DNA from: a virus
Direction: 5' to 3' (one strand)
Virus record (IMG/VR): IMGVR_UViG_3300017593_000751
Coordinates: 1-64,000 of that record
DNA: 64,000 nt
Position numbers and translations under genes: made by a program. Positions within the stretch are counted from its first letter, which is position 1. Each line of letters starts with the position of its first letter. The notes below the pieces were generated by a model, which did no database searches, had not been told where the DNA came from, and saw nothing but the letters and a program-made list of their open reading frames with translations. Below are positions 1 through 64,000 of this stretch, piece by piece.

Positions 1-142
1 AATCCTCAGGGTCTTTGTTCCGAACGGGGCTGAGTACGCCTATACCATGAAGGGCCAGATATTCCTCCGCATCCTCCCGCCACTCCAAATGGCGCGGCTC
101 TTTCGTAATGGTTCCGCAAAGGTAAACAAGAGGTTTGTTCAT
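1..142 (-). CDS. nucleoside 2-deoxyribosyltransferase-like protein (5' part; runs off window)
   Basis: Own translation from ATG at 142: MNKPLVYLCGTITKEPRHLEWREDAEEYLALHGIGVLSPVRNK, matching the YLxGxI...WR...VLSP pattern of the NDT-like family. Confidence 0.6.
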   Translation of the reverse strand, partial: MNKPLVYLCGTITKEPRHLEWREDAEEYLALHGIGVLSPVRNKDPED

Positions 143-174
143 ACCAAACCTTCCATTTCTCCCCCTTCCCAAGC

Positions 175-519
175 TCAATCTTTTTTCCCCTCTTTCACCA
201 AAGCAGCCAGAATCACGGCATAGTTGATAATGTCCAACACAGTGTCCTCGACCTTTTCATCTTCCACCAGCAAATTGCCAGCAGTGGCAAAAGTGGCCAA
301 TCGGCTAATCTTGTCGCACAAACGGACCAACACGCCTTCTTCCACGGAACATAGCCTCAAAACGGCACACAAACGAAAATTGGCGAAAGGGTCTTGGTCG
401 TCCCCCCTTTGCCCCGCGTAGTCGTGGTTCTTGCGGGCCATCAATTCCCTCGCCCGCTTGCACATCCCCGCATGATAATCAATCAGCTCTTTTCGATTCA
501 CGGCCTGCTCCAATACCAC
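175..519 (-). CDS. DUF1599 / nucleotide-modification-associated domain 1 protein
   Basis: KNHDYA...DPFANF...VRLCDKISRL...DEKVEDTVLDIINYAVI motifs. Confidence 0.75.
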   Translation of the reverse strand: MVLEQAVNRKELIDYHAGMCKRARELMARKNHDYAGQRGDDQDPFANFRLCAVLRLCSVEEGVLVRLCDKISRLATFATAGNLLVEDEKVEDTVLDIINYAVILAALVKEGKKD

Positions 520-875
520 TTGCCTTTACTTTTCCGCAGCAAGTCCCCTTCGTTCAATCGCCACTCCGTTATCCGCTCGCCAAACGGTCCTAAATCGTCC
601 ACTATGGCCGTAACCCGCTGGCCGTGCCAAGCGGAAGGAAACACATCACTACGAAGCTCACACTCGCATATCTCCAACTTCTCCAACAAAGCTGAAACCA
701 CGATAGGGGAGCTGCCGCAGAACCGTTCAGCCTTATAGCCCACCAAATAAATATCCGGCTCGTATTCCAACAGATGAATGAACCATCCCAAGAAGTCGCG
801 GAATACACGGGTGAACACCGTGGCCCCCCGCCGGTATCTTTCTCTGTCAACGGCCTCCGAAGCTTTTGTTGACAT
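498..875 (-). CDS. hypothetical protein
   Basis: ORF with AGGAGG RBS and upstream TATAAT, co-oriented with neighbours. Confidence 0.55.
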   Translation of the reverse strand: MSTKASEAVDRERYRRGATVFTRVFRDFLGWFIHLLEYEPDIYLVGYKAERFCGSSPIVVSALLEKLEICECELRSDVFPSAWHGQRVTAIVDDLGPFGERITEWRLNEGDLLRKSKGKWYWSRP

Positions 876-924
876 GGCCTAGTCCTCCTACACCCTATTA
901 TATGGCCGGCGTCTTATTATACGA

Positions 925-2247
925 CTAGACCAACTCCGCCGAAGCCGTGCCAGCTAAACTAAAGCCCGTAATCTCGCCGTCCTTTATGGCCTGCCAAAGC
1001 TCTTCGTACTTCTCAGGGACGTACACCGACAGATACCAATCGCCTTTGCGGACCTTGTGGCCGCTCTTGAGTGTGTCAGTTTCAGCTAAAAAGCACTCTA
1101 TCACCACAAGGTCCACGGGGCTGCCCTGGTGCATTATCTTCATCCTGCCTTTGGAGCGGATTCGCCAGTCCTTCAACGCCTTCCATAGCTCTTTTATATC
1201 GTCCACGAAATCACCCTGGCCGTCCACCTTTCGCGGACTGCCCAGCCCATACACCGGACCGGCCACAATGCGCTCCTCTTCGCTCTTGATAAACGAAGTC
1301 GCGGCCTTCTTGGGCTTGGTGGCCTCTTCCAAACTGGTTTTATAGCCATGTTCCTTCAGCCAAGCCCGGGCCTTGGCCGGAGTGAACTTGTTGGCGTCGA
1401 AGCGGATGCTTTGGAGCTTGGCCTTGCCGTTCTTTATGCCCCAGATAGCATGAATGCCTTGGCCGAACTTGTTGTTCTCACGGCGGAAATCGTCGAACTG
1501 CTTCGGGTCGAGCTGTCTCGCCGCATGTTCGCGGGGATAAGGCTTGCTGACGAAAGTAACGGGAGGAAGGCTGGTTTCCTCTTCTTCGGGTTCTTCGTGG
1601 GCTTCATCTTCTTTAGGCTCTTGGGCGTCATCGGACAAGCTGTCGTCCCTTTGGCCCAGTCTCTTGGCCAGCTCCGCCACTTCTTCGTCCGATAAGTCAG
1701 CTGTCTTTTTCCTCGGTAGCAGCACCAAATCGTACAAAGGCAATACCGGCGGCTCCATCCCTTCGGCATCTCGGCGGACCACTGCCGGCAGGCCGGTCTC
1801 GGCGGCCACCAACTCGGCCACCCGCTTCTCAATCTCGAAGGATATCTCATCACCGAACTGGTCGCTGTCCACGCGGACGTCCACCGTTCGGGCCGAACGT
1901 GGGCCAGCCACATAGGCCCCGGCCAAAGACACGGCGGCCGGGCGGATGACGATGGAAGGCAATTCCTCTACGTCCACGCCCCTTAGCCTCTTTCGGGCCA
2001 GCTTGCGGTCCAGCTCGCCGAGGGGCCATTCCTCGCCGCGTTTGGCCAACTCGGCGGAAATGACTTGATATGTCTCCAACAGCTCGCGCCGCCCGATGGA
2101 CTTCACCACGCCGACCTTGCCGGCGGCCAGACTGTCCCGCCAATTGCTTGCGGCCCTCCATAGCTGCTCGGCCCGGTGGCGGAGGTCTTTCAACTCACTA
2201 CTACTGAGCGACGCTACGTTGCCAACGCTAACGTCCTCTAGTCTCAT
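925..2247 (-). CDS. XkdF-like prohead/maturation protease with extra N-terminal domains
   Basis: C-terminal EERIVAGPVY...VDGQGD...MHQG...KGDWYLSV...LWQAIKDGEITGFSLAG; position downstream of head morphogenesis gene. Confidence 0.8.
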   Translation of the reverse strand: MRLEDVSVGNVASLSSSELKDLRHRAEQLWRAASNWRDSLAAGKVGVVKSIGRRELLETYQVISAELAKRGEEWPLGELDRKLARKRLRGVDVEELPSIVIRPAAVSLAGAYVAGPRSARTVDVRVDSDQFGDEISFEIEKRVAELVAAETGLPAVVRRDAEGMEPPVLPLYDLVLLPRKKTADLSDEEVAELAKRLGQRDDSLSDDAQEPKEDEAHEEPEEEETSLPPVTFVSKPYPREHAARQLDPKQFDDFRRENNKFGQGIHAIWGIKNGKAKLQSIRFDANKFTPAKARAWLKEHGYKTSLEEATKPKKAATSFIKSEEERIVAGPVYGLGSPRKVDGQGDFVDDIKELWKALKDWRIRSKGRMKIMHQGSPVDLVVIECFLAETDTLKSGHKVRKGDWYLSVYVPEKYEELWQAIKDGEITGFSLAGTASAELV

Positions 2248-2266
2248 AATGCTTCACCTTCCCAAT

Positions 2267-3706
2267 TTATTCTCCGGGTTTGACTATTTCTTCTCTCACG
2301 GGTCTCCAAGTGCAACGGCAGTTATGAACCACGAAGCCCTTGGCCACATAGCTTTCATCTTCTTCCACAGACAGATTGTAAAGCGTTATCGGGCGGGAGG
2401 GCTTAGAAACAGAAACAGAGGATATCGGAAGAAGGTCAAACCTAATCTCTTTTTCTTCTACCAGGAACTTCACCTTATCCCCAGCTTCAACCTCCCTCGC
2501 CCTTCGCCACTGCCCGTTTACCAACACGGGGTGGTCCGCCGTCAATTGAAGCTTCTTTCTCTTCATACTCCTCACGCCCAAAGACAAGGTAACAACCTCC
2601 GGTCTCTGTCGCGGCGTTCGGTGTACCTGGACCACTCGGCGGAATCTGCCTTTATGAGTTAAAACCAACTCTCCTATTCCAATCTTGCCTATCCCTTTCC
2701 AACCGTCCGCCGTATAGACAGGAGTTCCGAAATATGTCAGACAATTAACGTGAACAGGAATTATCCCATCCGCCTCTGCTATATTCCAAACGTGCCCATC
2801 ATAGCCCAGGCAAACAATACAGGCGTCCGCGCTGGACTCAAACTGCACGCGGGTCAACTTGGCCTCTCTGTACCCCGCCAGAGTCCCGGCCGAAACTGCG
2901 GTAGCCGTCTCCGTTCGAGCTATCATCTCCGCCCGATACCGCCGCATCTTCCGCCGCTGGCGCATAAGCTCGCGCTGGAGGCGGGCTCTGCGGGCCGGGG
3001 TCAGGCCCCCTCGCATGGAGGCATAACGCTCAGTCCACCTCTCTTCCACCCTCTCCAATGCCTTTATCTGTGGCCTATTCAGCCCCACCAAAGGTTCGCC
3101 GTCAGGCCCGGCCAGTCCGCGAATGTATCGCCCTATGGTCTCCATGCTCTGGCCGCGCTCAATCCCGCGAGCTATAACGTCGCGCAAGGCTTCCCGCGTG
3201 CTCTCGACAATGCGGGTAACTCTTTGCGCCGCGTTCTGTCTGGCCCATTCCACTGCATAACGATTTATCACTTCCCAAGAGGTCTTCCACTTGGCCAACT
3301 GAATCGCCCGGTCCATGCTCTGAGCATAGATGCTCATTTGCTGTCGGCCAAAAACCTGAGTGCCTTTATTAGTCAGGCAATTCCAATCCACCAAACGGGC
3401 GGTGATAGTATCGGGGTCCAGCTGTATCTTGTTTAGCTCTTGAGATTTTCGCAGCACGTCCGGCCCCAAATCAGAATATTCCGGCAGCCAAGGCCGGAGA
3501 TTTTCCATCAAGGACAAATCCGGCTCCATGCCTAAAATAAGCTGATGAACTACACCATACATCACGGCCTCGTCCATCAGCTTCAGCCAAGCGCGGACAG
3601 CCCGATAGAATCGCCGAACGTTGCGATTGTATATCTCCAACAGTCGGCGATGTGTTCGGGTTCTTCCACTCAGGGCTTTGCTTATGTCCATGAAAAACGA
3701 TGACAT
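2267..3706 (-). CDS. head morphogenesis protein (MuF/SPP1 gp7 family), intein-containing
   Basis: RAEMIARTET...DACIVCLGYDG...IPVHVN|CRC once the intein is removed. Confidence 0.85.
   Translation of the reverse strand: MSSFFMDISKALSGRTRTHRRLLEIYNRNVRRFYRAVRAWLKLMDEAVMYGVVHQLILGMEPDLSLMENLRPWLPEYSDLGPDVLRKSQELNKIQLDPDTITARLVDWNCLTNKGTQVFGRQQMSIYAQSMDRAIQLAKWKTSWEVINRYAVEWARQNAAQRVTRIVESTREALRDVIARGIERGQSMETIGRYIRGLAGPDGEPLVGLNRPQIKALERVEERWTERYASMRGGLTPARRARLQRELMRQRRKMRRYRAEMIARTETATAVSAGTLAGYREAKLTRVQFESSADACIVCLGYDGHVWNIAEADGIIPVHVNCLTYFGTPVYTADGWKGIGKIGIGELVLTHKGRFRRVVQVHRTPRQRPEVVTLSLGVRSMKRKKLQLTADHPVLVNGQWRRAREVEAGDKVKFLVEEKEIRFDLLPISSVSVSKPSRPITLYNLSVEEDESYVAKGFVVHNCRCTWRPVREEIVKPGE
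2321..2743 (-). other. mini-intein (141 aa, Hint only) in gp7
   Basis: Starts CLTYFGTPVYTADG, block B LTADHPV, ends YNLSVEEDESYVAKGFVVHN followed by C+1. Confidence 0.9.
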
Positions 3707-3723
3707 AACTAAAAGAGTTTAGC

Positions 3724-3930
3724 CTATTTTGTGTTCGTATTATTTGTGCCGGGCAAAGGCACCTCTTCGGCCCAGCCGAAAGCCTTCAACGCCGCTACAT
3801 AGGCTCTGGCCACTTCCCTGGCCTGCTTCTCCGCGCCCGGAGAATATGGCCAGACGAACACCTCTTGGAAGGCTGGAAGAAACAAGCCGACGGGCTCTTT
3901 GCTATCTCTGCTTTCCTTCTCCATCATCAT
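3724..3930 (-). CDS. hypothetical protein
   Basis: Short co-oriented ORF filling an intergenic gap. Confidence 0.45.
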   Translation of the reverse strand: MMMEKESRDSKEPVGLFLPAFQEVFVWPYSPGAEKQAREVARAYVAALKAFGWAEEVPLPGTNNTNTK

Positions 3931-3936
3931 ATTATC

Positions 3937-4074
3937 TCAACGTCCTGTTTGATACGTTCGCGGGGGCCGTACGGGCACCGCGCAAGGTGGCGGGCTCTTG
4001 GCCTTTCTTCTCGCCCTCTTGGTCAATACTTCCAACAGGCGAGCTAACCTTCGTTCTACCTTTCCGGCCTCCAT
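3937..4074 (-). CDS. small basic hypothetical protein (45 aa)
   Basis: Own translation MEAGKVERRLARLLEVLTKRARRKAKSPPPCAV...; GGGAGG RBS. Confidence 0.35.
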   Translation of the reverse strand: MEAGKVERRLARLLEVLTKRARRKAKSPPPCAVPVRPPRTYQTGR

Positions 4075-4901
4075 CCCGCCTCCCTGTCCGCTTTGTAAGC
4101 CTTGGCCCAAACGGCGGCCATGCGGTGCAAGTAAAAGTGAAGAGGGAAGTCCGTATCCACGTCCACGCCGGCGTCGGCCATCATCATATGGCCCAGCTCG
4201 TGCATCAAGACTTCCAGCGTTACATATCCGCTATCCAGACAACCGCTGGGCGAAACCCAAATCCTGGCCCGCTTTTCATCGCTTATCGGCTGGCACATGC
4301 CCCAACAGTCGCGGTCGCCTACCCAAGCCGGGGGGACGTCCTGGACATATAAATCCACGGTCCAGTCCTGAAGGCCCATGACCTCTTTGAACCAATAAAC
4401 TGCTTCGGCTCCCGATGCTTCCGTTAGCCCGCCCTTGTTCTTTCCTTCCGTTTCCGTTGCTTCCGTTTCCGTTGCTTCCGTTACTTCCGTTTCCTCTGTC
4501 TCTATAGCCTCTGTTGCTTCGGAAGGCCCTCCCCTCAACCGAACTGCTGATTCCCAACCGCCCCAGCCTTCCGGCGGAATCAACCTGCCCACCTCACCGG
4601 GGGCCACCGTGGCCACCGCCGTTACCGCCCGGAAATCAGGTGTGGGGGCAAAATAAAAAGGCAGCAATGCCCGCCCCTCCGAAGGCGGGGCGTCGGAATG
4701 GACCTCCACCAACCGAACCTCCTTTTCGTGGGGGAACCACCACACCTCCGTTATCTCGGGGACACAGGCACTGTCCACAGCCAATCTTTCGGCCAATTGG
4801 CGAATCCTCTCCCTGCCCCGAAAGGCCCCAACGGCCATAAGCCTCGCCCCTTCATCCCGCCTACCTTCTTTTCGTTCTTCACTCACCTTTTCGTCCTCCA
4901 T
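4056..4901 (-). CDS. two-domain protein with TEA-repeat linker and C-terminal HExxH zincin-like domain
   Basis: EVLMHELGH motif; acidic TEATE repeat linker; upstream TGcTATAAT. Confidence 0.6.
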   Translation of the reverse strand: MEDEKVSEERKEGRRDEGARLMAVGAFRGRERIRQLAERLAVDSACVPEITEVWWFPHEKEVRLVEVHSDAPPSEGRALLPFYFAPTPDFRAVTAVATVAPGEVGRLIPPEGWGGWESAVRLRGGPSEATEAIETEETEVTEATETEATETEGKNKGGLTEASGAEAVYWFKEVMGLQDWTVDLYVQDVPPAWVGDRDCWGMCQPISDEKRARIWVSPSGCLDSGYVTLEVLMHELGHMMMADAGVDVDTDFPLHFYLHRMAAVWAKAYKADREAGWRPER

Positions 4902-4905
4902 TACA

Positions 4906-5391
4906 TTATAGCATTCCCCCCTCCGCCGTGGAGCCGATGGACTCAAGCAAGCTGTTTCTTATCTCTTTCCAGCCTTCGCTCCCCTCGCCCACGGCTTGGG
5001 CTGGCACCTCTTGGCCGAAGATAGCTGACAGGCAACTGGCCGGCACCTCGCCGTCCTCGCCCAATATCGCCTCCAACTGTCCTAACAACACTCGGACAGC
5101 CCGGCGAAGTTGGGCCACTTCAGCTTGAAGCTCGCCGAACTCCGGGCGTTGAAGCATGGCCTGATAAGCATCGTAACCTTCGCCCAAGACGCGCAACAGT
5201 TCCGGGCCTACCAGAAGCACCTCCGGCTCGGCGTCCGGCGCAGCCCTGGCGGCTATCACCGTGTAAGGGTCCTCGCGGACAGCGGCCAAGATAGCGGGCA
5301 TTTTTTGGGCTAAGTTCTCAATGGCCACGTTTTTAGCCCTAATCTCTATTCGCGGGACGTTTGAAACGTTTTGAACGTTGATTTCATCCAA
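4906..5391 (-). CDS. hypothetical protein, weakly Phd/YefM antitoxin-like N-terminus
   Basis: NLAQKMPAILAAVRED..VIAAR....PEVLLVGPE pattern followed by coiled coil. Confidence 0.4.
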   Translation of the reverse strand: MDEINVQNVSNVPRIEIRAKNVAIENLAQKMPAILAAVREDPYTVIAARAAPDAEPEVLLVGPELLRVLGEGYDAYQAMLQRPEFGELQAEVAQLRRAVRVLLGQLEAILGEDGEVPASCLSAIFGQEVPAQAVGEGSEGWKEIRNSLLESIGSTAEGGML

Positions 5392-6910
5392 TGCTGTCTG
5401 TCTCCTCTACTTCGGCTTCTTTAGCTTCGGCCACCTCACGCTCCAGTTTGTTCAGTCTTTCGTCCACGGCTTGCTGAAGGGCCTGGACCTGGCGGACAAG
5501 CTCATCCTCCCTTTCTTCCATATCCCAAGCTTTTTCAGTCTCTATGCTCTCTATTGGCACCAACGTATTCTTCATATAGTACTGGTCGCCGCCTTCGTAG
5601 TCATCCAAGCCCAATCTCCTACGAGCGTCGTTAGGTGTAACAATACCGTGCTCTATCTGCCTGATTAGTCTATCGGTCAAACGGTCCTCATTCTCTTGGA
5701 CCAAGGCGCTCTTGTCAAACTCAATGCGATACTCCACCTCACCGGTGGGCTGCAAGTCAGACCACTTGGGCAGATAGAAGTTTTCCAGGCACGCCTCTAT
5801 CCGCCTCACTTTCGGCACGATGGTATCGCGGTGGAAGGCTTCTATCTGGAGGGCGTAGTTATCATACTTGGCGTGTTCTAACAGCCCCACCATCACGGGC
5901 GGCACGCCCAGAGCGGCCAAGATAGCCTGGCGGTTCTCCCGCCTGCCCTCCAAGAACTCCACGTCCTTGGGATTGAGTGAAATGGTCTGCCACTTGAGGT
6001 TTTTGCCCAGGATAAGCACCTGCCGGCCCTTGCCGGACAGAAAAGACTTTATCTGCTTACCCAAAGAGCGCATTTCGTAAGGCGTGATGGGCTTGTCTGT
6101 CTGAAGTATTCCCTCCGGTGTAATGCCGTGCTCAAAGAAGTCCAGATTCCATTGGGCCATTTGCTTGTCTTGACGCACATCGTCAATGGCTGGCTGGACA
6201 CTGCCCAACCCGAACCAATCGTTCAAGGGATGGAAATAACGGAAGGGAACGATTTCGTCCGGGCTGAAGTACTCTTTCTTGGCTCCTTTCTTGGTCTGGA
6301 AAACATACCTCTCTACTCCACGACCGTCCTTACGCGGTTCGGGCGTCAGGCGGTCGGGGCGAATAAGCCATAGCTCGGAGGGCTGGACTTGTTCATCCAC
6401 CACGGCCTCGCCCAGCTTCTTCTCGCGTTCTTCGTACACCACCTCCAAATAGGCCATGCCGCAGGTTTCGAGATAAATAACAAGGGCCTCCAACAGCTCA
6501 AGCCCTGTCATGGAATCATTGGGCCGGCGAAGCAGGCGGACGGCGGGATGGCCCGTCTTCTCCTTCTTCTCGCCAGTCTCCACGTTTATCTCATACAGCT
6601 TCGGCTCCAAAGGGGCGATGGTGGCGGCTATGGCGAAGATTCCGGCATAGGCCCATACATGGTCGGTGTAAAGCTTGACCCATTCTTCTGTATTCGCCGG
6701 CACTCGCACACGTTCGCCGTAGGCGAACAAGTCCTGAACGGCCACGGCAGCCGCACGGCTGGCCTTGGCGAAGAGATAATCGGTTTGTTCGGCTATCGGT
6801 GAGTTCTCGCCCAGCAACAGCTCTTTCAGCTCGCCCAACGGTATAGTTGAAACAGCTCCCCCTGAGACGACCGGAGCGATTGCAGCCTCGTCGCCCTTGC
6901 GCTCGGCCAT
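5384..6910 (-). CDS. phage portal protein (HK97-like)
   Basis: HPAVRLLRRPN, LWLIRPDR, EIVPFRYFHP..DWFGLGSV, FFEHG.TPEG, ILAALGVPP.MVG, TPNDARRRLGL. Confidence 0.95.
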   Translation of the reverse strand: MAERKGDEAAIAPVVSGGAVSTIPLGELKELLLGENSPIAEQTDYLFAKASRAAAVAVQDLFAYGERVRVPANTEEWVKLYTDHVWAYAGIFAIAATIAPLEPKLYEINVETGEKKEKTGHPAVRLLRRPNDSMTGLELLEALVIYLETCGMAYLEVVYEEREKKLGEAVVDEQVQPSELWLIRPDRLTPEPRKDGRGVERYVFQTKKGAKKEYFSPDEIVPFRYFHPLNDWFGLGSVQPAIDDVRQDKQMAQWNLDFFEHGITPEGILQTDKPITPYEMRSLGKQIKSFLSGKGRQVLILGKNLKWQTISLNPKDVEFLEGRRENRQAILAALGVPPVMVGLLEHAKYDNYALQIEAFHRDTIVPKVRRIEACLENFYLPKWSDLQPTGEVEYRIEFDKSALVQENEDRLTDRLIRQIEHGIVTPNDARRRLGLDDYEGGDQYYMKNTLVPIESIETEKAWDMEEREDELVRQVQALQQAVDERLNKLEREVAEAKEAEVEETDSIG

Positions 6911-6953
6911 TGTTTCCTCCTGATTTTATAGCTAAGTCGCCCGAAAGACAAAA

Positions 6954-7298
6954 CTATGGGCGAACGTCTCTCTTGATTTGAGTTTCCAGTTCGCTTTGTT
7001 TCAGGGCCGCCCTGTCCACAGAAGCCTCGTTGAAAACATACACCACTGCGGTCAGGACCATGCCCAAAACGGTCCCCGCCCGCAAGATAATCTCGGCCAC
7101 GCGGTCGCCGTTTTCATAGCCCAAGGCCGTGACCAACAGGGCAACTTCGGTGCCCAACGTGGTCAAGAACTTGCGAGACAGGAACTTACGAATAAAAGAC
7201 TTCCAGTTGACCCGAACCTTCACATCTACGGTCACCTCGTTCTTCTTCGGGCCTCTCTTCTTCGGCTCTTTCTTCTTCGGCATTTCACGCTCCTCCAA
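6954..7298 (-). CDS. holin-like membrane protein
   Basis: KFLSRKF motif followed by two hydrophobic helices and YVFNEASVD. Confidence 0.6.
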   Translation of the reverse strand: MEEREMPKKKEPKKRGPKKNEVTVDVKVRVNWKSFIRKFLSRKFLTTLGTEVALLVTALGYENGDRVAEIILRAGTVLGMVLTAVVYVFNEASVDRAALKQSELETQIKRDVRP

Positions 7299-7336
7299 TA
7301 AATAAGATAAATCAGAACAAGGGCCTTATGCCTTTT

Positions 7337-9283
7337 CTATCCTCCCACCAAGGCCGAAACCACGCCACTGGCCGAACTGCTGCCAGCAAAGGCGTACACC
7401 ACGGCGTCGGCAAAGTCGGGACTGTGGCCCATGCGCTTGATAATCTCTTTCTTGCTTTCCACCTGAATTGTTCTATCGCTGGCCGTTACGGAATAGCGGA
7501 TATCGCCCAGCTCGTTGATAAGCTCGTCCAAGTCGGGCAGTTGTATCATGCCCCTCTCCAACAAAGACCTTAGCTCCCAATACCATTGTGCTCTCTTGTT
7601 CAAGAACCCTTCATCGTCCGCCCGCTCACCGCCAATCATAGCCTGAACCGGATAACTAAGATGAGCCAACTGGTCAAACACGCCCTTGCCTATACCCACG
7701 GCGTCTATCTTGATTAGGCTGGGCCTGAACTTGTCCGCCAGGGCGGCTATCTTGGCCGTGGTCAGCATGGTGTCCGGGTCGCCCGGTTCGGCCAGCACCA
7801 CGTCCCCCCGGAAACCTCGCCTACGAACCACAACGGTCTTGTCGGAGCCTCCGGCGGCTATGTCCACGCCGAACTCTACGGGCCGGCCCGGCGGAACCCG
7901 CCGCCTCCTGGCCGCTTCCAGCCAAGGGGCGATATAGATGCAAGTATAGTCCACGGCAGCCGACCAGTCGCCCTCCAGGAACCGCCTAACCCAATCAGGG
8001 TCGTGACTGTGCTCGGCCCGCAGGTCTTCTTCATACTCAGGATGAAGATTAGCTGCATTGTCCCTCACGCTAGAACGGATAAAGATATGATTCGGCAGCT
8101 GCTGGTCCACGAAGGTCGTTTTCACCCAGCCCATAGAAGGGTTGCAAGTGGCCGCCACTCTCGGCGGAGGATATTCCATCTTGCCGGTGGCGGCGTTACG
8201 GCACTTGACTCGCGGGACGCGGGTGCCCAGGAATCGATACAGCTTTTCCGGCACATCTGTAACCTCATCGATATAAACCGCGTTCAGCTCCAAGCTCTTG
8301 ACCACTGAAAACGGGTCGCCGGCCGACGGCGAGCTGGGCCGAAGGCCGCCATAAACGATGCGACTGCCATTTACCAAGTCAATATAGTTTTCTTGCTGAT
8401 TATGAGCTACAACTAGACCGGGAATGCTCAAAACCCATTCGCGGAGGGTCAAGTAAGTGGTCTTTTTGAATGCCGCCAGCTCGTAGCGGAAGATTCCCAC
8501 ACGGTTGCCGTGCCAAGCCAAGCACATGCGGAGGGCGTCGTTGACCAGCCAGGCCGAGTTATGAGTTGGAACCATGGACTCGCCGACCAAGAACAGCCCG
8601 GTCGGATTGTCAACGGTGATGCAACGCATGGGCCGAGGCTCAACCTCTTCGCAGGACCGGATAAAGCTAAACACCCCGTCGGTTCCCGAAGAATTATTGG
8701 CCCCCAGCCGAACCCCTAAAGGGCAAGGGCCGCCGGACGGTTCCTTCTTCCCCAAGACTAAAGGGGCGGCTACGGGGACGGCGTGGTTGGGCAGCCCTTT
8801 ATCTGTTTTCAACGTCCTAGCTATCTCTTCCGTAGTTCGTATTGCCCCCGTCGGCAAGGGAGGCGAACCATAACGTCCGGCCTTTGCTTTAGTTTTTCTC
8901 CTTCTCTTTTCATCACAGCAACAGGTCAAAGCCCTCCGCTCTCTGTAATCAAACGTCCACCACTGATGGTCGGCGCAGGCAAACAAAACCGAGCCGTCAT
9001 CAAACTCCAATCGAAAACTCCGGGGGCGAAGCTCAACAGGATGGGCCTTCAACACACGACAAGGCTTGCCCAACTCGGACAAAACGAGGTCCCCATCCTT
9101 CAAGTCCCCCATCGTAGTCCACCCGGTTGGAGTAGGAACAGGAGTAGCCAAATCTAGCATCTTCCCGCCAGCGACCGCCCCACCATATAAAATATGCTTT
9201 TCCTTGGCTAAGTGCGCGCGGACCTGGTTCGGGAAGGGTGTCCAAGGGATAACGATGCGTTTCTCTTTCGTTGGTTCAATCAA
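7337..9283 (-). CDS. terL: terminase large subunit, intein-containing
   Basis: Walker A YGGAVAGGK|S, Walker B VYIDEV, ATCNPS.GWVK, nuclease GVDIA...D and SPDFADA. Confidence 0.95.
   Translation of the reverse strand: MIEPTKEKRIVIPWTPFPNQVRAHLAKEKHILYGGAVAGGKMLDLATPVPTPTGWTTMGDLKDGDLVLSELGKPCRVLKAHPVELRPRSFRLEFDDGSVLFACADHQWWTFDYRERRALTCCCDEKRRRKTKAKAGRYGSPPLPTGAIRTTEEIARTLKTDKGLPNHAVPVAAPLVLGKKEPSGGPCPLGVRLGANNSSGTDGVFSFIRSCEEVEPRPMRCITVDNPTGLFLVGESMVPTHNSAWLVNDALRMCLAWHGNRVGIFRYELAAFKKTTYLTLREWVLSIPGLVVAHNQQENYIDLVNGSRIVYGGLRPSSPSAGDPFSVVKSLELNAVYIDEVTDVPEKLYRFLGTRVPRVKCRNAATGKMEYPPPRVAATCNPSMGWVKTTFVDQQLPNHIFIRSSVRDNAANLHPEYEEDLRAEHSHDPDWVRRFLEGDWSAAVDYTCIYIAPWLEAARRRRVPPGRPVEFGVDIAAGGSDKTVVVRRRGFRGDVVLAEPGDPDTMLTTAKIAALADKFRPSLIKIDAVGIGKGVFDQLAHLSYPVQAMIGGERADDEGFLNKRAQWYWELRSLLERGMIQLPDLDELINELGDIRYSVTASDRTIQVESKKEIIKRMGHSPDFADAVVYAFAGSSSASGVVSALVGG
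8558..9160 (-). other. class-3-type mini-intein (201 aa) in the TerL Walker A motif
   Basis: Begins with Met; DHQW (W), MRCITV (C) and VPTHN (T) give the WCT signature; S+1. Confidence 0.85.
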
Positions 9284-9291
9284 CTTAGCCG

Positions 9292-9738
9292 TTATCCAGC
9301 ACCTCCTCCGGCTTCAAGAACCGACAAACCAATAGCCCCAATACAACCAACAAAGGCTAACAACAGATAAAAGAGGAAAAGAACAAGCACCAAGCCGCCA
9401 ACAAAGGCCATTGTATAAGCCACTACACTAAAAAGCTTGGGCAACAGGCCCGGCCACTCGGGATTCTCGCCGCAGTACGGGCACTTCTTGGCCCCCGGCA
9501 AGACCCTCTCTTGACAATGATAACAAGGATACCTGCCTTCACGGTCCAACATATCCTTCGGCCCCCAAGTATAGCCGAAAAGTTTGTGTATCCAAAAATC
9601 GGCCCCGCTTCGCGGATTCCAGCCCCCGGACCTTCTGTACTCGCCCAGCCGCCGTATTTGCTGGGCCTTCTTCGATTGAGAAGGTCTCTGCGGGTTTGGT
9701 GCCGCCTTCGTCGGTTCCTGTCTCATCGGAAGTAACAT
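9292..9738 (-). CDS. zinc-ribbon membrane protein
   Basis: CYHC...CPYCG followed by long hydrophobic C-terminus. Confidence 0.65.
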   Translation of the reverse strand: MLLPMRQEPTKAAPNPQRPSQSKKAQQIRRLGEYRRSGGWNPRSGADFWIHKLFGYTWGPKDMLDREGRYPCYHCQERVLPGAKKCPYCGENPEWPGLLPKLFSVVAYTMAFVGGLVLVLFLFYLLLAFVGCIGAIGLSVLEAGGGAG

Positions 9739-9755
9739 TTGATTTCAGCTCCTTT

Positions 9756-10172
9756 CTAAACCCATTCCAACCAAACCATCAACTCCTCTACATCATCCCA
9801 AGACAAAACAACCCGCCCTCTTTGCTCCCCCTCCTTGTCTCCCTGAAGAAACTCCAACACCACGCCAGCCTCAGAGGGAGCACGCCCAAACGTCACCTTC
9901 GCCTCTCCGTTACTAAACGACAAAACGTCCCCGCTTGATTCCTTTTCCTGCTCCCGCCACACCTTCGCGGCCACGGCCCTAGCCATAGCTATTGTTATTG
10001 CTTCGCCCAGCTCCCTATGCGAAGCCTCAAAAACTTCGTCAGTCTCCTCATCCCACACGCGACAGAAATGGCCGTCCTCACTACGGCCCGTCTCCCATCT
10101 CTTGAATCGTTGGCGAAGGTCGGCCAAGGCTTCTGCGGCCAACTTGCCCAGCTCTTTAGCTTTCTTGGCCAT
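9756..10172 (-). CDS. small alpha-beta3-alpha (phage ABA-sandwich-like) protein
   Basis: LADLRQRFKRWE..HFCRVW..FEASHRELGEAITIAM; paralogues at 10310, 19158, 35827, 36516, 37942. Confidence 0.6.
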   Translation of the reverse strand: MAKKAKELGKLAAEALADLRQRFKRWETGRSEDGHFCRVWDEETDEVFEASHRELGEAITIAMARAVAAKVWREQEKESSGDVLSFSNGEAKVTFGRAPSEAGVVLEFLQGDKEGEQRGRVVLSWDDVEELMVWLEWV

Positions 10173-10190
10173 TGCTCATCCCTCAAAACA

Positions 10191-10307
10191 AAAAGAGTGT
10201 GGTGGCGCGACCTTTGCGCTCCAACAGTTCCAGCAGTTGTTATTTTCACATCCGTCATAAGCGCCGTTAGGCATTGTCCTGCCTCTCCTGCGCCACCACA
10301 CTCCCGT
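10191..10307 (-). ncRNA. candidate structured intergenic element (14-bp closing stem, U-rich tail)
   Basis: GAGTGTGGTGGCGC 10195-10208 and its perfect inverse at 10290-10303; flanked by CCTCAAAACA direct repeats. Confidence 0.45.
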
Positions 10308-10309
10308 CC

Positions 10310-10570
10310 TCAAAACACACCACGTTCCCTGCCAGTAACATAATTGACCGCCCAAATAGACGCCCGGGGCTTAGGCGGCAACTTGCGGGCCAGCCATTGC
10401 TTGTCAACCTTCTCCACTTCACTGACGGCCCCGGCTAAGGTCCTCGCCCTACCAACAAGCGTCCTGCCGTCCTCCATCTCTACCGTAACGGTGTACCTTC
10501 CGCCGCGGTTGGCAACGGCCCAGTCCTTAACCTTCCCGCTCAGTCGGCTTAGCTTCTCGCTTAGGTTCAT
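10310..10570 (-). CDS. small alpha-beta3-alpha protein
   Basis: KLSRL..KVKDWAV..GRYTVTV..GRARTLAGAVSEV pattern. Confidence 0.55.
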   Translation of the reverse strand: MNLSEKLSRLSGKVKDWAVANRGGRYTVTVEMEDGRTLVGRARTLAGAVSEVEKVDKQWLARKLPPKPRASIWAVNYVTGRERGVF

Positions 10571-10778
10571 CCGCCACCTCGGCCCAAGTGTGATATTCCA
10601 CTTCTACCAAGTTATCTACTGACATCCTCAACACGACTGTATGACTCCGCTCCAAAGCCTCCGGCAATAGCCTGATTGCAGTAGCCCCGCCGTCCTGTCC
10701 TACGATGATAATCTCCCTCGGCCCACCATGGTCATCTAGCTTACAATTTACGACACGAATATTAGAGATTTTAGTCAT
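10527..10778 (-). CDS. hypothetical protein
   Basis: Overlap-coupled ORF in operon. Confidence 0.5.
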   Translation of the reverse strand: MTKISNIRVVNCKLDDHGGPREIIIVGQDGGATAIRLLPEALERSHTVVLRMSVDNLVEVEYHTWAEVADEPKREAKPTEREG

Positions 10779-11314
10779 CCTTCCTCCCCTTCCTGGTCTT
10801 CCTGGCCCAACAGCTTGGGGGTCTTATCCTTCCGTTTCTGAGCCTCCAAGGCAGCTCTAGCGAACCGCTCCAGTTCATACCGCCACAAGCCGTGTCTGGC
10901 CACCACCTCGGAGAACTCCTCCACGTCGTGCTTGCGGATGCACCAGGCCGGTCTGCCGTCGTCCGTGGTCTCCGGCTCGCCATAATCGTCCAGCTTCACC
11001 GAACAATGACAAAGCTCATGGTCCAACAAAGCCGCCTTTTGCTCACGGGAGAAGTCAGCCTCGTGCCACACCTCATCATTTAGCTCTATCACAAAATCAA
11101 AGCCGTGAAGCTGCTTATCCAACGGGCCGACCTTGCGGGCCTTGGCCAGCTTGAGCAAGCCTTCTCGCGTTGGCCGCCAGCCCCGCCGCCAGGCCAAGAC
11201 TATCTTCGCCTCGGCCAAGTGCGGATGATAAGCCGCCCGCAACTCCTCCAACAGCCCATAAACTTCCCGGCCCTCTTCCGTATCAGGCTGAATCACTTCG
11301 ACGTTTGCACTCAT
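10775..11314 (-). CDS. putative phage metallopeptidase
   Basis: LLDHELCHC...KHDVEEF..VV.RHG. Confidence 0.85.
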   Translation of the reverse strand: MSANVEVIQPDTEEGREVYGLLEELRAAYHPHLAEAKIVLAWRRGWRPTREGLLKLAKARKVGPLDKQLHGFDFVIELNDEVWHEADFSREQKAALLDHELCHCSVKLDDYGEPETTDDGRPAWCIRKHDVEEFSEVVARHGLWRYELERFARAALEAQKRKDKTPKLLGQEDQEGEEG

Positions 11315-11365
11315 TTGCCTCTCCTCGTTATATTATACCGTGTTCCCGCTTCCGAACTCAACTCT

Positions 11366-12250
11366 TCAATTGTCTTGTAGCTTTATTCCCAACCACGGCG
11401 GCTTACCCGTCATACCCCATACCTTCAGCGCCAAGAGGTCGTACATCCATCGACCGGACAGCGAACCGGGCGTCCTACCCGCCCACCACCGTCCTGGGGT
11501 GCCTCCCCACAACACCGCGGCCTCACACAAACGCCGAGCTGTTCCGAGCGCTCCTTCCCACTCTCCGAAGCTTATCCACCTCCCGCGAGAGCCGAACGAA
11601 TAAGGATGAAGGTAGGGCAACAAACAAACATCCCACTTCAACCGATGAGCCTCCACGGCCCAACTCAACAACCTATCGCCCAAGCCCGGGCCATAAAACT
11701 CCCAAGCCAACCAATCAACATGAGACAACAAGACCTCTTCCACCATTCCGTTGGCTTCGTCTATCGTGATACAAGGACTTAGCTTAGTTTCAAAAGTCCA
11801 AGGAGCTATACTGCAAACCCCCGGGCTGACTCCTTCGTCCCTGATAGCATCGCACATGTCGGCCACCAGGACCAACAGCTTGCGGAACTCCTGGGCCGTC
11901 TGGCCGGACTGCTCATTGTCTATAACCGCGACGAAACCGCCTTGCTTCTTGATATTCTTGGCCATCCTGCCGGCCTCTTGCGGCGTTCTCGGCCAGATGG
12001 TATGAACCGTCTCCAACTGGTCGCCGGGATATCTCGGCATGAGCACGGCAGCCCCATGAAGCAACGTAGGTCGGCCGTGCTTGCCGAAGTCGTCCCTGAC
12101 CGCCATAAGCTCCGGCAGACCATATTTCTTCCCGTAACCTTCGGACAACCGCCAGACATCGGCCATATCCACGTCGCCGTCGCCGTCCAAATCGCCGCGG
12201 GAGACTATCCGAAACCCGCAACGCTCTAAAATCTCTTTCTTCCGGCTCAT
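11366..12250 (-). CDS. dockerin/EF-hand-like motif fused to probable TIM-barrel glycoside-hydrolase-like domain
   Basis: GDLDGDGDVDMADV; VIDNE, DWLAWEFY, LLPYL, AAVLWGG strand-like motifs. Confidence 0.5.
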   Translation of the reverse strand: MSRKKEILERCGFRIVSRGDLDGDGDVDMADVWRLSEGYGKKYGLPELMAVRDDFGKHGRPTLLHGAAVLMPRYPGDQLETVHTIWPRTPQEAGRMAKNIKKQGGFVAVIDNEQSGQTAQEFRKLLVLVADMCDAIRDEGVSPGVCSIAPWTFETKLSPCITIDEANGMVEEVLLSHVDWLAWEFYGPGLGDRLLSWAVEAHRLKWDVCLLPYLHPYSFGSRGRWISFGEWEGALGTARRLCEAAVLWGGTPGRWWAGRTPGSLSGRWMYDLLALKVWGMTGKPPWLGIKLQDN

Positions 12251-12831
12251 GCTTCTTGGCCAAGCTCAATCGCAGCTATCGCCCCGTCCAACCAATCCCG
12301 TAGTCTGCGGGCGTCTTGAACACTTAGATATAAACTCTCATCGCCTCCGGTCAGTGGCACCAACTCTATTTCGTCCGACCGCTGGCGGAGAGCAACCTTC
12401 GTAGTGTTTTCGTCTACTATTTCCAAATCGTACATCTGCGACCCTGCCTTCAGGCCCAGACGCTTCGCCAATCCCAAAGCGAACTCAAAGACCTCTCGCG
12501 GAGCAACGAGTTCATAGTCCGTTCTAGTTGACGGCGCTAGGCTGCCCTGCCCGTCCTCCAACCTAAGCAAATAGTCCACCCGCCACCCCACCACGGACTG
12601 CAAGCGAGTCCAAAACATCACGGGGAAGAAGTCCTCCCGACACTCCCCGCGAGCGGTCATCCGGCCTTCCTCTTTGTCCGCCACGCCCAACAGCCACAAC
12701 GTAAACCGCTTCGCCCAATCAAAAGGCATTACGACTTCCCAATCGTTCCCGCTCTCCCCCCCACCAGATGGGATGGAGTACATGGGGGTTGCGGGACTCA
12801 TCGAAGAACCATCTAGCACCAGCGAAGTCAA
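12247..12831 (-). CDS. hypothetical protein with repeated beta3-alpha units
   Basis: MPFDWAKRFTLWLL, LSVQDARRLRDWL; ATGA coupling. Confidence 0.55.
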   Translation of the reverse strand: MTSLVLDGSSMSPATPMYSIPSGGGESGNDWEVVMPFDWAKRFTLWLLGVADKEEGRMTARGECREDFFPVMFWTRLQSVVGWRVDYLLRLEDGQGSLAPSTRTDYELVAPREVFEFALGLAKRLGLKAGSQMYDLEIVDENTTKVALRQRSDEIELVPLTGGDESLYLSVQDARRLRDWLDGAIAAIELGQEA

Positions 12832-13256
12832 TCATAGCCGTCTGTAACTCCTCGTAACACCTTGCCCAAGAGCCAACCGAGCTCCTCAGCGGTCTCTTTG
12901 GCAACCGTAACCGTTCGCCCGTCTATCAATTTAGGCGTCTTTGACCACCAATTGGACTGGTCCGACCACAGAGAAAAGGTCGCCACAACGCCGGAACCGC
13001 CGCCCGCCTCAGACCAACGCATCAGAGCGGTTTGTCCTTGCTCGTCCGGCTCGTTTTTGAATATCAAAACGCCCCTCCGCTTCTCCCCTGACAACCAAGC
13101 CGACAACGCGGCCACCTGCCCTGATTGCAATTCTAACCGCAGCCCGCGCCAAGCATGGTGAGAAACGGAGGCGGTCTTATCCGCTCGGCTCAAGTCCCAC
13201 AGAGCGCCTGCAAATTCCATATTGCCTAACACCACTTTGATTCTTGATTCAACCAT
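12828..13256 (-). CDS. hypothetical protein with repeated beta3-alpha units
   Basis: LQSGQVAALSAWL, VAKETAEELGWLL. Confidence 0.55.
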   Translation of the reverse strand: MVESRIKVVLGNMEFAGALWDLSRADKTASVSHHAWRGLRLELQSGQVAALSAWLSGEKRRGVLIFKNEPDEQGQTALMRWSEAGGGSGVVATFSLWSDQSNWWSKTPKLIDGRTVTVAKETAEELGWLLGKVLRGVTDGYD

Positions 13257-13259
13257 CGC

Positions 13260-13571
13260 TCACTCTCCCTTCGCCCCTTTTGGCAACTTCACCGCCCACG
13301 CAAATACGAGCCGGCCCAGCTTAGCGTACACTTCCACAAACTTGGGCTTCTCAAAAGTCCGAGGCACGTTGCGTTTGGACAGCTGTTCGTCAAGGACGCC
13401 GTTCTCCGCCCACTTCCGCAAGCGTTGTGTGACGTCGATTTGGGCTGCGACGATTGCCGCAGTGCGAGTATTGGCCCGGACCGCTGGCCTCGGCAGGCCC
13501 AAATGCGGGCACCACGCCCTCCAACAATCTTCCTCCTTCCAAACCTCAATGCCCAGACCTGTCCAATTCAT
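13260..13571 (-). CDS. HicB-like protein
   Basis: VWKEEDCWRAWCPHLG....ANTRTAA...ENGVLDEQL resembles HicB N-terminal fold. Confidence 0.5.
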   Translation of the reverse strand: MNWTGLGIEVWKEEDCWRAWCPHLGLPRPAVRANTRTAAIVAAQIDVTQRLRKWAENGVLDEQLSKRNVPRTFEKPKFVEVYAKLGRLVFAWAVKLPKGAKGE

Positions 13572-13918
13572 CCCTTTGCCTTCACTTCCTTCACTTCCTT
13601 CAATTCCTCAAACAGAGCCCTCACCCTAGCCTGCGCCTCCTTCGGCCAGCGGTCTAGTTGGCCGACAAAATCACGCATTCGTGCGCCAGGCCCGCCAGCC
13701 CAACGCACGAGCAGGTGCCATTGGTCACAACAACAGCAACGGAGTGGCTTGGGCGGGTCTATACCTTGCTCCTCCTCTTCCCACGACAGATAAACATAGA
13801 ACTCGTCGAAAGGGAAGCCCCAATAATCGTGGTCATCATGACAGGACTGACAATGCCGCTCTCGCCCATCCTCATCTATCCACGCCTCCCGCTCAGCATC
13901 CCAATACGGGGCGGTCAT
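13568..13918 (-). CDS. Cys-rich hypothetical protein
   Basis: CQSCHDD...CCCCDQWH; coupled to neighbours. Confidence 0.55.
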   Translation of the reverse strand: MTAPYWDAEREAWIDEDGRERHCQSCHDDHDYWGFPFDEFYVYLSWEEEEQGIDPPKPLRCCCCDQWHLLVRWAGGPGARMRDFVGQLDRWPKEAQARVRALFEELKEVKEVKAKG

Positions 13919-14133
13919 TCACCCTTCCTTTCATCATCTACAACATCAAACCACTGTCTCGCGGCGTGGACGTTCGCCCAAGACAAGTCCGTAAACAACA
14001 AGTCTATCACGTCTCCATAATCATAAATGATTTGCACCTCGACACCATGTTCTCGTTTGCGCAACCGAAGCTTTTTGATTCCGTCAATCAAGTTCAAAGA
14101 GCTAGTTGTGTCCACTCCACCCATTTCATTCAT
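13915..14133 (-). CDS. hypothetical protein
   Basis: ATGA-coupled ORF. Confidence 0.5.
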   Translation of the reverse strand: MNEMGGVDTTSSLNLIDGIKKLRLRKREHGVEVQIIYDYGDVIDLLFTDLSWANVHAARQWFDVVDDERKGE

Positions 14134-14510
14134 CTATTTTCCTCTCCGGTCAATAAATCCGCCAAACGCGCCGCCCCCGCCATGCCAAACACAACCGTTT
14201 CCGATTCCTCTACCAAATCCCTTCGGATTGACCTCCGCCACCTTATCGTCCACGGCCTCCAACCATAGGTCACAAACCAATCCTCATAAAATCCTTTTTG
14301 CCACCACACACAAGCCCTACCAGTCTTACTGACCATAACCAACGAGCGCTCATCATTCCAAGCCCTCTCCAAAAGCCACGAGCGCATTCGTTCGGCCCAC
14401 TCAAAGCTTATCTCTATGGCCTCACCGTCCCGCCACAAAGGATGAGACAAGAACCAACCCTTGTCCGTTCTGGTCCAGGAGCCATTGAATATCTCAAACT
14501 GCATCATCAA
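14130..14510 (-). CDS. hypothetical protein
   Basis: Coupled ORF with ISFEWAERMRSWLL repeat unit. Confidence 0.5.
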   Translation of the reverse strand: MMMQFEIFNGSWTRTDKGWFLSHPLWRDGEAIEISFEWAERMRSWLLERAWNDERSLVMVSKTGRACVWWQKGFYEDWFVTYGWRPWTIRWRRSIRRDLVEESETVVFGMAGAARLADLLTGEENR

Positions 14511-15946
14511 TCAACCCTCTCCATCGGCATCACCACATAAATTATATCCGCCCCGGCAACAATTACCCAAGGCTTCCGCTCCGGCTCCTCCGGCCCCAAA
14601 ACCTCCACCTTTTCCCGGCCCGCCTTGGCCAAGGCGGAGAAGATGCTCTGCAAAAAGGCAGCATTGAATCCCGAAGCCACCTTCCCCCCCTTCATCTCCA
14701 CAGCCGGCATGGAGGCCCAAACCTTGGAATCGCCGGGATAACTTTTAACCTCGCGGCTCAAGAACAGCTCACCATCCGAAAAGGACACATCCACATAAAA
14801 CGTATCAGCCTCCGCCGCCCTCATCTGCTTGACTATTAGTTCAACCGCCTCTTTCGTCGGCTCTACTTCCAGCCCCCACCGATAAGCCGAAGCCTCCAAA
14901 CTCTCCGGCTTATCGGGGATAAAAGGCTTCCAATCCGGGAAGCCGCCCACCGGCGAACAACCCACGAGAAGAACGGCCTCCCCGAACTCACCGGAAGTCT
15001 CAAACCTCACATAATCCCAGGCTGCGGGCGACATCTCCGGCACCTGGTTTTCCTTCACCTCTTCGCCCCGAAGCTTTTTCCTGCCGTTCGCCAGCTCAGG
15101 GCGAAAACAGCTCACTTCACAGCTGTCCCCGCCAAAGGCTGAAACGACCTTGCCTTTCCTGGGGGCCAGCCGGGCCAAGAGACTAAAAGCCGAAGGAGGC
15201 ACCAAATAAGGCTTTTCCAACAGTTTGACTGTCTCTTTTGCTTCGTCCTCCGGCATAGTAGCAACGGCCTCTTCTATCCGCGATGTTGCTATAACATGCC
15301 CTTCGGTGGCCACCAGCCTTATCTCGCCGGGATAAAAGGCTATGCGGTTCAAGGCATATCTTGTGCCCACATCGGCACAAAAGTCCTTGACTACCTCAAA
15401 AGCCCGCAGCAAAGAGGCCGTGCCTGTGTGGACAACGCCGCCGGCGGCATCATCACTTAGCTGCACGGGCGAAGGATAATCGCCGGGGTCCAGACTTTCC
15501 AATGTCGCGCCTGCCTTGGCCTTGCTGCCCTTGCGTGGCTTCGATAGCTTCAAAAGAGCCTTGCTTTCACTGACATCTTCCGCAGGCCCGATGGACAAAA
15601 ACCCAACCTCTTTCGGTTTGTCTGGTCCTCTAAAAACCAGCTCAATTGGCCCATCGGCCCGGCCCAAGGCAGCCACCAAACGGCGAGCCGGCACCAGCAA
15701 AACCTTTGGTGCTTTCTCGCCGGCCTGGCGGACAACCACCGGCATTGTTAGCTCCAATGTAACCTCTAAATCAGTCGCCCTCAGCCGCAGCTTCGCCTCT
15801 TTGTGCAAAGCCTCCAAGTAAACACAAGACAAGACGGGCTTCGGAGTAGAACGTGGGACCACATAGTCCAACAAGCCCGCGGCCGCCTTCAATGCCTGCC
15901 CGTTGACTACTACCTTGGTCGCTTGAGAATCAATACCTTCGGTCAT
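14507..15946 (-). CDS. dnaN: DNA polymerase III beta sliding clamp (with insertions)
   Basis: PVLSCVYL, LRATDLEV, RYALN, LVATEGH, FPDWK, GFNAAFL, YVVMPM. Confidence 0.85.
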   Translation of the reverse strand: MTEGIDSQATKVVVNGQALKAAAGLLDYVVPRSTPKPVLSCVYLEALHKEAKLRLRATDLEVTLELTMPVVVRQAGEKAPKVLLVPARRLVAALGRADGPIELVFRGPDKPKEVGFLSIGPAEDVSESKALLKLSKPRKGSKAKAGATLESLDPGDYPSPVQLSDDAAGGVVHTGTASLLRAFEVVKDFCADVGTRYALNRIAFYPGEIRLVATEGHVIATSRIEEAVATMPEDEAKETVKLLEKPYLVPPSAFSLLARLAPRKGKVVSAFGGDSCEVSCFRPELANGRKKLRGEEVKENQVPEMSPAAWDYVRFETSGEFGEAVLLVGCSPVGGFPDWKPFIPDKPESLEASAYRWGLEVEPTKEAVELIVKQMRAAEADTFYVDVSFSDGELFLSREVKSYPGDSKVWASMPAVEMKGGKVASGFNAAFLQSIFSALAKAGREKVEVLGPEEPERKPWVIVAGADIIYVVMPMERVD

Positions 15947-16106
15947 TTCAATCTCCCTTCTGTTTCATTATATGCCACAAACGGAGAAGCCCTTCAAATA
16001 GACAGCTTTATCGGGCCTCCCTCAGTCGTTAGCAATTCGGCGCGGCGCTCGAAGTCCGCTTCGAGAGCCCAAGCGTTTGAGGCTGGCCTGCTTCTAACGA
16101 CCAACG

Positions 16107-16370
16107 CTAGGGCCGCAAACCGCCGCCGCGCTCTTTATCTTCGTTTCCTTCTCTGATTTTCCGCCACCGCCTCTTCCGCCTATCGTAGGCGAACACGACC
16201 GTCTTGACGAATGGCCGCGACATGGCCTGCAAGAACGTATCAACGGCCCGTTGAGCATTCCGCCGGCTCGCGTAGCCCTCGCCGCTGTCGGCCATGATGC
16301 GGCCATTCCGGGCCACCGCCCGCCAGCGCCACAAGCCGTCGGCGGAGGATTTGTAGATTTCAATCTTCAT
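16107..16370 (-). CDS. YegP/DUF1508 family protein
   Basis: EIYKSSADGLWRWRAVARNGRIMADSGEGYASRRNA. Confidence 0.85.
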   Translation of the reverse strand: MKIEIYKSSADGLWRWRAVARNGRIMADSGEGYASRRNAQRAVDTFLQAMSRPFVKTVVFAYDRRKRRWRKIREGNEDKERGGGLRP

Positions 16371-16840
16371 CTGACTCGCCTCGGCAAAGTCTGCCAGCCA
16401 GTCATGCTCCCCTTGTCATCCTTGAAAACTATTTTCAACCGGGGCAATTTCATATACGAGATAAATCGCTTCAGCGCTTGCAATGCACCGCGGCGCGTTA
16501 TGTATGTTTCGTCGCTAGCGGCCAACACCTGACGGTTGCGGGCAACGGCCCGCCAGCCCCATGAGCCGCTAGGGTACTGGTAAACCTCAATCTCGCAGCC
16601 GCCGCAGCCGTCGTTGGTTTGCAACAATTCTCTCACGGCCCCCGTGGCTTCGTCCAACACCTCCCAAGCGGACCTCAACGACAACTCCGCAATATCCTGT
16701 TTGCCCCACTCCAGCTCCATAGATGCGTTGAAGATACGGTCCGCAGCCGCGCTGGCTTGATGGTATGCGGTTACTAAAGCTTTTCTCTTCTCAAATGTCA
16801 TATCAGTCCTCTCTTTCGTCATTCCCGCCCATCCGGCCAA
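16367..16840 (-). CDS. protein with C-terminal DUF1508 domain
   Basis: EVYQYPSGSWGWRAVARNRQVLAASDETYITRRGA. Confidence 0.7.
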   Translation of the reverse strand: MAGWAGMTKERTDMTFEKRKALVTAYHQASAAADRIFNASMELEWGKQDIAELSLRSAWEVLDEATGAVRELLQTNDGCGGCEIEVYQYPSGSWGWRAVARNRQVLAASDETYITRRGALQALKRFISYMKLPRLKIVFKDDKGSMTGWQTLPRRVR

Positions 16841-17135
16841 GAACCTTTTGACTTGCCCTTTCCGCCTGCCTTTTCATGTCCTCACAAACCGCAAGCACCA
16901 ACTTCCCGCCGCAGGAATGTTCCTTGTCCGCTCCCCGAGCTCCCTCAATTATCAATTCCATCGCCTGTAGCAAACACGCACGGGCTTGGTCGGGGTCGGT
17001 GAAGTCGAAAATCCCGCCCTCGTGCCCCACCAATTGGTTCCCTTTACTCGTCCCCGCGACCACCAGAACGAGCCTTATATCATGACCCTCTAATCGCTTG
17101 TTTTCGAACCAAGCTTTGAACTCTTGAAATGTCAT
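16803..17135 (-). CDS. hypothetical protein
   Basis: Co-oriented ORF with RBS. Confidence 0.5.
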   Translation of the reverse strand: MTFQEFKAWFENKRLEGHDIRLVLVVAGTSKGNQLVGHEGGIFDFTDPDQARACLLQAMELIIEGARGADKEHSCGGKLVLAVCEDMKRQAERASQKVLGRMGGNDERED

Positions 17136-17169
17136 CGCCGGCTTCCTTCTTTTTGACTCAACCTCCGCC

Positions 17170-17490
17170 TTACATCGCGGGCATTACACCGTCTGTCGGA
17201 TGTCGCGGGATGCTGTACGGCCACGTCGAGCCGTCATACTCGCCGATAGCGATAACCTTGGTTGGCGTCCAAGCCCAAACGGGAGGGCACTCAATCAACC
17301 CGAGGCCCTCATCAAACTCGTAATCCAACCAGCCTTGGGCCTCCTCCCAAGACAGCAGCTTCCCTTTAGGCATCTCGTCGTAACGGGGCACGGCATCCTC
17401 ATTACAAGCTCCATCCATTCTGCCGATAACGACGCCCTCAATCGGCTCGCCATCGGCCTCTCTCAAAATCCATTCCTTGAGGTTCGCCAC
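17170..17490 (-). CDS. conserved-looking phage hypothetical protein
   Basis: LDYEFDEGLG..CPPVWAWT...EYDGSTW...PRHP pattern. Confidence 0.65.
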   Translation of the reverse strand: MANLKEWILREADGEPIEGVVIGRMDGACNEDAVPRYDEMPKGKLLSWEEAQGWLDYEFDEGLGLIECPPVWAWTPTKVIAIGEYDGSTWPYSIPRHPTDGVMPAM

Positions 17491-17502
17491 GATGCTTTCC
17501 TT

Positions 17503-18009
17503 TCATCTCCGACCCATCGGCCTGAGGCCGAACGCACTTATCCGGCCCTCTATTCGCAGCCCCTGCGGTGTAACGCAGGACCGCCAGGCAGGCAACTCAA
17601 ATCGCCAGCGCAGGCGATTCCAACCCTTGAGGCTGGGGAGTCCCTCCGTCGCCTCTAACGTTGCCTTTGTGCCACGCGGGAAGATGAGGGCCCGCAAGAC
17701 TCGCGGGTCGTCAAGTATTTGTTTCGATACATCGGTGACGCGCCCGCTGTCGGTCGGGAAACCCAAGATGACGCATTGGGAGCCGTCGAGTGACGCCAGT
17801 GCAGGCACCAAGACGGTCTCGCGGGGCATTTTATCCCAACGAATCAACGCAACGACCCAGGTGAACAAATGGACCTCGTATATGTTGCCCTTGTCGTCGT
17901 AAGCGTAGCCGTCCGCCTGCACGGCACCCTGCAAGAAGGGCAGGACATGTTCGGTGATTGCCGCTCTTGCCCGGCGAATGAATTGTTTTCTAATGCTGAC
18001 CTGTTTCAT
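17503..18009 (-). CDS. hypothetical protein, paralogue of 24547..25119
   Basis: Shared PA..SDGS...FP.GT.A.LE....GW.RL.W motif. Confidence 0.55.
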   Translation of the reverse strand: MKQVSIRKQFIRRARAAITEHVLPFLQGAVQADGYAYDDKGNIYEVHLFTWVVALIRWDKMPRETVLVPALASLDGSQCVILGFPTDSGRVTDVSKQILDDPRVLRALIFPRGTKATLEATEGLPSLKGWNRLRWRFELPAWRSCVTPQGLRIEGRISAFGLRPMGRR

Positions 18010-18110
18010 GTCGTCAGCGCTCCTTCGGTTTCACAATCCTCTCGGCGGCTCCCGACCAGCTAACTGGCCACGTAATCCATTCCGTGAGGTTAACCTTGGT
18101 GCTTGCTTTC

Positions 18111-18575
18111 TTACAGCGTTGCTGGAGTCCTTTCGTCCGCCTTCAAAACCGCCATGATGAACGCGGCGTCAATATCACCAAACCAAACACAACGCCCCTC
18201 TTTCTCTTCGGCCCAAATCACCTTCTCGAAATAGTCGCCACTCCAAGTCAAAACAAGTCTCCTCCTCTGCGCGTTAAGCGAAGGTTCGTACTCTTTATGC
18301 ACCGACCAACCGCTACCGCGAGGCTGAATCCACACGCCCCTCTCACTGATATAATTCATAGCCCAATCGCGCAGTAGGGCGAGCGCTACCGACGGCTCAA
18401 TCACATACGTAGGGAGCCGCTCAAATGATTCCAAAGAGACTACCAGCATCCAACCTTTTCCTTCAACCCGAGACAGCTTCGCCTCCGGCGGGGCAGGCGT
18501 CACCAACGGCACAACCGGATTGCCCATCTTTTCAATGGCCGCCTTGCCGTCCTTCGATTCCCAGTTTTTCAACAT
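18111..18575 (-). CDS. hypothetical protein
   Basis: Likely start MLKNWESK at 18575 after AAGGA RBS. Confidence 0.5.
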   Translation of the reverse strand: MLKNWESKDGKAAIEKMGNPVVPLVTPAPPEAKLSRVEGKGWMLVVSLESFERLPTYVIEPSVALALLRDWAMNYISERGVWIQPRGSGWSVHKEYEPSLNAQRRRLVLTWSGDYFEKVIWAEEKEGRCVWFGDIDAAFIMAVLKADERTPATL

Positions 18576-18580
18576 GCCAA

Positions 18581-19192
18581 CTATTTCCTTTCCGCCCACC
18601 GCCGATACCCCGCAGGCCCTCGGCGGTACAATTCGGCCATTTGCTCCGGCGTGGAAGCGCCGACCCTCGGCGCGTAGTATTCCAGCCAGGCCCGAACCAG
18701 CCGCCGGCACTGGGCCACGTCGTACGGGTCCACCGTCTCGCCGGTCAGGCGCATCACGTCCTCGGCCCATATCGGCGTCACCTGGAACTCGCCCCGCTCG
18801 CCGGCAGGACCGACCACGCCGCGCCGGCAGCGCGGGTCTTGGCCGTAGCGGGACTCGCGCCAGTGAATCAGCTTAACCGCCCTATCCCAAACGTCCACCA
18901 CTGGCCGAGAACCCAGCTGCCACAAACTGTCTGATGACGAAGAAAACGAAACGGGGTTATTCGTCTGTCCTGCCTTCTTCATTAGGGCTTCAAGGCGGGT
19001 TATACGTTTTTCTAATCGGGCCAAACGCTCCTCAAATTGGCCCAAACAATATCCCAAGGTCGCCCCCACCGCCGAAAGCACTAAAAACCCCGCGACTGTT
19101 TTGGGCCAAAAACCTGAACCTTTCCTTGGAGCCTCAAGCGGTTCAAACGGCGAAGGGTCATGCGGGATGTTCTTCTTGCCCGCAGCGACCAT
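18581..19192 (-). CDS. lysozyme/destabilase-like transglycosylase with N-terminal TM segment (possible SAR endolysin)
   Basis: IHWRESRYG....GPAGERGEFQVTPIW..DPYD....YRRGPAGY; TM helix near N-terminus. Confidence 0.65.
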   Translation of the reverse strand: MVAAGKKNIPHDPSPFEPLEAPRKGSGFWPKTVAGFLVLSAVGATLGYCLGQFEERLARLEKRITRLEALMKKAGQTNNPVSFSSSSDSLWQLGSRPVVDVWDRAVKLIHWRESRYGQDPRCRRGVVGPAGERGEFQVTPIWAEDVMRLTGETVDPYDVAQCRRLVRAWLEYYAPRVGASTPEQMAELYRRGPAGYRRWAERK

Positions 19193-19394
19193 TTCCTTCT
19201 CCTTTCTTCAAATCCAACCAACCCGCATCCAACACTTGCTTCACGGCCTCCCATAAACGCTTTGCAGTGGCATAGTACATGTTGGGGTTCCCGCGGAGCC
19301 TAACCCCGCAAGAATACCAGCCATTCTCGTAAGACAACTCCCATTCATCACAGCAGCTTTTAAGGCGTTGAAAAGCTTCTTCGTCAATCATCAT
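19158..19394 (-). CDS. small alpha-beta3-alpha protein
   Basis: FQRLKSCCDEWELSYENGWYSCGV...YATAKRLWEAVKQVL. Confidence 0.6.
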   Translation of the reverse strand: MMIDEEAFQRLKSCCDEWELSYENGWYSCGVRLRGNPNMYYATAKRLWEAVKQVLDAGWLDLKKGEGNGRCGQEEHPA

Positions 19395-19412
19395 TTCTTC
19401 GTCTCACCCTCA

Positions 19413-19661
19413 TTATACCCGCCGGGACTTCAACCACCTCGGCAGATTCCAGATATACAAGCCAGCTATAGCTAAAGCCATGACGGTCATGCCTATCCCA
19501 TCCCAACCCAAGCCGATAGAATACACCAACCAAGGCACTTGGATAGCCAAACCGAATAAAGGAGCCCACCAGAACCGACGGGCGTGGAAAGCCCTGTCCA
19601 GAATCGTCAAAGGCAGCAGAATCAAGCTCAAAATGCTCAGCCAACTCACAGGTCTTCCCAT
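19413..19661 (-). CDS. small 3-TM membrane protein (PnuC/PQ-loop-like)
   Basis: Hydrophobic, Trp-rich helices (WWAPLFGLAIQVPWLVYSI). Confidence 0.5.
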   Translation of the reverse strand: MGRPVSWLSILSLILLPLTILDRAFHARRFWWAPLFGLAIQVPWLVYSIGLGWDGIGMTVMALAIAGLYIWNLPRWLKSRRV

Positions 19662-20341
19662 TCGTATTGCTTCGGCTGGTCTGGCGAAGGTGCTTCCCCC
19701 TCCTTCTTCTCCCGCTTAGCTGGTTTGGCAACCTTGGTGGTCTTGGCAACCTTGGCAACCTTGGCGGAACTGGCGGCTTTCTCCGCCTTCCCCGCCCGTT
19801 CCTCCGCCCTGGCCAATAGCTTCTTCAACCTTTCGTTCTCTTCCACGACAGCGTAGATGTCAAAGTCCGATTTGACCGCGTGAACACCAGGAAATCGAGT
19901 TTCAAAAACGACAGGGCGTTCCTTGTCCACATGAAGGCCCTTGCCGGCCAATCTCTCCCACGTAGGGGCCAGCTGGGCGAAGGTGGTGGGGCTTTTCTTG
20001 AGCATGTCCAAAAAGAACCTGCCCGGCCCATAGGCTTGGAGGGCTTCCATCATCTGCTCGAAGATGGACTCATCTGGCAGAGACTTGTCCTCAGGCTTGC
20101 CTTTGGCTGCGCGAATCTCGGCCAACCTCATCAATTCCTTGGTCTTACCCCTTCCCGGCCCCCCGGCCCATCCCTTCTGGAATCCGCTATACCGTTTAGG
20201 CTGTTCAGACAAGGACTTATCGTTGTTCTCCTGAACCGAAGAAGAACCGGAAGACCCTTCCGAAACGGGCTGTTCAGATGGGGATTTAGCCGTGTTGGAA
20301 ACCGGCCTCCGCCTTTTTTTATTTTCTTTTTTTCTGGTCAT
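19646..20341 (-). CDS. probable terminase small subunit
   Basis: GFQKGWAGGPGRGK resembles the FxKGxSGNPxGRP motif of TerS/DUF5681; upstream of and co-oriented with TerL. Confidence 0.5.
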   Translation of the reverse strand: MTRKKENKKRRRPVSNTAKSPSEQPVSEGSSGSSSVQENNDKSLSEQPKRYSGFQKGWAGGPGRGKTKELMRLAEIRAAKGKPEDKSLPDESIFEQMMEALQAYGPGRFFLDMLKKSPTTFAQLAPTWERLAGKGLHVDKERPVVFETRFPGVHAVKSDFDIYAVVEENERLKKLLARAEERAGKAEKAASSAKVAKVAKTTKVAKPAKREKKEGEAPSPDQPKQYEWEDL

Positions 20342-20462
20342 TCCGAAGGCTTTGCTTCACTCTTTTTCTGATAGAGCTTATTAGCCCAATAAACCGCAGC
20401 TGCCTTGATTCCCTTGGCCGCTCGGCTCATCACCTTTTCGGCCTCTTGTCTTGTTTCGCAAT

Positions 20463-20795
20463 CTAGCTCGGAAGGGTCATCATCACAGCAACCCCTGTCC
20501 CCCAAACGTGTGCGATAACTTTTCCAGCCTCTCCGCCTTGGCGAACGACGGACAAATCAGGAAATATCTCCGAGACTACGGACACCTCGGAGTCGTCGTA
20601 CAAAACCTCTGGCTTGGCTTCTTCCCCGTCCGGCATGAACCCGGCCCGCAACTCTTCGGCCTGTTCCAACACCCGCATCGTAACAGTGTAATCCTCCAGC
20701 TGACATAGCTCCACCAAAAGCACACCCTTTACACCCACCACATGGCGGACATACCTAAAGACCTCACGGTCATCTATTAGCTCTAACTTTTCCAT
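20463..20795 (-). CDS. hypothetical protein
   Basis: Start MEKLEL after GGAG RBS and TATAAT. Confidence 0.55.
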   Translation of the reverse strand: MEKLELIDDREVFRYVRHVVGVKGVLLVELCQLEDYTVTMRVLEQAEELRAGFMPDGEEAKPEVLYDDSEVSVVSEIFPDLSVVRQGGEAGKVIAHVWGTGVAVMMTLPS

Positions 20796-20896
20796 TCTGC
20801 TTTCTCCCTTCGCTCTTATTATATGGACGTTGCGGCGAGGGCCTTTGCTTTGACTTTGGCAGGACACACGAAGCCACTGCCTAGACCAAACCAGAA

Positions 20897-20992
20897 AACC
20901 GCCATATTTGCCCTGTAAGGCGTTTTCTGACCCAAATGGTATCCATCTACCACCTGGGCCGAGAAAACGCCTCCTGCGGCCAGCTGGGCGGC
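20897..20992 (-). repeat. 96-bp hairpin element, copy 1 (inverted repeat of 60307-60402)
   Basis: 87/96 identity by manual alignment; long imperfect stem AGGCGTTTTCT...AGAAAACGCCT. Confidence 0.9.
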
Positions 20993-21194
20993 CTGCTGGG
21001 CAAACCAACGGACGGGGCGGCTCAACAAATCAGACCTTTCGTTTCCCAATAGTCATTTTCAGGGCTGATTCCCTTCGCCGAACGGCCAGCAACCTCAGCC
21101 GAGATTCCCACGGCCACCTTTGACCTTTCCTTCCCTTGTTTTTAGCTCTTTTCAACGGCCCTTTGACAAAGGACCACGGCCACCGGGCCTTTCA

Positions 21195-21570
21195 TTGACA
21201 TAACTTGTTGCCTCCCAAAGAGAAACGTCTATAAGCGATGTTTTTATTTTTCGTTTGACGTAAGTCTTTGGCCTCCAAAGAGAAGCACTTTCAGAAAGTC
21301 CCTCAAAACGGCATTAGGTGCCGTTTTTCGTTCCTTTTTATTTTTCGTTTGACGTAAGTTGTTGGCTCCCTTGGGGAAGCACTTTCAGAAAGTCCTTCAC
21401 GAGGGACTTTCCGACTATATGTTTATTAATATATACTGTTTAAACCACTATACTAGTTTAAATTAGTTTAAATCAGTTTAAACTAGTTTAAAGAAGCAAC
21501 ATAAAGTCGGAAAGTCCTTCACGAGGTATTTTCTGAAAGTGCAACCTTATGGCTCCCATCACGTTGCGTT
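21195..21570. other. putative replication origin (direct repeats, inverted repeats, AT-rich core)
   Basis: About 60-bp direct repeat (21240/21334), about 45-bp inverted repeat (21379-21423/21498-21542), tandem YAGTTTAAAN decamers; at the divergent strand switch. Confidence 0.65.
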
Positions 21571-21694
21571 TTTGCTTGTCCCTCCTTTTTTGTTTTTGCC
21601 TTTCGGAACACCAAATCCGGGCGTACAATGAAAGCGAAGAAGGGAACAAACGCCCGTTGGTTTTTAGCTTGACCTAGCTAAAGGAAAGCAAAAG

Positions 21695-22579
21695 ATGAAA
21701 CGAAGAGGGAAGCGGCCGTTGGTGTCAAGAGTACGTTCCTTCCGTTTAAGCTTGGAAGAACTGGAAGCCTTGGTGGCAGGAGAGGCCGTGAGCTTCAACT
21801 TCAAGCTGCTTCCTCCGAAGGAATTGGACCTAGCAGGAAAACAAGAAGAACAAGAGGCTCCGCCCGTGTCATCCGCGTCGGAAGAAATAGAAATGCCTGA
21901 GATAGTCAAAGTGAGCGTTGATAAGCTCATTTGCACTTGGAATCAACACGCCTACGTTGTTCGAGCTAATAACCAGGGCGAAAGCCGGAACCGGCCGTTC
22001 CCTGAAGAAAAACGACGGGACGAAGCGACCATGACTTTGTTGCGAGAGGCCATCCAACAAGTAGGACTGAAGAAACTCATAACTCAAATGAAGCTTTATT
22101 TTCAAGTCTGCGAACGGGGCGAGCATTTATTCGAGGGCAAAAATCTGGCCTATGCCAGCTTGGATAGCTGGGCCGAGCGGGTCTTGGCAGCTCATCGCAA
22201 GGGAAAGAAGCTATGGTGGCAGACGAAGGACCTAAAGGGCCGGCCGTTGAAGACGCGAAGCGTCAATCCCGAACTCACGCGACAAGTGGCCGATGCTTTT
22301 GCCAAGCGGTTCCTCGGCAGAGAACATTACGGAAGGCTGAAGAACCCGTCCACCGAGTACGAGCGGTTCTGCGAGGCCGCCAGACGTATAGCTCTTTTCG
22401 CCGAGAAGACGGGCAGGAAGGTGGAGGATGCCATTCGCCTGCTGTTAGACTGCCTGGAGTCCGCCAGGTTTGACTATGTTCGGCCCGGTCACTTGGCCTC
22501 CGACCACACCTGGCGCGTGCTGATGCCCCAGTACATCGACCGGCTTTACGGCTACGAAAACCGGCCTAGGACATCGTAA
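21695..22579 (+). CDS. hypothetical helical protein next to origin (possibly replication-related)
   Basis: 294-aa ORF, first gene of plus arm. Confidence 0.6.
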   Translation: MKRRGKRPLVSRVRSFRLSLEELEALVAGEAVSFNFKLLPPKELDLAGKQEEQEAPPVSSASEEIEMPEIVKVSVDKLICTWNQHAYVVRANNQGESRNRPFPEEKRRDEATMTLLREAIQQVGLKKLITQMKLYFQVCERGEHLFEGKNLAYASLDSWAERVLAAHRKGKKLWWQTKDLKGRPLKTRSVNPELTRQVADAFAKRFLGREHYGRLKNPSTEYERFCEAARRIALFAEKTGRKVEDAIRLLLDCLESARFDYVRPGHLASDHTWRVLMPQYIDRLYGYENRPRTS

Positions 22580-22695
22580 GTTCTTATGAGACAAAGAATA
22601 ATAATTTTTCATTTTTTTCTTGTTTTCGTCCTTGACTAAAACCGATAGAGGCATATAATGCTAGTGTGATGAGAACGAGAAAGGAGAACGGGATG
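22575..22695 (+). promoter_or_regulatory. strong sigma70-type promoter + RBS module, copy 1
   Basis: T-rich UP tract, TTGACT 22632, 16-nt spacer, TATAAT 22654, GAAAGGAG RBS; repeated at 56484. Confidence 0.85.
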
Positions 22696-23022
22696 AAACA
22701 GGCAACAGCACTTCCAGCGTGGGCAAAGGTCGGCACTGTCCTCCATTATTCTTGGGGCTGGGAACAAACGAATTGCGAGTTCTACGAGGTCGTGGCCGTT
22801 CGCGGTTCGCAGGTCATCATCCGGGAGATAGCGGCCAAGCAGGTCGGCCCCTGGGCTTTCATGAGCACATACGTCGTTCCTGAGCCCGGCAAGTTTATCG
22901 GCCCTGAGATGCGAAAGAAGGCTCAGGACTTCGGCGTGCGGATGAAGTTCGGAACGGCCGGGCCCATAAGCCCCGAGGAATTGGCCGCTGGCAGGAGCTT
23001 CTATTGCTCCTGGTATGCGTAG
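22693..23022 (+). CDS. phage early hypothetical protein
   Basis: VGTVLHYSWGWEQTNCEFYEVV motif; directly after promoter. Confidence 0.7.
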   Translation: MKQATALPAWAKVGTVLHYSWGWEQTNCEFYEVVAVRGSQVIIREIAAKQVGPWAFMSTYVVPEPGKFIGPEMRKKAQDFGVRMKFGTAGPISPEELAAGRSFYCSWYA

Positions 23023-23042
23023 AAGCTGGAAAGGGGACCGAG

Positions 23043-23330
23043 ATGAAACAAATTGAAGCCCTTCTAGACGCTTGTTCCGAATTCGTTCTCAAGGACCAGC
23101 TGGCCGGATTTGTCCGGTCTGAGTTGGCCGTGCGAGACGACGCCAAGCACGGCCTAACCGACGAATCCGACGGCTGGATGCCGGGGCCGGCGGACACGCC
23201 GCTGAACCAGATAGATTGGGCCAACCTGCGGACCGTCGGCGACCTGCGGGAGATGGTCCGCAAGCTGGACGATGTGGGCTTGGCCGCCCTCAAGGCCACC
23301 CTTGAAGCCCGCGGGGTGAAGGTGATATGA
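23043..23330 (+). CDS. hypothetical protein
   Basis: AAGGGG RBS; operon context. Confidence 0.55.
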   Translation: MKQIEALLDACSEFVLKDQLAGFVRSELAVRDDAKHGLTDESDGWMPGPADTPLNQIDWANLRTVGDLREMVRKLDDVGLAALKATLEARGVKVI

Positions 23331-23408
23331 TGAAAATGAGACCTGTTGTTTTCAATCGGGCCGTGACAACTGGAGTCGTCAAAGCCACAGAATGAAAGGA
23401 GCTTCGGA

Positions 23409-23912
23409 ATGACCCGTTACTATCCTCACCCGCCGACTCTGGCGGACAACGAAGCGGAAGACCTTGGTTGCATAGCTGAAATGGTGGCTTGGGCCGCGGA
23501 AGAGATGGGTTTGCGGGCTGATTGGTATTACAGCCAGTCCAGCGAAGCCGTGTACGTCGTTGTGTGGCCCGACGTTCCACCGGACGAAGAGGGAGTGGAC
23601 GATACAGAGGTGACTGTCCGCATCGCCGAGCACGAGCCGAAGCCGTGGAACGGGGGCGGCAGTTTTGAGGTCGGCTCGTTCCGCGAAGGCTGGGGCCATC
23701 CGGTTCCGGCCCATCGCGCCACAGACGGCGATTGGCGGGCCGCCGTGAGGTGGCTGGCCAAACGGTTTGACGCGAAGGTTCCGCCAGCGGTCGCGGAACG
23801 CCTGGAAAGCCGATGGTGCCCCGCCTGTCGGCGATGGGTAGAGCCTGACGGTCGTTTGGAGGCCGCGGGCGTGTATAGCGTTTGCCCTCATTGCGGGGAA
23901 AGAATAAAATGA
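23409..23912 (+). CDS. hypothetical protein with C-terminal zinc ribbon
   Basis: VRIAEH motif; CPACRR...CPHCG. Confidence 0.65.
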   Translation: MTRYYPHPPTLADNEAEDLGCIAEMVAWAAEEMGLRADWYYSQSSEAVYVVVWPDVPPDEEGVDDTEVTVRIAEHEPKPWNGGGSFEVGSFREGWGHPVPAHRATDGDWRAAVRWLAKRFDAKVPPAVAERLESRWCPACRRWVEPDGRLEAAGVYSVCPHCGERIK

Positions 23913-24157
23913 ACAAGGACAGGATTTACAAATGCTTAGCCCGCTGGGTGGTTTTGCTGGCTAGGGAACACGGTTCAGGATATGGAGCCGAAGGGTTGGG
24001 GCCAGCGATATGTGAACTCGCCGAGTCGATAGACCAAAACCGGTGGTGCGAGGCTGCTGAATTTCTTGAAAAGAGTCGTCCCTTGCTCCCGAAGGGTTCT
24101 GATTCGTTTGTGGACGAATTCGTTGCGGCGTTGGAAGGTTTGGGGGAGGAGAGTTAA
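23909..24157 (+). CDS. hypothetical protein
   Basis: ATGA-coupled. Confidence 0.5.
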   Translation: MNKDRIYKCLARWVVLLAREHGSGYGAEGLGPAICELAESIDQNRWCEAAEFLEKSRPLLPKGSDSFVDEFVAALEGLGEES

Positions 24158-24159
24158 AC

Positions 24160-24375
24160 ATGGCGTGCTGGCAGATACAAACGGAAATGGGCTTTGATTA
24201 CGACCTTATCTGGGCCAACTCCGTGCCCAGGGCTCTGGACATTTGGGCGCAGCGTCGGGGGTTTGCCAACTGGAAGGAAATGAACGAGCGCCAGGGCTTT
24301 CGGGGAGATGATTACAAAGTGATTGGTTTTCGTATAATCTTGGGGACGGCGAGAAAGGACGAGAAAGGAGACTGA
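24160..24375 (+). CDS. hypothetical protein
   Basis: GGAGGAG RBS. Confidence 0.5.
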   Translation: MACWQIQTEMGFDYDLIWANSVPRALDIWAQRRGFANWKEMNERQGFRGDDYKVIGFRIILGTARKDEKGD

Positions 24376-24376
24376 A

Positions 24377-24535
24377 ATGGCTAAGACGACGAAGAGGAGA
24401 CAAGCAAAGAAGGAAGGCAAGCATATTTGTTGCGGTCAGGAAATGGCCCTGTATCCCCGAGCCCGCGGGATTGGGGCCTTGCCTTTCGTTCGCCTCTGCC
24501 ACAAGTGCGGGCGATGGTTTGAAGTGGCGGAATAA
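24377..24535 (+). CDS. small zinc-ribbon protein (52 aa)
   Basis: Own translation MAKTTKRRQAKKEGKHICCGQEM...LCHKCGRWFEVAE; AAGGAG RBS. Confidence 0.55.
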   Translation: MAKTTKRRQAKKEGKHICCGQEMALYPRARGIGALPFVRLCHKCGRWFEVAE

Positions 24536-24546
24536 GGGGACAGACG

Positions 24547-25119
24547 ATGAAAACAGACAATCAATCTTCGACTCTTTCAGCCCGCGAACAATTCCTGTCC
24601 TTGGCCCGACAAGAACTGCAAAAGCAGCTAGAACGCCCCAATACGGTCTATTGGAAGGAGCCGGAGATAGAGCTTTCGGGGCCTTATCCCAGGTCGGGCA
24701 AAGGCGGCCTGTTGAGCGGATGGGGGCCGGTTCGGGACTTGCTGCGGATTCGCCTTGAGGTTGAGCTGACTTTTCGCGTACCGTTGAAGCTGCTGAAGAC
24801 GGGTGCGGTGTTGAAACCAGCTACTTGTTCGGACGGCTCAGCTTGGCTGGAGCTGGAAGGCCCTTGTGGTGGCGAAGGCGACGGGACTGACCTGATAGGA
24901 ACCGTTCTGGACGGCGAGGATGAGCTGTCGGAGTTCTTCTTCCCGCAGGGCACCCGGGCTGGCCTGGAGGAGTGGATGTCTTTGGAGAACGTTTGCGGAT
25001 GGGGCCGACTATCGTGGAGCTACGGATATAATCCATTAGAGACCTCGGCGCGGATGTGTGGCGAAGGGCCATATGTTCTTTGCCGAGCGGTCGTTTGGGC
25101 GGAAGGAAAGCAGCGATGA
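24547..25119 (+). CDS. hypothetical protein, paralogue of 17503..18009
   Basis: KPATCSDGSAWLEL...FFPQGTRAGLE...GWGRLSW. Confidence 0.55.
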   Translation: MKTDNQSSTLSAREQFLSLARQELQKQLERPNTVYWKEPEIELSGPYPRSGKGGLLSGWGPVRDLLRIRLEVELTFRVPLKLLKTGAVLKPATCSDGSAWLELEGPCGGEGDGTDLIGTVLDGEDELSEFFFPQGTRAGLEEWMSLENVCGWGRLSWSYGYNPLETSARMCGEGPYVLCRAVVWAEGKQR

Positions 25120-25832
25120 CTAGATTTGACTTGGGCGGGGCGGTGGAGGCATGGAAGAAGGCGGCGGAAAGCATGGATGAAAATGGCATGCTTCCTCCTC
25201 ACAACTGCCATCGCTGCGGCAAGCCACTCAATGCCGATGGCAACCGTCCGGCGGAACTGTATTTGGGTACCTACACTGGATTGTGCACCGCCTGTATGAA
25301 TGCTTCGCCTTACGAAGTCAAACGTTTGATTTCGGGGGCCAAGTTGATGTCTCATCCGCCACACCTGCCCTCTTGGAGGCGAAGTCGGGAGGAGTTTATT
25401 TGGTTTGAGGACTGCCCCGACAAGTGTATCAAGGGCGTTGTCCCCGGTACTTGGGGCGGGTGGAGCAACTATCCGAAGCAGTGCCCAACGTGCCTTGCTC
25501 GGCATGAGAACCATCCCGAAGTGCGGCGGTATAAGGAAGACCAGAAAAAGCTAAGGGCTGTCCAGTACTACTGGCGTTCCCGGATGATAGCTGAATATGA
25601 ACGAAGGCTAAAGAAGGCGGGATACGAGGGGGGCGAAATTGAAGAAGGCTCTTCACCGGAGGAATGCCCTATCCTTTCCGGTGTGTTGCGGGACGGCCCA
25701 CCCCCGCCCGAAAAGCCGGAATTGCCCGTCTTTCCGGCAGGCTGGGCCAAGGCGTCGGAAGTGGCCTTGACCATGTTGATAGAGGCGGGTTTGGTGCCGC
25801 CGGGGCGGTTTAACTTTAGAAAGGGGAAGTGA
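25116..25832 (+). CDS. Cys-rich hypothetical protein
   Basis: CHRCGKPLNADG..PAELYLGTYTGLCTAC; CPDKC; CPTC. Confidence 0.6.
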   Translation: MTRFDLGGAVEAWKKAAESMDENGMLPPHNCHRCGKPLNADGNRPAELYLGTYTGLCTACMNASPYEVKRLISGAKLMSHPPHLPSWRRSREEFIWFEDCPDKCIKGVVPGTWGGWSNYPKQCPTCLARHENHPEVRRYKEDQKKLRAVQYYWRSRMIAEYERRLKKAGYEGGEIEEGSSPEECPILSGVLRDGPPPPEKPELPVFPAGWAKASEVALTMLIEAGLVPPGRFNFRKGK

Positions 25833-26035
25833 TGGTTTATGTGTCACAACACAAGTTGAAGTTTCGCACTAAAAGTTGGTGGGGACATCTTTACGCTCGT
25901 GTTCTTGATGATGGAGAAGGTGGGGAGTGGATAGCAATAAGAGACGGTAGATATGACATTGAAACCGTTTTGAGCTTCAGACAAGCCCGCCGTTTGGCCA
26001 AGTGGCTGTTGAAAGTAGCCGGGGAGGGTTCATAG
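25829..26035 (+). CDS. beta3-alpha repeat protein
   Basis: LSFRQARRLAKWLL. Confidence 0.6.
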   Translation: MMVYVSQHKLKFRTKSWWGHLYARVLDDGEGGEWIAIRDGRYDIETVLSFRQARRLAKWLLKVAGEGS

Positions 26036-26455
26036 ATGACAAAAAGAAGGAAGAAGAAGACGATATCTTTACCTACGATTCACATCTGTTGTGATTCTGG
26101 AAGTTTGAGTGCGACTGGTTTTGGCGACGAAGGGGTGGCTTTGGCAATAATTGGTTCCTGGGCTTCTATTGAGGTGGACTTGGTTCGTCAACAAGCCCGC
26201 CGTTTGGCTAGGTGGCTGTTGAGGACAATAGGGGAGGATTCACAGAAGATGAAGAGAAGGAAAGAGAAGACGATAGTGGCTCCTGCCCTCCACATTTGTT
26301 GCGAAGGCGGTTCTTTACACACAAGAAGTTTTGATGGCGAAGAAGTAACTCTTTCCTTGGCCAACCCTTGGGTTTCTCTTGAAGTAGATATTGCTCCTTC
26401 CCAAACCCGTCGCTTGGCCAAGTGGCTGTTGAGGACGGTCGGGGATGAAAAATAG
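26036..26455 (+). CDS. tandem-duplicated beta3-alpha repeat protein
   Basis: Two internal copies KRRK.KTI..P..HICC..GSL...W.S.EVD....Q.RRLA.WLLRT.G. Confidence 0.7.
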   Translation: MTKRRKKKTISLPTIHICCDSGSLSATGFGDEGVALAIIGSWASIEVDLVRQQARRLARWLLRTIGEDSQKMKRRKEKTIVAPALHICCEGGSLHTRSFDGEEVTLSLANPWVSLEVDIAPSQTRRLAKWLLRTVGDEK

Positions 26456-26515
26456 TTATCTGTTCCCCGTCAGGAATGAAACAGGACCATATAATGAAAC
26501 GAAAGGAGAAGCAAG

Positions 26516-27193
26516 ATGGCACTAACGCAAGAACAGTTGGCCGAGTATCGCAAGCGGTGCGAGATGTTCGGCGTGGATGAGAAGGGCAGGCCCGGTTGGG
26601 ACCCTAAGACCGAGGAGTGCCAAGCATGCAAGGTTGAAGAGCCCGACCTTTACGAAGCCTGCAAGACCGAGTGTGAGCCTTTGATGAAAAGTGTCTCCGC
26701 TCCTCCCCAAGAGGACCAAGCGGAGGACGAAAGGCTCGCCCCTGTAGCGGATGAGGCCGTGGAGCCTATTATCAAGGATGAGGTTGAGACCCCAACGGCC
26801 CAAGAAGAGGCTCAAGAAGACCAAACAGAAGAGCCTGAAGAGCCCGAAGAGCCTGAGGCTGAACCCGTCGAAGAAGTTGAGGAGGCCGAGGGTTCGGATG
26901 TGGACGACGAAGAGACCACACAAGAGTCCGCGCAAGAGACTGCGCAAGAGACTACCAAGCGGCCCAAACGGGCCAAGGCCGTCCTGGCCGCCGTGGTCAA
27001 TGTGATTATGTCACAACAGGGCGAGTTCAGGGCTAGGGAAGTGGCCGAGCAAGTGGTGAGGCAGACCGGGTGCACTGAGGTAACAGCCACCACGCGAGTC
27101 AACTTCGCTCTCTCTTTCGGGCGACTGTATGGCGTGGTCGAACGCACGAGATGGGGAACGTATCGTTGGGTAGGAGCCGAAAAGAACCAATAG
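26516..27193 (+). CDS. acidic protein with Cys-rich N-terminus and C-terminal winged-helix-like domain
   Basis: C..FG.....WDP..EECQAC; acidic linker; EFRAREVAEQV...GVVERTRWGTYRW. Confidence 0.6.
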   Translation: MALTQEQLAEYRKRCEMFGVDEKGRPGWDPKTEECQACKVEEPDLYEACKTECEPLMKSVSAPPQEDQAEDERLAPVADEAVEPIIKDEVETPTAQEEAQEDQTEEPEEPEEPEAEPVEEVEEAEGSDVDDEETTQESAQETAQETTKRPKRAKAVLAAVVNVIMSQQGEFRAREVAEQVVRQTGCTEVTATTRVNFALSFGRLYGVVERTRWGTYRWVGAEKNQ

Positions 27194-27205
27194 GAGCTAA
27201 ATGGA

Positions 27206-28246
27206 ATGGACAGAAAGAAACTGATGAATGAGTTGGTCAAGGTCTATCCCGCCGTGGACGCTCGCGCTGTAACGGAGGAGATGAAGTGCTTCCGTTTTGC
27301 AGGCCGGCGGGTAGTGGCCAGCAACGGCAACGTGGCCGTATGGGCCGAGCTGCCGGAGGACACCGGCATTGACGGCCTGGTGCCTGCCGAGAAGTTCTTC
27401 CACCTGCTGTCCGACTTGCGGGAGGACGAGCTGGAGATTGAGCAGAAGGACAATGAGCTTCATATCACCTGCGGACGATGTAGGGCCAGATACAAGATTC
27501 GCCCCCATGAGGGCGGATTCCTGGACTCATTGAAGGTAGAGGTTCCCGACGATGCTTGGCGTCCTTGGCCTGAGAAGATGGACGAAGGCTTGAAACTCTG
27601 CCGGTTCGCGGCCTCCCGCGACGCCAGTCAGGGAGCCTTGTGTGGAGTCCATGTGGACGACGAGGGCCTAGTTGCCACCGACTCTTATCGTATCGTCGGG
27701 TATTCCGGCGCACGGCTGCCGGAAGGCTGGGAGCCTCTTACGCTGTCTCAAGACTTGCTGGACGTGCTGGCCAAGCAGGGCGAAGCGGTCGAATCCTGGG
27801 CCGTGGTGGACGGGACGGTGTATTTGAGCTTGGGGTCCACCAAAATCGGGGCCAGGCTGCTGGCCAGCGAGTTCCCTGCGGGGGCCAGGCAGTTCTTGGC
27901 CCAGGCGGCGGAGTTGCCCGAAGAGGTGGAGCTGCCTCAAGAGCTTATCGAGGCCGTCCGCCGGCATGGGGACCAGATGTCCGACGTGCCGGACCTGGAC
28001 CGCGAGATTACAGTGTTGCTGGGGGAAGGCAAGCTGACAATCTCCAGTTCCGATGGTGTGCTGTATGAGCTGTCGGAAGACCTGGACCTGCCCGACTCGG
28101 CCACCAAGGTATCGTTCAAGGTCAATCCCAGCTTCTTGGCCGATGTTCTGGGCCTGACGCGGAAAATGGCCTACGGGGCCGACAAGCGCATGGTGGCTTT
28201 CAAGGCAGAGGATTTTACTTATCTGACGGCGGTAGAGTGGGTATAG
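27206..28246 (+). CDS. dnaN: DNA sliding clamp (beta-clamp-like), replication module copy
   Basis: VASNG, LVPAEKF, LCGVHV, LVATDSYRI, VNPSFLADVL; precedes polymerase and clamp loader. Confidence 0.8.
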   Translation: MDRKKLMNELVKVYPAVDARAVTEEMKCFRFAGRRVVASNGNVAVWAELPEDTGIDGLVPAEKFFHLLSDLREDELEIEQKDNELHITCGRCRARYKIRPHEGGFLDSLKVEVPDDAWRPWPEKMDEGLKLCRFAASRDASQGALCGVHVDDEGLVATDSYRIVGYSGARLPEGWEPLTLSQDLLDVLAKQGEAVESWAVVDGTVYLSLGSTKIGARLLASEFPAGARQFLAQAAELPEEVELPQELIEAVRRHGDQMSDVPDLDREITVLLGEGKLTISSSDGVLYELSEDLDLPDSATKVSFKVNPSFLADVLGLTRKMAYGADKRMVAFKAEDFTYLTAVEWV

Positions 28247-30729
28247 AATTGGCACGGTCTTTTCACTTTGACGCGGGTGAAATCCTGGACCGTCCGGCGG
28301 CCCCCGTCCGTGACTGTACTTCCTGCGGGTTGTTCCGGCATTGCCGCAGCCCACGAATGCCCACCAGCGGCGAGGGTCGTTTGGGCATCTTCGTGGTGGC
28401 CGAAGCCCCCGGCGAGGTCGAGGACAAGCAGAACACTCAACTAGTCGGCCCCGCTGGCCAATTCCTGCGGGAACAAATGGAAGCCGTGGGGCTGGACCTG
28501 GACCGGGATTGTTGGCGGCAGAACGTGGTCCGTTGTCGCCCTCCGGGGAACCGTGAGCCTGCCAAAGAAGAGATAGAAGCCTGCCGCCGACTGTTGGAAG
28601 AGGACATCCGACAACGCAAGCCCGACCTTATCATTGCCTTCGGGACGGTGGCTATGGCTGGAGTGCTTTATGATGCTCCTTTCGTTCCGACAGCCGTAAA
28701 GATGCACGAGCGCATCCTGCCCAGTCCTTTGTGGGGCTGCTGGGTAGCTTGCGGCTACCATCCCTCTTGGTATCTCCACGAAGAAGGCAGACACGACCAT
28801 TTGATGCGGCGGTTTCTGGAGAAGGTTCTGAAATGGCTGGAGGACCACGAATATCAAGACCCGCGATTGGACGAGGACGATTTTCAGCTGGTGGAAGATT
28901 TGGAGCAGGTGCGGGAGGTATTGAGGCGGGCTTCAGAATCAAAAACGCCGGTGGCCGTGGACTTCGAGACCAACTGCCTCAGCCCGTGGCAGCAGGGGGC
29001 CAAGCTGTTGACGGTGGGCTTGACTGATTCCGAAGATACAGGTTGGTGTGTTCCCGTTGAACACATAGGCGCTCGTTGGTCCCCGAAAGAATTGGAAGAA
29101 GTCAAACGTCTGTTGGCCGAGTTTTTAGCCAGCCCCGCTCCCAAGGTCATTCAGAACTGGGCTTCAATGGAAGAACCTTGGAGCGTGGTTCATCTGGGCA
29201 CGTCCATAAACAACGTCATCGGCGATACGATGGTACGCGAGCACGTTCTGGACAATCGCCGGGGCGTCTGCGGCCAGGAGTTTCAAACCTATGTTCGTTA
29301 TGGCACGACTTACAAAAGCGAAGTGAACCGGGTGGACCTGGCCCGGACTCCCTTGGACTTGGTGGCCCGATACAACGTATTGGACTGCCGTTACATGTTG
29401 AGGTGGTACAAGGACCAAGAGCGCGAATTCGACGCCGACGAAACCGGCGACCTTCGCAGGGCGTGTAGCTTGTTTCATGAATCCCTGCCTGTTATGGCCC
29501 GGTGCAAGGTTCGAGGGATAAAGCTGGACCTTTCGGTATTGGACAGGTTGGAAAGGAAGGTCAAGGCCGAGCAGCAACGTGAGCAGAAGGCCATGAACGC
29601 GGCCTGTTTGAAAAGGTTCCGACAACGCTATGGCCGCCGCTGGAAGCCGGGGAGTAATCGTGATAAGCAGCTCTTGTTTTATGGTCTGCTCGGCCTGAAG
29701 CCCACAAGGCTGACCAATAAAGGCATCGATTGGACCAACCCGCTTCATTGTTCTACGGATGAAGAGTCCTTGCTCAACTTGTTGGAGCAAGTGGAGCCTG
29801 ACGGGCCGGAGGCGGCTTTGATTCGTTTGTGCCTGCGGGGTTCGGAGCTGACCAAGCTGGGCGGAGAGATAGCCAATCTGCGGCGCATGGCCGATGACAA
29901 TGGTTATGTTCATCCTTCTTTTCATTTACACGTCGCCGAGAGCTACCGGTCGTCCTCCAGCGACCCCAACTTCCAAAACATTCCGGTCAGAGACCCGGAA
30001 ATGGCCGAGGTGAGAAAAGCTTTCGTGCCGCGGCTGGACTGGTTGATGGAGTTGGACTTTTCCGGCAATGAGGTCCGGGCCATAGCCTGCGCCTCGCGGG
30101 ATGAAAGACTGATATACAACATCGCCCACGACGTGGACTATCACCGGCATTACGCGGCTTTGCTGTTCGCCAAACCGGAAGAGGAAATCACGAAACAGGA
30201 GCGTTATTTGGGCAAGAACCAGTTCGTGTTCCCTCAATTCTATGGTTCATACTGGAAGAGCATAGCCAACAAGAATCCGCAATGGCCCATTGAACGGGTA
30301 CGAAAGGTGGAGGAAAAGTTTTGGAGGGATTTGCCCGGCGTGCGGGAATGGCAGGAAAGGAAACAGGAGGAGTACCGCCGACTGGGCTATGTCCGACTGA
30401 TGACCGGGTTCCGCGTCCATTGGGGCAAGCACGGCCCGTTGACGCGGAACCAAATCTGCAATATTCCCATACAAGGCCCTGCCTTTCATCGTTTGTTGGC
30501 CGTTATGATAAAGGTGGAGGCGGAAATGAACCGCAGGGGATTGCGGAGCATGGTAATAGGACAGATTCACGACTCCATCGTTTCCGACATAGCAGACGAT
30601 GAATTGGAAGAGGTGATAGAATTGCAAAGGACCATAGCCACACAGCCGATTTGGGATTGGGATAAGGCCGTGCCTTGGGAGGTGGAGGTCAAAGTAGGGC
30701 CGAACCTGTTGGAGATGGAAGTGATATGA
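28237..30729 (+). CDS. polA: family-4 uracil-DNA glycosylase fused to family A DNA polymerase
   Basis: CTSCGL, AEAPG..ED, VRCRPPGNR.P, YHPS; exonuclease VDFET; motif A LDFSGNEVR, B RYLGKNQFVFPQFYG, C QIHDS. Confidence 0.95.
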   Translation: MGIELARSFHFDAGEILDRPAAPVRDCTSCGLFRHCRSPRMPTSGEGRLGIFVVAEAPGEVEDKQNTQLVGPAGQFLREQMEAVGLDLDRDCWRQNVVRCRPPGNREPAKEEIEACRRLLEEDIRQRKPDLIIAFGTVAMAGVLYDAPFVPTAVKMHERILPSPLWGCWVACGYHPSWYLHEEGRHDHLMRRFLEKVLKWLEDHEYQDPRLDEDDFQLVEDLEQVREVLRRASESKTPVAVDFETNCLSPWQQGAKLLTVGLTDSEDTGWCVPVEHIGARWSPKELEEVKRLLAEFLASPAPKVIQNWASMEEPWSVVHLGTSINNVIGDTMVREHVLDNRRGVCGQEFQTYVRYGTTYKSEVNRVDLARTPLDLVARYNVLDCRYMLRWYKDQEREFDADETGDLRRACSLFHESLPVMARCKVRGIKLDLSVLDRLERKVKAEQQREQKAMNAACLKRFRQRYGRRWKPGSNRDKQLLFYGLLGLKPTRLTNKGIDWTNPLHCSTDEESLLNLLEQVEPDGPEAALIRLCLRGSELTKLGGEIANLRRMADDNGYVHPSFHLHVAESYRSSSSDPNFQNIPVRDPEMAEVRKAFVPRLDWLMELDFSGNEVRAIACASRDERLIYNIAHDVDYHRHYAALLFAKPEEEITKQERYLGKNQFVFPQFYGSYWKSIANKNPQWPIERVRKVEEKFWRDLPGVREWQERKQEEYRRLGYVRLMTGFRVHWGKHGPLTRNQICNIPIQGPAFHRLLAVMIKVEAEMNRRGLRSMVIGQIHDSIVSDIADDELEEVIELQRTIATQPIWDWDKAVPWEVEVKVGPNLLEMEVI

Positions 30730-30769
30730 TTCCAAGTCGGACAAGGTTCGCTTTCTGAAAGGAGACATC

Positions 30770-31699
30770 ATGGGCTTATACCAACGTGTCAGACCTAAAA
30801 CCTTCGACGAAGTGTTCGGCAACGAGGCCGCTGTGGCGGCTCTTCGCCGAGCCGTTTCCAGCGAACGGCGAGCCCACGCCTATTTGCTGAGCGGGCCGAG
30901 CGGGTGCGGCAAGACCACCTTGGCCCGGATAGCAGCCCGCGAGTTCGGCTGCGCCGAGATGAACATCCACGAGATAAACGCGGCCAGTAGTCGTGGTATA
31001 GACATGGCCCGCGAGTTGGAGCGCCGCACTTTGTCCGCCCCTCTCGGCGGCGGGAACCGCGCAATCATCCTGGATGAGGCCCACAGCCTCACCCGCGATG
31101 CTTCAAACGCCTTGTTGAAGGTCTTAGAGGACATCCCGGACTGGTGCTATTACTTTCTTTGCACCACCGAACCAGCCAAGCTTCTGCCCACCATTCGCAC
31201 GCGGTGCGAACCTATTGAAGTTCGTCCTTTGTCGGAAGAACAGTTACTTGAGCTATTGGTTAGCGTGATTGAGCGAGGCGAAGCCTCCGACCCTGGGGAT
31301 GATGTGCTGGATGAAATAGCGACAAATGCCAATGGCTGTCCCCGACGGGCCTTGGTCTTGCTGGAGCAGGTGGACGGGCTGCCGGAGGACCAGGCTTTGA
31401 AGCTGGTTCGGAGCTACGAAGCTTCGGAGCGCGAGGTGATAGACTTGTGCCGGGCCGTTTTGAAAGGCCAATGGCAAGAGGCGGTCAAGGTGTTCAAGGG
31501 CCTGCCCGATAGAGACCCGGAAAAGATACGCCGAGCTATATTGGGCTATCTTCGGGGGGCTTTGCTCAAGGCCCGCAAAACAGCTGATGCTATCCTGTTG
31601 GTGGAAAAGATAGAAGAATTGACTGAACCGACCTACGACAGCGGGGAGGCCGGATTGTTAGCTATGATTTTTCGAGCTTGTCGGGTGGAAACGGCTTGA
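30770..31699 (+). CDS. dnaX: clamp loader, DNA Pol III gamma/tau-like
   Basis: LYQRVRPKTFDEV.G, GPSGCGKTT, ILDEAH, NALLKVLED, TIRTRC. Confidence 0.95.
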   Translation: MGLYQRVRPKTFDEVFGNEAAVAALRRAVSSERRAHAYLLSGPSGCGKTTLARIAAREFGCAEMNIHEINAASSRGIDMARELERRTLSAPLGGGNRAIILDEAHSLTRDASNALLKVLEDIPDWCYYFLCTTEPAKLLPTIRTRCEPIEVRPLSEEQLLELLVSVIERGEASDPGDDVLDEIATNANGCPRRALVLLEQVDGLPEDQALKLVRSYEASEREVIDLCRAVLKGQWQEAVKVFKGLPDRDPEKIRRAILGYLRGALLKARKTADAILLVEKIEELTEPTYDSGEAGLLAMIFRACRVETA

Positions 31700-31744
31700 A
31701 ACGATATAATAAGGTGAGGACAGAGACCACGATTCCGAAAGGAG

Positions 31745-32911
31745 ATGAACATGAGCAGGAGAGCGCGAGATAGACGCGACAGGCGACAGGCCCGCAGGGA
31801 AGCCTACGAGCGGGACAAGGCTCAGGCCAAGGCCGAGGGTTCGTTGGGCCGGAAAAGCCCGCTGAAACCCGAGGCCGAGCTGGAAGAGTTGGGGGTGAAG
31901 CAGTTCCGGCCCGTGTTGGGCAAGAACGAATCGGAGCACACCTTTGCCGTCCGTTTGCTGCCCTTCCATCAAGACGACCCGGACCGGCTGGGCTTCCCTC
32001 TCTATATCCACTACGGAGTGGGGCCGGAAGGCGATGCTTTTCTGTGTCCTGTGATGCAAAGCGAGGTGTTCCGCGAGTTCGGGATGGAGGTGCCCGAAGT
32101 CTGGCGGGATGCGCGGTGTCCCGTGTGCGAAGAGTACGAGCGCGAGCTGGAGCGATACAAGAAGGTCCGCGATGAGCTGGGCGAGGAGGACCGAAAGAAG
32201 GCTTATGCCAAGGTGTCTCGCTATGCCCCTTACACTGGCGGGTTCACGGCCAAGAAGCCCAAGTCGATGCTGGTGTTCCTGGTGGACGCCAGCAGCCCGG
32301 AGGCCGAGGCCGAGGGAGTTCAGGTATATCTAATGCCCTATTGGTCCGTTTATGTCCAAGGTGTTTTGGAGCAAGGCGAGGACCCCGACACCGGCGAGTT
32401 TGTGGACCTTCAAGACCCGGAAGAAGAGATGGTCTTCTTCTTCAAGCGAATCGGCACGGGGCAGACGGACACCAAATACTTCGGGTATCGCACCAAGCGA
32501 AAGCCTTGGCGAGTGGAGGATTGGGAAGACATCGTGGACTCCGTGCCCCGCGTAATGGACGTGCTGCATTTTGCCAGCTACGACGAAATCATGGAGGCCA
32601 TGTCCGGGGTGCCCGTTGAGGAGTCGGACGGGGGGAACGAAGTTAATGGGGAGGACGTAGAAGAAGGCCCCGTTGAGGATGAACCCTCTTATCGGGCTGA
32701 ACGGCGGTCTGGGGGACGGCGAAGGCCCCGGTCTGCCGAAGATGATGAGAAAGAGCTAGAAGAGGAGCCGCCCAAACCGCCCCGGCGGGATAAGGACGAC
32801 GACGAAACCGAGTTGGCCAAACGGGTAGAACGGCTGCGCCGGAAGCGGGAAGAGCTTCGCCGACAGGCCCGCCGGCGGGCGGAAGAAGACGACCCGGACG
32901 TGCCCTTCTGA
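31745..32911 (+). CDS. single-stranded DNA-binding protein (gp32-like)
   Basis: VRLLP..HYGVG..FLCP..CPVCE..KRIGTG..DTKY; acidic tail ending DVPF. Confidence 0.75.
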   Translation: MNMSRRARDRRDRRQARREAYERDKAQAKAEGSLGRKSPLKPEAELEELGVKQFRPVLGKNESEHTFAVRLLPFHQDDPDRLGFPLYIHYGVGPEGDAFLCPVMQSEVFREFGMEVPEVWRDARCPVCEEYERELERYKKVRDELGEEDRKKAYAKVSRYAPYTGGFTAKKPKSMLVFLVDASSPEAEAEGVQVYLMPYWSVYVQGVLEQGEDPDTGEFVDLQDPEEEMVFFFKRIGTGQTDTKYFGYRTKRKPWRVEDWEDIVDSVPRVMDVLHFASYDEIMEAMSGVPVEESDGGNEVNGEDVEEGPVEDEPSYRAERRSGGRRRPRSAEDDEKELEEEPPKPPRRDKDDDETELAKRVERLRRKREELRRQARRRAEEDDPDVPF

Positions 32912-32972
32912 TGCTAAGCCCACTATGTCACGGCGGGCTGGCGTTGGCGTTTGCAAGGAAGAGGAATAGGCT

Positions 32973-33527
32973 ATGACCCCCGAACAAGAGTTGGAGTATA
33001 ATCAGCTTCAGTCTTGCCTCCATATCAATCTTCACGGCCTTCACGAAGACGCCCAAGGCCAGCCGGAGTTGGCTTTCCGGGCTGGCGAATTGGCCGCCGA
33101 GTTGAAGGCCGCGGCCAAACGCGCCAAGTTGAACTATGAAGAGGTGGCGGCTAGCGTGGAGATGGAGGTAAGGAGCGGCCCTGAGGATTTCGGGCTGAAG
33201 AAGGTTACGGAGTCCACTATCGCCTCTGTGGTCACGAAGCATCCCGACGTTTTATCGGCCCGCAAGGCCCAGATAGAAGCGGAACGGGACGCGGACTTGG
33301 CCGCGGCCCTGGCCAATGCCTTTGAGCATCGCCGCTCCATGCTCAAGTCGGAGGTGGAGTTGTATGTAAACAACTATTGGGGCGATGTAGAAGTGAAAGA
33401 ACGAGACATGCGAAGGAACGAAACGGCTTCGCGGGTAAAGGCAGCTGAAGATAAAGAGGCCGAAATTGAAGCCAAGCGGCGGGAACGGCGGGGAGTGAAA
33501 CGGAGGCGGAAGGGGGTGACTGAATGA
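32973..33527 (+). CDS. UvsY-like recombination mediator
   Basis: Helical, KVTESTI...AFEHRRSML; between SSB and RecA. Confidence 0.6.
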   Translation: MTPEQELEYNQLQSCLHINLHGLHEDAQGQPELAFRAGELAAELKAAAKRAKLNYEEVAASVEMEVRSGPEDFGLKKVTESTIASVVTKHPDVLSARKAQIEAERDADLAAALANAFEHRRSMLKSEVELYVNNYWGDVEVKERDMRRNETASRVKAAEDKEAEIEAKRRERRGVKRRRKGVTE

Positions 33528-34699
33528 AAAGACGAAGGTCGGCAAAACAGGCAAGGGGAACGGCGGAGAGCCTTCATCGCCAGGACTTGCCGCCCTGCCG
33601 GTATTTTCTGAGCACAGGCTCAACTCTGCTGGACTTGGCCATTTCCGACCGCTACCCCGGCGGTGTAGGCTCCGGCCGGACCACGCAGATTATCGGCGAC
33701 CACTCCACCGCCAAGACCGTCATCGTCAAGGAGATTTTAGGGGCTGCCCAACGGCTGGGCGGCTACGCGGTGGAAGAGGACGCGGAATACACGCCGGACT
33801 TTCTGCGGGCGGAACTGTTCGGCCTCCACGTGGGCAAATGGGCGGATGAGGCCGTACAGGCCGAGGCCCGCAACATGCCCATATATGAGGCTGTTCGCAT
33901 CGAGAAGGACTATTGCTACCGCAACCCCGAAAGCATAGAGGCCGTATTCGACGAAGAGATTGGCCCACTTTGTCAACTGGTGGAGGGGCGATTGGGCGAG
34001 GGGGCGAAGGCCAAGCAGGTTGAGCCTTTGCCCAAGCCCTTGGCTATCGGCGTGGACACCTTCACGGCCCTGCCCAGCAGGACAGAGAAGGGCGAAGCCT
34101 TGGACGAAAGGAGCTATCGGGCGGAGAGGGCCAAGCGCATGAGTGCTGGCTTCCGCAAGTGGCTGGCCCCTATGGCCCGGAACGATGTGGCCTTGATAGC
34201 CGTGGACCACATCAGAGACAATATCGGCGTCATGTTCGGCCCGAAATGGACCACCAGCGGCGGCAAGGCCCTTCAGCAATACGCCAGCACGCGCATCTTT
34301 CTCGCGCAGGCCGGCGATTTGAAGAACCGGGCAGGTAGGACAGTAGGGGTGAAAATCAAGGCCAAGGTGGTCAAAAACAAGATAGCGCCGCCGGGACGGG
34401 AGACCTTCTTTTATGTACTGTTTGATTATGGAATAGACGACATCCGGGGCAACTTGGAATGGCTGGCCGAGCAGGCCCAGGCCGGAATTGAAACAGCGCT
34501 GGGGAAGTCGGGGGCCTGGTGGTCCTGGCGAGGCGAAAAGCTGGGCCAAGGAATAGAGGGGGCCATCGAGGCCGTGGAGAGGGCCGGATTGGAAAAGGAG
34601 CTGGAGGCCGAGGTGGCGCGGGTCTGGCAAGTGGTCTATGAAGGCCCGGGGAGGGCGAGGAAAAGACGGCATGGCCAAGAGGCGCAAGAAGAAGTCTAA
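33524..34699 (+). CDS. recA: RecA/UvsX-like recombinase
   Basis: STGSTLLDLAI, GDHSTAKT, DAE, TTSGGKALQQYASTRI, VVKNKIAPP. Confidence 0.9.
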   Translation: MKRRRSAKQARGTAESLHRQDLPPCRYFLSTGSTLLDLAISDRYPGGVGSGRTTQIIGDHSTAKTVIVKEILGAAQRLGGYAVEEDAEYTPDFLRAELFGLHVGKWADEAVQAEARNMPIYEAVRIEKDYCYRNPESIEAVFDEEIGPLCQLVEGRLGEGAKAKQVEPLPKPLAIGVDTFTALPSRTEKGEALDERSYRAERAKRMSAGFRKWLAPMARNDVALIAVDHIRDNIGVMFGPKWTTSGGKALQQYASTRIFLAQAGDLKNRAGRTVGVKIKAKVVKNKIAPPGRETFFYVLFDYGIDDIRGNLEWLAEQAQAGIETALGKSGAWWSWRGEKLGQGIEGAIEAVERAGLEKELEAEVARVWQVVYEGPGRARKRRHGQEAQEEV

Positions 34700-35084
34700 G
34701 CTTCAAAGGGCCAAGGAAAATCCTGCCTCTAGATACTGGCGGAACAAGGCGGATGAGGCTTGGAGAAAGGCGGTCTTGACAAGGGATGGTTATCGTTGCG
34801 TTGTTTGCGGGACAGACCGCAATCTTCAGGTCCATCATCTGTTTAGTAGAGGCCGGGCGGATACACGGCACGAAGTTTCAAACGGGATAACGTTGTGCTC
34901 AGCGCATCATAAGTGGAGTCGGGAGATTAGCCCTCATAAGGGACCGGTGGCTTTCTTTCTGTGGCTCCAGAAGAACCGTCCTGACCAATGGGAATGGCTG
35001 AAAAAACATGTAGCTGAACCTGAAAATTACAAGCCTGATTTTCGGGAGACATATAATAGACTGAGGGCAAACGAAGATGGGTAG
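34671..35084 (+). CDS. HNH endonuclease (NinG-like)
   Basis: RDGYRCVVCG..LQVHHL..NGITLCSAHH. Confidence 0.85.
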   Translation: MAKRRKKKSKLQRAKENPASRYWRNKADEAWRKAVLTRDGYRCVVCGTDRNLQVHHLFSRGRADTRHEVSNGITLCSAHHKWSREISPHKGPVAFFLWLQKNRPDQWEWLKKHVAEPENYKPDFRETYNRLRANEDG

Positions 35085-35242
35085 TGGGTCAAGAATGAAA
35101 TCACCTCGTTTTTCGTGGGCCACCCGGAGCGTTGCCCCTCCCATCTTAGTAGAAACAAGCGGGTTTGTGGGCCAGGGTCAGAATCGCCCCGTCTTTTGTG
35201 GGTCATAAAGAGCATCGCCCCAATCCGAGGAATAATAGTTTC

Positions 35243-35335
35243 GGTCAGGTAAGGCATGGTCAGGTGAGGTTGGGCGGGGTATGGTGAGGCAAGGTCGGGT
35301 CCGGTGTGGTGTGGTAAGGTGAGGTAAGGTTTGGC
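35243..35335 (+). repeat. GGY-NN pentamer array (19 GGY units), candidate guide-like ncRNA
   Basis: GG at every 5th position, always followed by a pyrimidine, with variable NN. Confidence 0.9.
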
Positions 35336-35336
35336 G

Positions 35337-35486
35337 ATGAAAGAAGCTATCCTGAAAAGGCAAGGTTGGACCGTCATCAGACTGCATTGGCGAGACATAG
35401 AACAAGATGTTCAAGCTTGTGTAGATAAGATTTTGGCGGCAATTCCAGCGAAGTCTGCGTATAATAGACTGGTCGGCAAAGATTGA
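35337..35486 (+). pseudogene. C-terminal remnant of DUF559/Vsr-like endonuclease
   Basis: LKRQGWTVIRLHWRDIEQDVQACVDKIL; catalytic N-terminal part absent. Confidence 0.6.
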
Positions 35487-35497
35487 AAACCAAAGAT

Positions 35498-35637
35498 TGC
35501 CCGCCTGAGGCGCGGGGAGCGCCTCGTTGGCAGCCTGTGCTGGCTCAATATTGGCCGGTCCCAATCGGAGAGGGTAGGCGGCGACGCGACGCCGAACGGC
35601 GGCGGCAGCCCGGCTGGGGAAACCGGGCAGGCGGGCA
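35498..35637 (+). ncRNA. structured element A (multibranch, CUGGGGAAA loop)
   Basis: 10-bp closing stem TGCCCGCCTG/CAGGCGGGCA; 6-bp stem with 5-nt loop; CCCGG-CTGGGGAAA-CCGGG. Confidence 0.65.
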
Positions 35638-35657
35638 TGACATTGACAACCGAAGAT

Positions 35658-35805
35658 TGCCCGTCCGGGGCACGGCAGGTGCCCGGTGGCGCTGCCCGAG
35701 GCCACAGAGGCCCGAACTGCCTGCCGCGAGAGTGAAGCAATGCTGCCCGCTCGAGCGCGGCATTGCGGGCAGGGGACTCGGCTGGGGAAACCGAGCGGAT
35801 GGACA
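35658..35805 (+). ncRNA. structured element B (paralogue of A)
   Basis: TGCCCGTCCG/CGGATGGACA; GGGCAC/GTGCCC; CTCGG-CTGGGGAAA-CCGAG; same ATTGAMAACCRAAGAT leader as A. Confidence 0.65.
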
Positions 35806-35826
35806 CAAGATAAGAGGAGACAGACA

Positions 35827-36078
35827 ATGGCGAAGGCCAAAACTGACCTTGAGGCGGTTCGGATTTTGTTGGCACAATGCCTTGAATGGGAATTGTACCG
35901 GCACAAAAGCAAGGGATATGCGTGCGGCATCAAACACAAAGGTGAATGGCTTTATGCTTGCGGTCGTCAATTGAGGTTTGCAATCGCCGCCGCTTTGGAC
36001 GCGGCGGGGCTGAATCCGGGCGGGCAAGCGAAGGAGAGGATGAATGGCAACGGAGAAATCATTAGTAGAAAAGCTTAA
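35827..36078 (+). CDS. small alpha-beta3-alpha protein
   Basis: LLAQCLEWELYRHKSKGYACGI...YACGRQLRFAIAAAL; GAGGAG RBS. Confidence 0.65.
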   Translation: MAKAKTDLEAVRILLAQCLEWELYRHKSKGYACGIKHKGEWLYACGRQLRFAIAAALDAAGLNPGGQAKERMNGNGEIISRKA

Positions 36079-36316
36079 GGTCATCTCTAAAGACTACGAC
36101 CGGCTTAGAGAAGTCCTGACCGCTCGCGTCGATGGTATGAACGAAAAGAACACTATTGGTCGGTTTGAAGATTCGGGTGTGTTGAGGATTGAAACCATTA
36201 TTTCGGGCGCCACTGTGTATCTCTCTGAGACCGGTCAAGCCCAGCTTGTCCGCTTCATCTGCCGTGCGCGGGGCTGGCAAGTTCCGCCGGAAATTGTGGA
36301 GGAGGAGGAGAAATGA
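36044..36316 (+). CDS. hypothetical protein
   Basis: RBS; operon context. Confidence 0.5.
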   Translation: MATEKSLVEKLKVISKDYDRLREVLTARVDGMNEKNTIGRFEDSGVLRIETIISGATVYLSETGQAQLVRFICRARGWQVPPEIVEEEEK

Positions 36317-36519
36317 CTTGGTTCATCCTCGCTGCCTTGGTGTACCTCGTCGGCTTCGTCGTGGCCTTCGTCCTGACCGTCGGAGAGGACTTCGGATGGA
36401 AGGATGCCGCCCTGTTCGCGTTGTGGTGGCCGATAGTGGCAGCGGTCTTGATTGTGTTGTTCGTAGATGAAACCATAAGACAAGTATGCAGCAAACGGCG
36501 GAAGGAGAACAACCGATGA
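36313..36519 (+). CDS. small two-TM membrane protein
   Basis: Hydrophobic, ALWWP motif; ATGA-coupled. Confidence 0.6.
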   Translation: MTWFILAALVYLVGFVVAFVLTVGEDFGWKDAALFALWWPIVAAVLIVLFVDETIRQVCSKRRKENNR

Positions 36520-36752
36520 CAAAGCAAACAGAGCGAATAAATACGTTTGGCTTGTTGGCCCAACTCCGGCGGATGAACACAGAATGGCACTTGGGGTATA
36601 GTCCGCGAGAGGGCCATTATTGCCACGTCTGGCTCCCGGCGGCGCTCGGCGGAAACTATTTGGCGTCGGGCCGAGACAAAATCATGGGCAGGGCAATCAA
36701 GCAAGCTCTTGTCGAAGTAGAACGCATCAGGCAGGCGGAAACAGGAGGATAA
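36516..36752 (+). CDS. small alpha-beta3-alpha protein
   Basis: NTFGLLAQLRRMNTEWHLGY..HYCHVW...MGRAIKQAL; close paralogue of 37942. Confidence 0.65.
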   Translation: MTKQTERINTFGLLAQLRRMNTEWHLGYSPREGHYCHVWLPAALGGNYLASGRDKIMGRAIKQALVEVERIRQAETGG

Positions 36753-36755
36753 CCA

Positions 36756-36905
36756 ATGACCAGGCCAGCAAGGAACGGAAGCGGTCGCGGACGTGGCCAG
36801 CCCGGCGGAGGACGCCGGGGCAGGAACACCGGCCCATGCCGCCGAGGTGGCCCCGGCTACGGTCGAGGCGGCGGTCGTGGTAAGGGTACCGGAAGGCAAG
36901 GATAG
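36756..36905 (+). CDS. Gly/Arg (RGG)-rich 49-aa peptide
   Basis: Own translation MTRPARNGSGRGRGQPGGGRRGRNTGPCRRGGPGYGRGGGRGKGTGRQG; AGGAGG RBS. Confidence 0.65.
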   Translation: MTRPARNGSGRGRGQPGGGRRGRNTGPCRRGGPGYGRGGGRGKGTGRQG

Positions 36906-36970
36906 GTATCATCCGAGGCCACGTGGCCTTTGCCCTGAACGCCTCGCCTGCGGGCGACGGCTAGGGGCAA

Positions 36971-37079
36971 GCCCGCCCGGATTGATTGACGTGGAAGAGT
37001 GCAGGGCGCGGCGGCGGGAGGAATCACCGACCGCCAAAACGCCCACGGGAACCGCCGAGGGGTAAGGCGGCGGGCGGGC
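36971..37079 (+). ncRNA. structured element C
   Basis: GCCCGCCCG/CGGGCGGGC closing stem; CCGCC-GAGGGGTAA-GGCGG. Confidence 0.6.
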
Positions 37080-37107
37080 AAGGCAGGACGGAAAGGAGAC
37101 TACAAAA

Positions 37108-37566
37108 ATGACAAGAGTATCAGACTTCTTTAGATGGTGGCAGGCGCTTGACCAATGCCTGCCCGACGGTTGGTGTCTGAGGGCGGGCATCAATGGGGAC
37201 GACGGCCATTGGTTTTACACATGCTGCGCCAAGCCGCAATTGACTCGCCCTATCGCAACATGCGCTGGCAGCCCTGTTGAAGCGGCCAATAAGGCCGTCT
37301 GGGCGTCTCAACAGGAAGAAACTTGGTGGGAGGCACTCAGCCGCCTTTTCCCTGACGGATGGTGTATTTCAAGGTACATCACTTCACAAAACGACGTACT
37401 CTACGGATTCGCTGATTTCCGCTATTACCCGGCGCAGACCACCAGTGGCCGCACGCCCGCTGAGGCCATAATTGGCGCGATTGACGCGCGAATTGATGAG
37501 CTGAAACAAGAGAAGGAATGCCGGGAGGCCCGAGAGATTGCCAGGAAAATAGCTAGGTGGCTGTAA
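37108..37566 (+). CDS. tandem alpha-beta3-alpha protein
   Basis: Two internal repeats WW.AL....PDGWC.....G.(S/T)P.EA...A. Confidence 0.7.
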   Translation: MTRVSDFFRWWQALDQCLPDGWCLRAGINGDDGHWFYTCCAKPQLTRPIATCAGSPVEAANKAVWASQQEETWWEALSRLFPDGWCISRYITSQNDVLYGFADFRYYPAQTTSGRTPAEAIIGAIDARIDELKQEKECREAREIARKIARWL

Positions 37567-37577
37567 CCAAAGGCAAC

Positions 37578-37649
37578 CCCGCCCGGACGTAAGGGAAGAG
37601 GCGGTTGCTAGCGCCGCGGGAGTCCCCGAGGGGTACGGGGACGGGCGGG
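37578..37649 (+). ncRNA. structured element D (72 nt, tRNA-sized, non-canonical)
   Basis: CCCGCCCG/CGGGCGGG; GCGGT-TGCTAGC-GCCGC; TCCCC-GAGGGGTAC-GGGGA. Confidence 0.6.
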
Positions 37650-37726
37650 AATGGGCTGAATGGCCGGAGGTATAGACGATGGCGAGAGGCAGCCCAATGC
37701 ATCAATCTATTGAAAGGAGGACAGCA

Positions 37727-37942
37727 ATGCCTGATGTTCAAACGAACTTAGCCGTGGCCAAAGAGGGCCTTTCGCAGGCGTTATACAAAACGCACAAAGC
37801 ATCGGAATGGATGTCTGGAAGAGTGCGAAGCTATCGGGTCGCCCTTGACGCGGTGAGCGAGGCCTTCCGGGCAGCAGAAACAGCGATGATAGCTTTAGGC
37901 CAAGTTCGGAAAGTTTTGCAAACAGTGAGTAAGGATAAATAA
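37727..37942 (+). CDS. hypothetical helical protein
   Basis: AAGGAGG RBS. Confidence 0.55.
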   Translation: MPDVQTNLAVAKEGLSQALYKTHKASEWMSGRVRSYRVALDAVSEAFRAAETAMIALGQVRKVLQTVSKDK

Positions 37943-38247
37943 TGGCCAAAAGACCAAACACGCTGAATCTACTGGCCAAGCTAAGACGGGAGCACGAGTT
38001 TTGGGAGCTCTACCGCGTCTTTTCCCGTTACTTCTGCCGCATTTGGGAAAGTGGCCGCGTATTTAAAGGTCATGGCGATTTGATGGGCGAGGCGATTCAG
38101 GAGGCGTTGGAAGGGGTGAAATCCTGGCGGGGGTGCGCAGAACAATCAGGGAACTCGCGGCGCAAAACGGCGAAAACAGCTCGCCGAGCGGACCAACGGC
38201 GGTATGAGAAAACAAGGAAGGGGACGAAAACAAAGACGAAGGAGTAG
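37942..38247 (+). CDS. small alpha-beta3-alpha protein
   Basis: NTLNLLAKLRREHEFWELYR..YFCRIW..FKGHGDLMGEAIQEAL. Confidence 0.65.
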   Translation: MAKRPNTLNLLAKLRREHEFWELYRVFSRYFCRIWESGRVFKGHGDLMGEAIQEALEGVKSWRGCAEQSGNSRRKTAKTARRADQRRYEKTRKGTKTKTKE

Positions 38248-38250
38248 AAG

Positions 38251-38559
38251 ATGTCAGACAAAAACAAAGACCGCCAAATGACGGGCGAAGAAATGCTACG
38301 AGCGGTTGGTTGGGTCAAGCAATCGCAGGTAACTGAAAATCTGCATTGCGGTCAGCTTGCTTGCGAGTTTTGCCAAGGGCGAGGCTATGTGTACTCTATG
38401 CCGGATTCCGCCTACGAAGTCTTGGCAAAGGTGGCGGAGAGGTCTTGGGGCGACGCGGAGGTTTTATTGAACCGCCAGCGCTCCACTTCCGTTCTTGTTT
38501 GTCCTCGTTGTTTAGGCAAAGGGTGGACCAAGGCGGCGAAAATAGAGGAAAAGACATGA
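38251..38559 (+). CDS. DnaJ-type zinc-finger protein
   Basis: CEFCQGRG...CPRCLGKG. Confidence 0.65.
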   Translation: MSDKNKDRQMTGEEMLRAVGWVKQSQVTENLHCGQLACEFCQGRGYVYSMPDSAYEVLAKVAERSWGDAEVLLNRQRSTSVLVCPRCLGKGWTKAAKIEEKT

Positions 38560-38876
38560 AACCAATCCGCCAATGGTGCCAGGAAATCACGCGGTGGCGG
38601 GAACGGAAAGGTTTCCGAACCCCGCAATCGCTGGCCCCCGGCGAACGCGAGTTGATGCTGGGCAAGCTGATGCTGGTAGTTTCAGAACTGGCCGAGGCCG
38701 CCGAAGCCGTGCGGGACGGCGACCGCGCCAATTTCGCGGAGGAATTGGCGGATACGGCCATTAGGCTCTTTGATATTTGCGGGGCCTGCGAGATAGATTT
38801 GGAAACGGAGATTAAGGCCAAGATGAAGAAGAACGAATCCCGCCCGACAAGGCATGGGCGGGGGAGTGCTTTGTGA
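38556..38876 (+). CDS. mazG: MazG-like nucleotide pyrophosphohydrolase
   Basis: LMLVVSELAEAAEAVR...EELADTAIRLFD...KMKKNESRP..HG. Confidence 0.85.
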   Translation: MKPIRQWCQEITRWRERKGFRTPQSLAPGERELMLGKLMLVVSELAEAAEAVRDGDRANFAEELADTAIRLFDICGACEIDLETEIKAKMKKNESRPTRHGRGSAL

Positions 38877-39979
38877 TGCTTGAAAGCCTATACATCCGAA
38901 ACTTCCAATCCCACGCTGATACTCTTGTTGAGTTCTCGCCCGGAGTAACGGTTATCGTAGGTTCTTCCAACGCGGGCAAGACCGCCATACTCCGCGCCCT
39001 GCGGTGGCTGGCGACCAATCGCCCCACCGGTCCCGGTATCGTTCGTAAAGGCAACGATGATAATTGCCGCGTCGTTCTTCGGTTGGATGACGGCACGAAG
39101 ATAGAACGCGCCCGCACGACGAAGAGTGCTGGCCATTATTCCTTGGTGCTCCCCGGCCGGAAGATGGTTCAATTTGAGGCCATGAAAGGGGCGGTTCCGG
39201 AGGCTGTGACTGATTCGCTGAACCTGGGCGAGTTGAACGTCCAGGCCCAAACCGCCGGGTTGTTCCTGGTATTGGACAGCCCCGGCAAGATAGCCCGGGC
39301 ATTGAACGATGCCGTGCATTTGGACGAGGCGGAGGCCGCCGCTTCGGCCGCTCAGGCCAGGGTTCGGCGATTGTCCGCCGAGAAGGCGGCGGAGCAAGGC
39401 CGGGCTGCGGAGCTGGACCGCGAGTTGGCCGTCTTCGCCAAGCTGCCTGATTATGAAGTTGGTGTGCGAAAGGCCGAAGAGCTAACTTCCCGCCTCCAAG
39501 AGCTAAAAACGAAGCTGGAAGGGCTGCGGGGATTGCTTCAAGACATCCGCGAGGTTTCCGAGGCCATTGAAAGAACGGCTCCGCCGAAAGAGCTGAGGCC
39601 CGCCGTGGCCAAGGCGGAGAAAGTAGCCGAAGCGCTTTTAGATAAGCTGGACCAATGGGGGGCGTTGGACGAGCTGACGGTAGAGATAAAGAGAGTTTGG
39701 ATAGAATTGACAAGAGCAACCCCGCCGAAAGGATTGGCGGAGGCTATTGATTCCGCGACCAAGCTGGACCGGGCCTTGTCCCGCCTGGACCGTGAAGCTC
39801 AAAGCATAAACAGCTTGCTGGACCAGCTGGCGAGAACGGAAGAAGTCCTGGATGACGCCAAGGACGCGGCGGAAAGCGCTCGTGATGAATATAATAAAGT
39901 GCGGGCGGAACTGACTCATTGCCCGACTTGTGGGCAAGAGCTGGACGCTGCGGCAAAGGAAAGGATGCTGGCGAAATGA
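38873..39979 (+). CDS. sbcC: SbcC/Rad50-like ATPase, N-terminal half
   Basis: IRNFQSH, GSSNAGKTAILRAL, Q-loop, coiled coil, CPTCG zinc hook; no Walker B. Confidence 0.9.
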   Translation: MMLESLYIRNFQSHADTLVEFSPGVTVIVGSSNAGKTAILRALRWLATNRPTGPGIVRKGNDDNCRVVLRLDDGTKIERARTTKSAGHYSLVLPGRKMVQFEAMKGAVPEAVTDSLNLGELNVQAQTAGLFLVLDSPGKIARALNDAVHLDEAEAAASAAQARVRRLSAEKAAEQGRAAELDRELAVFAKLPDYEVGVRKAEELTSRLQELKTKLEGLRGLLQDIREVSEAIERTAPPKELRPAVAKAEKVAEALLDKLDQWGALDELTVEIKRVWIELTRATPPKGLAEAIDSATKLDRALSRLDREAQSINSLLDQLARTEEVLDDAKDAAESARDEYNKVRAELTHCPTCGQELDAAAKERMLAK

Positions 39980-40974
39980 AGCTGCTTATCACAGGGGATT
40001 GGCACTTGAGAGCCTCTCGCCCGGAGAGGCGGACGGAAGAGGACTTCGCCGCCGTGTGCTTGGGCAAGGTGAATCAGGTCTTGGATATAGCGGAGAGGGA
40101 AGAGTGCAGATTGATAATTCAACCCGGCGACTTCTTCCACACGCCCAGACCAAGCGGAGAATTGGTGGTCGGGTTGATGGTATTGTTGAAACAACATGAT
40201 TTTCTCAGGCGGGCCGACCTATTGACAATACATGGCCAGCACGACTTGGCCTATCATTCAAAGGCCGCTCGTGAGAGTAGTATGTTGCGGATATTGGACG
40301 TCGGGGGGCTTTTGTGGCTTCTTGATTACCGGGAAGTGGACGAAAAGAAGGGCAATAATAATCTGATTGAAGATTTCACAGTGAGCACCGTAACGACGGA
40401 AGTATGCATCCGCGGCGCGGGTTGGGGGCAAGAACCCCCACCTCCGCCAGAAGAACATTACGATTGCAAGGTTCTAGTAGCCCACGCAATGGTGGGCGAC
40501 AAGAAGCTTTGGCCTAGCCAGGAATTGACCGGCCCCGCTGATTGGGTTCGGAAGCATCCCGGCTATGACCTTTATGTGTTGGGCGACTATCACTACCCTT
40601 TCATGGAGAAGGTAGGCGACGCGCTCGTAGTCAATGCTGGCGTCCTGATTCGTCAACAATACTCGGAGCGCGAATTGAATCACCGCCCTCAGGTGGTGGC
40701 GTACGATACGGAGACTCGAAAGACCAAGACGATATATCTGGACGTGGCCCCTGCGGAGAAGGCTTTCTCTCCGCCTTCGGCCAGGTCGGAAAAGGCCGAA
40801 CAGTTCGAAGAGTTCACGCGACGTTTGCAAGAACAGGGCAAGGTCGGCGTGGACTTCGAGAGCAACCTGCAAGCCTTCTTGGAGGCGTACGAAACCCCGC
40901 CAAAGGTCCGCGAGGCCGTCTGGCAGGCCGTGAAAGAGGCGAAAGAAACGAAGGAGACTAGACGTGGCGGATAG
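39976..40974 (+). CDS. sbcD: SbcD/Mre11 metallophosphoesterase nuclease
   Basis: GDWH, PGDFFH, GQHD, AHAM, GDYH, NAG. Confidence 0.9.
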   Translation: MKLLITGDWHLRASRPERRTEEDFAAVCLGKVNQVLDIAEREECRLIIQPGDFFHTPRPSGELVVGLMVLLKQHDFLRRADLLTIHGQHDLAYHSKAARESSMLRILDVGGLLWLLDYREVDEKKGNNNLIEDFTVSTVTTEVCIRGAGWGQEPPPPPEEHYDCKVLVAHAMVGDKKLWPSQELTGPADWVRKHPGYDLYVLGDYHYPFMEKVGDALVVNAGVLIRQQYSERELNHRPQVVAYDTETRKTKTIYLDVAPAEKAFSPPSARSEKAEQFEEFTRRLQEQGKVGVDFESNLQAFLEAYETPPKVREAVWQAVKEAKETKETRRGG

Positions 40975-41251
40975 TGAGCAAAACGAGCTTAGAAAAGACC
41001 TAGCACGGGTCAAAGAGGCCAAGGCCAAGTTAGAAGAAGCTGAGCGGCGGGTGGAGCAATTGAAGGGCAAGCGGGCCGCATTGTTGGACCGTCTGAAGAA
41101 TGAGTTCGGCTTCTCCAATCCGGCCGAGGCGGAGGGCCGCGTAGAAGAGATGGAAGCAGAGATTATGGACTTGGAAGGACAGCTGAAGGACGAATTGGAA
41201 CGGATAGACGACCTGTTGAAAGAGATGGAGGAACAAATCGATGAGGCTTAG
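40964..41251 (+). CDS. coiled-coil protein (possible SbcC linker piece)
   Basis: Heptad-rich; lies between SbcD and SbcC C-half. Confidence 0.6.
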   Translation: MADSEQNELRKDLARVKEAKAKLEEAERRVEQLKGKRAALLDRLKNEFGFSNPAEAEGRVEEMEAEIMDLEGQLKDELERIDDLLKEMEEQIDEA

Positions 41252-41453
41252 ATGTCCGAAGTGCGGTGAAACTAATATAGATGCTACTTTTACTTGGGGC
41301 GGGGAGTACGAATGCCCCAAATGTGGGGAGGAATGGCAAATTGATTTGGTGGAGCTGGCCGCTCAGGCCACAAGGGCCTTGGTAAATATAGACCATTCCT
41401 TGGTTCAATTGAACCGGAACCTGCAAGCCTTGTTGCGAAAAATTGACCACTGA
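41241..41453 (+). CDS. small zinc-ribbon protein
   Basis: CPKCG...CPKCG. Confidence 0.65.
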   Translation: MRLRCPKCGETNIDATFTWGGEYECPKCGEEWQIDLVELAAQATRALVNIDHSLVQLNRNLQALLRKIDH

Positions 41454-42082
41454 TGTCTGTTGAGCTAATATCTCGCGTGGAGGCCCACAAGACCAGATTG
41501 GCCGAGATGAAGGCCGTTTACGGTCGATTGAAGGCCATGCGGGGCGAGGCTGTCAAACGGGCTTCGGACTTGGCCCGTCAGGAGAAAGACGCTGAGGCCG
41601 CCCATTCCATCATCGTTGAGGTTTTGAGGGCCACTCAAGAAGAAACGGTAGGCTTGGTCAATGAGCTGGTCTCTTTGGCCTTGGCCGCCGTCTATGGGCC
41701 GGAATACTCTTTTGAGCTGGAGTTCTCCATCCGCCGCAACCAAAGCGAGGCCACTCCTTGGGTACTTCGGAACGGCGAAAGGTTCAGTCCGCGAGAAGAG
41801 GTCGGAGGCGGCATATTGGATATATGCTCTCTGGCCTTGAGGCTGGCCTTGTGGAGCCTGAAGGTTCCGCGGACCGCCCCTGTGTTCATTCTGGACGAAC
41901 CGGCCAAGTGGCTTTCGGCGGACAAGCAGGCAGCCTTCGGCAGGCTGCTGAAAGAAGTAAGTGAAAAGCTGGGGGTGCAAATCATCGTGGTTTCGCACTC
42001 TCGCGGTATAATAGAGTGTGGCGACAAGACGTATGAGGTCAGGATAGAAAAGGGAATCAGTCAAGTGGAGTTGGTCAAGTGA
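41453..42082 (+). CDS. sbcC: SbcC/Rad50-like ATPase, C-terminal half
   Basis: VGGGILDI signature variant, FILDEP Walker B, VVSH H-loop. Confidence 0.85.
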   Translation: MSVELISRVEAHKTRLAEMKAVYGRLKAMRGEAVKRASDLARQEKDAEAAHSIIVEVLRATQEETVGLVNELVSLALAAVYGPEYSFELEFSIRRNQSEATPWVLRNGERFSPREEVGGGILDICSLALRLALWSLKVPRTAPVFILDEPAKWLSADKQAAFGRLLKEVSEKLGVQIIVVSHSRGIIECGDKTYEVRIEKGISQVELVK

Positions 42083-42099
42083 GCACAGGAGAAGGAAAC

Positions 42100-42447
42100 A
42101 TGAAGAAGGTCCAGATTTTAGCTGTTCTTTTGGTTCTGTTGCCAGTGTTGGCCGGTGGATGTGCTCAACCCCCTCCGGCGGTCAAGGCTGCCCTTTACAC
42201 GGCCCAGCTGTCTCTGGAGGCCACGGCCCAGGAGGCCGCAGCCGGCGAGAAGGGCATTTGGAAGGTGCCCGACGACGCGACGGTCGAGGAAAAGCTGGCC
42301 ATTCGAGAGCGGCAGGTGGTCGAATGTGTCAAGACGATGGAGCAGGCCAGCAAGAACCTCAAGGTTGTGGTCTCTTGGTTCCGACAAGACCACTCGGGCC
42401 TTTCCACAAACGACAGCTCTTTCAATTCTTCTGGCGGAGGGAGGTAA
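42100..42447 (+). CDS. lipoprotein
   Basis: MKK + hydrophobic stretch + LAGGC lipobox. Confidence 0.7.
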   Translation: MKKVQILAVLLVLLPVLAGGCAQPPPAVKAALYTAQLSLEATAQEAAAGEKGIWKVPDDATVEEKLAIRERQVVECVKTMEQASKNLKVVVSWFRQDHSGLSTNDSSFNSSGGGR

Positions 42448-42454
42448 GGCGGCG

Positions 42455-42505
42455 GGCCGGCGGCGGGGCGGTCTTTGCTCCTTTCTCCCGCCCCGCCTGC
42501 CGGCC
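42455..42505 (+). promoter_or_regulatory. GC hairpin with anti-Shine-Dalgarno loop
   Basis: 17-bp stem with one bulge; loop TCTTTGCTCCTTTCTC. Confidence 0.6.
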
Positions 42506-42543
42506 GGTTTGTCTTGGGAAAATGAAAACCAAAGGAGATAGAC

Positions 42544-42927
42544 ATGGGCAAGAATAAGCTATCTTTGGAAGAAGTAGAGGAAAAGCTGTCCGAGACCGTG
42601 ACTCAATTGGTGGAGGACCATCTGGGCGAGGAAATGGCGGGCGTGCTTCAGCCTCTTATCCCGGCCGCTGTCCGGCTGGCTGCGGAAAAGGGAGTCGAGG
42701 CCGCCGTTGATGCTTTGCAAAATCTGGCCAGGGAAGACCCGTACTTGAGTTTCAGCGTACTGATTCAAGCGGCCACGCCGGAGCAGAGGCGGACGATTAT
42801 GGAGCAGGCCCGCGTGGCCGCCGTACAGGCTGTGGCCAGGCGATTGGGCTCGGAGGACCGGTTGTGGGAAGTTTTGGCAATAGCTTTAAAAGTGGCTGCT
42901 TCGCTGCTGGCCTTGTTGTTGGTCTAG
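42544..42927 (+). CDS. hypothetical protein with C-terminal hydrophobic helix
   Basis: AAGGAG RBS. Confidence 0.6.
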   Translation: MGKNKLSLEEVEEKLSETVTQLVEDHLGEEMAGVLQPLIPAAVRLAAEKGVEAAVDALQNLAREDPYLSFSVLIQAATPEQRRTIMEQARVAAVQAVARRLGSEDRLWEVLAIALKVAASLLALLLV

Positions 42928-43406
42928 TAGCTCTACTCGTTTTGGTAGGCTGTCGGCCCCAAACGGACGTAAAGGCAGATACGCACGTGGACGTGCAGCC
43001 TCCGCGTGTGGAGGTCAAGCCGGGCGCAATCACCGCCACCATGCCCGTGGAAGCTACGGCGTTCAAGCGGAACGAATCTTTGAACCAGGACCAGACCACC
43101 GGGGGCTGGGGCATAAACATCGGCAAGGTGGAGATAGACGGGCTGTCCCTGGCCCTGGTACTCCTATTGGCCGGTATTTGCCTTCTCTTGTATGGCAGGC
43201 ACAGAAAGGCGATGACCACGGTGGACATGTTCGTAAAGGCCGTTGAAGAGACCGTTGAAGAAAACGAAGAAAGCTCGCGGCTCCCGGAAAAGCTTCGCCT
43301 CATGGCCCTGAGCCGGGGCGTGGAAGGCTTCTTGCGTTCCCGCATCCGCAAGGTCCGCAAGGTCCGTAAGGCTGATAAGACTGACAAGAGAAAGGAAAGC
43401 AAATGA
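42864..43406 (+). CDS. lipoprotein with additional TM segment (lysis/spanin-like candidate)
   Basis: LVGC lipobox, second hydrophobic helix. Confidence 0.55.
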   Translation: MGSFGNSFKSGCFAAGLVVGLVALLVLVGCRPQTDVKADTHVDVQPPRVEVKPGAITATMPVEATAFKRNESLNQDQTTGGWGINIGKVEIDGLSLALVLLLAGICLLLYGRHRKAMTTVDMFVKAVEETVEENEESSRLPEKLRLMALSRGVEGFLRSRIRKVRKVRKADKTDKRKESK

Positions 43407-44290
43407 AGGTTCTAGTAGCCGGACCATACGTGGGCGAATTGGGCTGGGAGCTGTTCAGCTGGCAGCCGATGGTCCGCCGCGTTTGGCTGGACAATAAGCC
43501 GGACAAAACCATCGTGTACACGCGCCCGGGCCGGCGGTTGTTCTATCGCTTCGCTGACGAAGTGCGAGACCAAAAGCTGCCCGACCACGAAGCTGAATGC
43601 CTAGCTTGGCACGACTTGGACAAGTATATGGATGAGTTTACCGGGGCTATCAGGGCCGTCCAGGAGCAGGCCAAACAGGAGTTCAAGGGCCACAACATAG
43701 TGTTCTTCGGCTATCCTGCCTTGAAACAGTTGAACCGGCCCTACTACGCCCAAGGCGCGCCGGACTTGCTGTACGGTGAGCAGAAGCGGGCGGAGGAATT
43801 GCTGGCCGAACATAATAACGTGGTGGTCCTGTGTGTGCGGGATAGGGCCATGAGTGATTATCGCAACTGGCCTTACGAAGAGTGGGCGGCACTGGGGCGG
43901 TATTTAGCCGCTGGCGGTTGGTCGGTGGTGTATCTGGGGCGAATCCGCGACATGGTGAGGTGGAATGTGTTGATGAGCGGGGTCTTGACTTCGCCCCAAC
44001 GCGAGGGAGTGGTCATAGACCTGACCAACCGAACCTCTTTAGACGATTGCTTGTCTGTGATGAGCAGGGCCAGGCTCGCGGTAGGCGGTTCTTCCGGCCT
44101 GCTTCACTTGGCCAGTCGATGCGGGCTGGACCATCTGGTTTGGGGTGCCCCTTCCGCCCGTTCTCGATACGCTGAAACCAACTGGTTCGGTGCCCACTTC
44201 AAGTTCTTGTCTGTGGGTTGGCAACCTAAGTGGGAAGATATAGCTTCCGAAGCGGAGCATTATCTGGAAAAAGGAGCCTTCCGGCCATGA
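43403..44290 (+). CDS. glycosyltransferase, GT9-like
   Basis: RNWPYEEW, DLTNRTSL, AVGGSSGLLHLA. Confidence 0.8.
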   Translation: MKVLVAGPYVGELGWELFSWQPMVRRVWLDNKPDKTIVYTRPGRRLFYRFADEVRDQKLPDHEAECLAWHDLDKYMDEFTGAIRAVQEQAKQEFKGHNIVFFGYPALKQLNRPYYAQGAPDLLYGEQKRAEELLAEHNNVVVLCVRDRAMSDYRNWPYEEWAALGRYLAAGGWSVVYLGRIRDMVRWNVLMSGVLTSPQREGVVIDLTNRTSLDDCLSVMSRARLAVGGSSGLLHLASRCGLDHLVWGAPSARSRYAETNWFGAHFKFLSVGWQPKWEDIASEAEHYLEKGAFRP

Positions 44291-45051
44291 AGAAGGCCAG
44301 GGTACTCATAACGTTTGATGATGGTTTGTATAGTCATAGATTGGCGGCGGAAGCCTTGGCGGAGCGTGGACTGAGAGGGGCGTTCGCCGTGATAACGTCC
44401 CGCATAGGTCGGCCCGGAGCGCTGACTGGCTTGGACGTTTTGAACATGGCCCATCAGGGGCATTTCATCTGCAATCATTCCGCCCGCCACAAGTGGGCTG
44501 GCAGGGGAGAGCCTAAGCCGGGCCGAAAGGCTTATTCCAGGGCGGAAATAACCAAGGATTATCTGGAGGGATTGCGTTGGGGGCGGAAGCTGGCCGAATC
44601 CGATAGCGTGCCTGCCAATGTCCGCGATAATATCCGCATGGACTATCTGTGCGTTCCTTACGGTACGGCCAACGTGTTCGGGCCGGAGCATTTGCGGGAA
44701 CTGCTGGGCCATTTCCGTTGGATACGCCTGACCGTGGGGGCACCGAACCCTGCTGACAAGGCTAGCTGGATAGCGGAGGGGGGCAAGCGCATCTATCCCG
44801 GCGACTATCGCGGGCCGGTCATCGGCATTTCCGCCGCCGCGGATGCTCGATATCCTGACCGCATCAGGGAGACCTTGGAAACGGCGATAAAGGTTGGGGG
44901 GTTGGCGGTGTTGTTATATCATGATGTAGCTCATATATTGGGCAGGGGACAAGACGTCACTTGGGAGCAATTTGAGTCCGACTTGGACTTTATGAAGGAA
45001 CGAAAAGAGGCGGGACTGTTGGAAACCGTCTTGCCGCCCGATATACGATGA
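44287..45051 (+). CDS. polysaccharide deacetylase (NodB/CE4)
   Basis: ITFDDG, NHSARH, PYG, LLYH. Confidence 0.85.
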   Translation: MKKARVLITFDDGLYSHRLAAEALAERGLRGAFAVITSRIGRPGALTGLDVLNMAHQGHFICNHSARHKWAGRGEPKPGRKAYSRAEITKDYLEGLRWGRKLAESDSVPANVRDNIRMDYLCVPYGTANVFGPEHLRELLGHFRWIRLTVGAPNPADKASWIAEGGKRIYPGDYRGPVIGISAAADARYPDRIRETLETAIKVGGLAVLLYHDVAHILGRGQDVTWEQFESDLDFMKERKEAGLLETVLPPDIR

Positions 45052-45143
45052 GTCATAGAACAGCACACAACAAGAGCCGTCGTAGGCGCAAGGTAGGCAG
45101 AAAGAAGCGCAGGGCCAGAAGGAAAGCGAAAGGGAAGCCATGA
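45048..45143 (+). CDS. 31-aa highly basic peptide
   Basis: MSHRTAHNKSRRRRKVGRKKRRARRKAKGKP; ATGA overlaps at both ends. Confidence 0.65.
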   Translation: MSHRTAHNKSRRRRKVGRKKRRARRKAKGKP

Positions 45144-45919
45144 TATATGCTCTAGCTATTTCAACTCGCGGAGAGGAACGAATCAACTTATTGAGGACTT
45201 GGCTGCCCTCTTTGCTTCGCCAAACGCTCAAGCCTGATTTGATTTTGCTGGTGAACAACAACGACGCCATATCGGACATGGACTTGTTGAACATGGTATC
45301 AAAGGACCATCGCCCGCGTCTGCCCATAGAGGTCAGGAGCAACGTGGACCGCACGCCCAGCGACGCCGCAGGTTCGCAGCTGGCCTTGGAGGTTCTTGGC
45401 GAAGCCTATCCCGTCATCGTCAAATGGGATGATGATTTGGTGCCTATGGTGGACGATTGCATGGAGAGGTTGGTTTCGTTGGTTTACGCGGGCTTCGCCG
45501 CAGCCGGGGGGATGTACTATCGGCTGCTGGACAAAGCCAGGTCGTTGATGGGGCCGAACGGTCCTGCCTCTGGCGACAAGAACGATAATCATCTTCAGTT
45601 CTTCCGGTGGTCCGGTCATCATACGTTGATTCGCAGAAGGCACCTGTATTCGTCCTTCGCCTACGATGCTCGGCTCGCCCGCGAAATCGGCGGGTTCTGC
45701 GTAGAGTATTCACAGCTCAGCTATCGTCACGAAACGGACTTCACCCTTCGTTTGAATAAAGCTCGGCCCGGTTTGGTGGTGGATACCGCGGCGGAGGCTT
45801 TACACTTGGTGGCCCAAGGTGGGGTCCGCGAGTTCTCGCGGGCTTGTTACCAGGAAATGGCCAAAAAGGACCAGGCCCTCTTTCAAAAACGAATGAAGGC
45901 CGAAGGAATCAAGGTATAG
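45140..45919 (+). CDS. glycosyltransferase, GT2-like
   Basis: QTLKPD, WDDD, IGGF...ETDFTLRL. Confidence 0.85.
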   Translation: MIYALAISTRGEERINLLRTWLPSLLRQTLKPDLILLVNNNDAISDMDLLNMVSKDHRPRLPIEVRSNVDRTPSDAAGSQLALEVLGEAYPVIVKWDDDLVPMVDDCMERLVSLVYAGFAAAGGMYYRLLDKARSLMGPNGPASGDKNDNHLQFFRWSGHHTLIRRRHLYSSFAYDARLAREIGGFCVEYSQLSYRHETDFTLRLNKARPGLVVDTAAEALHLVAQGGVREFSRACYQEMAKKDQALFQKRMKAEGIKV

Positions 45920-45928
45920 GAGACCACG

Positions 45929-47038
45929 ATGTATCTAGCCGTGTTGGTCAGTCCGGAGAACCCTTGCCCACCTACCGCCTACGGAGGGGCGGAGCGGCGG
46001 GCGGCCATTATCGTGGAACGGCTTTTAGAGCAAGGCCATGCTGTGGATTTGTACTGCGGGCCGAACAGCCGACAACACGCCACGCGGCGGTTCTTGGCGT
46101 CGTCGCCTTCTATGAGCAAACAAGAGGAATATCTACGGGAATTGTTTAGATTAAGCTGTCTAAACTTCCGCTACGATTGCTGCATTGACTTAACGCCTCA
46201 TCATATAGTTAGCTCCCTCGGCTGCCCCCCTTACCTTTCCTCGGCTGACTTGGAAAAGCCTTATCCCGTTGTCAGCATCATGGGCGGGGACCCGCTGAAG
46301 AAGTATCCGCACGATGAGGTTCGTAACCGCGTCTATGTCAGTAGAGAGTTCGCCGAGTTCTGCGGCTGTCCGGACCATCCGGTGCTTCATAACGTGGTTC
46401 ACCCCGCTCCCGAGGCTATTCCCCTGGGCAAGGGCGGGGGCGGATATGCCCTATATGTGGGCGTGGTTCGCCCGGAGAAGGGCGTGTTAGAAGCTGAACG
46501 GGCTTGCGCTTCCGTAGGGATTCCGCTGAAGGTGGCGGGGCCGATTAGGGACTTTGATTACTGGGACCGCTTCCGCGACCGCGTGGAATATCTAGGGATA
46601 TTGCCGAACAACGATGAAGTCCGCAGCGAGGTGTTCGGCAAGGCGGACGTGTTCGTATATGCTCCGTTGTGGTGCGATGCTGGCCCCTTGGCCCCGATGG
46701 AAGCCATGCTTTACGGGACGCCCGTGGCCGGCTTCGCTGTGGGCGGATTGGCCAGTGATGTGGAGGACGGCGTGGGGGGCTGGCTGGTGAGGGAAGGAAT
46801 CTTCGCCGAGGCGAAGCTGATGGAAGGCCCTCCAAACGCCAACGTCCGTACCAAAGAGGCCACGCGGCTTGAAATGTCGGCTGAGACAATACAGAGGCTG
46901 GCCGACGCAATAGAAAAGGCTTTGTTGGTAGAAAGGAAAGGAGTAAGGGAGAGCATCTTGCCGAAGGTTGACCCGGAGCGGCATGTTGCCCAATTGATGC
47001 GGTTGGTGACCCGGGCCGCTAAAGGGGAGGAGTGGTAA
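45929..47038 (+). CDS. glycosyltransferase, GT4-like
   Basis: PP.AYGGAER, PEKG, PMEAM.YGTPV. Confidence 0.9.
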   Translation: MYLAVLVSPENPCPPTAYGGAERRAAIIVERLLEQGHAVDLYCGPNSRQHATRRFLASSPSMSKQEEYLRELFRLSCLNFRYDCCIDLTPHHIVSSLGCPPYLSSADLEKPYPVVSIMGGDPLKKYPHDEVRNRVYVSREFAEFCGCPDHPVLHNVVHPAPEAIPLGKGGGGYALYVGVVRPEKGVLEAERACASVGIPLKVAGPIRDFDYWDRFRDRVEYLGILPNNDEVRSEVFGKADVFVYAPLWCDAGPLAPMEAMLYGTPVAGFAVGGLASDVEDGVGGWLVREGIFAEAKLMEGPPNANVRTKEATRLEMSAETIQRLADAIEKALLVERKGVRESILPKVDPERHVAQLMRLVTRAAKGEEW

Positions 47039-47041
47039 TAC

Positions 47042-47884
47042 ATGGCAAAGACGATTTGGTTTACTGGGTTGCCCTGTTCAGGCAAAACGACCATTGCCAA
47101 GGCCCTTCAGAGACTAGTCGGCGGGTGTCTATTAGATGGGGATGAAGTAAGGCTCAGCCCTTTGAGCTTCGACGCCGACTTCTCGCCAGAAGGACGACGA
47201 AAACACCTAAGGCGAGTGGCCTATGTGGCCAAGCTATTGAACGACCACGGAGTCAACGTATTTGCTGCCTTTGTTTCACCTTCGGAATCCGTCCGCCAAG
47301 AGGTCCGAGATATTATTGGGGCTTCGCGGTTCCGGCTTGTGTATGTAAACACTCCAGCGGAGATTTGTGAACAGCGCGATACACGAGGGCTGTGGGCCAA
47401 GGCCCGGCGGGGTGAAATCAAAAACTTTACCGGCGTTGATGCCCCCTACGAAGCCCCGACCAAAAATATGAGGGAAGAAAACACGGAGAGATGTTCGGCG
47501 GAGGAAATAGCCAATAGGCTATATCACGTTTATTTTTATCCTTACCATCATCCCGCTTCTTTGTTCATAGGCCGCTTCCAGCCCTTCCATGAAGGGCACG
47601 AAAAGCTTATCCGGTCAGTGTTGGACGAAGGGCGGGACGTGGTGGTGGCCGTTCGTGATACAAGATTGGACGAAGACAACCCCTATACCGCGCAGGAACG
47701 CGTGGAAATGGTCAAAGAACGATTCGCCGCTGAGATATATCAGGAAAGGCTTCGCGTTATCGTCATGCCCGACATTGACGAAGTTTGTTACGGCAGGCGC
47801 GTGGGCTGGCGGGTAAGGGAGATTCGTCTGGACCCGGAGACAGAGGCCATTAGTGCCACAAAAATAAGGGAGAGACAGAAATGA
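47042..47884 (+). CDS. cysC: adenylyl-sulfate (APS) kinase fused to HIGH-type nucleotidyltransferase
   Basis: WFTGLPCSGKTT, LDGDEVR, FTGVDAPYEAP; then FIGRFQPFHEGH...DNPY...ISATKIR. Confidence 0.9.
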   Translation: MAKTIWFTGLPCSGKTTIAKALQRLVGGCLLDGDEVRLSPLSFDADFSPEGRRKHLRRVAYVAKLLNDHGVNVFAAFVSPSESVRQEVRDIIGASRFRLVYVNTPAEICEQRDTRGLWAKARRGEIKNFTGVDAPYEAPTKNMREENTERCSAEEIANRLYHVYFYPYHHPASLFIGRFQPFHEGHEKLIRSVLDEGRDVVVAVRDTRLDEDNPYTAQERVEMVKERFAAEIYQERLRVIVMPDIDEVCYGRRVGWRVREIRLDPETEAISATKIRERQK

Positions 47885-48645
47885 CTAGATATGCCTATTA
47901 CGTTTATCTGCCCGACCCGCGCCAACGATACGCCTTTGACGATGTAGGGACCAAAGCTCTCCGAAGTCTGTCTTTACACTGCCCCGGTACGGAAGTAGTT
48001 CTTCTTTGTTGGGAACCTCCTCCTTCGGCTTTGTTGGCTGCCTCAAAAGCTGGCAGAGCCACAACGATAATTTGGGGGTGGGACCGTAAACTGTTGATGG
48101 CGGAGAAAATAACGCGGCTGGCAGAGTTCCCTTGGAAAAAAGGCGATGAGGTTTTCGTGATAGATTTGGACGTGTTAGTGCAAGACAACCTGTTCGCGGC
48201 CTTCCATCAATATCCGGATGCTGACGTGTTCGTAACGACGCGGTTTTACGAATACGAGCATCCCATCAATGCAGGAGTGTGGGGGTTCCGTTTCAATGAC
48301 CGGACGAACGCCTTTTTAAAACATTACGCCGACCAAGCGTTTGACCCGACTTGGCCTCCTTTCCGGTCTTATCAAGAAAAGTTCGGACATCTGGAGGACC
48401 GGGGTTGGTGGTGTGACCAAGACTATTTGTGTGCTCTTTGGCGTGAGGTCAAAGCGAATCGGCCTACGCCCGGCGACGTTCGCATAGTGGATTTAGGGCC
48501 GAAATATAATTGGTGTCCTAGTCAACAAGACTTGGGGGGAACGAAAAAGGACATAGAAGATATCCTGAGTAAGGTAGGAAACAAAGAGTATAAAGCCCTC
48601 CATTTCAAGGGGGTAATCAAATGGATAATGCCAGACCCAAAGTAA
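47881..48645 (+). CDS. GT-A fold nucleotide-diphospho-sugar transferase
   Basis: IDLDV, INAGV, DQ, YNW, LHFKG. Confidence 0.8.
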   Translation: MTRYAYYVYLPDPRQRYAFDDVGTKALRSLSLHCPGTEVVLLCWEPPPSALLAASKAGRATTIIWGWDRKLLMAEKITRLAEFPWKKGDEVFVIDLDVLVQDNLFAAFHQYPDADVFVTTRFYEYEHPINAGVWGFRFNDRTNAFLKHYADQAFDPTWPPFRSYQEKFGHLEDRGWWCDQDYLCALWREVKANRPTPGDVRIVDLGPKYNWCPSQQDLGGTKKDIEDILSKVGNKEYKALHFKGVIKWIMPDPK

Positions 48646-49382
48646 TTGATATTGAAAAACACTCTCAGGTAGTCAAGGTCGTGGTTCTGGCCCAGTTCGG
48701 CGAGAGGGCGGGCGTTTTAGAACCAACCCTGTCAGACGCGAGGCTGGCCTTCCCCAGGGCCAAGGTTGTGTTATTCTCGGACCGTAAAGCTCCTGTCCCT
48801 CCCGGCGTTGACGAATACCGATATGTGCCTCCCATAAAGGAGCTAGGAGGAAAGGACCATCCCCGTTATGGCTATCGAATGAATGACTATTACAAAATAA
48901 AAGGGCTGTTGACCACAGACGACGGCTCCCGTCCTGGAGTGGCGGTGGCTTTGGATGCAGACATGGAAATAGCCTTTTTCTCGGCTTTCCGTACGATAGG
49001 CTTTTTAGCTCATCGTTTTGGTTTGGTCCTGCCTTCCAACCCCCGTGGCACCGCCGTCCGAGACACTTTGACAGGGGCGGATTCAGACAAAAAGGTGGAC
49101 AATCCGTACTATTACGGGCCGGCGGTCAACATGACGCCCATCGCATTTGATTGGGGCAACGAGCGGGCGGAGCAATTGCTGAACACCTATTTGGACGAAA
49201 TGCTCAGCCGTCCGGTTCGCGGTCCTCTAGCCATGTGGCGGGCTATTTGCAAGACCGGCTTTATGCCTTGCCTGTTGCCTCCGCAATGGTGCGTGTGTGC
49301 GGAGAACGTCGGCATAGGCGGAGAGATTTGTTTGCATGTAGGACACGGGAAAGTAAGGGCATATTATAGCGGGGAGAAGTGA
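48621..49382 (+). CDS. GT-A fold glycosyltransferase-like protein
   Basis: LDADM, LLPPQWC, LHVGH. Confidence 0.6.
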   Translation: MDNARPKVIDIEKHSQVVKVVVLAQFGERAGVLEPTLSDARLAFPRAKVVLFSDRKAPVPPGVDEYRYVPPIKELGGKDHPRYGYRMNDYYKIKGLLTTDDGSRPGVAVALDADMEIAFFSAFRTIGFLAHRFGLVLPSNPRGTAVRDTLTGADSDKKVDNPYYYGPAVNMTPIAFDWGNERAEQLLNTYLDEMLSRPVRGPLAMWRAICKTGFMPCLLPPQWCVCAENVGIGGEICLHVGHGKVRAYYSGEK

Positions 49383-50098
49383 TGAAAGTCATAGTTGCCG
49401 CGTCAATTGGTAAGTGCGCTTCCACCGCCGGATTCAATCTATTGCGGCGGATGTTGATGCGCGTGGGCTCGGTCCTGTCCGGCCCTTGGAGACATTCGGA
49501 CACGCCTTCGCCCCGAACGTTCCGCTCTTGGCTGGCGGGGAACAAGCGGGTTTTTCGGTTTGACCCCCGTTGCGATTTCAACTTGGTCAAGGTGCACCAA
49601 TACGATGTAGAGCTGGCCGAAGCCGCCTCTTTTGTCCTTCTTCAAACGCGGACCTTGTATGACGTCATGGCCTCCGAGAAGCGGGAGAACGGCCCGGGGT
49701 ATTGGCAAGACCTTGACGAGTTCCGCGAACATGTGGAATGGAAGATAGACATTTATAAACAGTGGAGACCTCAAGCTAATGTCGTAATTCCCTATTGGTT
49801 ATGGCGAAGAGGGCCGACTTTTTGTGCCAAAGGTTTGGCCGGGGCCTTGGCCAGAACTCTGGATTTGCCTTTTGAGGCCTTAGATTGGAGAGGAGCGCTG
49901 CGATTTGTGGAAGACCTCCACGCTGGCCGGGCCAACGAAAAAGGCTCGTTGTGGTCGCCAAGGATGAACCGCGTCGGCGGAGTAGAGGGTACCGGACAAA
50001 AGGAACTCACCGATGCGGAGAAACAAGTGATAGAAACCGTGGCCAACGAATACGAAAGGACAGCCCGTGAAGATATTGATGGTCTTGGCACACCCTGA
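49379..50098 (+). CDS. sulfotransferase-like protein
   Basis: 5'-PSB-like GKCASTAGFNLL, VKVH, 3'-PB-like RTLYDVMAS. Confidence 0.7.
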   Translation: MMKVIVAASIGKCASTAGFNLLRRMLMRVGSVLSGPWRHSDTPSPRTFRSWLAGNKRVFRFDPRCDFNLVKVHQYDVELAEAASFVLLQTRTLYDVMASEKRENGPGYWQDLDEFREHVEWKIDIYKQWRPQANVVIPYWLWRRGPTFCAKGLAGALARTLDLPFEALDWRGALRFVEDLHAGRANEKGSLWSPRMNRVGGVEGTGQKELTDAEKQVIETVANEYERTAREDIDGLGTP

Positions 50099-50684
50099 CG
50101 ATGAAGTCATCTTCGGTTGGCCCATCCTCCAGGGGACACGGAAAGGCTGGCCTTATTCGGTTCATCAAACCAGCCTGCTTGTTTGTAGCAGCGACCGTCA
50201 TAACCCGGACCGTCAATGGTGCGCCCGGAGAACGGAAGGGCTGTTGGCTCTAAGCGAGTGGTTGGGTATTGAAGTCTCTTTCCTGGACTACAATAGTGAG
50301 TTCTACCGATTGGAGAGTCGAAAGGGGAGCCTGGCCAGGTTCCGGGAAGAAGTTGAGGAAAGGATAAGAGAAAACAACCCCGACATTTGTTTCACTCACA
50401 ACCCTTTCGGCGAGTACGGCCATATGGACCATATTCTCGTTCATAACGTCGTGGCTGGTTATTTTCACCGGCCTGTATGGTACACTGATATTGTTCAAGC
50501 CTCCAATTGGAGTCGGAAGGTCCCCCGAAGCCAAGCCGCCCGCGACCGATGGTTCGGACGTAAAGTATTTGAAGCGGAGCTTAACGAAGAATGGGCAGCC
50601 AAAGCCCAGGAGTTCTATTTGAAGATAGGTTGCTGGACGTGGGACCGGCCTATTGTACGAAGGGCTTCTGTCTGTGAGGTATGA
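50067..50684 (+). CDS. PIG-L/LmbE family deacetylase
   Basis: AHPDDE, THNPFGEYGHMDH. Confidence 0.9.
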   Translation: MKILMVLAHPDDEVIFGWPILQGTRKGWPYSVHQTSLLVCSSDRHNPDRQWCARRTEGLLALSEWLGIEVSFLDYNSEFYRLESRKGSLARFREEVEERIRENNPDICFTHNPFGEYGHMDHILVHNVVAGYFHRPVWYTDIVQASNWSRKVPRSQAARDRWFGRKVFEAELNEEWAAKAQEFYLKIGCWTWDRPIVRRASVCEV

Positions 50685-50687
50685 CCA

Positions 50688-51134
50688 ATGAAAGAAGAAT
50701 TTAGTGATGTAGCGATGAGAGACAGATGGAGGCGAATTGCCCGGCGGCTGCGGGGCTCCTCCGTCTTGGATATAGGCTGTTCCTACGGTGACGGTGCGGA
50801 TTTCGTACCCGAAGGGATGAGCTACGAGGGCATAGACATAGACAAGAGTGGCGGGCGTCTGCCCAAAGAGGTTTGGCCCCGCCGCGCTGCTCCGAATCGG
50901 ACCTTTCGCGTCGCCGACTTCCGACAATACGTTCTAGGTCGGCACTGGGACACTATCGTGGTCTTGGAGGTCTTGGAACACTACGAGGACGGCAGAGGGT
51001 GGGCGCAGCGGCTCAAAGCCTTCTGTAATAGATTGATAATTTCAGTTCCAGAAAACAGGCGCGGGGCCGGGGAGGAACGCAACGGCCATGTGCTGCAAGG
51101 ACTGACGATTGAGGACTTCCCCGGGTTTCATTGA
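50688..51134 (+). CDS. class I SAM-dependent methyltransferase (possibly truncated)
   Basis: VLDIGCSYG, GIDID, EVLEH, IISVP. Confidence 0.8.
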   Translation: MKEEFSDVAMRDRWRRIARRLRGSSVLDIGCSYGDGADFVPEGMSYEGIDIDKSGGRLPKEVWPRRAAPNRTFRVADFRQYVLGRHWDTIVVLEVLEHYEDGRGWAQRLKAFCNRLIISVPENRRGAGEERNGHVLQGLTIEDFPGFH

Positions 51135-51190
51135 TTTGACGGTAACGGGTATTCCATGTTTTTGGTTTGGGACAAGGACGAGGAAAAAGA

Positions 51191-51679
51191 ATGAAATCAT
51201 CAAAACCGCTCCTATGGTGTGATTTAGATGGTACACTGAACGACTACGACGAAATAGTCTTCAAATATGCTAAAGGTCAAGCCATTTCGTCTGACTTTCA
51301 TTTAGCTCATGTAATGAAAGCCCTGCCCCGCGACGGGGCGAGAGAGGCCCTTGAGGCTTTCCACGACCAAGGGTGGCACATAAATATCTTTACTTCCCGT
51401 GGGTTCCCCGACGCCGAAAAGCTTACTGCGGATTGGCTCAACCTGCATGGGTTCGTCTTTGACGAAATCCAATGCGTAGGTTCAATGAGGGCCAAGCCCT
51501 GCGCCTTGGAAGAAGGCTCCCCCGATTTGTTTATCGACGATTTCATGACGGGGCAAGAATACCGGACCCCGACCTTTCTGGTTGATGTGTATCTTGCATG
51601 CTTGAACACGGGGGTAGAAGTGGTGGTGTTCCGCAACAATTGGCACGATATAGTTAGAAGGATTCTGAGTGTTTCGTAG
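51191..51679 (+). CDS. HAD-superfamily phosphatase (5'-nucleotidase-like)
   Basis: DLDGTL, FTSR, K, FIDD. Confidence 0.8.
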   Translation: MKSSKPLLWCDLDGTLNDYDEIVFKYAKGQAISSDFHLAHVMKALPRDGAREALEAFHDQGWHINIFTSRGFPDAEKLTADWLNLHGFVFDEIQCVGSMRAKPCALEEGSPDLFIDDFMTGQEYRTPTFLVDVYLACLNTGVEVVVFRNNWHDIVRRILSVS

Positions 51680-51689
51680 GGAGAAAGAC

Positions 51690-52265
51690 ATGAGCTTTCG
51701 TTACAGCCCGGACTGGTACGAAAATGTATATCATGCGGCCAAAAAAGAAGACCCCAGCTATAAACCGCCCGAGATAGGCGACCATCCCGACAGAGACCTA
51801 GCTTGTCTGACCGCCGCCAGGCTCCGACCCGAGCACGAAGTCCTCATTCTTGGTTGTGGCGGGGGAAACAATCTAGTCCAGCTGGCCAAGATTTATCCCG
51901 AGGTCAAAAAGATAACGGCCATTGATTTCGCCCCCTCCGCTGTAAGATATTGTAAGTTTCACTTCCCTTACATCCGGGCGGAGGTGGCCGATTGTTCCGA
52001 CCTGCCTTTTGACGACGATTCGTTTGACCGTGTTCTTTGTATGGACCTGACAGAGCATTTGCCGTTTGACCTGTACTTATTTACCTTGTTCGAGTCCCGT
52101 CGGGTTCTTCGTCAAGGAGGCAAACTCATTCTACTCCCGGGGATGACACGAAGACCGGAGCACATCAACCTTCTTCCGCTCAAGGTCATTGAGTTTCATT
52201 TGGTCAAGATGAGGTTTCGCATTGAACAAAACAACGGTATATGGATTATCGCTGTCAAGCCGTGA
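51690..52265 (+). CDS. class I SAM-dependent methyltransferase
   Basis: LGCGGG, IDFA, LPFDDDSFD, EHL, RVLRQGG. Confidence 0.85.
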   Translation: MSFRYSPDWYENVYHAAKKEDPSYKPPEIGDHPDRDLACLTAARLRPEHEVLILGCGGGNNLVQLAKIYPEVKKITAIDFAPSAVRYCKFHFPYIRAEVADCSDLPFDDDSFDRVLCMDLTEHLPFDLYLFTLFESRRVLRQGGKLILLPGMTRRPEHINLLPLKVIEFHLVKMRFRIEQNNGIWIIAVKP

Positions 52266-52471
52266 AGATTTTCAACTGCCAAATAAAACGCCCGCGAGGC
52301 CATTGCCGAGCTTGCCGCCGAAATGTAGCTCTCACCCTTCGCGGTCTTGTCTGGCGACACGGATATAATAAATCAGGCAGGCCGCCGTGTCCCGGCTCCG
52401 GCACGCCCGCCTTGTCTATCAAGCCCAGGTGGAGGCCCCTATGGACAGGCGACGACTCCGAAGCATCTTGA
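52262..52471 (+). CDS. small zinc-finger protein
   Basis: GHCRAC.......LVWRHG....CPGSG. Confidence 0.55.
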   Translation: MKIFNCQIKRPRGHCRACRRNVALTLRGLVWRHGYNKSGRPPCPGSGTPALSIKPRWRPLWTGDDSEAS

Positions 52472-53370
52472 CTGGCCTGAAGATAGAACATCGGGACTCC
52501 CGACGAGCTATAAACATCTGCTGTCCTTTCTGTCGCGGACGAACCCGGGGATTGCCCGATGACCGCTTCCGCTTGGGCATTTTTCCGGAATCCCTCCGCT
52601 ATTATTGCTTCCGCTGTCATCGCGTGGGTGGGTTGTTTGAAGTCTTGGAAGCCATAGCCGGTGTAACTGAAGCGGAGTTTCGGCGGCTGGTTGGAGGCCG
52701 GGCAAGAGAAGAGGGCGGAAGCTTGGCAGCCCGCATCCGCGCCAAGCTGTTCGGCGAAGAGGCGGAGGACCAAGAGGCCCCGCCGGTGTCCATGCCGGAA
52801 GGGCTGTCTGTATCTGAGGCCGCAAAGCAATACCCGGAGGTTCGCCGTTTCTTGCGGATTCGCCGGCTGTCAATAGACACATGCGAAGCCTACGGAGCTA
52901 TTTATACGGGCCGACTCGGCCCGAACGCTTATAGACTGGCCTGGCCGGTCCGCCGGGATGACGGCACCTTGGCCGCTTGGCAGGGCCGTGACGTAACGGG
53001 CAAGCTGAAGGCCAAGTATCATACCGAAGGACAAGTTAGCTCTATTTTGTATTGGGCCAAGGAATATGACCCCGCCGAGCCTTTATACATCGTGGAGGGC
53101 GTGTTTGATTGTTGGCGGATGGGGTGGAATGCGGCGGCCAGTTTTACCAATCGTCTTAGCACGGCCCAGACAAGGCGGCTGTTGTCTCTCCAGCCTGCCC
53201 CAGCAGCCGTCATAATAGCTTGGGATTGGGATAGTTGGCATAAGGCCAAGGAGGCGGCCAGACAATTGGCCCCGTTGGTCCGGGCTGGCGCGGTTCGCTT
53301 GCCGGAAGGCGAGGACCCGGACAGTCTGGGGGCGGAGGCTGTGCGGAATCTGGAGGTGTGGTGGGCGTGA
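52441..53370 (+). CDS. dnaG: DNA primase (zinc finger + TOPRIM)
   Basis: CPFC...CFRC, WQGR, IVEGVFD, WDWD, EDPD. Confidence 0.85.
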   Translation: MDRRRLRSILTGLKIEHRDSRRAINICCPFCRGRTRGLPDDRFRLGIFPESLRYYCFRCHRVGGLFEVLEAIAGVTEAEFRRLVGGRAREEGGSLAARIRAKLFGEEAEDQEAPPVSMPEGLSVSEAAKQYPEVRRFLRIRRLSIDTCEAYGAIYTGRLGPNAYRLAWPVRRDDGTLAAWQGRDVTGKLKAKYHTEGQVSSILYWAKEYDPAEPLYIVEGVFDCWRMGWNAAASFTNRLSTAQTRRLLSLQPAPAAVIIAWDWDSWHKAKEAARQLAPLVRAGAVRLPEGEDPDSLGAEAVRNLEVWWA

Positions 53371-53591
53371 TTCGCCAGCCTAAAATAGGACAAAGGGTTC
53401 GCCTGTACTACGCCAAACGTTATGCTTGGCTTATGCCTTATCACGGCTGCGAAGGCAAGATAGTGGCCGTGGCTAGAGGCCCGGGACCTATCGACGCTGC
53501 CGTGAAGGTTCAAGGGAAATGCGTAATCGTTCCGCGAGGCAATTTGATACTGTTGGATAAAAGACGGGAGAGAAGGGCCAAGTTGTTTTGA
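53358..53591 (+). CDS. small SH3-like hypothetical protein
   Basis: PKIGQRVRL...HG..G.IV...IVPRGNL. Confidence 0.55.
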   Translation: MVGVIRQPKIGQRVRLYYAKRYAWLMPYHGCEGKIVAVARGPGPIDAAVKVQGKCVIVPRGNLILLDKRRERRAKLF

Positions 53592-55039
53592 AAGAACTCC
53601 GCCAACTCAACCAACATCTTCAAGACAGCTTTTTACGGCTGGCCATTACGGACACCGACTTCCTGGCCCTCGTGGCGGGCCGCGTGGACCCCGCGCTGTT
53701 CGGCTCGGAGGTCACGGAAGAGGTCTGCCGTATCTGCTATGACTTCTTCGCCCAGTTCGGCGAGGCCCCCAAGGACCACTTCCACGATGAGCTAGTCCGC
53801 CGATTGGCCCGCATGCCGGAGGAAAAGCGGGAACTGTACGTCCGCTATGCCTCCAAACTGGCGGGCATGCGGCAACCTAGCCGTAGTTATGTTTTGAGGC
53901 GTATCAGCGATTGGGTAGGCTACCGCGAGAGGGAGTATGCCCTGGAGCGGGCGGCGGAGGCACTAGAACGCGGGGACGTGGCCGAGCACGACCTGATAAT
54001 CCGCCGGGCCTTGGAAGCGGGGCTGCCGGAAGAAGATGTCGGCCTGGACTACCTGAAAGACCACTCGGGCATTTGGTTCCGGGAGCGCGAAGAGCCGATG
54101 ATGCCCACGGGCATCGGGGCTTTGGATAAGCTTATTCATGGTTACTGGAGGGGCCAGCTTGTTGTATGTTTAGCAGGTTACAAGGCCGGCAAGACCTGGT
54201 GGATGATTCATACCTGTCTAACGGCCTTGAAAAAAGGACTGAACGTGGTCCACATCAGCCATGAGGTGGACCAAGAGGAGATGGAGATAAGGCTTGACAT
54301 GGCCTTGACCGCCAGGACAACGGACGAAGATTTGGAGGGGCGAGAATACACCTTCGAGGTCTTGAACGAAGAGACTGGGCGAACCGAGCTGAAGAAACGA
54401 AAGTATCGCTGGCTATGGAAAGACCCCAACCGCATCAGTCAAGCAAGAAAGGCTTTGTCCAAACGGGGAGGTCGTTTGTTCGTGAAGAAATACCCGATGG
54501 GCCAGTGCACCCCTGCGGACGTGGAAGCCTATTTGAGCTACTTGGAGGCTTCTCAGGGTTTCGTCCCCGACCTTATCTCCATAGACTATATTGACATCAT
54601 GGACTTGTCCAAGCTGGACAAACGAGAACTGAGACACCAGCTCAATCAGGGCTATATCTGGGCGAAGGGCTTGGCCGACCAGAAACAGGCCGTGGTGATT
54701 ACGGTCAGTCAGGTTCGCAGGGAGGCCGTACAGAAGCGATGGGTCTCCATGAAGGACGTAGCGGAGGACGCCCGCAAGGCCGGCAACTGCGATATCATGC
54801 TCGCCATTGGCAAAGGACCGGAAGAAATAAAGAGAGGCCTGGCCGGCGTCATGGTCCTGGCCAATCGAAGCGGCAGACAGGATTGTGGCTGTATGGTGAG
54901 CCAGAACTACAACGTGGGGCGGTTCTGCCTGGCCAGTTGGATAGGTGAGCACGAGCGCGAGAACGACCAACAAGTATGTGATGAAGTGACGAAGAAAGCG
55001 GGCCGGAAGAAAAGGACCAAAGATGGGGCTGCCCGATGA
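53588..55039 (+). CDS. dnaB: DnaB-like replicative helicase
   Basis: PTGIGALD, AGYKAGKT, HISHE, IDYID, TVSQ, ANRSG. Confidence 0.9.
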   Translation: MKELRQLNQHLQDSFLRLAITDTDFLALVAGRVDPALFGSEVTEEVCRICYDFFAQFGEAPKDHFHDELVRRLARMPEEKRELYVRYASKLAGMRQPSRSYVLRRISDWVGYREREYALERAAEALERGDVAEHDLIIRRALEAGLPEEDVGLDYLKDHSGIWFREREEPMMPTGIGALDKLIHGYWRGQLVVCLAGYKAGKTWWMIHTCLTALKKGLNVVHISHEVDQEEMEIRLDMALTARTTDEDLEGREYTFEVLNEETGRTELKKRKYRWLWKDPNRISQARKALSKRGGRLFVKKYPMGQCTPADVEAYLSYLEASQGFVPDLISIDYIDIMDLSKLDKRELRHQLNQGYIWAKGLADQKQAVVITVSQVRREAVQKRWVSMKDVAEDARKAGNCDIMLAIGKGPEEIKRGLAGVMVLANRSGRQDCGCMVSQNYNVGRFCLASWIGEHERENDQQVCDEVTKKAGRKKRTKDGAAR

Positions 55040-56498
55040 ACAACTAGCCCGAGAATTGTTGGCCGACGAGGGGTTCCGCGCTCCGCCCATGTCTCATCAG
55101 GCGGTGGGCGTGGTTTGGGCGGCCTCGCTGGAACGGCCCAGGGCCGCCTTGTGGTTCGACATAGGCACCGGCAAAACGCTTACCGCCCTCTTTGCCAACC
55201 AGTTTTGGGGCTTCCATCGGCTGTTGATAGTATGCCCGAACTGTGTGGTGGAAACTTGGGCCGAAGAAATCCGCGACAAGACGCCGTGGAAGGCCGTCAC
55301 TCTAACCGGACCCGGCGAAGAACGCCGGCGCTTGTTGTTCAGCGGCAAATCCGGCTTGTACGTCGTGAACTACGAAGGGCTGAAGGTGCTTTTCACCAAG
55401 CGAAGAAAGAACAAATGGACCATCAACCCGAAGGAGCTGAAAGCGACAGTAGCGGAGGCTCGTTTGGACTCTGTGGTCTTTGATGAAAGCCAGTGCCTTT
55501 CCAGCCCGCGAACACTTCAAACAAGGATAGCCGCCGAGCTGGCCCGTCAGGCCGATAAAGTCCTCTTGTTGACAGGCACGCCGACCAGTCGGGGCGAGGA
55601 CGATATATGGAGTCAGTTCCGCGTGATGGACGCCTCCTGGACGGCCAAGCATCTGGGCCGAACGCTGGACGGGTTCCGCAACCGCTGGATGGAGCCGGCT
55701 CAATGGGCTTGGATAACGACAAGACGGGGGCAGCGGCGAAAGATACCCACGCGTTGGCAGGTCAAGCCGAATTTGCGAGACCAACTCTACGACATCCTCG
55801 GCCAACGGGCTTTGCGATACAGCCGCGAAGAATGCTTCGACCTGCCGGAACGTTCCTACACCACGCGATACTGCTATCTGACGGCTGAACAAGACGAAGC
55901 CATTGAAGAGCTGATAAACCGCTACGATGAAGATGAAGCCATGCTCCTGGCCACCAAGCTGGCCCAGGTGCCCGGAGGCACGCTGATAGAAGACCATGAA
56001 GCCCGACACTTCGTCCCCAACCCCAAGCTCGATTTGCTTATGGAAGTGCTGCGGGAGATAGGCGACCGAAAGGCCGTTGTGTATCATAGCTACGTCGAAG
56101 AGGGACGGCTTATTGAGGCACGTCTTCAACAGGAAGGCATTGGCTTCGCTTCTTTGCGGGGCGAGGTGCCGCCAGCGGAACGCGAGGCCGGACTACGCCG
56201 CCTGCGGGAAGACCCGCAATGCCGCGTGCTGGTGGCCCATCCGAAGAGCGGCGGGGTGGGCATCAACCTGCAACATATAAACGTGTCCATATTTTATTCC
56301 AACGGCACCAGCGGGGCCGCCGTCCGCGCCCAGGCAGAAGGGCGAACCTGGCGGGCTGGGCAGAAGAGCAAATGCCTGTACATCGACCTCGTGGCTGTGG
56401 GCAGTTTGGACGAGCTGCGGCTGGAAAGGCTCCGCGACCAAACCGAGGTGATGCAAAAGGCTTTGGAATACGTGCGGGAGCGGCGTAAGTCTTTGTGA
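55023..56498 (+). CDS. SNF2-family helicase
   Basis: DIGTGKT, NYE, FDES, LTGTP, GVGINLQ, QAEGR..R.GQ. Confidence 0.9.
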   Translation: MGLPDEQLARELLADEGFRAPPMSHQAVGVVWAASLERPRAALWFDIGTGKTLTALFANQFWGFHRLLIVCPNCVVETWAEEIRDKTPWKAVTLTGPGEERRRLLFSGKSGLYVVNYEGLKVLFTKRRKNKWTINPKELKATVAEARLDSVVFDESQCLSSPRTLQTRIAAELARQADKVLLLTGTPTSRGEDDIWSQFRVMDASWTAKHLGRTLDGFRNRWMEPAQWAWITTRRGQRRKIPTRWQVKPNLRDQLYDILGQRALRYSREECFDLPERSYTTRYCYLTAEQDEAIEELINRYDEDEAMLLATKLAQVPGGTLIEDHEARHFVPNPKLDLLMEVLREIGDRKAVVYHSYVEEGRLIEARLQQEGIGFASLRGEVPPAEREAGLRRLREDPQCRVLVAHPKSGGVGINLQHINVSIFYSNGTSGAAVRAQAEGRTWRAGQKSKCLYIDLVAVGSLDELRLERLRDQTEVMQKALEYVRERRKSL

Positions 56499-56603
56499 GA
56501 CAAAGAATAATAATTTTTCATTTTTTCTTGTTTTCGGCCTTGACTAAAGCCGACAGAGGCATATAATGTAAGTGTGATGAAGATGAGAAAGGAGAACGAG
56601 ATG
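56484..56603 (+). promoter_or_regulatory. strong sigma70-type promoter + RBS module, copy 2
   Basis: TTGACT 56540, 16-nt spacer, TATAAT 56562; near-identical to 22575-22695. Confidence 0.85.
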
Positions 56604-56945
56604 ACGGCAGGCAAGAAGGTCAGCAAGAAGAAATGGGCCAAGTGGTGCGTGGAACTCATTCGTGAAGGTCGGATGACCATTGACCGCGTGCCCTCCGCCG
56701 TTCAGGATTTGGTAAGACGCCAGCTCGCCGCGGACAGTCGGCAGGCTGGCGTTGTTCTTGAAGGGACGGTCAGACGGGAGACCGCCAAGGCCGTCCTGCT
56801 CAAAGTCGTCTCCGGGCAGCTGGAAGGCCAAGAGGTCTGGCTGCCCCTCAGCCAGATTCGTTGCCTGGCCGAAACGGACCTGCCTTCTGGCGTGGTCCGC
56901 AAGTACGAAGTGCCCGTGTGGCTGGCCGAGAAGAAAGGAGCTTGA
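56601..56945 (+). CDS. hypothetical protein
   Basis: RETAKAVL...WLPLSQI...VPVWLA.KKG motif typical of small phage proteins. Confidence 0.65.
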   Translation: MTAGKKVSKKKWAKWCVELIREGRMTIDRVPSAVQDLVRRQLAADSRQAGVVLEGTVRRETAKAVLLKVVSGQLEGQEVWLPLSQIRCLAETDLPSGVVRKYEVPVWLAEKKGA

Positions 56946-56946
56946 G

Positions 56947-57420
56947 ATGACAGTACGAACCTGCGAACGTTGTAGAGGGACGGGGGTGAGCTGTTTCGGG
57001 GACACCTGCCGCCTCTGCGGCGGGACCGGAAAGATGGAGCCGCCGGACGTGAAGGCTATCATTGAAGCCATTACCACGACCCGTGGGGCCTCCGAAGGCA
57101 AACGACGGTTCCGGGCCTCCAAGCCCAAGGAGGGCGGGCCGCGGGCCTATTACGTCTGGCGGCTCGCCCGCTTTCACGGCGGGGCCGACGTGTCCATGCC
57201 CATCTGGGCGGAGACGTTGATAGAGGGCGACCCGTTCGAGCCTGAGCTGGATGCTTTGGCCAGCGAGGTCGCCAAGATTGTTTTCGGCACTGACAAGGCC
57301 GCAGCCTATCGATGGGCGAACGCTTTAGGGCACGACCTGCCGGTGCCGAACGGCCTGCCCGCATCGGCCTATTCCGGAGGGCCGGTTCACGACGGTTTAG
57401 CTGACGTTTTGGAAGGCTGA
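56947..57420 (+). CDS. DnaJ-type zinc-finger protein
   Basis: CERCRGTG...CRLCGGTG; YYVWRLARFHGG.D. Confidence 0.65.
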   Translation: MTVRTCERCRGTGVSCFGDTCRLCGGTGKMEPPDVKAIIEAITTTRGASEGKRRFRASKPKEGGPRAYYVWRLARFHGGADVSMPIWAETLIEGDPFEPELDALASEVAKIVFGTDKAAAYRWANALGHDLPVPNGLPASAYSGGPVHDGLADVLEG

Positions 57421-57498
57421 CCATGCCCCCGACCGCCCCACGGGGCGGGAGGGGATGTGGCCAGCGTAGGACTGGTCAAAAGAAGAAAGGAGAATAAG

Positions 57499-58065
57499 AT
57501 GAAGTACGAGTTCAAGGTCGGGCAGAAGGTCGTTCTGGAGCGCTGCGGCCAGCCCCGCCAAGTGGTTTCCATCCGCAAGGTGTGGAAGAACGGTGTGGTG
57601 GAGTTGGAGACGGGGGACGGCCACCGTGGCGCATTGTACAACCCGAACGGCAGCCCGCGCGGTCGGTGGGTTTTCGGGGACTATCGCATCCGACCCCTGC
57701 GTGACGACGAGACTGCCGAAGGCGTGGAGGCAGCCATTCGTGACAGGGAACAACTGGAGGTCATAAGGATAAAGCAACGAGAGAAGCACCACCAACAGGC
57801 GATAAACACTTGGTGGGAAGAAAAGGGCCTTGCAATCTGTAACCAAGCCTCCAACTTCAACGGCACGGAGACGGTGCGGTGGAAATCCGACGGTAGGACA
57901 TACGTCGGGCTCATCTATATCCGCCACCGCCGGGACTTCCGTTCTCCCTTCTTCGTTGGAATCCGGGGCTTCATGTGGAACGACAAGGGCGAATGTTTGG
58001 GCGGGTTCACCCGTGAAGGCTTTGGCGCGGACCTCAGGGAGGCTTTGTACGAGGCATGCCGTTGA
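57499..58065 (+). CDS. hypothetical protein
   Basis: AAGGAG RBS; MKYEFKVGQKVV. Confidence 0.6.
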   Translation: MKYEFKVGQKVVLERCGQPRQVVSIRKVWKNGVVELETGDGHRGALYNPNGSPRGRWVFGDYRIRPLRDDETAEGVEAAIRDREQLEVIRIKQREKHHQQAINTWWEEKGLAICNQASNFNGTETVRWKSDGRTYVGLIYIRHRRDFRSPFFVGIRGFMWNDKGECLGGFTREGFGADLREALYEACR

Positions 58066-58081
58066 GAAAGGAGCTGGACCA

Positions 58082-58360
58082 ATGGCCCGCAAGAGGATGA
58101 CGATTGAAGAGAAGGTGGCCCGGGCCGAGGCCCGCCGCATCAGCCGAATGGCCCGGTCCGCCATCCGGATTCTTGAACGCCGCGACGAGCGGCGGGGGTG
58201 CCCGTTCGAAGCGAGGATTCTCGCCAGTGAGATATACCGCCGGAACTTCTTCGCGTTTCGCGGCGCGGTCCAAGACCTGCTGTCTGCTGGCGAGGACCCG
58301 ACGACCATCCCGGCCAAGGTGGCCCGGATGTACGAAGAAGGCTTGTTGAAAAATAACTAA
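58082..58360 (+). CDS. hypothetical protein
   Basis: AAGGAG RBS. Confidence 0.55.
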   Translation: MARKRMTIEEKVARAEARRISRMARSAIRILERRDERRGCPFEARILASEIYRRNFFAFRGAVQDLLSAGEDPTTIPAKVARMYEEGLLKNN

Positions 58361-58366
58361 AGCCCC

Positions 58367-58394
58367 TTGACAAAATGGCCGATGGGCATATAAT
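58367..58394 (+). promoter_or_regulatory. sigma70-type promoter, copy 3
   Basis: TTGACA-16 nt (with CCGAT)-TATAAT. Confidence 0.8.
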
Positions 58395-58422
58395 GAGGGT
58401 GAACAAGAAAGGAGCAAGCCCG

Positions 58423-59028
58423 ATGAAGGAATGGCCAATCCTCTTTGAACGGCTGGGGGAGAACTCGGACACCCCACCTGACCCCGTGGATGTTTGGCGG
58501 GGCCAGGTGGACCTTGACGAGGAGGGGACGTATTGTCTAAGCTTTGATGACAATCGCCCCGTCCGCGTCAAGAAGTACGAGGTCCGCTTGGTTTCACTGC
58601 CCGACTGGCTGGACCCGAAGGAGTGGATTCGAGATGCAGTCACGTGGAAGTGGGTTTGGGGGTCCGGGGCCTCGCCGGAGTGGCCCGAGTCTTGGCAGAG
58701 GGGACTTGCCGGGATGGGCGAAGCGCCCAGGTATGCCTGTATTCAACTTCTCAAGACCTACAAGACCGGCCGCTTCCGCTCCGACTTCCGCCGCGCGTTG
58801 GCGGAGCATCTAGTTGAATGGCTAGAAACTCCAGTGGCCGAAAGGAAGTACGACTCGCCCTTCAGTCAGCGACAGTGGGTGTGTCTATGCAACGGCCACA
58901 TCCGAAGGCGGGCAAACCAGATTTCTTCCCAGTTATACTGGGACCGACGCCCTGTTGGCAAGCTGCCGAGCAAAGAAGAAGCTTACGCTCTCGTGGGAAC
59001 CGTGGGAACCACGTTGGAGAAGTGCTAA
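58423..59028 (+). CDS. hypothetical protein
   Basis: FRS.FR..L......WL......KYDSPFS.RQW motif; after promoter. Confidence 0.65.
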   Translation: MKEWPILFERLGENSDTPPDPVDVWRGQVDLDEEGTYCLSFDDNRPVRVKKYEVRLVSLPDWLDPKEWIRDAVTWKWVWGSGASPEWPESWQRGLAGMGEAPRYACIQLLKTYKTGRFRSDFRRALAEHLVEWLETPVAERKYDSPFSQRQWVCLCNGHIRRRANQISSQLYWDRRPVGKLPSKEEAYALVGTVGTTLEKC

Positions 59029-59039
59029 TGACTAACACA

Positions 59040-59103
59040 GAGACGCCCGGGCGCGACTTTCGTTCCTGTCAGACGTTCTCCTTTCCAAGCGCCCGGGCGT
59101 CTC
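59040..59103 (+). promoter_or_regulatory. 15-bp hairpin with anti-Shine-Dalgarno loop, upstream of sigma-like gene
   Basis: GAGACGCCCGGGCGC/GCGCCCGGGCGTCTC; loop contains CGTTCTCCTTTC. Confidence 0.65.
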
Positions 59104-59125
59104 GCAGATAAGAAAGGACAACACA

Positions 59126-59725
59126 ATGACTACACAAGTCGCCCCCTCCGCCGTAGAGGCCCCGTCAATCCCGCCGTTCAGCCAGTTTGAACCGCTGGTC
59201 TGGCGGATGTCCAAGTTCTGCTGGGACAGGCTGCCAGTCCCCCGGCCCATGTCTCTGAACGACCTTTTCCAAGAGGGCTGGCTGGCCTACCAAAGGGCCG
59301 TCAATTGGTACGACCCCGGCCAAGGCACCAAGTTCATCACCTACTTTTGGTGGGCCTTACGCAAGCACTACGCCTGCATCCTCAACAAGGCGATGAAACA
59401 TCATGCCCATCCAAGCTCTGTTTGCTTCGTTGACGATTCCGGCAAAGAAATGGGACTGGAGCAAATCGCCGACCCCAACCCGCCTCAGCCGCGGTTCCCT
59501 CTGGCCGAAATGTTCCTGCACCGTCTAAGCCGAGAGGCTTTGCTGGTAGTCCGGGCCTTTCTTCAAGGCGGAGAGTTCGACGATTGGGAGGCTCGGCATT
59601 ACACACGCCTTTCCTCTGGACCTTTGCGGTTACGGCGAGTGATGAAGTTCCTCAAGGTCACCGACCCGAAAGCTGTCATGAACGAAATTGCCGCCGGCCT
59701 GCTGGGGCCGGAGGCTGTTTGTTAG
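59126..59725 (+). CDS. sigma70 region-2-like protein
   Basis: DLFQEGWLAY.RAV..YDP..GTKFITYFWW. Confidence 0.75.
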   Translation: MTTQVAPSAVEAPSIPPFSQFEPLVWRMSKFCWDRLPVPRPMSLNDLFQEGWLAYQRAVNWYDPGQGTKFITYFWWALRKHYACILNKAMKHHAHPSSVCFVDDSGKEMGLEQIADPNPPQPRFPLAEMFLHRLSREALLVVRAFLQGGEFDDWEARHYTRLSSGPLRLRRVMKFLKVTDPKAVMNEIAAGLLGPEAVC

Positions 59726-59743
59726 AGAAGGGGGGAAAGAAAA

Positions 59744-60082
59744 ATGAACACGGCGCGGACGTTCTTGGTTCCAAAGTTCATTGCTACCAGTACCGTAGAA
59801 TTGCGACGGGCCGTTTGGCGTGCGGTTTTTGACGCCTATCGGACGGGATGGGATTACGTCCGGTGGGAGCATGAATACGTTTCCGAATCCCGCGGTTGTC
59901 CGGCGGAGGGGCCGAAATTGCGGGATGGGGAAGAAGAGTTCATGTCCTGGAATAGCTCACCAATGGCCGTGAGCTACGCCGACATGAACTATCTTATCCG
60001 CGGCCACGGCCAACCTCCGCAGGACATAGCCCCCGACCTCTGTCCTTGCACAGAGGATGAGTTAAAGGAGCTAATTCAATGA
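59744..60082 (+). CDS. hypothetical protein
   Basis: Co-oriented ORF. Confidence 0.5.
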   Translation: MNTARTFLVPKFIATSTVELRRAVWRAVFDAYRTGWDYVRWEHEYVSESRGCPAEGPKLRDGEEEFMSWNSSPMAVSYADMNYLIRGHGQPPQDIAPDLCPCTEDELKELIQ

Positions 60083-60285
60083 ACTGTCTGATGCGAGCCT
60101 GGACGCCCGTCTGTTGGGTGGCCAGTGAACCGGCCCAACTTGCGGGCCTGTTGGTCCGACACCGGCGGAGTCGGCGATATGCTCTGGCCGACGAGGCCGG
60201 ACTGCGGACCGTGCCGCAAAGGTGGGCCGAGAAGATACACGCCGCTTTGGCCTGGGACCGGAAAACCTGTTGTGGCGGCATCTAA
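60079..60285 (+). CDS. hypothetical protein
   Basis: ATGA-coupled; last gene of plus arm. Confidence 0.45.
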   Translation: MNCLMRAWTPVCWVASEPAQLAGLLVRHRRSRRYALADEAGLRTVPQRWAEKIHAALAWDRKTCCGGI

Positions 60286-60306
60286 ACGGACTAACCGGCC
60301 CATTTC

Positions 60307-60402
60307 GCCGCCTGGCTGGCCGCAGGAGGCGTTTTCTCGGCCTAGGTGGTAGGTGGATACCATTTGGGCCGAAAAATGCCTTACAGGGCGAATATGGCGG
60401 TT
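60307..60402 (+). repeat. 96-bp hairpin element, copy 2
   Basis: Inverted copy of 20897-20992; lies between convergent genes. Confidence 0.9.
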
Positions 60403-60410
60403 CCGGCCAG

Positions 60411-60677
60411 CTAGAACAATCCTTCGGGGCAGCGGAAATCCGGGTCCTTCAAAGCCTCGTACAAGTCCACGCGGGCATTCGCCTGCAAGTCCACGCAGAA
60501 GGCCCGCAGGCCCGGCGGTTTGACCAATCGGGCGCAGGCCCGTCCGCAAGGGCTGGCCCGCATGCAGATAGAATAGCGGTGAAAAAAGGCAGCTTCCGCC
60601 TTCCCCTTGACAAATAAAGTGGCTATGGCCTCTCGATTGGAGGACGCGGAACGTCTAGAACGTTTCGGGCAGGTCAT
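60411..60677 (-). CDS. small Cys-containing tail-region protein
   Basis: ATGA-coupled; ends DPDFRCPEGLF. Confidence 0.55.
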   Translation of the reverse strand: MTCPKRSRRSASSNREAIATLFVKGKAEAAFFHRYSICMRASPCGRACARLVKPPGLRAFCVDLQANARVDLYEALKDPDFRCPEGLF

Positions 60678-61183
60678 CCTACCGACACCGAAGCCGTGCA
60701 GCCGCTACAAGTGGCCGCGTCGCCGTTCAAACTAAAATTACCCGTGACGTGGCCGCCGGTGCAGCTCAAATCGTTAGTCACGTCGGTTATGCCACTAACG
60801 CAAGAACAAGAATTGTCGTCCCCGCCGAAGTACCGGTAGTGGTCGCCGGGGCCGAACCAACGGTCGATGTACGAGCACCAAGTCTGGTCGGCCTTGCAGT
60901 AATAGATATACAAGTCATACCGCCCGCCACTGCCGTCGTCCTTGGACCATCGCCAATAACAATAGTTGGTGTCGTCCGCAAAATCTTGGTAAGTGTAAGT
61001 TCCTGCCGCGTTTTGGCAATCGTTGCTGCAAGAGCTATTTACAGTCACCGACACCGTGGCGTCGGGCTGGTTGCCACTACAAGCCACGCAAGGCCCGCAA
61101 CAGCAGGCGGCGTCCATCGCCACCTTGCGGGAGGCGGTAAAAAGAATCCTGTCGTTGTAGAACATCACCGGCATTAAGTACAA
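60674..61183 (-). CDS. Cys-rich tail/virion-associated protein
   Basis: DAACCCGPCVAC and many further Cys; beta-rich composition. Confidence 0.65.
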   Translation of the reverse strand: MYLMPVMFYNDRILFTASRKVAMDAACCCGPCVACSGNQPDATVSVTVNSSCSNDCQNAAGTYTYQDFADDTNYCYWRWSKDDGSGGRYDLYIYYCKADQTWCSYIDRWFGPGDHYRYFGGDDNSCSCVSGITDVTNDLSCTGGHVTGNFSLNGDAATCSGCTASVSVG

Positions 61184-61941
61184 TCACTCCCCGTATGCCA
61201 AGTGCTCCAGCCTTGGTCGCTCTTGGCCGGCACCCAGACCTTGACGGTACGATATTGCAGCTTGAGGTCCGAAACGCGGATGTCCGAGACGACGATAAGC
61301 TCCTGGAATTGAAACGCCACCCAAGGGTTCAGCCTGGCGTCGGAGTCAATGAACATCCAGCCCTTGGCCCAGAAGTGGTCAGAGTTGGCCGGGTCCCCGC
61401 TCACGTCGCTGGCCACGGGGTCGCTACGGACAGGAAACAACGGAGAGTCCGAACCTTCCGGGTCATAGACGCCGTGGAAACAAGGCGGGGGCGTTTCACT
61501 CATGACGTACCGGGGCAAAGTGGGCGTGGAGCGGTCCTCCAGCTCGAAAACCACCACCCGCATCCCGTTGGGCAGGATGTGAGTATTGTCCGATTCCTCC
61601 GGCAAATTGACCACAGTAACAGTATCGGAGCGCGGGAAGGTCTCATCCGCCCAGACCAACAAGTCAGATTGGCTACCATCGGAACTGGCTATCTTCTGCC
61701 GAACGACGAAGTACCGGCAGTCGGAGTAGTCGCTGGGCTGGCTGGAGGCGTCTATCTTGCCTACCCACCATCGCCCGTGGTCTATCAAGGACAGATAGTC
61801 CCCCTCCGTTGTCTCAGTCAACTTGAGAGGGGGGCTGACGACCAGTCGCCGGCGGACGGCGCGAACAATCTTGTTCAAGTGCTCGGCCGACAAGGCGCGC
61901 TGGCCTGCGCGGAAGTCCTTGATGCTCTCGCGCTCTATCAT
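61174..61941 (-). CDS. putative tail protein
   Basis: FRAGQRALSAEHLNKIV N-terminus; downstream of tape measure. Confidence 0.65.
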   Translation of the reverse strand: MIERESIKDFRAGQRALSAEHLNKIVRAVRRRLVVSPPLKLTETTEGDYLSLIDHGRWWVGKIDASSQPSDYSDCRYFVVRQKIASSDGSQSDLLVWADETFPRSDTVTVVNLPEESDNTHILPNGMRVVVFELEDRSTPTLPRYVMSETPPPCFHGVYDPEGSDSPLFPVRSDPVASDVSGDPANSDHFWAKGWMFIDSDARLNPWVAFQFQELIVVSDIRVSDLKLQYRTVKVWVPAKSDQGWSTWHTGSDCT

Positions 61942-61949
61942 GTCAGGCC

Positions 61950-62720
61950 CTACCAGTTCTGCGGGTCAAGGTCGGAGAATATAGCATCGCTGAAGGGCGG
62001 GTTGCCTTTGCTATCCACCATACGATAGAACCCAGGAGGATTTGGGGGCTTCTTGGTATCACGCTCACGCCAGAAATGATTCCAGGTATGGTCCCTCTTG
62101 GCCCCGAACTTGTAGGTCAGAATAGTAACTGTATTGCCTTCGCTGTCCTTACCTTCTTGCAGGTCGGCCCCCAGGAAAAGCAACGTCTCAGCCGAGTAGG
62201 CATAACCCTTCAACGTTATGGTGTCGGAGTTGACCTTGCCCAAACAATTGAAGATATAATCCTTGCCGATTGCGGTGTCCTTGTCAGTCCTGCCGGTCAA
62301 AGTCAAAGTGACGTGGGGGAAAAGCTTGACGGCCCCCACGTTGTCCTCGGCCCGGACCGGCTCGTTGGTATCGGACCACTTGAAGCCCTCACCGAGCGTG
62401 ATTCCCTCGCCCCCGCCTTCCCACCTCTCCTCCCAGGTGTTCATGTCATTGTTCACCCAGTCGGGTTCGGTGGTGAAAGTGGCCCGGATGATAGCCGTCT
62501 TGGGGCCTCCGGTGGTGGGGTCGGCGTCGCCGGCGGGCGTTACGGTTACACCGGCACAGTACATGAAATTGAAGTCCGAGTGCTGGCGGCGCAAGAGGTC
62601 GCTGACCACGATGGTGCGGTCGCTCCAGGCACACCTATAAGTGCCTTGGGCCTCACCCCGGCGGTGATTGAACCGCTCTTCGTAGCCTTCCCACAAACGT
62701 TCCCAATCGGACTCCGCCAT
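61950..62720 (-). CDS. putative distal-tail-type protein
   Basis: GKVNSD...AETLLFLG...WNHFWR...F..AIFSDL; immediately after tape measure. Confidence 0.65.
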   Translation of the reverse strand: MAESDWERLWEGYEERFNHRRGEAQGTYRCAWSDRTIVVSDLLRRQHSDFNFMYCAGVTVTPAGDADPTTGGPKTAIIRATFTTEPDWVNNDMNTWEERWEGGGEGITLGEGFKWSDTNEPVRAEDNVGAVKLFPHVTLTLTGRTDKDTAIGKDYIFNCLGKVNSDTITLKGYAYSAETLLFLGADLQEGKDSEGNTVTILTYKFGAKRDHTWNHFWRERDTKKPPNPPGFYRMVDSKGNPPFSDAIFSDLDPQNW

Positions 62721-62724
62721 GTTT

Positions 62725-64000
62725 CTACTCCACCACTACGGGTTGGCCAATCTTTTCGTGAATCATCTTGAGCAACTTGTTGGTAATTTTCAGCTCCTTT
62801 ACTTCCGGCGATAGGGCGGCGGACTGGAGCCTCCGCCACAGGTCCGCCATGCCCATCCACCGCCCGCCTCGTGGGCTGAATCCCTTCATTATCTCTTGAA
62901 GCCGGGCCTCGAAGTACTCTTTCTCCACTCCGGTCATCCGGCCTACGTTGGTTATCTCTCGCAGCAGACGCCGCAAGGCGGCCGCCCTGCCTCCATATCT
63001 CGACCGGTAGATAACATCCATCATGCTGTCCAAGCGACGGCGGCGTTCTTGGAAACCCTCCATTTCAATCCTGTTCCGCTCAGCGGCGAGCCGCTCGGCC
63101 TTTTCTTTCATCCTCCTATTGAACTCGTCCTCCGCCTTGAGTCGTTGTTCATTTGCCCAGTCATAGATTTTGACCACATCCAAACCATACTTCTCGGCCA
63201 CTTCCAACATCTGGTCCCGCCATTGTTCAATTCGCAACAGGGCCTTTTCCAAATCGGTCCCCGCGAACCCGACAAACATTTCGGTTAGTATCCCCTCTCC
63301 TTTCCGCTCCATCCTTTTCTTCTTCCGCCACTTCTCCAACATGGCGTCCACTTCCGCCATTAACTTGGCCGTGGGAGAGAGCTTTCCTTTCGCCGTCCTC
63401 CGCCCGGCGATAATCTTGTCGTGGGCTTCGTAGAACCTCGCAATTGCTTCTTCTTCTCTCTTCTTGGCTTCTGTGTGCTGTCCCCACAATTTGAAAGCTT
63501 CTTCTATCGCCTCAGACAGCGACATCATACCAGGCACTTTGGCCATTTTGGCCAATCGAGTCGTCAACTCGGTAACAAGAAGAATCAGGGACACGACCAG
63601 CCCTTTGATGGAGCCGAGAATGACGAGAAGGCCCTTGAGGCCCTTTATCGCAGGTCGCAGAGCGGCCAATGCGGCTGTTAGCGCCGTAAAGGCCACGGCC
63701 CCTTTCTGCACAACGCTGGGCATTCCTTTCAACGTTCCCGTCAAATTGGAAAGCCAGTCCACCGCTTCTTTCAAGGCCGGTAAAAGGGCCTCCCCCAATT
63801 GAACCCCCAAGTCCTTGAACGCCTGCTTCAATTGATTCAACCGAAAAGCGAACGTTTTCGTGGTCTTGGCATAAGCCTCTTGAGACATCCCCGCGGCACT
63901 GGAAATCAGGGCCACATCCCTATAATAACCACTTAGGTCTTTAAGTGCGGCGGCCACACCTTTCAATCCGCGGATGTTGGGGAACAAAGCCGCCACCTGC
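62725..64000 (-). CDS. tail tape measure protein (3' part)
   Basis: ALFPNIRGLKG..AGMSQEAYAK...LGEALLPAL; long helical ORF running off window. Confidence 0.85.
   Translation of the reverse strand, partial: QVAALFPNIRGLKGVAAALKDLSGYYRDVALISSAAGMSQEAYAKTTKTFAFRLNQLKQAFKDLGVQLGEALLPALKEAVDWLSNLTGTLKGMPSVVQKGAVAFTALTAALAALRPAIKGLKGLLVILGSIKGLVVSLILLVTELTTRLAKMAKVPGMMSLSEAIEEAFKLWGQHTEAKKREEEAIARFYEAHDKIIAGRRTAKGKLSPTAKLMAEVDAMLEKWRKKKRMERKGEGILTEMFVGFAGTDLEKALLRIEQWRDQMLEVAEKYGLDVVKIYDWANEQRLKAEDEFNRRMKEKAERLAAERNRIEMEGFQERRRRLDSMMDVIYRSRYGGRAAALRRLLREITNVGRMTGVEKEYFEARLQEIMKGFSPRGGRWMGMADLWRRLQSAALSPEVKELKITNKLLKMIHEKIGQPVVVE

Follow-up and report, generated by a model that had tools for sequence, protein, structure and literature searches.

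What does a phage keep in the 3 kb between its RecA/HNH and MazG/SbcCD genes, and do the RNAs and proteins found there belong together? The window, which is the whole stretch of DNA analysed, comprises bases 1-64000 of a 73,277-nt IMG/VR virus record that is 71% complete. The original prediction treated the span as a single RNA-protein island; most of its parts hold, but the single island does not. The best explanation, to which as a whole we assign a probability of about 0.6, is that the locus is a variable accessory slot of a hydrothermal-vent phage in which two separate and unrelated things lie side by side: an orphan array of the VIPR type and a cassette of small genes (35487-38247). The latter would comprise three paralogues of dsRBD-like fold, a tandem-repeat protein, a membrane peptide, an Arg/Gly-rich peptide and a zinc ribbon, with cistrons separated by a new, lineage-specific GC-rich structure.

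The GGY-NN array and the VIPR guide grammar

The 5' part of the slot carries these features:

34638-35084, + strand: HNH endonuclease gene (Pfam HNH_2, E 6.9e-7)
35112-35221, + strand: three 27-nt direct repeats (TTYGTGGGYCA-N9-..GCCCC), repeat family D2
35243-35337, + strand: probable VIPR-type vrRNA guide tract of 19 tandem GGY+NN units, in the direction of the flanking genes
35337-35486, + strand: C-terminal third of a DUF559 (Vsr-like) nuclease gene (Pfam DUF559, PF04480, E 6.6e-4)
35460-35471, + strand: 12-mer TATAATAGACTG, an exact second copy of 35052-35063

The GGY-NN array is present as predicted: all 19 consecutive units fit GG[C/T]NN, and 10 different dinucleotides occur at the NN positions. 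VIPR is a phage-versus-phage silencing system from 2026 preprints (bioRxiv 10.64898/2026.04.26.720920; 10.64898/2026.10.15.759431). According to the available parts of the first, the vrRNA guide consists of tandem 5-nt units with a fixed GGY and a hypervariable NN; protomers of Vipr, a RAMP protein, polymerise on the RNA, each GGY being held, and it is the NN dinucleotides that read the double-stranded DNA, skipping one base in each unit, so that transcription of rival mobile elements is silenced (10.64898/2026.04.26.720920). Array callers require at least four units, 9-16 units are typical in the two studied clades, and further vrRNA traits are a conserved structured 3' tail and a small RNA of ~100 nt that binds Vipr, as far as the available text of both preprints goes (10.64898/2026.04.26.720920; 10.64898/2026.10.15.759431).

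The association of such arrays with Vipr is also visible in the wider sequence record. The pattern (GGYNN)x9+GGY matched at least 120 viral stretches and at least 120 genome stretches. Among the matches listed, 78 of the 80 viral loci examined carry degenerate arrays, and 56 of these 78 IMG/VR loci encode a Vipr-profile protein within the locus (22 do not); in contrast, a Vipr-profile match occurs in 1 of 97 genome loci with simple microsatellites. More specifically, one family accounts for 25 of the 61 ORFs whose ends lie no more than 60 nt upstream of an array and for 11 of 64 ORFs downstream, again among the matches listed. All 20 aligned members of this array-neighbour family match phrog_4652 and none matches Pfam, and the family profile finds PDB entry 36pp_D, "SUSP1 Vipr protein", at E 1.3e-28.

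The present array shares with VIPR vrRNAs the tandem 5-nt units, the invariant GGY and the variable NN, and is very probably the guide tract of a VIPR vrRNA. As far as the available parts of the preprints allow comparison, it differs from the studied systems in having 19 units rather than 9-16, in belonging to an uncultivated vent phage of a RecA/SbcCD lineage rather than to a phage of Enterobacteriaceae, in adjoining a DUF559 nuclease remnant rather than vipr-vap1, and in having no demonstrable conserved tail or pseudoknot.

Upstream of the array, the HNH gene probably starts at residue 12, since two database homologues (137 and 139 aa) begin MAKRRKKK or MQKKK; the C-terminal YNRL..NE is common to all three proteins. 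The D2 repeats are 67-100% identical, spaced by 52 and 31 nt, and lie inside a 158-nt leader 5' of the array. Both copies of the 12-mer encode YNRL in frame, and an exact 12-mer pair within 3.3 kb has an estimated chance probability of ~0.3, which is not improbable. A TATAAT does occur at 35460-35465, 5' of the first structured element, and is a putative promoter for which a consensus scan finds no -35 partner. No terminator-like site lies on the + strand in 34000-39000; the five found there are all on the - strand, against 6.1 expected.

A probable solo array beside a DUF559 remnant

No Vipr is found by the profile search in the 73-kb record, the same profile having detected Vipr in 4 of 5 control records. 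The Vipr G-loop motif is likewise missing from the real frames of the record, and a six-frame translation of 34900-38300 holds no residual Vipr signal. In the available text, a solo vrRNA is defined as one on a contig without Vipr, or with none within 20 kb, and functional solo vrRNAs are documented (10.64898/2026.10.15.759431). Because the record lacks Vipr, the published definition makes the array a solo vrRNA and not a non-member, and its distance of more than 35 kb from either contig end places it within that definition. A second record, L379 (105 kb, 93% complete), has an array in the same RecA...SbcC slot and is likewise without Vipr.

The flanking sequence points to how this state may have arisen. 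A DUF559 fragment adjoins the array directly, its catalytic N-terminal part missing. Its score of 20.0 bits falls short of the gathering cut-off (20.6), with only positions 73-108 of the 109 in the profile aligned, and it matches residues 65-99 of a 100-aa DUF559 protein from a vipr-positive locus, L370, at a BLASTP E of 1e-8; that protein itself matches DUF559 at 1.7e-14. This homology to the C-terminal third of the L370 protein identifies 35337-35486 as a DUF559 fragment. In L370, vipr (2484-3023) is followed by DUF559 (3029-3331) and then the array (3348-3404). Thus, fusion of the present array to the last third of a DUF559 gene points to descent by deletion from an L370-like vipr-DUF559-array locus. 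The present array and that of L370 end in the same 17 nt (GGTGAGGTAAGGTTTGG), the guides of the present array being unlike those of both L370 and L379. No similarity to L370 exists 3' of the shared 17 nt, and because DUF559 coding sequence follows the array directly, the 3' tail may have been deleted. Solo vrRNAs of VIPR-null SUSP1-family phages and F5 satellites, as described in the available text, are similar in being phage-encoded, in the direction of the neighbouring genes, on a contig without vipr and at a site where the protein genes of a VIPR-type locus appear deleted.

If transcribed, the solo array may borrow Vipr in trans from a co-infecting phage or prophage, redirecting or blunting it. 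Alternatively, it may be a recent relic. That the array is the dead remnant of a deleted VIPR locus, or is not solo at all, seems doubtful. This reading would account for the fusion to a truncated gene with no recognisable tail after it, and a vipr gene could lie on the missing 29% of the genome or be too divergent for the profile, because the record is 71% complete and Vipr proteins are diverse; the 22 of 78 array-bearing viral loci (among the matches listed) without a profile match fit the same idea. It is also in keeping with the target searches. [quoted passage not shown] These three sets were the sequence searched. Against a relic, GGY is kept in all 19 units, where decay would break units, and functional solo vrRNAs are on record as far as the available text shows. 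Against the reading as a whole stand also the distance to the contig ends, by which the array counts as solo, and, weakly, identical sequence in contigs of four runs, all of one study and one possibly the source sample. A solo guide remains the preferred reading of the array.

Structured elements between the cistrons

Four related structured elements had been predicted downstream of the array, and all four are borne out by a shared stem, a shared GGGG-loop hairpin and covariation:

35488-35640, + strand: element A, core ~35499-35637, covariance-model score 144 bits
35648-35808, + strand: element B, paralogue of A, core ~35659-35805, 131 bits
36958-37084, + strand: element C, core ~36970-37081, 88.5 bits
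37566-37654, + strand: element D, the shortest copy, core ~37577-37650, 73.7 bits

Element A consists of a closing stem (GCCCGCCUG/CAGGCGGGC), a hairpin P2 and a terminal hairpin, CCCGG-CUGGGGAAA-CCGGG; B retains the closing stem P1, P2 and the terminal hairpin by compensatory changes. All four are closed by a stem of 9 bp, and in each a GGGG loop caps a terminal hairpin whose pairs covary. Their alignment has 56 cells, of which 96.4% are paired, and both sides have changed in 7 of its 14 pairs, in a structure derived from these same four sequences; 0 of 500 shuffles reached this pairing, and slid controls were 34-48% paired. Both helices appear in the minimum-energy folds of all four elements. 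Fold-energy z-scores are modest (-2.05, -1.68, -3.55 and -0.99 for A, B, C and D), with similar values for the two strands; in B, one G-U pair would be a C-A mismatch on the opposite strand. The further hairpins that had been noted also appear in minimum-energy folds: one at 36929-36970, which with a 14-nt perfect palindrome (36917-36930) lies 5' of C, and one at ~37652-37694, which lies 3' of D and is followed by the SD of the next gene.

The elements occupy consistent positions with respect to the genes. A, B and D each begin at, or immediately behind, either a stop codon or the element before them, and C begins ~65 nt past the stop codon of p6, behind two hairpins. A abuts B, while B, C and D stop ~20-80 nt short of the ribosome-binding site that follows, B being followed by the SD and start of p2. 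REP/BIME elements and the RNase III sites between the early genes of phage T7 are intercistronic mRNA structures. A-D resemble both in being GC-rich structures repeated between the cistrons of one transcription unit, after stop codons and before the next ribosome-binding site, with no U-tract following. They differ in being multi-branched, 72-147 nt long and provided with a specific GGGG loop, and, unlike the dispersed REP/BIME repeats, they number only four in one 2.2-kb stretch. The most likely role of A-D, four copies in one genome, would be that of cis-acting intercistronic RNA structures that stabilise, process or insulate a polycistronic mRNA, possibly bound by a neighbouring protein. 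Weighing against this role are the small number of copies, a structure drawn from the same four sequences, the modest z-scores shared by both strands and the finding of no homologue in any of the sequence searched.

An alternative is that A-D act as DNA, either as small repeats with 9-bp inverted ends (MITE- or REP-like) or as recombination hot spots that shuffle small-gene cassettes, as the promoter-stem-loop repeats of T4-type phages do. The conservation pattern fits this view: A and B are 82% and 81% identical at their ends only (repeat families D6 and D7), with variable interiors, and the 9-bp stem can also be read as terminal inverted repeats. So do the similar fold energies of the two strands and a gene order that differs between the window and a related locus, L203. 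Nonetheless, a role as DNA is improbable. The four copies lie on one strand within 2.2 kb, the covariance model (R1) finds no others in the window or in 85 other loci (972 kb), and the flanks show no target-site duplications. Moreover, the loop of the inner hairpin is conserved while its stem covaries in all five pairs, as expected of a folded single strand and not of inverted ends. A looser descriptor scan of all 73 kb gave chance-level counts, and six-frame translation of 34900-38300 shows no sign that the non-coding blocks are decayed copies of neighbouring genes. These blocks had been thought exceptional in an otherwise tightly coding arm, which is roughly true, but further gaps, 138-297 nt long, are visible on the + arm in a rough map of ORFs.

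The small proteins and the single-module reading

Nine ORFs lie among and after the elements:

35827-36078, + strand: p2, 83 aa, alpha-beta3-alpha (predicted dsRBD-like fold) family
36044-36316, + strand: p3, 90 aa, no Pfam or PHROG match
36313-36519, + strand: p4, 68 aa, small membrane protein with two hydrophobic segments
36516-36752, + strand: p5, 78 aa, alpha-beta3-alpha family
36756-36905, + strand: p6, 49-aa Arg/Gly-rich ORF, strong SD, 70% GC
37108-37566, + strand: p7, 152 aa, internal tandem repeat (WW.AL...PDGWC), repeat E 2e-7
37727-37942, + strand: p8, 71 aa
37942-38247, + strand: p9, 101 aa, alpha-beta3-alpha family, basic tail, the protein modelled
38251-38559, + strand: p10, 102 aa, two CxxC pairs (zinc ribbon), weak zinc-ribbon-type matches

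Three of the four predicted alpha-beta3-alpha genes, p2, p5 and p9, are demonstrable paralogues (BLASTP E 8e-9 and 4e-4); the fourth, p7, shows no significant link to them (hhalign E 0.12) and finds no homologue other than itself. The family is small, with nine matches among 1.84 billion representatives, three of them the window's own proteins, and its conserved residues are Trp21 and Cys32. An AlphaFold model of p9 from an 8-sequence alignment has the order H-E-E-E-H (H7-17, E20-26, E29-36, E39-45 and a helix from 48) with a core pLDDT of 84-93. Its best Foldseek rows are the dsRBDs of ADAR2, ILF3 and RNase III (E 0.016-0.1), VIA gives Z 5.4-7.2 to HPF, Acb4 and dsRBDs, with at most 7.2 for dsRBDs, level with HPF and Acb4, and Atlas TM values are 0.55-0.60. 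The scores fall in a range that the tool itself calls a common arrangement. The topology, alpha-beta-beta-beta-alpha in ~60 residues, is shared with the dsRBD (dsrm, PF00035), the HPF/RaiA fold and Acb4 of phage SPO1. On this model, the fold of p2, p5 and p9 is dsRBD-like, without their being members of dsrm, for which none of the ten small proteins has a match at E <= 1. dsRBDs carry basic RNA-contact motifs; the present family has the conserved Trp and Cys instead.

A further reading is that in which the array, A-D and the small proteins form one undescribed module, the RNAs serving as decoys (for example tRNA mimics) or translational regulators and being bound by the dsRBD-like proteins or the Arg/Gly peptide. 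Its appeal is one of arrangement: A-D have neighbours with a fold like that of dsRNA-binding domains, a small gene follows each of B, C and D with A directly before B, and an Arg/Gly-rich ORF sits mid-span. The non-coding blocks are indeed related, covarying elements that lie among small paralogues of dsRBD-like fold. Yet a single module is very improbable. The array follows the described grammar of a separate system, VIPR, and the family lacks both a dsrm match and basic contact motifs. Nor is there a tRNA or Rfam signal, and the suggested tRNA mimicry is unsupported: ARAGORN reports 0 tRNA or tmRNA genes, and Rfam has 0 matches in the window at the gathering score and chance-level rows only in 35000-38300 at E <= 10. 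The expected linkage of RNA and protein families elsewhere also fails in the one relative examined, L203 (1,443 nt), a single contig, where three paralogues and a zinc-ribbon gene are tightly packed with gaps of at most 20 nt and without A-D-like elements. Two separate neighbours remain the preferred description.

L203 also shows that the zinc-ribbon gene accompanies the alpha-beta3-alpha family, p10 matching its positions 825-1106 at a BLASTP E of 7e-23; p3 is weakly similar to another ORF of that locus (E 0.007). The predicted small membrane protein and RGG-rich peptide correspond to p4, which has a weak phrog_7899 match (E 1.3e-3), and to p6, with 20 G and 12 R in 49 aa. A hairpin within p6 (repeat D3, 36798-36819) is 82% identical to the terminal hairpin of A, and together with the 70% GC content this means that p6 could be either a gene or a fifth, degraded element.

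Relationship of the GGY-NN array to VIPR guide RNAs

The GGY-NN array at 35243-35337 is a solo guide RNA (vrRNA) of VIPR, the phage-versus-phage silencing system, or the recent relic of one, in a new phage lineage; we put the probability that it is correctly identified as VIPR at roughly 85%. According to one preprint, vrRNAs consist of alternating GGY and NN motifs, the RAMP protein Vipr polymerises on GGY, and the NN bases read DNA, passing over one base in every unit, the result being transcriptional silencing of rival mobile elements (bioRxiv 10.64898/2026.04.26.720920). The array and its surroundings are arranged as follows.

+ arm, around the span: UDG-exonuclease-PolA fusion and clamp-loader-like ATPase
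33524-34699 (+): RecA
34638-35084 (+): HNH endonuclease
between the HNH gene and the array (+): 158 nt with three 27-nt direct repeats
35243-35337 (+): GGY-NN array, 95 nt, 19 of 19 units perfect GGY plus NN
directly 3' of the array (+): 51-codon ORF
between that ORF and small genes p2-p6 (+): 340 nt non-coding, structured elements A and B
between p6 and p7 (+): 202 nt non-coding, two hairpins and element C
between p7 and p8 (+): 160 nt non-coding, element D and a hairpin; then p9 and p10
38559-38876, 3' of the span: MazG
3' of MazG: N-terminal part of an SbcC-like ATPase, SbcD, SMC-type C-terminal part

Every feature mapped from the HNH gene to p10 lies on the + strand, according to the sequence and the ORF list. 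The record, of which the window covers bases 1-64000, is 73,277 nt long and rated linear and 71% complete, and the DNA runs carrying the region are hydrothermal-vent metagenomes of one study; contigs of four of these runs carry it with 0 differences and therefore provide no population covariation.

The search pattern (GGYNN)x9+GGY matched at least 120 stretches in each of the public viral and genome collections. Among the matches listed, arrays on genome contigs are mostly perfect microsatellites; those on viral contigs are nearly all degenerate like that of the window, often with several per contig. One family of ~190 aa accounts, among the matches listed, for 25 of the 61 ORFs ending within 60 nt upstream of arrays and for 11 of 64 downstream. 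All 20 aligned members of this family match phrog_4652 and none matches Pfam (0/20), and its profile matches the PDB entry 36pp_D, "SUSP1 Vipr protein", at E 1.3e-28. Among the matches listed, 56 of the 78 viral loci whose arrays are degenerate contain a match to this Vipr profile; of the 97 genome loci whose repeats are simple, 1 does. As a rule for annotation, a degenerate GGYNN array in a viral contig predicts a nearby Vipr gene in about seven of ten cases among these matches. The fetched stretches of the other 22 of the 78 loci have no Vipr-profile match and are therefore candidates for more solo arrays or divergent Vipr types. The original prediction had placed the array, the structured elements and the small proteins in one undescribed RNA-plus-protein module at 35240-38247; the array, the related elements and the small paralogous proteins are all real, and the single undescribed module has to be given up, the array matching the grammar of VIPR and the family that flanks such arrays being Vipr.

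The odds that the array is a working vrRNA rather than a relic are about even. The intactness of all its units speaks for a live guide; however, the array has no demonstrable tail and no target was found for the guide. [quoted passage not shown]

Other contigs of the vent runs X1-X4 carry different GGYNN tracts, as a comparison with positions 35297-35337 that allowed loose ends shows; the community therefore contains further VIPR-type arrays and possibly a Vipr donor. Among the IMG/VR loci L324-L403, many viral VIPR arrays consist of staggered tracts, each ending ...GGCAAGG, with the next one beginning after a 2-nt 'CA' shift in phase (L377, L332, L329 and L387 are examples). The three 27-nt direct repeats in the leader just upstream of the window array (35112-35221; TTYGTGGGYCA-N9-..GCCCC) could, as far as their sequence indicates, be operator, processing or handle sequences, and no counterpart was noticed beside those arrays whose flanks were read.

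Solo status and descent of the array

Solo vrRNAs are reported from VIPR-null phages and satellites in a preprint that classes an array as solo if its contig carries no Vipr or has none within 20 kb of it, and that surveys solo vrRNAs in Enterobacteriaceae phages and their satellites (bioRxiv 10.64898/2026.10.15.759431). VIPR itself was first described in 2026. The Vipr profile has no match in the whole 73-kb record; as a control, five other records that bear arrays were searched with the same profile, which detects Vipr in four of them. A G-loop motif scan of the record matched in spurious frames only, a six-frame search of 34900-38300 returned no vipr remnant, and both contig ends are over 35 kb away from the array. 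This perfect-grammar solo array in an unrelated, uncultivated vent phage places VIPR outside enteric phages. The remaining control record (105 kb, 93% complete) lacks Vipr as well, and its array, at locus L379, occupies the same slot, in the order RecA-like gene, small PD-(D/E)XK-like gene, array, small membrane proteins and SbcC.

The 51-codon ORF that follows the array is the C-terminal third of a DUF559 nuclease, covering positions 73-108 of 109 in the Pfam model just below the cut-off, and it matches residues 65-99 of a 100-aa DUF559 protein at E 1e-8. The latter protein is encoded at locus L370, where the order is vipr, DUF559, array, and where the final 17 nt of the array are identical to those of the window. 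Because a truncated DUF559 gene adjoins the window array, and because of the L370 order and the shared array end, we infer that the array descends from a VIPR locus that included an accessory nuclease gene, and from which a deletion probably took vipr and most of DUF559. Such an event would parallel the vipr-vap1 deletion reported in SUSP1 relatives (bioRxiv 10.64898/2026.10.15.759431). The solo array, the truncated DUF559 gene and the syntenic L379 record that lacks Vipr together suggest that deletion repeatedly turns VIPR loci into guide-only loci, and that these may be common outside enteric phages.

At both L370 (3029-3404; DUF559, E 1.7e-14) and L379 (905-1320; a weak PDDEXK_15 match, E 0.001, below the cut-off), a small nuclease gene runs up to the very start of the array, and by these sequences a nuclease-type accessory gene may belong to this VIPR clade. 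The 80 loci of RecA relatives (877 kb) hold no array of at least 8 units. One of them has a Vipr-profile match, downstream of RecA and near the contig end (L171 3983-4690, E 2.8e-26), and VIPR therefore does visit this slot in the lineage.

Structured elements A to D

MAFFT aligns the four elements along the 5' strand GCCCGCCYG, the terminal hairpin and the 3' strand. In this alignment 96.4% of 56 cells pair, with both sides changed in 7 of 14 pairs; in the terminal hairpin 5 of 5 pairs covary and the loop keeps SWGGGGWAM. None of 500 shuffles did as well. When the partner is slid one to three columns along, pairing falls to 34-48%, a control that flatters the structure because it was derived from the same four sequences. 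Both helices are present in every minimum-energy fold. The covariance model R1 scores the copies at 74-144 bits and has no further match, either within the window or among 85 other loci (total 972 kb). Against IMG/VR, degenerate 24-nt and 26-nt patterns (C/D and A/B 3' halves) gave 0 matches and an exact 14-mer from A and B was too unspecific, with at least 120 chance stretches; a generic descriptor of the element gave chance-level counts. Neither a known RNA family nor the tRNA mimics once envisaged are borne out, since Rfam gives nothing at gathering score in the window, with chance-level rows only at E <= 10 in 35000-38300, and ARAGORN finds no tRNA in the window. The elements are a new structured repeat, whose function we infer; they provide, from one genome, a neat and compact example of intergenic structures that covary and have no known family.

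Elements A, B and D start at or just past a stop codon or the preceding element, and C lies ~65 nt beyond the stop of p6, with two hairpins in front of it. A adjoins B directly; the other three copies each stop ~20-80 nt short of the following Shine-Dalgarno sequence, and no copy is followed by a U-tract. Lineage-specific intercistronic RNA structure would be the most economical reading, and for a cis-acting role of the RNA we would give somewhat less than an even chance. A repeat acting at the DNA level seems unlikely. The fold z-scores are modest and alike on both strands; one G-U pair in B favours a + strand RNA. A six-frame search shows these blocks to be decayed copies neither of neighbouring genes nor of vipr.

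A perfect 14-nt palindrome, AGGCCACGTGGCCT, at 36917-36930 right after the stop of the Arg/Gly-rich p6 has the look of either a very tight hairpin or a putative target for a dimeric DNA-binding protein. The motif TATAATAGACTG could not be established as a phage promoter consensus: it has 6 sites at up to 2 mismatches versus 1.0 expected, two of which are the seed itself, and no common -35 is visible.

Small proteins and the flanking genes

Four alpha-beta3-alpha genes had been proposed; three of them, p2, p5 and p9, are indeed paralogues, and p7, which has an internal repeat, is not significantly linked to them. The p2/p5/p9 profile finds 9 proteins among 1.84 billion representatives, three of them the window's own. 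AlphaFold with an 8-sequence alignment gives a confident H-E-E-E-H core, for which Foldseek ranks dsRBDs first, at E 0.016-0.1; VIA Z scores of 5.4-7.2 are tied among HPF/RaiA, Acb4 and dsRBDs, a range that can reflect a common arrangement, and Atlas structure comparison agrees. The conserved residues are a Trp and a Cys, and the dsrm profile matches none of the small proteins. The modelled fold appears dsRBD-like, from which neither dsrm membership nor RNA binding follows.

A set of 5.8 billion proteins returned p7 itself only, and among viral loci p7 has one weak match (L002, 30% identity). Searched by tblastn against 81 loci (80 RecA relatives and L002), the small proteins had no match at E <= 1e-3, and BLASTN of 35085-38250 against 50,697 phage records had none. 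The family alignment A4 was too diverse for finding relative loci; the narrower A5 found 0 viral loci and one metagenome locus, L203, with three family members, a clear homologue of the zinc-ribbon protein p10 (E 7e-23) and two other small genes. Intergenic gaps at L203 are at most 20 nt and R1 has no match there; therefore the proteins occur without the RNA elements, on this single contig, contrary to the expected co-occurrence of the two in other genomes. That A to D, interspersed with these genes in the window, act in a dedicated RNA-protein partnership is improbable in our estimation.

In the widest reading, the solo vrRNA would be live and use Vipr hijacked from co-infecting elements, and the dsRBD-like paralogues and A to D would form a new RNA-protein set modulating VIPR or other nucleic-acid-guided defence; we regard this as very improbable. 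Such a set might sequester, for example, guide RNAs or cyclic-nucleotide signals, like Acb4-like sponges, and A to D would then represent a new class of structured RNA with a part in warfare between phages.

Insertion of a 408-bp cassette into the 3' end of the HNH gene with a 12-bp target duplication was considered and rejected: an HNH homologue of 65% identity keeps the present C-terminus, YNRL..NE, and chance could plausibly produce an exact pair of 12-mers. In L123, the closest RecA relative, the RecA-SbcC slot carries other cargo. At 11280-12675 this cargo includes about eight spaced copies of TGTCACCC-N10-12-TGYCC over 480 nt, then a 323-aa ORF whose sequence we take to be reminiscent of IS110-type transposases, a resemblance that raises the question of a guide-RNA-like leader. 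Elsewhere in the window, a single 830-aa ORF (28237-30729) joins a uracil-DNA-glycosylase-superfamily domain, a 3'-5' exonuclease and a family A DNA polymerase. At 38873-42082, an SbcC/Rad50-like ATPase is apparently split into separate ORFs around SbcD, in the order N-terminal ATPase part (368 aa), SbcD (351 aa), coiled-coil ORF (95 aa), a 70-aa ORF with two zinc-hook-like CPKCGE motifs and a C-terminal SMC_N part (209 aa); L123 likewise has a 364-aa N-terminal part followed by SbcD.

Follow-up and report, generated by a model that had tools for sequence, protein, structure and literature searches.

The array described here lies in an IMG/VR virus record, a linear contig of 73,277 bp with a CheckV completeness of 71%, whose first 64,000 nucleotides are the window that was analysed. 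The contig is that of a tailed phage, with portal, large terminase, DNA polymerase, sliding clamp, helicase and tape-measure genes. The array is located within the replication-recombination module and has the same orientation as its neighbours. The order in the window is clamp loader, two proteins of unassigned function, recA, HNH, array, DUF559 remnant, approximately 3 kb of further sequence, and then the mazG-, sbcC- and sbcD-like genes. The features needed below are the following:

33524..34699, + strand: recA-like recombinase gene (Pfam RecA, E 1.5e-31), the upstream synteny anchor
34638..35084, + strand: HNH endonuclease gene between recA and the array (Pfam HNH_2, E 6.9e-7)
35084..35242, + strand: leader that separates the HNH gene from the array, a possible promoter/operator region
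35243..35312, + strand: vrRNA-like array, units 1-14, the proposed guide portion (NN: CA AA AT CA GA TG GG AT GA AA CG CC GT GT)
35313..35337, + strand: vrRNA-like array, units 15-19, the proposed 3' terminal non-guide units
35337..35486, + strand: DUF559/Vsr-like endonuclease remnant ORF of 49-51 aa, beginning on the final base of the array
38873..40974, + strand: sbcC-like and sbcD-like genes (Pfam AAA_23/SMC_N and Metallophos), the downstream synteny anchor

The array and its leader

The array, at 35243-35337 on the + strand, consists of 19 consecutive GGY-NN units with a strict period of 5 and GGY in 19/19 units. Units 1-10 read GGTCA GGTAA GGCAT GGTCA GGTGA GGTTG GGCGG GGTAT GGTGA GGCAA, and units 11-19 read GGTCG GGTCC GGTGT GGTGT GGTAA GGTGA GGTAA GGTTT GGCGA. 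A preliminary description of this DNA had claimed a 19-unit GGY run in which the units recur every 5 nt without a break. The sequence at 35243-35335 confirms the claim, and the 18 dinucleotides that were listed are exact; unit 19 (GGCGA) extends the end of the array from 35335 to 35337. This is the sole period-5 GG run of at least five units on either strand of the whole contig, the others having 4 units. At the base composition of this genome P(GGY) is 0.039, and approximately 2.5e-22 runs of 19 GGY units are expected by chance on both strands.

The scaffold is intact: G is found at 38/38 positions and a pyrimidine at 19/19 (15 T, 4 C), so that 0/57 positions have decayed. The array, whose scaffold positions never deviate, is therefore unlike a decaying microsatellite. 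The payload is variable, with 10 different dinucleotides in 19 units; for units 1-18 the NN entropy is 3.13 out of a possible 4 bits. Tandem Repeats Finder reports loose periods of 25 and 10 only, with 75-92% matches and no period-5 array, which shows that the array is not a slipped pentanucleotide microsatellite. The earlier view of a fixed scaffold with a variable payload is upheld by these loose periods and the 10 kinds of NN, on which grounds a microsatellite was rejected. The argument that period 5 speaks against coding also stands, because such a period gives no codon register. Minus-strand ORFs that overlap the array run antisense to the HNH gene and were not accepted as genes.

Two further classes of element were considered and rejected. 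A CRISPR array is not indicated: apart from the 5-nt scaffold, the only repeat family near the site is a pair of downstream copies of 160-170 nt, and there are no RAMP or Cas7 model matches. A two-tier G-quadruplex, put forward earlier as an alternative, did not hold up, for ViennaRNA run with its gquad option predicts an ordinary hairpin fold of -15.1 kcal/mol with zero G4, and a G4 leaves the pyrimidine at position 3 in 19/19 units unexplained. Rfam gave zero families at the gathering score across the 64-kb window, and three weak matches around the site (E 0.59-3.6), none of them credible.

The architecture that the array does resemble is that of VIPR, a system first described only in 2026. 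Vipr is presented as a phage-borne minimal RAMP of ~195 aa, and its guide, the vrRNA, as at least four GGY/NN repeat units followed by a tail (10.64898/2026.04.26.720920). In the VIPR code of the same paper, the NN dinucleotides form pairs with DNA and every unit skips a single target base; seven VIPR types with very different array layouts are distinguished there. The companion paper reports that Vipr protomers hold the GGY bases (10.64898/2026.04.26.720927). The resemblance to VIPR guides had been noted in the preliminary description, and the account of GGY/NN vrRNAs read by the Vipr RAMP bears it out (10.64898/2026.04.26.720920). The array shows the tandem GGY with two variable bases, over more than the minimum of four units, and its NN positions are hypervariable, in contrast to the plain (GGTNN)n repeats found in IMG/VR. 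The adjacent same-strand vipr gene of a canonical vrRNA was not found beside the array or elsewhere in the contig. Taken on its letters, the array is supported as a putative gene for a VIPR guide RNA in a phage without a detectable vipr.

The leader of 159 nt contains four GTGGGYCA repeats, at 35084, 35115, 35167 and 35198, which are 4/7 of the contig total. A -10-like AATAAT is found at 35231-35236, 6 nt upstream of the first GGY, and a scan of the leader with the sigma-70 consensus gave no + strand promoter. On the other side, a terminator and a conserved 3' tail were looked for at the array and not found, and the fold of the sequence after the array is not significant (z = 0.88). The array flanks gave zero blastn matches among all the loci collected for comparison.

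The ORF that follows the array matches Pfam DUF559 at profile positions 73-108 of 109 (E 6.6e-4, 20.0 bits, cut-off 20.6) and aligns with the C-terminus of a 104-aa DUF559 protein from locus L243 (13/31 identical, E 2e-6). The N-terminal DUF559 part is absent upstream of it in every frame, and the 49-aa ORF has no relatives in IMG/VR. It is evidently the C-terminal remnant of a DUF559/Vsr-like endonuclease gene. The HNH gene matches 26 PHROG families, mostly annotated as HNH endonuclease, and has no counterpart at this position in L182 or L243; it was likely inserted between recA and the array and is likely a homing-type endonuclease. The approximately 3 kb between the array and mazG hold a tandem pair of structured, GC-rich RNAs (35480-35815), a group of small ORFs that resemble one another (35827-38247), and the two 160-170-nt repeat copies mentioned above.

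The recA-downstream site and the search for a Vipr

The normal layout of a VIPR locus was taken from 80 Vipr loci of the A2 alignment, 77/80 of which have at least one array of at least 6 units. The arrays lie on the vipr strand in 474/476 cases, and all of these same-strand arrays (474/474) are close to vipr, within 805 nt on its upstream side and 1,296 nt on its downstream side. An array at least 35 kb from any vipr is therefore abnormal. The length is not, as seven control-locus arrays have at least 17 units and perfect arrays run to 19 units, which places 19 units within the natural range. With the caller used here, 280/476 of the control-locus arrays carry imperfect units.

A scan of IMG/VR for 8 GGT-NN units gave 80 further loci. 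Among those with at least 8 units and no vipr within 2.5 kb (n=21), 13 are by eye plain repeats of 5, 10 or 15 nt, so that period-5 GGT is not diagnostic by itself and varied NN is. Two of the loci, L208 and L191, look like genuine solo guides.

The position of the array is shared with true VIPR loci. In L182 (minus strand) the order is polymerase, clamp loader, p184, p388, recA, three small genes, a 10-unit array, vipr, a 12-unit array, sbcC and sbcD. The module in the window has the same genes, with p388 preceding p184 (order swapped), and its recA-sbcC interval is occupied by HNH, the array, ~3 kb and mazG; the homologues of the sbcC- and sbcD-like genes in L182 are found at E 1.3e-29 and 1.7e-7. 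In L243, recA is followed by a 24-unit GGT-type array that begins one base past the recA stop, a DUF559 gene (104 aa, E 4.5e-8) that starts 6 nt past this first array, a 12-unit array and vipr. In L052 the order is recA, one gene, arrays and vipr. By this synteny with L182, L243 and L052, the array corresponds in position to the true vrRNA arrays at a VIPR site that recurs downstream of recA, and from which vipr is here missing. Of the structural arguments, synteny is the strongest. VIPR loci appear to come and go at this conserved recA-downstream site.

The search for an effector began from known Viprs. The vipr gene of SUSP1 was located via its arrays at L002:28474-29061(-), in phrog_4652, where L002 is the genome that we take to be that of phage SUSP1. 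Among 80 loci collected by their RecA protein, arrays occur in L052 only, where a 230-aa protein aligns to SUSP1 Vipr across the thumb and G-loop (E 2e-10). This L052 Vipr has 2,439 representative relatives at E <=0.001, and a profile of its relatives matches PDB 36pp_D, 'SUSP1 Vipr protein', at E 9e-7. The HMM built from 152 sequences (150 representatives, L052 and SUSP1) detects Vipr in 80/80 control loci, used as the positive control, and in 24 of the 80 GGT-scan loci. Three array-rich GGT-scan loci encode divergent Viprs that the HMM first missed and jackhmmer recovered. Vipr is a very diverse family, three true members of which were overlooked until jackhmmer was used.

None of these queries found a Vipr in the contig. 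Against 827 six-frame contig segments, the best E was 2.5 with SUSP1 Vipr in phmmer and likewise 2.5 with the 152-sequence HMM; a broadened Vipr HMM reached 0.84 against the contig. Three jackhmmer runs, each of which converged on the same 108 Vipr sequences (27 of the 80 GGT-scan loci, all 80 A2-alignment loci and SUSP1), gave 0 matches in the contig. The phrog_4652 family gave zero matches, and the Pfam RAMPs and DevR models none; P0326, a Vipr introduced below, gave none when used as query. The best probability in hhalign against the 224 contig segments of at least 120 aa was 3.9%. A scan of 34600-38400 for a vipr remnant, reading through stops, scored <=0.5 bits, and vap1 was not found in the contig. 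One candidate with a 'DWR' G-loop motif, the ORF at 49379-50098, was rejected, as it lies among sugar/sulfate genes and is without similarity to Vipr. The earlier observation that no RAMP gene is visible in the window is correct and extends to all 73 kb of the contig, and the HMM check for RAMP/Cas7-like genes that had been suggested, when run on the 73,277-bp contig (71% complete), found none.

In the published survey, an array is called solo where there is no Vipr match on its contig or the nearest is more than 20 kb away (10.64898/2026.10.15.759431). The present array is 35.2 kb and 37.9 kb from the two ends of a 71% complete contig and has no Vipr match on it, and so it falls within the solo (VIPR-null) vrRNAs.

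The code of the array converges on vipr genes of one clade

A target was sought at the DNA level, with exact windows and with the full pattern. In the phage's own contig the best self-target lies in the tape-measure gene; its score of 24/36 compares with a null maximum of 23, and it was counted as none. Exact gapped windows over IMG/VR (units 1-9, 10-18 and 5-13) gave 3, 2 and 2 matches, at the chance level of 19-24/36. A metagenome search with units 5-14 gave 1 match, of 27/36, which was taken as chance because it lies in an unrelated gene whose translation is by eye sulfatase-modifying-enzyme-like. No match to units 5-14 or to units 9-18 was found in 185,579 species genomes. Exact windows demand 9-10 perfect units running, and targets with scattered mismatches are missed by them.

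Scoring of the full pattern over the GGT-scan loci placed the top matches inside vipr genes. When 109 vipr segments (79,111 nt, both strands) were scored, the five best matches all lay on the sense strand at a single homologous site, where the guide is in register with the reading frame and the skipped base falls on the wobble position. The scores are 26/36 for L222, 24 for L209, 23 for L291, 22 for L293 and 21 for L204; these five sites, being homologous, are not independent and count as one event. A score of 26/36 was reached by 0/1000 base-shuffled and 0/1000 unit-order-shuffled guides, in a test restricted to vipr that was post hoc, that is, framed after the first vipr matches had appeared. 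The result depends on the spacing. With a skip of 1 the maximum is 26/36 (0/300 shuffles), and units 1-14 alone give 22/28 (0/300 shuffles); skips of 0, 2 and 3 give maxima of 21, 22 and 21, which are within their own nulls.

The code of the array thus converges statistically on the vipr genes of one Vipr clade. The gapped search that the preliminary description had proposed was well chosen, in that one skipped base is the published rule and only skip 1 gives a signal. Its outcome was divided: the exact windows stayed at chance level or gave nothing, and the full-pattern scoring converged on vipr genes with 0/1000 shuffles. The best DNA match, 26/36 or 72% in the vipr of L222, is below the 80% NN threshold used by the authors of the VIPR work. 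In the opposite direction, the guides of L243 and L182 match this phage at null level.

As a series of codons, the guide calls for [HQ][NK][IM][HQ][DE][CW]G[IM][DE][NK]RPVV[NK][DE][NK][FL]. When the Viprs of L222 and L209 were used as queries against a separate protein database, 752 matches were obtained, of which 120 were examined. Among these 120 of 752, P0326 reads HKIQDWSIDKRPVVIQKA at the site and fits 14/18 codon classes, 13 of them among the first 14; shuffled guides fit at most 10 classes, and do so in 4/500 cases, against the 14 of P0326. A score of at least 8 was found in 93 of the 120 proteins examined (of 752), and 89 of those scored best at bins covering offsets 90-104. P0326 is a complete Vipr of 171 aa with a G-loop, encoded on one contig of 9,263 nt, and is 25% identical to SUSP1 Vipr (tblastn, E 2e-7). 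From the residues alone, the DNA that encodes P0326 would be expected to match the guide at 29-31/36. The nearest relatives of P0326 in cultured phages are <=33% identical, and no DNA target is readable there; a region-restricted protein search with the L209 Vipr returned only the query itself.

The end of the array behaves differently. Units 15-18 misfit the vipr site, with compatible fractions of 0.04, 0.0, 0.13 and 0.0 over the clade. In the loci of the target clade 9/11 arrays end in GGTTT (L222 5/5, L204 2/2, L293 2/3, L209 0/1), and unit 18 of the present array is GGTTT, like most array ends of that clade. Units 1-14 would then be the guide, and units 15-18 may form a terminal handle typical of the clade, as would be suited to its Vipr for loading.

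A proposed solo guide against a rival's vipr and the alternatives

We lean towards the explanation that the array is a solo vrRNA, which would be loaded by the Vipr of a rival of the L222/P0326 clade and aimed at the rival's own vipr gene. As vipr is undetected in 73 kb and the array occupies the vipr site of its relatives, it is most likely a solo vrRNA left behind. The vipr gene would have been lost from the site, rather than never gained, and the array would have stayed on after this loss. Units 1-14 would supply codon positions 1-2 of the conserved vipr stretch H-K-I-Q-D-W-x-I-D-K-R-P-V-V. In the proposed mechanism the guide RNA would be made during infection and then be loaded by the Vipr protein that a rival of that clade, either co-infecting or resident, supplies. 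The RNA would steer the rival's Vipr onto the rival's vipr gene, silencing it and thereby disarming its VIPR. Of the possibilities raised earlier, that the array is an orphan, acts in trans or serves a different partner, the site synteny and the match of its code to the vipr of another clade favour an orphan acting in trans; a different partner is not favoured.

It is conceivable, if unlikely, that the array is instead a relic of a decayed VIPR locus that is functionless now, its vipr match reflecting the past role of the guide. A truncated DUF559 gene adjoins the array, a vipr remnant is absent at the locus, and a tail, terminator and promoter are not recognised, all of which would suit a relic. 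The 0/57 decayed scaffold positions stand against this reading, compared with the 280/476 imperfect arrays in intact loci. The same is suggested by the sequencing runs. Parts of the stretch are contained in six DNA runs from three studies, with no RNA run on record among them, four of which (one study, a hydrothermal vent metagenome) hold at least half of its sampled words; the array is invariant across these four, with zero variants, which is weak evidence as one study and probably one population are represented.

A complete VIPR system, with its own vipr in the ~29% of the genome outside the contig and the array as an ordinary or autoregulatory guide, is distinctly unlikely. It would be permitted by a linear contig that is 71% complete by CheckV, and single-vrRNA systems do exist in print (10.64898/2026.04.26.720920). 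Against it, no same-strand control array (474/474) is more than 1,296 nt from vipr and the contig ends are here 35 kb and 38 kb away, and the syntenic relatives keep vipr exactly at this site. For an autoregulatory guide in particular, the account given in the discovery paper has zero self-targeting at >=80% (10.64898/2026.04.26.720920).

It is doubtful that the array is a solo guide for another target, in which case the rival's Vipr would be redirected to a host, satellite or phage site and the match to vipr would be fortuitous. Published solo vrRNAs span host decoy sites, satellites, other vrRNAs and vipr (10.64898/2026.10.15.759431), and the best DNA match is just 72%. A fortuitous match is, however, hard to reconcile with a vipr score reached by 0/1000 shuffles, with skip 1 only, in frame and at one homologous site, and with a fit that rises to 14/18 in an independent protein set.

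By its position at the place of vipr, the ~3 kb could also encode an unrelated, non-RAMP reader of the GGY-NN array, so that vipr would have been replaced and not lost. This is very improbable; if true, such a reader would be a second, non-RAMP effector for a noncontiguous code. That the array is not a guide at all, and represents a G-quadruplex, another structural DNA or RNA element or a pentanucleotide microsatellite, is hardly credible: two-tier G4s are possible in principle with a GG every 5 nt, and 13/21 vipr-less GGT loci are plain repeats, making period-5 GGT unspecific, but 10 kinds of NN in 19 units, the pyrimidine at position 3 in 19/19, the ViennaRNA minimum-energy fold without G4, the synteny of the site with true vrRNA arrays and the gapped match to vipr all speak against it.

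The favoured reading, a solo vrRNA against a rival's vipr, has close published parallels. Solo vrRNAs are reported on satellites and on 346 VIPR-null Enterobacteriaceae phages, and some are predicted to target the vipr genes of rivals (10.64898/2026.10.15.759431). The solo vrRNAs of SUSP1-family phages in that report are like the present array in being GGY-NN arrays that lack a vipr on their contig or within 20 kb, in lying at the vipr place of their relatives, in having a rival's vipr as predicted target and in presumably borrowing a Vipr. The differences are also clear. The SUSP1-family survey, as published, covers Enterobacteriaceae phages only, whereas this is an uncultivated hydrothermal-vent phage with a different replication module, and the Vipr clade predicted as target here shares only ~25% identity with SUSP1 Vipr. 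The array, of 18-19 units, is without the SUSP1-type pseudoknot tail and adjoins a remnant DUF559 gene, not vap1 as described for the SUSP1 family. The clean 1,114-bp deletion reported in SUSP1-family solo phages has no counterpart that could be found here.

Compared with the canonical type II vrRNAs of SUSP1 and P. fulva, as they are described in print, the array is alike in being phage-borne GGY/NN, mostly GGT as in SUSP1. It is also alike in its skip-1-only signal and in an in-frame match with the wobble position skipped, as in natural targets. Published type II vrRNAs have 9-16 units and a conserved structured 3' tail and flank vipr-vap1, whereas the array has 19 units, no recognisable tail and neither vipr nor vap1. 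The standalone vrRNAs of satellites (10.64898/2026.10.15.759431) share with it the principle of a guide-only element that exploits another's Vipr. According to that report they redirect Vipr to repetitive decoys in the host chromosome, whereas the guide here is carried by a full-size phage and matches vipr itself best.

Viral guide-like RNAs without an effector, which use or jam the effector of another element, are known from phage CRISPR mini-arrays, solitary repeat units and RNA anti-CRISPRs. CRISPR mini-arrays differ from the present case in the effector family, in their contiguous guides and in the repeat-spacer layout, and no CRISPR repeat is found in this phage.

Taken together, the evidence supports a candidate VIPR-null solo vrRNA in an environmental phage lineage, apparently pointing at a Vipr clade distant from those that have been studied. 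Guide-only vrRNAs against the vipr of rivals have so far been reported, supplementary tables aside, for Enterobacteriaceae phages (10.64898/2026.10.15.759431). If the favoured reading is true, a vent phage that is both unrelated and uncultivated would be using the same tactic, directed at a Vipr clade that shares ~25% identity with the one studied, and effector theft together with anti-vipr guides would be suggested as general in VIPR conflicts. This guide and a Vipr of the L222/P0326 type form a testable pair, for which the predicted footprint is on the conserved stretch just 5' of the thumb.

The setting in which such a conflict could take place is indicated by the other contigs of the four vent runs, which carry different GGY-NN arrays, so that VIPR-type elements probably live in that vent community.

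Elements flanking the putative guide array

The guide array, a run of 19 GGY-NN units read as a vrRNA (the guide RNA of VIPR systems), is preceded and followed by repeated elements on the same strand:

35084, 35115, 35167 and 35198 (within 35084-35242), +, four copies of the motif GTGGGYCA
35480-35815, +, GC-rich element in two tandem copies of ~160-170 nt with conserved ends

The four GTGGGYCA motifs, spaced by 31, 52 and 31, are arranged as two similar modules of ~40 nt directly 5' of the array and represent 4 of the 7 copies in the 73-kb contig, both strands counted. These modules are possibly an operator or promoter region.

On the 3' side, the GC-rich tandem element fills part of the space which holds vipr, the gene for the RAMP protein that uses guides of this type, in relatives. 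Pairing in the predicted hairpins of the two copies appears to be kept despite changes on both sides: one is GAGGCGC/GCGCCTC in one copy versus GGGCAC/GTGCCC in the other, and the second is CCCGG/CCGGG versus CTCGG/CCGAG, enclosing the loop CTGGGGAAA common to both. The 3' motif of the element, CGGCTGGGGAAACCG, is present at these two sites only and is absent elsewhere in the contig. The fold z-score of the element is -1.8, and Rfam returned no family for it.

Genes downstream of the array

The tandem element is followed by a series of small ORFs and by genes for SbcC- and SbcD-like proteins:

35827-36078, +, small ORF
36486-36752, +, small ORF
37108-37566, +, small ORF with an internal duplication
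37942-38247, +, small ORF
38873-39979, +, SbcC-like ATPase, N-terminal head (AAA_23; SMC_N 1-47)
39919-40974, +, SbcD-like phosphoesterase, between the two SbcC-like pieces
41453-42082, +, SbcC-like ATPase, C-terminal piece (SMC_N 136-219)

Judged by eye, the small ORFs (35827-38247) look like paralogues, with the common pattern W/L...Y.C...G....AI..AL. None matched Pfam, and those that were scanned had no match in PHROGs. The SbcC-like ATPase seems to be split into two pieces (38873-42082).

Genes for sugar and sulfate metabolism also form a block in the phage (43403-52265, +). They encode a heptosyltransferase (GT9), a polysaccharide deacetylase, a GT1, a nucleotide-sugar transferase, a methyltransferase and a fusion of an APS kinase with a cytidylyltransferase-like domain.

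Matches of the guide outside vipr

Matches were counted at the 36 NN positions of 18 units, with one target base skipped per unit. An in-frame match of 27/36 (L170:1561-1613) lies within a metagenomic gene whose translated residues look by eye like a sulfatase-modifying (formylglycine-generating) enzyme. As the search pattern itself had fixed 20 of the positions, this site was set aside as chance. The best self-match (63122-63174, -), in the tape-measure gene, is 24/36 (null maximum, 23), which is below the 80% threshold applied in the literature.

VIPR loci of other phages

In one VIPR locus (L243:1673-2739), two vrRNA arrays enclose a full DUF559/Vsr-like endonuclease gene, which lies upstream of vipr; no other of the 161 loci scanned has such a gene. 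In another (L239:739-880), a 16-unit array adjoining vipr is followed by a tail in which the stretch GGTTCGATTCC resembles the T-arm of a tRNA. In the large Vipr clade of L091-L169 (e.g., L101:5694-5929 and L117:2156-2938), GGC-NN is dominant (3,589 of ~4,300 units), and consecutive vrRNAs abut without tails, the sole separator being a GGCAGGC phase shift. One locus of this clade, L126, has 26 arrays as counted by our own array caller.
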